This document shows, in pieces, positions 1 through 20,088 of a stretch of 20,088 nucleotides of DNA. The position numbers and the translations under genes are program-made. A model generated the notes under the pieces. It was not told the DNA's origin and did no database searches. It saw nothing but the letters and a program-made list of their open reading frames with translations. The first letter of the stretch is position 1; each line of letters begins with the position of its first letter. This stretch comes from an uncultured bacterium (GTDB lineage: Bacteria; Krumholzibacteriota; Krumholzibacteriia; Krumholzibacteriales; Krumholzibacteriaceae): positions 1 through 20,088 of the forward strand of contig CBDUYR010000049.1 of assembly GCA_965371515.1 (NCBI GenBank). Reading direction: 5' to 3'.

Positions 1-22
1 GAATCCTTTGAGGATTTTCTTC

Positions 23-58
23 GGAGGCCGGGGTTCGATCCCCGGCCTCCTTTTTTTT
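23..58 (+). terminator. Rho-independent terminator of an upstream gene outside the window
   Basis: Perfect 11-bp stem GGAGGCCGGGG (23-33) / CCCCGGCCTCC (40-50), 6-nt loop TTCGAT, followed by T8 (51-58). Confidence 0.9.
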
Positions 59-173
59 GCTGTCTTTCGCCCATTTTCAGGCGGCGTTCCAGAGGTCGAA
101 CGGTCGATCGGACGGATCAGGTCGCCGGGCATCGGAAACAGATACTCCGATGGGTTGAACACCCCGAAATATA

Positions 174-203
174 TTGACATGCGGATTTCCAGATACATAT
201 ATT
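174..203 (+). promoter_or_regulatory. Putative sigma70-type promoter of the lipoprotein operon
   Basis: TTGACA (174-179), 18-nt spacer, TATATT (198-203), in an AT-rich patch about 70 nt upstream of the start codon. Confidence 0.65.
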
Positions 204-210
204 ATATGTA
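194..210. promoter_or_regulatory. Perfect 8-1-8 inverted repeat, candidate repressor operator over the -10 box
   Basis: TACATATA-T-TATATGTA; the two arms are exact reverse complements. Confidence 0.5.
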
Positions 211-270
211 GGTTAGGAGAGATATTAAGAAAAATATATCCTTACGAAATAGTCCCAAAGAAGGGTGAAA

Positions 271-2220
271 ATGAAACGTTTCAACTTCAGGAATATCATA
301 GGATTACTTATGCTTTCGGTCCTGGTCGTGCTTGTCCTGCTGCCCGCTTGCAGACAGGAACAGGATCCCCTCGACAGGAACAGGGCGCCGGAAACTTTCC
401 TCACGGTTGCTCCTCCGGAGACCACCAATGCCGAATACAGAGTCCACCTTTACTGGAATGGAGAGGACAAGGACGGCATTGTGACCCAATTCATGTGGTA
501 TCGCTCGGATACTCTGCGAACGCTCAGGCCCGATCTCGATCCTGAGCTCGAGCTGCTCGACTGGAATCCCGAGGCCAGGAAGAGCGATTATGAGGCGGGA
601 ACGTTTACCACAACTAACGACACGGTGATCGTCTTTACCGGGTTCGACATCACGACGGGTGCGATGCTCAACAGGCAGGCGTTCCACATCGTCGCCGTTG
701 ATGACGGCGGGAAGATGGATCAGACACCGGCGAGGGTTCAGTTCTTTGCAAAGGTCAACTGCATCCCCGAGGTCGATTTCTGGTACGAAAGTGAAACAAT
801 ACCATACAAGCATTACATTCCCGGAAGTATCGACACGATCAGCATGTTCGAGCCTTTCTGCGTCGCATTTGTCGGAAACACGTGCAACAACATGATCAGT
901 GGATACCAGTGGATCTACGGCGGCAGAATATATCCCGACTTCAACGGCGACGGCATTCCGGACTGGCACATTCCAACATACGATCCGCCTGAGACTGTGC
1001 AGGTATGCATGGAAAACCAGGGCGCAGCAAGGATCTCAGAGGGTGATTTCTACTTCAGGGTAACGGCGAGAGACGAGGCGGGAGCAAGATCAAGAGCCGA
1101 TATTGTAACCGGCGAGGGCGTTTTCCAGATCGTCGTCAACCATGACCCCGACACGAGGATCCTGTTCGGAGAGAGTTTTTATACAGACAAGGCGGGCAAT
1201 CCGCACGAGGAAACGATTAACTTCAGCGACGACGAACCCGATACGCTGCCGTACAACTCGAGACTGAGGATGCACTATCTCGGCTGGGACGATGCGAGAG
1301 ACAGCCTTGAATTTACAGATCCGCCGATCCCGATGAGGTTCCAGTTCAAATTCGAGCGCTGGGGATACGGCCTGAGCGGCGGCGTCTCGAGCCACAAGCC
1401 TGCCTGGATGCCTGAAAAGAAAGCGGAGGATACGAACTGTAACACCGACGAGGATTCGATGACGATGATGATCGGTCCGTACGACTATCTCTTCCTCGCC
1501 AAGTCCTTCGACGAACAGTACAGGTACGACCATACGCCCGATACTGTTTCGTTCGTGGGTAATTTCCCGCCGACTATCGACAATATATCCATCGCATACG
1601 ATTCGATACCGTCCTTGCCTGATCTGTATCTTGAGAAGATAAAGGGCGACACTGTTTTTATCGCGATCGGCATGCCGAGGGCGACCAGAGATGAGCTAGA
1701 CTACGTCCCCGCTGCCAGTAGCGAACCGGATGCGGAAAACCAGGTATGGAACCTGATCTACAGGCTCTATATAATGGGCGGAGGGCGAGACGATCACAGG
1801 GATCCACCGGGATCCGCAGTAAGGGCCTGGTGGTACTCGATCGTGGGGGAAGAGGAGGATTATTACTTCCGCGGTGAGGAAGAGTGGCTGATGGATTTTG
1901 AACCGGATACGATGATGCAGGAAATAACTTTCAGGCTCGTCGTCCCAATGGATCCGGAAACTTCCCTTCCCGATCCGGCGTTTGTCGACACTCCGCCACT
2001 CTGGATGGGAAACCAGGATCTGACCGTAATCGCATCGGACTTCCACGCCTCGTCTATCTTTATCGAGGCTATCAGGGGTAAAAGCCCCGAATTTGTCGAC
2101 AACGATCCCTGCCAGGTGCGCATCTCTGAGGGCAGCTGGATCGTCCAGGATAGGGGCGTTGCCAACTACGCCAGGATATATACGTACAACGGCTGGTTCT
2201 ACATAAAGCTGGTGTACTAG
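271..2220 (+). CDS. Large acidic lipoprotein of unknown function with repeated Ig/FN3-like beta-sandwich modules
   Basis: Long ORF. ATG 271 follows GAAGGGTG (GTG 265 is an alternative start). Signal MKRFNFRNIIGLLMLSVLVVLVLLPA-C has a lipobox. Recurrent motifs: NxxPxT...h(Y)WxGxDxDG...FxVxAxD..G..D.TP. Confidence 0.8.
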   Translation: MKRFNFRNIIGLLMLSVLVVLVLLPACRQEQDPLDRNRAPETFLTVAPPETTNAEYRVHLYWNGEDKDGIVTQFMWYRSDTLRTLRPDLDPELELLDWNPEARKSDYEAGTFTTTNDTVIVFTGFDITTGAMLNRQAFHIVAVDDGGKMDQTPARVQFFAKVNCIPEVDFWYESETIPYKHYIPGSIDTISMFEPFCVAFVGNTCNNMISGYQWIYGGRIYPDFNGDGIPDWHIPTYDPPETVQVCMENQGAARISEGDFYFRVTARDEAGARSRADIVTGEGVFQIVVNHDPDTRILFGESFYTDKAGNPHEETINFSDDEPDTLPYNSRLRMHYLGWDDARDSLEFTDPPIPMRFQFKFERWGYGLSGGVSSHKPAWMPEKKAEDTNCNTDEDSMTMMIGPYDYLFLAKSFDEQYRYDHTPDTVSFVGNFPPTIDNISIAYDSIPSLPDLYLEKIKGDTVFIAIGMPRATRDELDYVPAASSEPDAENQVWNLIYRLYIMGGGRDDHRDPPGSAVRAWWYSIVGEEEDYYFRGEEEWLMDFEPDTMMQEITFRLVVPMDPETSLPDPAFVDTPPLWMGNQDLTVIASDFHASSIFIEAIRGKSPEFVDNDPCQVRISEGSWIVQDRGVANYARIYTYNGWFYIKLVY

Positions 2221-2283
2221 GGATGATACGTGACGACCGGGCCTGAGGGTGCGATTCCCGGGTCTCAGGAGGTTGAAAGTCAA

Positions 2284-4548
2284 ATGCGAAAAACTCTGCT
2301 TTATGTGACGATTATCTCATTCCTGGCCGTGGCCGCGCTGCTGGCGGGTTGTTCTAACGGCGTCTATACGGGAGAATCGGATCAGAACGATGCTCCCGAG
2401 ATATGGCTCTCGAGCGGTCCCGTCGAGGGCGACACGACCGGATACCAGGTCCATTTCTACTGGAGTGGTTGGGATCCCGACGGGGAGATAGCGTATTTCG
2501 AATTCGTGGTGAGTGAGGGAGATCCTATCGGGTTCAATCCCGCCGATACGACGGGGATCGACAGCTGGAGCACCACCGTGGTCCATGACAGTGTTTTCCA
2601 CGTTCCCGCCGACGATCTAGTCGGAGATTGGGAAGAGGACCCTTCTTACACGCTATACGACAAGACCCATACGTTCTTCATAAGGGCGGTCGATCTGGAG
2701 GGAAAGAGATCGAAAGCGGCGCAGAGGTCATTTACAGCCTGGACCCTCGCTCCGACCGTACAGATTGATAAACCGAGCGATGCAACGACGACGTACAGCA
2801 CCGTGATTACCTTCGGATGGACCGGCACAGACCCGATCGACGGCCCTAATAACATTCAGGATCCCGATTCGATCCGCTACATGTGGTCGCAGGTCGTCGA
2901 CAAGGATGGTAATTACGACGGGACTTTCCAAATACTCAACGATCTAAACGAGAATCCCGAGGACTATGAGCATATGTGGGGTCCGTGGATCTTCTATCGA
3001 GCTGAGGGGGATTCCGGCAGGGAGACCACAATCGGCGACGACGAGATCCTCGAGCTTACCAAGAGCCATATATTTGTACTGATGGCCAAGGACGACGCGG
3101 GGGCAGTGACCGCGACGTTTGCGAAGAGTACGAACTTCAGGCAGTTTCTCGTATCGGATAAAACCGGTCCGAAACTCGTTGTGACAGAGAAATATCTCGG
3201 CAGCAACGGGTTCCAGGGAACGGACTATAACTACGTTCAGAACGATCTCCCTCCAGGTGTGCCATTGAACTTCTGGTGGGACGCAACGGCGGATGACTAT
3301 GGCGGCGAGATCCAGAGCTACAGGTACGGCTGGGATGTCCAGCAGCTGGACGATCCCTCCCAGTGGGCCGTCACAGCGAGTCCGTTCATTAAAACGGCTG
3401 AGCCGAAGACGTATTACTCGGGAATTCACAGGTTCCTGGTGGAGGTAGTCGACAACGGCCAGAAGATCACTTACGGGAAAATAGAGATCACGATCATACC
3501 GTTCTCCATGGAGAGGAATCTTCTGTGGGTCGACGATTATCCGCTCGGAGCCTTCATTCCGCAGATGACCGATCCTTCCGAAGAAGTGCACGATGCATTC
3601 TGGATAGACATATGCGGGAAGACACCTGATTTCATTCCTGACAGGGACATCTACGATGTATCGTCGCAGAATAAAAGGCCGCCCGAGATGAGGCAGATCG
3701 GGCAGTATGCTAACATCATCTGGACGTACAGCTCGTCGATCAACACGGCTTGGCGCAAGCTGATTCCGTTCACTCCGGAGACAATGGCCGGGGAGGGAGT
3801 TACGCTCACGGTCAATTACTTGTCACTATACCTCGCAAAGGGCGGGCACCTGCTTACGTCGGGCAGGGCCGACAGGTCAGGAGGATTGGTAGACGCGTTC
3901 CTTTCGGCACCGCTGCTTCCCGCATCGTTCAAGGACGAGATGTCGACTATCGATCCCGAAGATACAAGCGGAGTCAACTCGATGCCGTACAAGGACTACT
4001 GCGTCAGAGTGGTCGACAAAGTCTTGGGTCAGTTCTACGCCGGCGACGAGATGGCGCCGGGTTATACCCGGTCTATTGAAAGGGATGTCCTGAGGTATAT
4101 GTTCAAGGAGACCGGTGTCAGTGGAGAAGGCGGAATAGTGGATTATCCAGGCTTTCCCGATACGCTGAATCTCGATGAAATAGTGACGTGTCCTACCTGT
4201 TTCTTCAATCTGCAGAATCCGGTTCCGGGGGGATTCACTTACGTAGAGGTGTATGATCCGGAGTACTGGATGGTATTCAAGGATATAGTCGATTCGCAGA
4301 ACTGTTTCAGGCCGATGTACAGGATGGTTGCGCGCTCGACGATTTCGCCGCTCGACCAGCAGACGATCGCCTTAATTATCAATAAGTACAGAATAAGCTT
4401 CGAGGATGATATCGCGGCCGGCAAGCCGGTCACCATTCATCCGGCGGACAGCTTCCATTTCGGGTTTCCTTTGTGGTTCTTTGAACACGACAAGGTCTAT
4501 CAGATCATGGACGAAATATTTGCCGAGTGGCAAATTCTGGATGAATAG
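2284..4548 (+). CDS. Large acidic lipoprotein, related to the upstream gene; Ig/FN3-like repeats plus a C-terminal alpha/beta domain
   Basis: AGGAGG at 2267-2272 precedes ATG 2284. Lipobox LAGC. N-terminal module NDAPEIWLSSGP...VHFYWSGWDPDG matches NRAPETFLTVAP...VHLYWNGEDKDG of the upstream gene. C-terminal LLWVDD...YANIIW...YLAKGGHLLTSG pattern. Confidence 0.8.
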   Translation: MRKTLLYVTIISFLAVAALLAGCSNGVYTGESDQNDAPEIWLSSGPVEGDTTGYQVHFYWSGWDPDGEIAYFEFVVSEGDPIGFNPADTTGIDSWSTTVVHDSVFHVPADDLVGDWEEDPSYTLYDKTHTFFIRAVDLEGKRSKAAQRSFTAWTLAPTVQIDKPSDATTTYSTVITFGWTGTDPIDGPNNIQDPDSIRYMWSQVVDKDGNYDGTFQILNDLNENPEDYEHMWGPWIFYRAEGDSGRETTIGDDEILELTKSHIFVLMAKDDAGAVTATFAKSTNFRQFLVSDKTGPKLVVTEKYLGSNGFQGTDYNYVQNDLPPGVPLNFWWDATADDYGGEIQSYRYGWDVQQLDDPSQWAVTASPFIKTAEPKTYYSGIHRFLVEVVDNGQKITYGKIEITIIPFSMERNLLWVDDYPLGAFIPQMTDPSEEVHDAFWIDICGKTPDFIPDRDIYDVSSQNKRPPEMRQIGQYANIIWTYSSSINTAWRKLIPFTPETMAGEGVTLTVNYLSLYLAKGGHLLTSGRADRSGGLVDAFLSAPLLPASFKDEMSTIDPEDTSGVNSMPYKDYCVRVVDKVLGQFYAGDEMAPGYTRSIERDVLRYMFKETGVSGEGGIVDYPGFPDTLNLDEIVTCPTCFFNLQNPVPGGFTYVEVYDPEYWMVFKDIVDSQNCFRPMYRMVARSTISPLDQQTIALIINKYRISFEDDIAAGKPVTIHPADSFHFGFPLWFFEHDKVYQIMDEIFAEWQILDE

Positions 4549-4593
4549 AATACACGACCGATCGCCCTTTCCCGGGGATGATAAGGAGGAGTA

Positions 4594-5928
4594 GTGATTT
4601 CCATTCGTTGGGTCAGAATTTTCTTGTTATTTGCAGTTCTGGCTACCGGTATGTGTGGGTCAGCGAGGGCTCAGAGCGAGATAGATACGATGGTGCTCGT
4701 GCCACAGGCACCCGATTCGTTTTATGTGGAGAGGAGGGGTTCGGATATCGTCATTGGCTGGTATCCTCCTCCTGACAGCACCGGTAAGGTGATAGGCTCG
4801 AGGGACTATACGAACTGGTACGGAGAGCACACTGCCGGCGACGGGGTCGAGATCTCCTTCTCAGGATTCTATGCCAACGGCTGGGTCGACAGACAGGTCC
4901 TCATCGAGAAAATGAACCGGGATTCGCACGAGGTCGGTGTATCGCCCAGCATCCCGATAAGTATATCCTCGGTCGACATGTTTGACAGGACGTACCAGAA
5001 GATCGTCAACATCGGCACCGACAGCTACACGCCGGGAGACCCTATCCCGATGACACTGGTCCAGATCGGTCTGCCTCCCGGCGAGGAGCCCGATGTACTC
5101 GAGTTCGGTTTCGAGGTCCATTTCAGCACGGGGCTCATAGATACGAGTCAGTACGGGCAGGCCGCCGCGTTTTTACTCGATGTCCAGGATTTCGAGGGAT
5201 TCCACGTATGGCGGGGGCTGTCGCCGTATCCGAGCGACCAGCAGGCAATTGTCGAGATTTCGAAAGAAGATTACTTCAAGGTTTCTATCATCGATGCTAT
5301 CGAGGACGTTCCATTGAAGTGGAGGTGGCTGTGGGAGTATTTCAACGACAATATCGAACCAGCCTGGCCGCGGCAGGACGATAATGGCCACTGGTATTAC
5401 GAGTGGGTCGACGGGAATGCCTACAGCGGATTCACCTACTATTACAACGTGACGACGTTTGACAGGGGATATTTCAGGGGGTTCAATACACACAACAAGG
5501 AGGATAACTTCGTCTGTGACGAGGACCTCGACAATCCCGTGACGCCGGGGAATCCTGTGGACTGCGATAGTATGGGCATAGCGTTCGAGATGACGGTCAG
5601 CGCCGGATCGGATATGGGCAAGATATACGCTGTTCCCAATCCGTACCGTACGGGGACCTCTGAAGAGACGACGCCGTACTATCACAACTATCCCGACAGG
5701 ATGATCAAGTTCTTCAACGTGCCGCGTGAGGCTCAGATCAAGATTTTCACCGTTTCGGGGGACCTCATATGGGAGGGGTCGCATTACAGCGCCGACGGCA
5801 GCGACGGAATTGTAAACTGGAACGTGAAGAACAAGAAAGGCCAGGATGTGAGTTCGGGCGTTTACGTATTCAGGGTGGAATCGGCCAACGGGGACGATAT
5901 GTACGGCAGGATAGTGGTGATTCGCTGA
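4594..5928 (+). CDS. Secreted protein with an FN3-like region and a C-terminal FlgD-Ig/T9SS-CTD-like domain
   Basis: AAGGAGGA RBS before GTG 4594. Sec signal ends ARA-Q. FN3-like pattern DFEGFHVWR...WVD...GFTYYYNVTTFD. C-terminus IYAVPNPY...IKIFTVSGDLI...WNVKNKKGQDVSSGVYVFRV...IVVIR. Confidence 0.8.
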   Translation: MISIRWVRIFLLFAVLATGMCGSARAQSEIDTMVLVPQAPDSFYVERRGSDIVIGWYPPPDSTGKVIGSRDYTNWYGEHTAGDGVEISFSGFYANGWVDRQVLIEKMNRDSHEVGVSPSIPISISSVDMFDRTYQKIVNIGTDSYTPGDPIPMTLVQIGLPPGEEPDVLEFGFEVHFSTGLIDTSQYGQAAAFLLDVQDFEGFHVWRGLSPYPSDQQAIVEISKEDYFKVSIIDAIEDVPLKWRWLWEYFNDNIEPAWPRQDDNGHWYYEWVDGNAYSGFTYYYNVTTFDRGYFRGFNTHNKEDNFVCDEDLDNPVTPGNPVDCDSMGIAFEMTVSAGSDMGKIYAVPNPYRTGTSEETTPYYHNYPDRMIKFFNVPREAQIKIFTVSGDLIWEGSHYSADGSDGIVNWNVKNKKGQDVSSGVYVFRVESANGDDMYGRIVVIR

Positions 5929-5950
5929 TCCGGCCCTTTTCACGATCTTT

Positions 5951-5985
5951 AATGACCGTCCCTTAAACGGGGCGGTCATTTTTTT
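5951..5985 (+). terminator. Rho-independent terminator closing the three-gene operon
   Basis: Stem AATGACCGTCCC / GGGGCGGTCATT (one G-U pair), loop TTAAAC, running into a T tract, 22 nt after the stop codon. Confidence 0.85.
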
Positions 5986-6102
5986 CGGGTGGATGGGCAG
6001 GTTGAGGGCGAAAGCTGTGAGGGGGTTGACATGGCAACGTCTTTCGTTCAGAATCCTGTCCGGAACGATTCGACGAAGCCATTGGACCGACAGGTGGTGA
6101 TC

Positions 6103-7023
6103 ATGCTCAGGACTAACAAGCAGTATCTGGTAGAGAAGGCCGTTTCCGGAAAAGTGTCGAATCCAAGGATTCCGCTGAAGAATCCGTGGCTGATCGATCC
6201 CGGCGGAGAGCCGCACGTGATGCCCGGCACGGGGGGGATCACGTACAACGTGTCGGTCGGGGATTCAGCTCTGGATTTCGTCGGTGACCATATCGAGCCG
6301 GGGGTCAGTGTGACCCTGAAGACATCAGATGCGGAGAGAAGTGTGCTCGGTGGACTCAGTATACTCACATGCGTCGGGAACGAGGCAAGGGTCATGTCGG
6401 GTCAGGTCGCTGGCGCAAGGGGCGTGGTGACTGGCAAGCACGGCGGTGTGGAGCACGTGATCATAGATTTCTCGCGTGCAACACTCGACAAACTTGCGAT
6501 AGGGGATACGATCCAGATCAGGGCATTCGGCCAGGGGCTCGAGCTAAGGGATTTCCCCGAGGTGCATATGATGAACATCGATCCGGGACTTCTCGGAAAG
6601 CTTGGCATCACCACCCGGAACAAGCAGATGGTTGTTCCTGTTACACACGTCATACCAGCCTCGATCATGGGGTCGGGGCTCGGGTCGAGGCACAGTTACA
6701 GCGGGGACTATGATATACAGCTCGGAGAGAAGGAATCGATAAGAAAGTTCGGACTGCAGAACCTGAGGATCGGCGACATCATTGCGATAAACGACGCCGA
6801 CTGCAGGTTCGGAAGATCGATGAGGTCGGGTGCGATGAGTATCGGCGTAGTCGTCCACGGAGCGTGTATAACGAGCGGGCACGGCCCGGGTGTGACCGTT
6901 CTGATGACCACGACGAGAAAGCTCATAGTTCCCAGGATAGAGGAGGGCGCGAACCTCTCAGTCTACTTTGGCACAGGCAGGGAGAAGAAGAGCGGGCGCC
7001 CGCGCAGCAGGAGAAAGCACTGA
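6103..7023 (+). CDS. DUF4438 family protein (TM_1086-like)
   Basis: Recognisable family motifs MLRTNK..LV...V.G, PGTGGITYNV.VGD, DHIEPGVS, CVGNEA, VTGKHGGVEHV, MGSGLG, GDYDI, GHGPGVT. Start placed at ATG 6103 after GGTGG rather than at the ORF-track start 5989. Confidence 0.85.
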   Translation: MLRTNKQYLVEKAVSGKVSNPRIPLKNPWLIDPGGEPHVMPGTGGITYNVSVGDSALDFVGDHIEPGVSVTLKTSDAERSVLGGLSILTCVGNEARVMSGQVAGARGVVTGKHGGVEHVIIDFSRATLDKLAIGDTIQIRAFGQGLELRDFPEVHMMNIDPGLLGKLGITTRNKQMVVPVTHVIPASIMGSGLGSRHSYSGDYDIQLGEKESIRKFGLQNLRIGDIIAINDADCRFGRSMRSGAMSIGVVVHGACITSGHGPGVTVLMTTTRKLIVPRIEEGANLSVYFGTGREKKSGRPRSRRKH

Positions 7024-7041
7024 CGAAGGAGGTACGAGTCG

Positions 7042-7587
7042 ATGCCCCAGTGGAATAAGATACTGCCGGAACTGGACTGGATCGCCGACGGCGATCTCAG
7101 GGATCTCGTTGAGAAGGTGTGGGAGGACGCTTTCCGGTTGGGAGGATGGGATGAGGAAGATCTCGATGCGATCCCGTTCACACTTCTCGTTCAGGACGCC
7201 GACATCAACCTTTTTGACCATACGAGGATCGTGACACATCTGTGCAGGCAGATTGCAGGACCGCTGAAGGAGATGCAGGGTCTCGACATAAACGACGATT
7301 ATCTCATAGCCGGCGCCCTTCTGCACGATGTTGGGAAATTGCTCGAGTACGGCAAAAAAGGCGGAGAGATCGCCGTAGCGAGGAACGGGAGGATGCTGCG
7401 TCACCCTCTTTCCGGGATGGGCCTCGCTGTGAAGTGGGATCTCCCCGAGGATGTCAGCCATATAATCGCTGTTCACTCGCGCGAGGGGGAGAGGTCGTAC
7501 CGGAGCCCCGAGGCGATCATCCTGCATCACGCCGATTTCATCATGTTCGAATCGTTCAAGAGCAGGAAAGAATTCCCCGACATCTGA
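7042..7587 (+). CDS. HD-domain metal-dependent phosphohydrolase
   Basis: AAGGAGG RBS. Motifs H(TRIV)...LLHDVGK...RHPLSG...AVHS...HHAD. Confidence 0.88.
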   Translation: MPQWNKILPELDWIADGDLRDLVEKVWEDAFRLGGWDEEDLDAIPFTLLVQDADINLFDHTRIVTHLCRQIAGPLKEMQGLDINDDYLIAGALLHDVGKLLEYGKKGGEIAVARNGRMLRHPLSGMGLAVKWDLPEDVSHIIAVHSREGERSYRSPEAIILHHADFIMFESFKSRKEFPDI

Positions 7588-7597
7588 CAGGGGAGCG

Positions 7598-9304
7598 ATG
7601 CGCATATACAAAAGGCTCGCCGCGGGATTGCTCATCTTAGTCGCCGCTGTGGCGCTCCCGGTCCCGGACCGGAACCCGGGATATGCCGGCAGTCGCGCCG
7701 AATGCGGGAGTGTCTGTGAGATCGTTCCCGTATGGATATTCTTTGACGTGCCGCCCGACGACAGCTCGGCATCTTCGCCTGAAGCCCTCGCCAGGATCTT
7801 GAAGCGGGGGGCGCCGCGTGAAAGGTCCGTCCGGCTGCACCCTCCCGCGCAAAGCTCAATAGACTGCGTCAGGCCTTTCGTCGAGCGAATAAGGCAGAGG
7901 TCGTCGTATTTCAACGCCGTAAGCGCCGATGTGAGGGTGGAAATGATACGGCGGATCATCGAACTGCCCTGCGTTGGGAAGGTCGATGCGGTAAGGATTT
8001 ACAGAAGGGCACGGGAACCTCTTCTTCCGGATAAGGAGAGAATGCCGCTGCACGCTCCGGCTTCCCCTATGATCGGAAAGTACGGCGACAGTTTCAATCA
8101 GCTCTACATGATCGAAGCAGTGGATCTCCTTGAGATGGGGTACAACGGTTCGGGTGATTCGAGCTCAGCCGGCCAGATCATGATAGGAGTCCTCGACACA
8201 GGATTCCTTCTCGACCATTACGCCTTCGACAGGCTCGACGTCCACGCTCAGTGGGATTTTGTGAACGATGATCCCGTGACCGAGAACGAGCCGGGGGATC
8301 CTCTCGACCAGGACAAACATGGGACACTCGTTTTGGGTACGATCGCGGGATACGGCGAGGGGTACCTGATCGGGCCGGCATGGGGAGCGGCCTTCCTCCT
8401 CGCTAAGACCGAGATATATGACGAGGAGATAGAGGTGGAAGAGGACAACTGGGTCGCCGGGCTGGAGTGGTGCGACAGCATAGGCGCCGACATCGTGACG
8501 AGCTCACTCGGTTACATAAAATGGTACGATTCCGATTCCCTCGACGGGGAGACGGCCCTGTGCACCAGGGCGGCGAACAGGGCTGTCTCGAGGGGCATAG
8601 TCGTCTGCAACGCCGCGGGCAACTACGGCTGGGACGGGCCGACGTCGCTGATAGCCCCGGCGGATGCGGACAGTGTAATCGCTGTAGGCGGGGTCTACGG
8701 CGACGGGAGTTTCTGGGCATCGAGTTCGAGAGGCCCGACGGCCGATGGGAGGATCAAACCCGATGTGATGGCTCAGGCGGTTTCGGTCCAGAGTGTCCTT
8801 TACCCCGTGGATTACGGGTACTGGAAGTACAGCGGCACTTCCTTTTCGACTCCCCTGGTGGCGGGATTATGTGCGCAGCTCCTCGAGATACATCCCGACT
8901 GGACCCCCATGCAGCTGAAGGATTCCCTGCTCGTTCACGCGACGAACAGCGATTCTCCCGATAACGACTTCGGCTGGGGTATCGTCAAGGGACTGGCGAC
9001 GGCGGGAATCTCCCCGGACGGCGCAGCGGGCGTATCGTTCTCGAACGGGTATCCCAATCCATTCGGGGACTCCGTCGCGTTCGACATTTATTCCGACAGG
9101 TGGACGTACGTCTCGGCACGGATCTACGACAGCTCGGGCCGTCTGGTCAGAATGCTTCTCGCCGAGGAGCCGTTCCTCTTCGGGGGAACCGTGGAGTGGG
9201 ACGGGACCAATGACGGCGGCAGACAGGCGGCAAGCGGCGTTTACTTCGTCGAGTTCATATCACCGCAGGCGAGACAAACGATGAAGGTCGTCAGGATCAG
9301 ATAG
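7598..9304 (+). CDS. Secreted subtilisin-like S8 serine peptidase with a C-terminal FlgD-Ig/T9SS-CTD-like domain
   Basis: Signal peptide and propeptide (VWIFF...YFNAVS). Catalytic triad motifs LDTG, HGT and GTSFSTP, oxyanion AAGN, and SSRGPTADGRIKPDV. C-terminus YPNPF...IYDSSGRLVR...WDGTNDGGRQAASGVYFV...KVVRIR. Confidence 0.93.
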   Translation: MRIYKRLAAGLLILVAAVALPVPDRNPGYAGSRAECGSVCEIVPVWIFFDVPPDDSSASSPEALARILKRGAPRERSVRLHPPAQSSIDCVRPFVERIRQRSSYFNAVSADVRVEMIRRIIELPCVGKVDAVRIYRRAREPLLPDKERMPLHAPASPMIGKYGDSFNQLYMIEAVDLLEMGYNGSGDSSSAGQIMIGVLDTGFLLDHYAFDRLDVHAQWDFVNDDPVTENEPGDPLDQDKHGTLVLGTIAGYGEGYLIGPAWGAAFLLAKTEIYDEEIEVEEDNWVAGLEWCDSIGADIVTSSLGYIKWYDSDSLDGETALCTRAANRAVSRGIVVCNAAGNYGWDGPTSLIAPADADSVIAVGGVYGDGSFWASSSRGPTADGRIKPDVMAQAVSVQSVLYPVDYGYWKYSGTSFSTPLVAGLCAQLLEIHPDWTPMQLKDSLLVHATNSDSPDNDFGWGIVKGLATAGISPDGAAGVSFSNGYPNPFGDSVAFDIYSDRWTYVSARIYDSSGRLVRMLLAEEPFLFGGTVEWDGTNDGGRQAASGVYFVEFISPQARQTMKVVRIR

Positions 9305-9322
9305 AAAGCTTTCCTTTTAATC

Positions 9323-9369
9323 TTGAAAATCCGGGTTCTATCGGATAGATTCCCAAACAATGGTATAAA
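9323..9369 (+). promoter_or_regulatory. Putative promoter(s) of ppdK and downstream genes
   Basis: AT-rich intergenic region. TTGAAA (9323-9328), 17 nt, TAGATT (9346-9351). An alternative extended -10 TGGTATAAA lies at 9361-9369. Confidence 0.4.
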
Positions 9370-9445
9370 ATGATTGTTGAATCGTAATAGATTGATAATG
9401 CTATAGATATGAATGTTCTGAAATATGAGTGACGGGAGGTTTCTC

Positions 9446-12199
9446 TTGACCGACAAATACGTATATTTCTTCGGTGGCGAGAAAGCCGAAGGCAATGCCG
9501 GGATGCGCAATCTGCTCGGTGGAAAGGGCGCGAACCTGGCGGAGATGGCCAGCTCGGGCATCCCCGTGCCGGCCGGTTTCACGATCTCTACAGATGTCTG
9601 TACGCATTTCTATGAAAATAATGGAAGATATCCGGACGGTCTCGAGGCCGATGCGGCGTCGGCGATTAAAAGGGTCGAAAAGGTGATGGGCTCGAAATTC
9701 GGCGATCCAGCCGATCCGCTTCTTCTCTCGGTACGTTCAGGCGCGCGGGTGAGCATGCCCGGTATGATGGATACGGTGCTTAACCTCGGACTCAACCTCG
9801 ATACGGTCGAAGGGCTGGCGAGGAAGAGCGGCGACGAGCGATTCGCGTGGGACAGCTTCAGGCGCTTCGTGCAGATGTACGGCGATGTTGTCCTCGATAT
9901 GAAGCCGGCCGACAAGGACGCGAGGAATCCCTTCGAGGAGATACTGCACGCGAAGAAGGAGGAGGTCGGGGCCGAACAGGACATGGATCTGGGTGTGGAC
10001 GACCTGAAGGACCTCGTCGAGAGGTACAGGGCTATGATCGTAGAGAAATCCGGTGTCGAGTTTCCCGAGGATCCTTTCGAACAGCTGTGGAACTCGATCG
10101 GGGCGGTCTTCAACTCCTGGAACAACGATCGTGCGAATATCTACCGGCGGTTGAACGGTATTCCGCACGACTGGGGGACGGCCGTCAACGTCCAGTCTAT
10201 GGTATACGGGAACCTCGGAGACGATTCGGGAACGGGTGTTGCCTTTACGAGGAATCCCTCTACGGGCGAGAACTATTTCTACGGCGAATATCTCATGAAG
10301 GCCCAGGGGGAGGACGTCGTCGCGGGGATCAGGACCCCGAGGCCGATAAACAGGCTTCAGAAGGGGGACGCTGACATCCAGAGCCTCGAAGAAGAGATGC
10401 CGGAGATCTACGGCGAGCTCGATGCGATCCGTCTCAGGCTCGAAGAGCATTATCGGGACATGCAGGACCTCGAGTTCACGATACAGAACAGAAGGCTCTG
10501 GATCCTTCAGACTAGGGCCGGCAAGAGGACTGGATTTGCCGCGATAAAGATAGCGATAGACATGGTTCGCGAGGGCCTCATCACGAAGGAAGATGCGATA
10601 CGCCGCATAGATCCCGAACAGCTCAACCAGTTCCTCAGGCCGGTATTCGATCCCGGACAGAAGACCAGGGCCATCGATGAGGGCAGGCTGATGGCGCGTG
10701 GAATCAACGCAGGGCCGGGCGCGGCCACGGGCAGGATCGTATTCAATGCCGAGGACGCTGAAAAGTGGGCCGCGGACGGGGAGGAAGTCATTCTCGTAAG
10801 GATCGAAACGAGTCCGGAGGACATCCGCGGCATGTTCGCCGCTTCCGGCATCCTCACATCAACGGGCGGAGCGACCTCTCACGCGGCGCTGGTGGGCAGG
10901 CAGATGGGTAAGGTCTGCGTTGTCGGGGCAAAGGGAATATCAATAGACTACAGGCAGAGAAAGATCGTATCGGGCGGCACTACCCTCACCGAGGGGGATT
11001 ACATCTCGCTCGACGGGACGACGGGAGAGGTGATCTCGGGGATGATCGAGACGAAGCCGTCCGAAGTGATCCAGGTCCTCATAGACGGGACGCTCGACGG
11101 GAAGGACTCGCTCATCTACCGTGACTACGAGGAACTGATAGGCTGGGCGAACGGTATCCGGACGATGAACGTTAGGGCGAACGCGGACCGGCCAGACCAG
11201 GCTTCCGCCGCCATCGCATTCGGAGCAGAGGGGATAGGCCTTTGCAGGACCGAGCACATGTTCTTCGAGGGCGAGAGGATCGACTGGGTGAGACGCATGA
11301 TTCTGGCGGAGGACGAAACGGGGAGAAAGGAGGCCCTTTCCAAGCTGCTCCCGATGCAGAGGGAGGACTTCCACGGCATCTTCGAGGCGATGGGAGATAG
11401 ACCGGTCACCGTCCGGACACTCGACCCGCCGCTGCACGAGTTTCTTCCTCACGAGGAGAAGGATATCGCCGAGCTCGCCGGCAAGATGGGAGTCGGCGCG
11501 GACGTGCTTGCCGACAAGGTCAGATCCCTCAAGGAGGCTAATCCCATGCTCGGCCACAGGGGATGCAGACTCGGGATAGTCTATCCGGAGATAACGGAGA
11601 TGCAGGCGAGGGCGATATTCGAGGCGGCCTGCGATCTCGTCGCCGAAGGAAAGAAGGTGCGGCCTGAGATAATGATCCCGCTGGTGGGCAGCGCAAAGGA
11701 GTATCAGCTGCAGGAGGAGGTCGTCAGGCGTGTGGGATCGGAAGTCATAGAGGACCGGGGTGTTGAGATCGAATATCTCGTCGGTACGATGATCGAGATC
11801 CCGAGAGCCGCGCTGACGGCCGATGCGATCGCAGAGCGGGCCGAGTTCTTCTCGTTCGGAACGAACGACCTGACGCAGATGACCCTGGGCGTCAGCAGGG
11901 ATGACGCCGGCATGTTCATGGGCGAATATATCGAAAAGGGAGTATGGCCTGCCGATCCGTTTCAGAAGCTCGACCAGGAGGGAGTGGGAACCCTCGTGAA
12001 GATCGGGGTGGAATTGGGGAGGGGAGCGCGGGAAGGCCTCAAAGTGGGGATCTGCGGGGAGCATGGAGGAGAACCGTCCTCGATCGGGTTCTGCCAGAGG
12101 ACGGGGTTCGATTACGTGAGCTGCTCTCCTTTCAGGATCCCCGTAGCAATACTGGCCGCCGCGCAGGCGGCCCTCGAGAGTGCCGACGAAGGGAGCTGA
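9446..12199 (+). CDS. ppdK: Pyruvate, phosphate dikinase
   Basis: [55 protein letters not shown], phospho-His motif [42 protein letters not shown] at 9435-9439 favours TTG 9446 over ATG 9425. Confidence 0.97.
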
Positions 12200-12250
12200 C
12201 CTATCGGGATCGGCGACAGGCAACAAGGACCACGTACATGCGTCATCCGC

Positions 12251-13000
12251 CTGAGGAGATCGATCCTCGTCTTCCTCGCGGTGAGCGCTGCCGTGCTGGC
12301 CGCATGTGCCGTAGCCCTGGCCGCGACTGGAAGGGGGAGCCTCGCCGTCGTCCTGATCCTGTGGACCGTTCCGGTAATCGGGGCGCTTACGATCTTTTCC
12401 CTGAGAAACACACACCTCTTCCGCAGACCGGACGGGAGCGAGGTCTGCCGGTTCGAGGCGGCCAACGTGCTGACAGCCGTGAGGATTATCCTCGTGCCGC
12501 CGGTCATAGTCCTCCTCAATCACGGATATGTGATGCACGGCGCGATCCTCTGGCTGACCGCCGAGCTGACGGACGTCGCCGATGGCTTCGTCGCGCGCAG
12601 GTTCAGGCAGGAGACCGATTTCGGCCTGATGATAGATCCTGTCGGTGATATCATGGCCACGATAGTCGTTTTTACCTGGCTTTTCCTTGGTGGAAGGGTT
12701 CCATCCTGGCTGTTTGCCCTTCTTGTCGCGAGGTACGTGCAGTTCTTCGCCGGGATCGCCATACTGTCCCTGACGGGCAGGCTGCCGAAACTTCATGCTA
12801 CGCTTGCTGGAAAGGCGGCTGGAGTGGTGCAGGGCGCGATAATAATGTTTCTGTTGCTGCGGGCCGCCCTCGGCGATCCCCCGCAGCTCGAGTCGTTCGA
12901 TAATATCCTTTTCCCGGTTCTGGGAGCGGCGTTCCTTTCCGTAATTGTTTCGCAGACGGCGATAGGCCTGAGGGCGGTAAGGAATCACGACGCTAACTGA
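12251..13000 (+). CDS. CDP-alcohol phosphatidyltransferase family membrane protein (PgsA/Cls-like); start uncertain
   Basis: ANVLTAVR and the signature DVADGFVARR...FGLMIDPVGD; several hydrophobic segments. The hydrophobic N-terminus LRRSILVFLAV extends upstream of GTG 12281 to CTG 12251 (see findings). Confidence 0.85.
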   Translation: MRRSILVFLAVSAAVLAACAVALAATGRGSLAVVLILWTVPVIGALTIFSLRNTHLFRRPDGSEVCRFEAANVLTAVRIILVPPVIVLLNHGYVMHGAILWLTAELTDVADGFVARRFRQETDFGLMIDPVGDIMATIVVFTWLFLGGRVPSWLFALLVARYVQFFAGIAILSLTGRLPKLHATLAGKAAGVVQGAIIMFLLLRAALGDPPQLESFDNILFPVLGAAFLSVIVSQTAIGLRAVRNHDAN

Positions 13001-13013
13001 CAGGAGGTAGAAG

Positions 13014-13505
13014 ATGGACCTGGGCGGGAACCTTGCAGTGATGGAACCATCGATGATATTCCAGGTAACGGGTCTCTGCGGCCTGACGGGGAAGATGAAG
13101 CTCATAACGATAGACAACGTGGCGAGCTTCTGGTTCAAGGAGGGCGGGCTCCTCTTTGCGACGATTGACACGGGAAAGAAGAAAATAGGCGAGTTCCTCA
13201 TCGAAAACGAAATGATATCGGAGGAACAACTCGACGAGGCACTCGATGAGATGCAGAGGGAGTACGGAAAGAGGAGGATAGGCAATATCCTCATAGACAG
13301 CGGATATCTCGACTACGAGACTCTCGAGAAGGCGATACAAGAACAGATAAAGGAAGTGGTCTACGAGGTGCTTCCGTGGAAGAAGGGACAGTTCGTATTC
13401 TTCTCGAGTGTGGAGCCCGAGCACGAAGACATACTACTCGATATCAGGATGGACCATCTCATACTGGAGGGGCTGAAACGTATCGACGAGGCAGCCAGGG
13501 ATTGA
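13014..13505 (+). CDS. DUF4388 (PatA-N-like) domain protein with tandem MshEN-like motifs
   Basis: AGGAGG RBS. DUF4388 pattern L.GNL.....IFQ......TG.......FKEG...A...W..GQFVF...LILEGLKRIDE, with internal KIGEFLI... and RIGNILIDSG... repeats. Confidence 0.8.
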   Translation: MDLGGNLAVMEPSMIFQVTGLCGLTGKMKLITIDNVASFWFKEGGLLFATIDTGKKKIGEFLIENEMISEEQLDEALDEMQREYGKRRIGNILIDSGYLDYETLEKAIQEQIKEVVYEVLPWKKGQFVFFSSVEPEHEDILLDIRMDHLILEGLKRIDEAARD

Positions 13506-14440
13506 AAGTGTCCCGAAACATCCGGCAGAAACCGAAGATCTTGCTGCGGCTGGCAATCGCGGCCGCTGCGCTTACTATTCTTTCCGGCGCCGCTTCCGGC
13601 GAAAAGCCGGAACGGTTCGACGGAACAATATCATCGACAAGATCGATGGCCCTGGGCGGGGCCTTCTCTCCCCTCGCGGACGATATTACGGCACTGTTCG
13701 TCAACCCTGCCGGTCTGCTCAACACGGGCGGTGTTGCCCTTTACGCCGATTATATGGAGACAGCCGGCGGATCGGGCCCGTGGGAAGGTAAGCTCGCCGG
13801 AGGCTTCGAGCGATGGGGTATCGTCTTCGCCGCCGCAGGATCTGGAAAGAGTTACGACGACGGTGTCGCAGAGGGCCAGTTGTCGGTGGGGTTCGCGCTG
13901 AATGTGCTGTCGGGCACGGCCGGATCGTTCATATCGCTCGGCGGCGCCCTGAGGGCGGGGCACGTTGCGTTCGACCTCGAGGACCCGTGTATTCCGTGCG
14001 GTGTTCCCGGCGGGAGATATTCGTACAATGCGCTGACCGCAGATCTGGGCGTAATGATAAGGCCGCTTCCATTTATATCACTCTCGGCATCAACTGAAAA
14101 CATATCGGAAACCGGATTCGGATCGGGGGATTATTATATCCCGTGGGACAGGACCGTGCGTTACGGGGCTGCCTGGCTGCACGAGGACAGGTTCACGATC
14201 TCCTGGGAGCGAAGGCAGACGGGGGACCGGGAGACCGATCATTTCGGTTTCGGTCTCAGGACGGCCCTTCCTCTCGAGCTAATGGCGGGAATTACCTCGA
14301 ATCGGGTTCACGGAGGCGCGAGATGGGACGGAGGAAGGTGGAGGGGGGCGATCGTCTTCGGGCAGGAGGCAGAGAACGTCATCACGACGGGCGCGTCGAT
14401 CGAGATCTTCTTCAACAGGCCGGCGAGGATCTATCAGTGA
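13502..14440 (+). CDS. PorV/PorQ/FadL-like outer-membrane beta-barrel protein
   Basis: TTG start overlaps the previous stop (TTGA); GTG 13508 is an alternative. Signal peptide, then the family N-terminal motif RSMALGGAFSPLADDITALFVNPAGL. Later ADLGVMIRP...S.S.ENI and amphipathic beta strands. Confidence 0.75.
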   Translation: MKVSRNIRQKPKILLRLAIAAAALTILSGAASGEKPERFDGTISSTRSMALGGAFSPLADDITALFVNPAGLLNTGGVALYADYMETAGGSGPWEGKLAGGFERWGIVFAAAGSGKSYDDGVAEGQLSVGFALNVLSGTAGSFISLGGALRAGHVAFDLEDPCIPCGVPGGRYSYNALTADLGVMIRPLPFISLSASTENISETGFGSGDYYIPWDRTVRYGAAWLHEDRFTISWERRQTGDRETDHFGFGLRTALPLELMAGITSNRVHGGARWDGGRWRGAIVFGQEAENVITTGASIEIFFNRPARIYQ

Positions 14441-15966
14441 ACCGGATGAATCGCATATTTATTTTTTCAGCACTGTCCCTGGCGCTGTTCGCCCGGCTGG
14501 GCGTGCCCGGACGTGCGATATGCGGTGAAAACGATGCTTCACCCGACTCCTCAGGGAGTTACCGGTGGGGTGGAGTATACACGAGTCTGATAAGGCTGGA
14601 GGAAAACGCCGGATATTTCCCGTGGAACGATCTTGCGAGGGCATCGTTTCTGACTGATCGCGTCTCCCTGATGTTCGACGCTCCATTCGCGAAACATTTC
14701 CATTTCTTTATTAAAGGGACCACGGGGCTCTGGAGCCGGGATGATGATATCTACTCGAGCCGGTTTTTCATCGACCAGGGTCATCTCTCCGCCACATGGC
14801 GCGACCGCGTTACGGGAAAGCTCTTCCTCAGGGAGCGGGTATTCCGCAACCGGAACAGGCTGATGTATCTCGTTTCGAACGACTCGCAGCTTATCCGGCG
14901 ACGCGGCGAGGGATTCGATGTCGCGGTCCTGACTGCGGGTCCGGTCCTGCTGACATATACCGGCGCTGTCTTCAGGGACCGCTGGGAACAGAAGCAGAAT
15001 GGCGGACTGCCTCCTCTGCCGTTTCAAGGTGAATTTCTCAACCTCTTCGAAGGAGGGATCGACCGCAGTTCATGGCACGCCGGCCTGACGCTCGCGGACA
15101 TGAGATCGACATGGACAAGCTGGGGCTTCTCAGTGCTCTACGGACTGGACGGCGGATTCGGCCTGGCGGACGGCAGGATCAACATCGAGTTCGCGAGGTC
15201 TGCGCGCAGGTGGGACGACTTTGAAGGCGGACTGTTTGGCCTCGATTTCGATGCAATGAAATGGGGCAGCTTCAGCGCTGGTCTTCCCTCCGACGGCACA
15301 CTGGCCGCGGAGTGGACGGGATTCGCATGGAACGCAGGGGATAAGGGCAAGTTCGGCCTGACTCCAGGCTACCGTTACTCCGGAGATGCATTTATAGACG
15401 TAATCGGCGAAGTGTCTCACGGATATGTGGAGAGCTATGTCGAGATGTGGTGGAAGCACGCGAAGCTCGCCTCGCTCGTTTCGCTGAAGGCGGCGGACAG
15501 GTATGACTACGACACGGGGGAGGGCGGCGGTCTCCTCGAGACATCTCTCTGGACTAGATTTAGAGGGGGCCTCGAGACAACGGCCAGGGCCTTCTTCGCT
15601 GAGGGCAGCCGGCCTGTGCTGATTATCTCTACCGTCGATGACAACAGCCTCACGCGTCTGCTTACAACGGCGAGGATCGACGACACGGGAGGAAAGAGCG
15701 AGTTCTCGTTCCTCACAGAAGCCGGCATCAATCTGGGAAGGAGATGGACGCTCGGAGGCACCGTTTATCTCGAGCGTTCCATTGCAGGATTCTATTCCGC
15801 AGACATCGAGATGAGAGGCGGGAAGAGGTTCGTATTCAGGGCTTCAGCGGGCACTTACATCCCCGTTTCGACATATGCCGATCTCAACTATGACCCCGTT
15901 CCACCGGTGACCAGGAGAGACAGGGCCGTCTCGTTCTATACGAGGATCTGGCTCGGAGGGATATAG
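14437..15966 (+). CDS. Putative outer-membrane beta-barrel protein of unknown function
   Basis: GTG overlaps the upstream stop (GTGA); ATG 14446 is an alternative. Signal-peptide-like MNRIFIFSALSLALFA. Many Gly/aromatic-rich alternating strands; ends AVSFYTRIWLGGI. Confidence 0.65.
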   Translation: MNRMNRIFIFSALSLALFARLGVPGRAICGENDASPDSSGSYRWGGVYTSLIRLEENAGYFPWNDLARASFLTDRVSLMFDAPFAKHFHFFIKGTTGLWSRDDDIYSSRFFIDQGHLSATWRDRVTGKLFLRERVFRNRNRLMYLVSNDSQLIRRRGEGFDVAVLTAGPVLLTYTGAVFRDRWEQKQNGGLPPLPFQGEFLNLFEGGIDRSSWHAGLTLADMRSTWTSWGFSVLYGLDGGFGLADGRINIEFARSARRWDDFEGGLFGLDFDAMKWGSFSAGLPSDGTLAAEWTGFAWNAGDKGKFGLTPGYRYSGDAFIDVIGEVSHGYVESYVEMWWKHAKLASLVSLKAADRYDYDTGEGGGLLETSLWTRFRGGLETTARAFFAEGSRPVLIISTVDDNSLTRLLTTARIDDTGGKSEFSFLTEAGINLGRRWTLGGTVYLERSIAGFYSADIEMRGGKRFVFRASAGTYIPVSTYADLNYDPVPPVTRRDRAVSFYTRIWLGGI

Positions 15967-15969
15967 AAG

Positions 15970-17907
15970 GTGAGCCGTTTCGAATCTGCAATTCTGTTCC
16001 TTATCTGCGCGGTGGCGATATCGCAGGCCGTGCCGGTATCGGTATACGCCGCAATCGAGGTCGATGATGAGGAGGTCATCTTCCGCTTCGAGCATCCCGG
16101 TGCGGCGAAGGTATACCTTGCCGGCGATTTCAACAACTGGAACCCGACGATGGACGGCATGGTGAAGAGGGGTGGGGCCTGGGAGGTCAGGCTCTATCTC
16201 GTTCCCGGCAGATACAGGTACATGTTCGTCGTTGACGGGGAGAACTTCCCTGACCCGGACAATCTGAACAGGGACAAGGACGGCAACACCTTCTTCATAT
16301 TCGTCGAGGAGGATGGTGTCTACGATATCATCTATGAGGTCACCGATGCGGGTGAGCGGAAGATCGACGAGATATACACACCGTACGGAGCGCTGACCGC
16401 GGATGCCGTGGGAGATTATGGCCTCTTTACGGTTTCCGCGGGAGTGGACGGCGAGATCGACGGATCCCTGCGCGGCAACATCCTCATCGGAGCAGAGTAC
16501 GAGACGACGGCGGAAGACCCTGTAAAAGCATACCTTGTCAGGGCAAAGGGCGAGTGGGTAACGGATAAGTTCAGGCTCGGCGCCTTCCACAGGTCGGGCA
16601 GGATCGGTTTCGACGATCCGCTGTCTCTGTTCACCGATGTCGGCCCGTACGCCTACCCGCTCGACCTCTTCTGCAGGGGCGCCGAGGCGTCGGCGGGGTG
16701 GAAGAACTCGTTCGAGGGCCGCGTCTTCTTCGCGAACAGGATTGACGGGTACGAATCGGGGTTGGAGCGACACGCATACAATTCGTTGTTTGACGGGAAT
16801 CCGGAAGATAAAGATATGATAGGGACATCACTCAAGGGTTCATTCAAGTCGGTGATTCTGGAGTACATGTACAGGTACGATCGTGGGCCGGGAGAAAGGC
16901 TATGGCGGGACTATTCGGTGAATGGATACGAAACGAGATCATCGCACGGTCTCCTGTTCGAGTTCGGCAAGAAGGATGGTCCCAGGATTACTGCTGAATA
17001 TCTCACCGGCCTGACAAAGTTCAACGCTATTCATTTCACGTTTCCTCCCTTCCCGGATCCGATAGAACAGGTAACCGATTACGATACTGAATTTGAGAAA
17101 GGAAACAGAGCTCTTGTCGAGGTCTCCTGGTCGCGGGGACCGTTCATCGGGCTGCTGGGATGGCACCGGACGACCATTGAACGGAATGCTGAACTTCTGA
17201 GGCCTGATTACTGGGACGATGCGAAGATGGATCTATTCGATGCCGATGTGAAATATGAGACGGAGAGGATGAAGATCGGCCTGAAGGTCAACATGCTGGA
17301 TTTCGACGGTTCGGGGGGGATGGGAAGGACCTTCTGGCTGCAGGGCTCGAATTTCTGGCTCGACGGCGACATGCTGCGGACCGAGCTTCTCCAGTTCCTC
17401 GATTCGAAGAGGATGTGGAGAGCCTCCCTGAACATCGTAGAGGGCGGGGTAGAGGAGATACCCGGCCCATATCGCCTGGAGGGCTTTTTATCGGCGAAAG
17501 GTAACTGGGATAGCGACGCAGCGAGGAGCATGTTCGAGATATCGGGGGGGAAGGGCATCCGTGCGGGGTCGTTCCTCTCCCTCCACGCGGACCTGAGGTA
17601 TGTCTCTTACAGTGACGACCGCTGGGTCGGCGATGACAGTTTCTTCGACTTCTGGGCAGGGCTTCGCGGCACGCTCGGTGGATCGGGCTGGGCCGCGTTG
17701 GGAATAGGCGTCGCCCCGCACGGGTTCGACAGATGGCTTTTCGATTTCACTGACGACGGAAGGGAGGGCTACCTTCTCGATCAGGGAATTTTCATGGAGG
17801 TGGATCGCTTTGGAGGAGAAGACTCTCTCGTTGAATCACTCGGAGAGGCGGAGAAGAAGCTCTCCGAGGAGTGGAGATTGAGCTTTGAAGCGGGATTCAC
17901 CTTCTGA
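15970..17907 (+). CDS. Outer-membrane protein: N-terminal CBM48/AMPK-beta-type glycogen-binding domain fused to a putative beta-barrel
   Basis: Signal peptide ending VYA-A. CBM48 pattern VIFRF...AAKVYLAGDFNNWN...W...L.LVPGRYRYMFVVDG...DPDN. The rest is amphipathic strands ending in the canonical beta-signal WRLSFEAGFTF. Confidence 0.8.
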   Translation: MSRFESAILFLICAVAISQAVPVSVYAAIEVDDEEVIFRFEHPGAAKVYLAGDFNNWNPTMDGMVKRGGAWEVRLYLVPGRYRYMFVVDGENFPDPDNLNRDKDGNTFFIFVEEDGVYDIIYEVTDAGERKIDEIYTPYGALTADAVGDYGLFTVSAGVDGEIDGSLRGNILIGAEYETTAEDPVKAYLVRAKGEWVTDKFRLGAFHRSGRIGFDDPLSLFTDVGPYAYPLDLFCRGAEASAGWKNSFEGRVFFANRIDGYESGLERHAYNSLFDGNPEDKDMIGTSLKGSFKSVILEYMYRYDRGPGERLWRDYSVNGYETRSSHGLLFEFGKKDGPRITAEYLTGLTKFNAIHFTFPPFPDPIEQVTDYDTEFEKGNRALVEVSWSRGPFIGLLGWHRTTIERNAELLRPDYWDDAKMDLFDADVKYETERMKIGLKVNMLDFDGSGGMGRTFWLQGSNFWLDGDMLRTELLQFLDSKRMWRASLNIVEGGVEEIPGPYRLEGFLSAKGNWDSDAARSMFEISGGKGIRAGSFLSLHADLRYVSYSDDRWVGDDSFFDFWAGLRGTLGGSGWAALGIGVAPHGFDRWLFDFTDDGREGYLLDQGIFMEVDRFGGEDSLVESLGEAEKKLSEEWRLSFEAGFTF

Positions 17908-17937
17908 TAGAATCGGTTGCACGGAGGATCGACCGAA

Positions 17938-18324
17938 GTGATTGAGAAATATATAGCGTTCATTGCTGCTTCTGCGCTGCTCCTGGCGACCGGTTCCTGC
18001 AGCTATATAGATAAAGCGGTCGAATCTCCGGTGCTGAAGGAGGGAACGGTAGAATTCAGGTATCCGTCCCACTCGGCGAAGACGGTCCAGGTTGCCGGTG
18101 ACTGGAACAACTGGAGTGCGGGAGATGCCGAACAGGGCGAGGTGCTCGTCGGCTTGATGGAGAAGGACAAGAAGGGCGTCTGGAACCTGACGCAGGAACT
18201 GCCGCCGGGCAGGTACCGTTACTACTTTTTATTGAACGAGACTCAGAGGATCCTAGACCCCGCCAATCCCAGAGTCGCGGACGATCCATGGGGAGGGAAG
18301 GCAAATCTGCTGATAGTGCCGTAA
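17938..18324 (+). CDS. Small lipoprotein consisting of a CBM48/glycogen-binding domain
   Basis: GGAGG at 17923-17927 before GTG 17938. Signal ...LLLATGS-C. Domain VEFRY...AKTVQVAGDWNNW...GVWNLTQELPPGRYRYYF...DPANP...DDPWGG. Confidence 0.85.
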   Translation: MIEKYIAFIAASALLLATGSCSYIDKAVESPVLKEGTVEFRYPSHSAKTVQVAGDWNNWSAGDAEQGEVLVGLMEKDKKGVWNLTQELPPGRYRYYFLLNETQRILDPANPRVADDPWGGKANLLIVP

Positions 18325-18326
18325 TC

Positions 18327-18713
18327 ATGAGAAAATACAGAACGATCGTGATCCTGATCCTTGCCGCGGCGGCGATGAGCTCAGCCGGGTGCGGCGTCGC
18401 GGGAGGCCCGACCGGAAGCGTGGAGCCGACCGCCGGGCCCCAGATCACACCGGAGGGAGTGAGGTTCTCCCTCTACTCTACGAAGATCAAGAAGGTCAAT
18501 ATAGCAGGAAGCTTCAATAACTGGTCGATGACAGCCGATCCGCTCTACGACCGTGACGGATCGGGGATGTGGAAGATCGTACTGCCTCTTCCGCCGGGAA
18601 GGTACGAGTACAAGTTCATAATCAACGGCAAGGAATGGATACCCGATCCGGCAAATCCAACGACGACCGATGACGGTTTCGGCGGATACAACTCGGTGAT
18701 ATCGGTCGAGTGA
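18327..18713 (+). CDS. Small lipoprotein consisting of a CBM48/glycogen-binding domain
   Basis: ATG 2 nt after the previous stop. Lipobox SAG-C. Domain GVRFSL...KVNIAGSFNNWS...GMWKIVLPLPPGRYEYKFIINGKEWIPDPANP...DGFGGYNSVI. Confidence 0.88.
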   Translation: MRKYRTIVILILAAAAMSSAGCGVAGGPTGSVEPTAGPQITPEGVRFSLYSTKIKKVNIAGSFNNWSMTADPLYDRDGSGMWKIVLPLPPGRYEYKFIINGKEWIPDPANPTTTDDGFGGYNSVISVE

Positions 18714-18780
18714 CAACCGGCCTGATTCTGCACGATTTCTTAACATCCTGTAAATCGGAGGCTTACGGAGTGACAGAATG

Positions 18781-18809
18781 TTGCAATTTGCCCCGGTTTG
18801 TGCTATTTT
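18781..18809 (+). promoter_or_regulatory. Putative sigma70-type promoter for the final gene
   Basis: TTGCAA (18781-18786), 17-nt spacer, TATTTT (18804-18809) with an extended -10 TG at 18801-18802. Confidence 0.5.
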
Positions 18810-19087
18810 TGAATCCTGTATTATGCTGTATTCTGTGGCGCGGAGCCGGGGAATGGAAAAGAGGATTCCGGGCCGGCGGGCGGGCAGGTGGTCGGTAAAA
18901 AGGCCGACCGGAAGGCCGCCCAGGACATAACATCCTGCAGAAACAGTAGTTAGTGCGCTTGGAACATACCCCTGGGCCTTAAATGGGCAACGGGGAGGTA
19001 TGTCCTCATACGGACTGAGAAGCTTCATCAGAGCCGGTTCACACGGTTCCGAATGTGGCATATACCTTGCCCCTGTACCGGTGAATC

Positions 19088-20088
19088 ATGTCCGGACCAA
19101 TTCATAAGGCTTCCGCTGGAAAACCGGCTCATACGCCGGGGAAAAGGGTCCTGAAGGGGCTTCTGCTCGCAGTCTGCCTCCTTCCGGGAATTCTCTTTTC
19201 TACGGCGGCACATGCCCAGCCCGGCAGCGGCGCGGCCGTCATATCACCGGCATCTGATGTCCCGGCCGGCTCCTCAGGGACCTGGACGATAACATATACC
19301 ACCACCACATCAAATTTCTCGACCGGGGTCGTTACGCTTGCCATCCCCTCGGGATGGACGACTCCCCAGATATTATCGAGTTCCTCTCCAGGTTTCGTCA
19401 CGGCGTTGACGACAGACGGCGTCCTGAACGTCACACCGATAGACATAACCTCGAACGTCATCACGATTAATGTCGATACCCTGTCGATCGGCGAGACGAT
19501 CGACATCGTCTATGGAGCCGGAACCGGTCCGGCTGATGCTCAGACGCTCGCCGAATCGGACGTCGAATTCATAGTGGAGTCCGCTCCTCTCGGCGCCGCA
19601 CCATCGAATATAGCTTCTTCACCGACACTGAATGTCGTGGCGGCGGCTGTCTCGAAGCTCGTCTTCGGAACGAGCGCAAGGACTGTAGCGACTGACGGCG
19701 AGAGCCAGGTCATGAGGGTCCAGGCACAGGACGAGTTCGACAATCCTTCTGCGGCAGGATCGAATCAGGATGTGTCTCTTTCATCCACATCGGGTGCGGG
19801 AACATTTTCCCATCTTCCCGAAGGAAGCTGGAGCGAGACGACCACCGTCACGATACAGGCGGGAGAGGATACGGTCTCGTTCTACTACAGGGATACATCG
19901 CCGGGTATCTACAGCATAACCGCGTCCGCGGACGGTCAGACCTGGACCGACGCTGAGCAGGCGGTCACGGTCGAAGCGGGAGATCCGGCAAAACTGGTGA
20001 TCTCGCCGGTGGATACTACAATCACGGCCGGCGAATACGGCCGGTACATCCTGCGCTCGGTCGATATCCACGATAATCCCAGCGCTCC
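19088..20088 (+). CDS. Large secreted Ig-like (invasin/Big-type) repeat surface protein, truncated by the window end
   Basis: Hand translation from ATG 19088 (in-frame TGA at 19082) stays open to the end of the window. Signal ...KRVLKGLLLAVCLLPGILFSTAAHA-Q. Ser/Thr/Val-rich, with repeats SKLVF...VQAQDEFDNP and AKLVI...RSVDIHDNP. Absent from the ORF track, presumably because it has no stop in the window. Confidence 0.8.
   Translation, partial: MSGPIHKASAGKPAHTPGKRVLKGLLLAVCLLPGILFSTAAHAQPGSGAAVISPASDVPAGSSGTWTITYTTTTSNFSTGVVTLAIPSGWTTPQILSSSSPGFVTALTTDGVLNVTPIDITSNVITINVDTLSIGETIDIVYGAGTGPADAQTLAESDVEFIVESAPLGAAPSNIASSPTLNVVAAAVSKLVFGTSARTVATDGESQVMRVQAQDEFDNPSAAGSNQDVSLSSTSGAGTFSHLPEGSWSETTTVTIQAGEDTVSFYYRDTSPGIYSITASADGQTWTDAEQAVTVEAGDPAKLVISPVDTTITAGEYGRYILRSVDIHDNPSA

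Follow-up and report, generated by a model that had tools for sequence, protein, structure and literature searches.

The closest described systems for the entry of alpha-glucans through an outer membrane are the enterobacterial LamB with MalE-MalFGK2, in which LamB is an 18-stranded open trimer, and the Sus system of Bacteroides. As described in PMC13543919, a single Sus locus combines a barrel in the outer membrane with lipoproteins that bind alpha-glucan and with enzymes at the cell surface. The cassette family described here is a concrete candidate for the passage of starch fragments across the outer membrane of diderms lacking LamB and SusCD, as in much of the uncultured FCB group. It is apparently undescribed so far, as a literature search, covering subscription journals in small part only, gave no description of this cassette.

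The window, i.e., the whole stretch of 20,088 nucleotides that was analysed, originates from an uncultured member of the Krumholzibacteriales and includes the following genes:

13014..13505, + strand: DUF4388 protein with an MshEN-type c-di-GMP-binding motif (Pfam DUF4388, 86.9 bits)
13502..14440, + strand: A, PorV/PorP-like outer-membrane protein (312 aa)
14437..15966, + strand: B, predicted 24-stranded outer-membrane barrel (509 aa)
15970..17907, + strand: C, N-terminal CBM48 followed by a predicted 22-stranded barrel (645 aa)
17938..18324, + strand: D, CBM48-fold lipoprotein with a family-specific loop insertion (128 aa)
18327..18713, + strand: E, CBM48 lipoprotein (128 aa)
19088..20088, + strand: giant Ig-repeat adhesin-like protein, start only; the contig ends inside the gene

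The earlier note had read A to E as five tightly packed genes, which was borne out by five same-strand ORFs with junctions of -4 to 30 nt (DUF4388/A, -4; A/B, -4; B/C, 3; C/D, 30; D/E, 2). However, the first gene of the operon is probably not A but the DUF4388 gene with its c-di-GMP-binding motif (NCBIfam NF053729, 53.8 bits, cut-off 38), which is located immediately 5' of A in 20/20 loci of the order. The same 20 loci, from three families of Krumholzibacteriales, all keep the order DUF4388-A-B-C-D-E, in line with the conservation that the earlier note had proposed to survey, and B is present in 46/46 genomes of the order. The flanks include SpoIIE/STAS regulator genes, and a scan for promoters and terminators gave results at chance level. 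Signal peptides and lipoboxes were called by eye; the lipobox cysteine of D occurs in 39/39 rows of an alignment that was trimmed to begin at that residue.

Barrels B and C and the predicted plug

B was modelled by AlphaFold2 (pLDDT 83.8, pTM 0.76) as a barrel only, with 24 strands, short even-to-odd turns of 2-5 aa and no plug domain of its own. The model of C (pLDDT 78.7) has 22 strands by our own count, the barrel ends in Phe, and an N-terminal CBM48 is found on 91/91 full-length C homologues. Comparison of profiles built from broad alignments identified B and C as distant paralogues (HHalign 94%, E 1.5e-7, 415 columns), a relationship that is invisible with narrow profiles (1.2%) and had been missed by the earlier note. 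Of the three beta-barrels proposed there, B and C are thus supported by the models, and A by weak similarity to the PorV family only.

By sequence, neither B nor C matches any characterised transporter, as had been anticipated. Pfam gave zero matches for A and B at E<=0.1 and listed no plug, TonB-receptor or hydrolase family for any of A-E, in agreement with the proposed absence of a TonB-dependent plug and of a catalytic domain. The barrel profiles of B and C had 0 matches among PDB sequences at E<=1, and the profile of A had one irrelevant match. In single-sequence searches, B and C were found in 0/15 genomes outside the order, which reflects the limit of sensitivity of such searches. Structure searches with Foldseek and VIA returned generic barrels only, with TM <=0.37 for C and <=0.57 for B among the listed folds.

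C resembles SusC and other TonB-dependent barrels in its modelled 22 strands and in an end-to-end alignment of residues 107-618 with this group (5t3r_D: Z 15.2, rmsd 4.7, 369 residues aligned). Unlike SusC, it carries a CBM48 at the N-terminus and no TonB plug domain, the identity is 11%, and no profile match was obtained. The cassette further differs from Sus by its two paralogous barrels, by the use of MalEFGK for inner-membrane uptake in relatives, by the lack of any enzyme beside the window copy and by the absence of SusD (PF07980; 0 in this genome, 1/128 genomes of the phylum). LamB (PF02264) was found in 0/128 genomes of the phylum and did not match B or C, which, in contrast to LamB, are predicted as plugged barrels of 24 and 22 strands.

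The plug of B is predicted to be D, a role not recognised in the earlier note. Complex prediction for B+D reached a score of 0.88 compared to 0.34 for the best of three controls; this mark was attained by 116/157 solved pairs and 2/215 mismatched pairs, a calibration that holds only roughly because own alignments were used. At least 82% of the contacts recur between the B+D runs, the partner pLDDT is at least 85, and D touches 19 of the 24 strands of B in the prediction, suggesting that D plugs B from the periplasm. B is only slightly more conserved at the predicted interface than elsewhere (0.54 vs 0.47), and D is not more conserved there (0.69 vs 0.72); the score may also arise because the pair resembles LptDE or the plugs of ushers. 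D, tethered at the periplasmic turns of B, would fill the lumen as LptE does in LptD, and we infer that the CBM48 of C closes the barrel to which it is fused. The likeness to LptD-LptE concerns architecture only, i.e., a large barrel with a lipoprotein predicted inside: there is no sequence similarity and no LptD or LptE family match (Pfam, NCBIfam), LptD has 26 strands and a beta-jellyroll, whereas the B model lacks a jellyroll and D is a CBM48. If true, gating of a barrel by a carbohydrate-binding module would add a new architecture to those used for transport.

Type P and type M cassettes

The cassette exists in two forms, type P and type M, and the window copy is of type P. Among the genomes of the order, type P occurs in 33/33 and type M in 11/33. 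Glucan or MalEFG genes were found at 0/34 type P loci compared to 35/35 long type M loci, where the neighbours are MalEFG(K), GH13, GH57 or GH133-like genes. In records labelled Cloacimonadota or Marinimicrobia, type M is co-oriented with malE/F/G/K and a GH13 gene. At the genome level, GH13 matches were obtained in 14/33 genomes, namely 11/11 with type M and 3/22 others, and a MalE-type binding protein in 13/33 (10/11 and 3/22, respectively).

We consider it likely that type M serves in the entry of maltodextrins and, because LamB was found in none and SusD in one of the 128 genomes of the phylum, likely a new route of entry. Being co-located with malE/F/G/K and a GH13 gene, type M cassettes would fill the slot of LamB; type P has no malEFG genes nearby. 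With barrel, alpha-glucan-binding lipoproteins and surface enzymes, the type M locus would work similarly to Sus. In this form, which would be ancestral, a surface protein exported by the T9SS and anchored by PorP would, together with secreted amylases, present maltodextrins, which would then cross the CBM48-gated barrels to MalE-MalFGK. The proposal of the earlier note, an alpha-glucan envelope system, is therefore supported for the family, with the type M loci, the ligand residues and the scarcity of LamB and SusD in its favour, but not as regards import by the window copy. For annotation, starch use is predicted by the type M form of the CBM48-barrel cassette alone; reading type P as a starch system would mis-assign diet, since two thirds of the Krumholzibacteriales genomes searched have no starch locus and all have type P.

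In genera that harbour both copies, B identity between genera is 25-35% for type P and 62-79% for type M. The sequences thus indicate that type P barrels are fast-evolving, and the high identity of type M may mean lateral transfer rather than stronger constraint. As type M is present in 4/5 congeners, an assembly gap could explain why it is missing among the 171 contigs of this genome. A quick tree of C (39 rows) resolved type P of the order and a type M clade of families f1, f2, f4 and f8, but not the branching order. Of the aromatic columns of type M B, 11/34 are kept in type P of the order, a count from an unreliable alignment at 13-17% identity.

Sugar sites and the proposed role of the window copy

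All three CBM48 modules proposed earlier exceed the Pfam AMPK1_CBM cut-off of 26.8 bits (C, 42.6; D, 31.3; E, 48.9). In CBM48 of the AMPK type, the ligand residues are given as W100, K126, W133 and N150 (PMC4032982), and W100G and K126Q are reported to abolish glycogen binding (PMC6274970). E aligns to the AMPK beta CBM (E 1e-10) and has all four equivalents, the sole complete site among the three modules; these residues are kept in 17-19/19 own-order and 10/10 distant copies. The corresponding positions are W, M, N and N in C and W, Y, R and A in D, hence C lacks two and D three of the four. The modules also differ from AMPK beta in being exported and lipid-anchored or fused to a barrel. The degeneration is general in type P of the order, as C keeps the lysine in 1/19 copies and W133 in 0/19, and D keeps the lysine in 1/19, W133 in 6/19 and the asparagine in 0/19. 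In distant type P, C modules keep the lysine in 14/14 and W133 in 10/14 copies, and in type M the ligand residues of C and D are complete (15/15). E occurs as a separate gene in type P cassettes only. Degenerate sites need not be dead, however, since a plant CBM lacking K126 and N150 is described as still binding starch (PMC4032982).

With a probability of about 0.45, we propose that the window copy is a repurposed surface gate that binds alpha-glucan via E and no longer feeds starch catabolism. The architecture would have been retained in type P, with D and the CBM48 of C serving as structural plugs, and E would capture alpha-glucan for a surface or adhesion role tied to the upstream c-di-GMP receptor and the downstream giant adhesin. 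Somewhat more tentatively, the family may constitute a third class of outer-membrane glycan channel next to sugar porins and the TonB-dependent SusC, in which twin barrels of 22 and 24 strands have, instead of a TonB plug, a CBM that is both plug and substrate sensor, one in cis and one as a lipoprotein in trans. After duplication, one copy would have remained a gate for maltodextrins in several uncultured diderm phyla. The other, that of the window, would have become fixed in the Krumholzibacteriales as an envelope machine whose plugs are structural and whose one remaining glucan sensor is linked to adhesion under the control of c-di-GMP.

Import of alpha-glucan by this copy, as put forward in the earlier note, did not find support: type P occurs in 33/33 genomes of the order, with or without MalE or GH13, neither of which was found in this genome (171-contig assembly), and the C and D sites are degenerate. 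In a remaining version that we regard as unlikely, E would bind alpha-glucan oligomers, the barrels would pass them, and an unrecognised inner-membrane carrier of the MFS or PTS type would hand them to cytoplasmic GH57 and phosphorylase. This would agree with the conservation of the E site across orders and with the presence of three GH57 genes, one of which has a PTS IID-like gene in its vicinity, a phosphorylase and one MFS_2 gene that exceeds the cut-off. It would also fit the f7 cassettes, which are located inside glucan loci and are allied to type P by a short X (the gene upstream of A in relatives, see below), as in distant type P, and by sharing a group of the C tree with type P of f5 (support 86). 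Two of the GH57 domains, however, begin as early as residues 8 and 10, so that a signal peptide would not fit in front of them, and both look by sequence like glycogen-turnover enzymes; in addition, genomes that use starch have a second, dedicated cassette. A secreted GH63-like protein with a CBM48 (P0180) shows the same distribution as type P, which would favour import, but no acidic residue is invariant in its helical domain. The co-distribution may represent a single evolutionary event, since the carrying families are close on an RpoB tree (quick tree, 25 rows). Descent of P0180 from the f7 GDE enzyme was unsupported (HHalign 0.2%).

The same genome encodes a glycogen synthase domain and a GH57 branching enzyme, which, together with the phosphorylase, could point to type P exporting or displaying a self-made alpha-glucan coat, coupled to c-di-GMP and, through ppdK (upstream of the cassette in 34/34 type P loci), to gluconeogenesis. 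DUF6029, for which polysaccharide secretion is suggested in PMC9603273, appears among the Atlas look-alikes of B (feature score 0.96). It is a lead only, as Pfam (PF19494) lists nothing for B; glycogen genes are widespread in bacteria, and Pfam and NCBIfam revealed no gene in the window for an inner-membrane exporter, an OPX protein or a co-polymerase. We judge such a coat improbable.

Gene A, its putative cargo and the giant adhesin

A matches PorV_fam at E 0.006-0.009 with 16 bits, far under the cut-off of 90. Among its homologues, 13/21 match PorV_fam at E<=0.01 (best 4.5e-8), and one of type M matches PorP_SprF below cut-off. PorP/SprF and PorV shuttles have a 14-stranded barrel fold. In relatives, X, a protein with a T9SS-type, FlgD/CHU_C-like C-terminal domain, is encoded directly upstream of A. 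This arrangement is like that of T9SS type B substrates, which are described as linked to PorP/SprF-like genes (PMC12618676, PMC9143113). The X domain occurs in 13/14 distant type P loci, in 0/20 own-order loci and was also not found in this genome. A would be the anchor half of a cargo-anchor pair of which the cargo gene is missing here, another feature that the earlier note had missed. The likeness to type B pairs is limited, as A is far below the family cut-offs and is kept in type P of the order although the cargo is missing, and the known pairs are not known to be linked to twin barrels.

The best fold match of B is the PapC usher (Z 17.7, 362 residues aligned), and, like PapC and FimD, the B model is a 24-stranded barrel. 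Type P might thus have no glycan function and act as an accessory platform for export or assembly, akin to ushers or T9SS accessories, of the giant adhesin or surface lipoproteins, with the CBM48 modules as Ig-like plugs. The PorV/PorP-like nature of A, the adhesin, c-di-GMP receptor and SpoIIE/STAS genes flanking the cassette and the degenerate sugar sites of C and D are consistent with such a role. The usher match is generic, however (10% identity, rmsd 6.5); unlike ushers, B has no built-in plug and no periplasmic N- and C-terminal domains, and no usher, chaperone or pilin family was listed in the window. As E in addition retains its full sugar site, and the genome has a separate SprA-like translocon and the adhesin its own PorP gene, an export platform appears quite unlikely, and a glucan-binding surface gate is still preferred. 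In view of the SprA-like gene, the idea that B and C form the main translocon of the T9SS was set aside.

Adhesin-like homologues are ~4,400-4,560 aa long and have a T9SS-type tail and their own PorP-TPR gene, and A was therefore set aside as adhesin anchor. The adhesin follows the cassette in 30/34 type P loci. From its sequence and position it is a linked neighbour and a candidate only for membership of the complex; the linkage may be chromosomal inertia, because ppdK and other unrelated genes are equally syntenic and a separate PorP gene accompanies the adhesin. In a relative, the adhesin region gave Big_1/Invasin_D3 and PorP_SprF matches, and in the present assembly contig C29 begins with a matching adhesin tail and a PorP-like gene.

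The cassette and its predicted barrels

The assembly containing the window (3.08 Mb in 171 contigs, 99.6% complete; the window is contig C49) carries the cassette as five same-strand ORFs with junctions of -4, 3, 30 and 2 nt (A/B, B/C, C/D and D/E), in line with the tight packing described in the earlier note. Signal peptides were assigned by eye.

13502-18713, all on the same strand: five ORFs, A (PorV/PorP-like, 312 aa), B (barrel, 509 aa), C (CBM48 plus barrel, 645 aa), D (CBM48 lipoprotein, 128 aa) and E (CBM48 lipoprotein, 128 aa)

A DUF4388 gene, whose product passed the c-di-GMP motif model NF053729, lies upstream of A and overlaps it by 4 nt. The order DUF4388-A-B-C-D-E was kept in 20/20 loci from three families of Krumholzibacteriales, which upheld the synteny on which the earlier note had staked its proposal, and B was detected in 46/46 genomes of the order. 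In Pfam, the three modules taken for CBM48 (in C, D and E) all scored above the cut-offs of AMPK1_CBM and CBM_48; A and B had no match, and no plug, receptor or hydrolase family was found for any of the five, as expected from the claimed lack of a TonB plug or catalytic domain. A gave a weak PorV-family match.

The two large proteins, B and C, were predicted as barrels by AlphaFold2. By our count B has 24 strands (pLDDT 83.8, pTM 0.76), one face having short turns of 2-5 residues and the opposite face mostly long loops, and C consists of a CBM48 followed by a 22-stranded barrel (pLDDT 78.7). Fold searches returned generic barrels of matching size, the best match of B being PapC (Z 17.7, rmsd 6.5, 362 aligned, 10% identity), while for C TonB-dependent barrels were tied with porins (Z 15.2, rmsd 4.7, 369 aligned, 11%). 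Broad profiles of B and C found no PDB sequence at E<=1. Profile alignment makes B a distant paralogue of the C barrel (HHalign 94%, E 1.5e-7, 415 columns), a relationship seen with broad alignments and missed by narrow profiles. A profile of the C barrel alone matched 155 representatives; among the 150 matches listed, an N-terminal CBM48 occurred in 91/91 proteins of at least 600 aa. With the broad profile, C-type barrels were present in 109/155 genomes of the phylum.

The B+D complex was predicted with a score of 0.88, compared to 0.34 for the best of three controls; the score mark was reached by 116/157 solved complexes and 2/215 mismatched pairs, counts that are only rough because our own alignments were used. 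Between runs at least 82% of the contacts were common, and partner pLDDT was at least 85. In the model, 19 of the 24 B strands are in contact with D, as are four of the short turns and two of the long loops, and the N-terminal tether of D sits at the strand 14-15 turn, taken to be periplasmic. The W100-equivalent of D is absent from the predicted contacts. The arrangement resembles that of LptE, to which the score may partly be owed, and interface conservation adds little (0.54 vs 0.47 for B and 0.69 vs 0.72 for D). The model supports binding of D to B as a predicted plug, and because of the paralogy C would be closed by its own CBM48.

The cassette is real and represents an apparently undescribed barrel family and architecture, whose function is inferred. 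The search covering open papers found no description of it, and 'CBM48' does not appear in the part seen of a 2026 glycoside-transporter review (PMC13543919). The form beside maltodextrin genes would function in the manner of Sus or of the maltose system, and the predicted barrel plus plug are built like LptDE; membership of each of the three failed on a tested feature.

Two genomic contexts

X-A-B-C-D forms the core of 20 loci found in other families of the class, X being a putative surface-cargo gene with a FlgD/CHU_C-like T9SS tail at its C-terminus. The form termed type M comprises X, A', B', C' and D' and adjoins MalE/F/G/K, a multi-CBM48 GH13, a GH57 or a GH133-like enzyme; its X is about 380 aa long, or 1,700-2,040 aa where a Glucodextran_C domain is included. 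Searching with B' yielded 76 loci, some of them in records labelled Cloacimonadota, Neomarinimicrobiota and Eisenbacteria. MalEFG or GH13/GH57/GH133-like hydrolases were present in 58/76, and in 35/35 of those of at least 18 kb; the 18 loci without such genes were all <14 kb. In several Cloacimonadota- or Marinimicrobia-labelled loci malE-F, malG, X, A, B, C, D and GH13 are co-stranded, and in such loci (L175-L186) MalE-MalF is apparently one open frame. Within the window's phylum, LamB was found in 0/128 genomes and SusD in 1/128.

Type P, the window's form, has the layout ppdK-(CDP-alcohol transferase)-DUF4388-(X)-A-B-C-D-(E), usually followed by a giant adhesin gene, and none of 34 such loci of 13.5-20 kb contained MalEFG or hydrolase genes of the type M kind. 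Among 33 genomes of the order, each at least 85% complete, type P occurred in 33 and type M in 11; GH13 matched in 11/11 type M genomes vs 3/22 others and a MalE-type protein in 10/11 vs 3/22, counts that are descriptive since kin are not independent. In a tree of C, type P of the order formed one clade (100), as did type M of families f1/f2/f4/f8 (100), and type M of f7 grouped with type P of f5 (86); as the deep nodes are unsettled, 'P' and 'M' are context labels, with clades unproven. The D protein of f8 has two CBM48 domains, as do some f4 C proteins (L092, L114-L116; L113, L122), and such a second module may be the counterpart of the separate E gene in type P. An f5 cassette is directly followed by a DUF362 protein with an intein and a LAGLIDADG endonuclease (L098:5719-8388).

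For type M, a maltodextrin route is probable: a surface cargo that A' holds, together with secreted amylases, would present maltodextrins, which would cross the CBM48-gated barrels and be passed to MalE-MalFGK.

Sugar sites and the role of the window's copy

Critical ligand residues of AMPK are W100, K126, W133 and N150 (PMC4032982), and W100G and K126Q abolished glycogen binding (PMC6274970). In type M, C and D retain all four in 15/15 loci. In type P of the order, C retains W100 in 19/19, K in 1/19, W133 in 0/19 and N in 12/19, and D in 19/19, 1/19, 6/19 and 0/19, respectively; E retains W in 19/19, K in 17/19, W in 17/19 and N in 19/19. Distant type P loci show an intermediate state in C (K 14/14, W133 10/14), loss of K and N in all D scored, and a complete site in E (10/10). 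Degenerate sites should be read with caution, as a plant module carrying both Trp residues but neither K nor N retained starch binding (PMC4032982).

Between-genus identities in five genomes with both copies were lower for type P than for type M: 25-35% vs 62-79% (B), 25-41% vs 53-76% (A), 56-62% vs 72-81% (D) and 26-35% vs 36-44% (C barrel), with PPDK at 68-73%. Relaxed constraint on P or lateral spread of M could each suffice as explanation.

In the window's genome, GH13, a MalE-type protein, LamB, SusD, the type M barrel and the X domain were not found. Type M occurs in 4/5 congeners, so that an assembly gap is possible, but 22/33 genomes of the order likewise lack it. We estimate at about 45% that the window's copy keeps the architecture with structural plugs and with alpha-glucan binding left to E alone, and would serve a surface or adhesion role rather than starch catabolism. 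That this copy is still an importer, relying on an unrecognised inner carrier, we regard as unlikely. A glycan-free export platform appears slightly less likely still. Export of self-made glucan is improbable. The genome has GH57 in three genes, along with a phosphorylase and a glycogen-synthase domain, a set consistent with internal glycogen turnover.

Adhesin, T9SS parts and P0180

The remaining window features considered are:

265-5928: two large lipoproteins (651 and 772 aa) that belong to no known family, and a 444-aa protein that has a CHU_C-like tail but lacks a following PorP gene
5989-9304 and 12281-13000: a DUF4438 protein, an HD-domain protein, an S8 protease with a T9SS tail, and a CDP-alcohol phosphatidyltransferase
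19088-20088: start of an adhesin-like gene, running off the contig end

An adhesin gene lies 3' of the cassette in 30/34 type P loci; homologues in relatives have 4,382-4,560 aa, Ig repeats and a T9SS tail, and the genes after them encode a PorP-TPR protein and a SpoIIE/STAS regulator. Contig C29 starts with a matching adhesin tail and then the PorP-TPR and regulator genes (L216:1-6313), the gene being broken between contigs. The regulator on C29 is a HATPase-SpoIIE-STAS partner-switch protein of roughly 1,400 aa.

A SprA-like open frame of 2,196 aa above the Pfam cut-off (L125, G000:C1:39098-40363) suggests a T9SS-type translocon in Krumholzibacteriota, and the genome has 11 further PorV/PorP-like genes. 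Linked PorP/SprF-like shuttles pair with type B substrates, as stated in two papers (PMC12618676, PMC9143113), and X-A in relatives fits this pairing. Type P of the window's order has A without X; the 444-aa protein, kept together with the lipoproteins upstream of ppdK in most loci of the order, is possibly an orphan cargo for A. The DUF4438, HD, S8 protease and CDP-alcohol genes are patchily retained around ppdK in relatives.

P0180 (L101:9382-12063, G000:C41) is an 893-aa secreted protein (signal peptide by eye) with a GH63/MGH1-like helical domain, an Ig-like middle and a C-terminal CBM48. No acidic residue is invariant in the helical domain, which is therefore likely inactive. P0180 was found in 33/33 genomes of the order, 5/5 of f5, 16/16 of f6 and 9/9 of f9, and outside those in 0/11 of f7, 1/10 of f8 (weak) and 0/71 of f4, a distribution over the same six families as type P; these lie close together in an RpoB tree, so the co-distribution may be one event. 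Literature look-ups returned nothing on P0180 or the P/M paralogue split. P0180 is a candidate periplasmic partner of type P. Elsewhere in the genome, a ParA/MinD-type ATPase is fused to a C-terminal CBM48 (L102:3517-4602, G000:C95).
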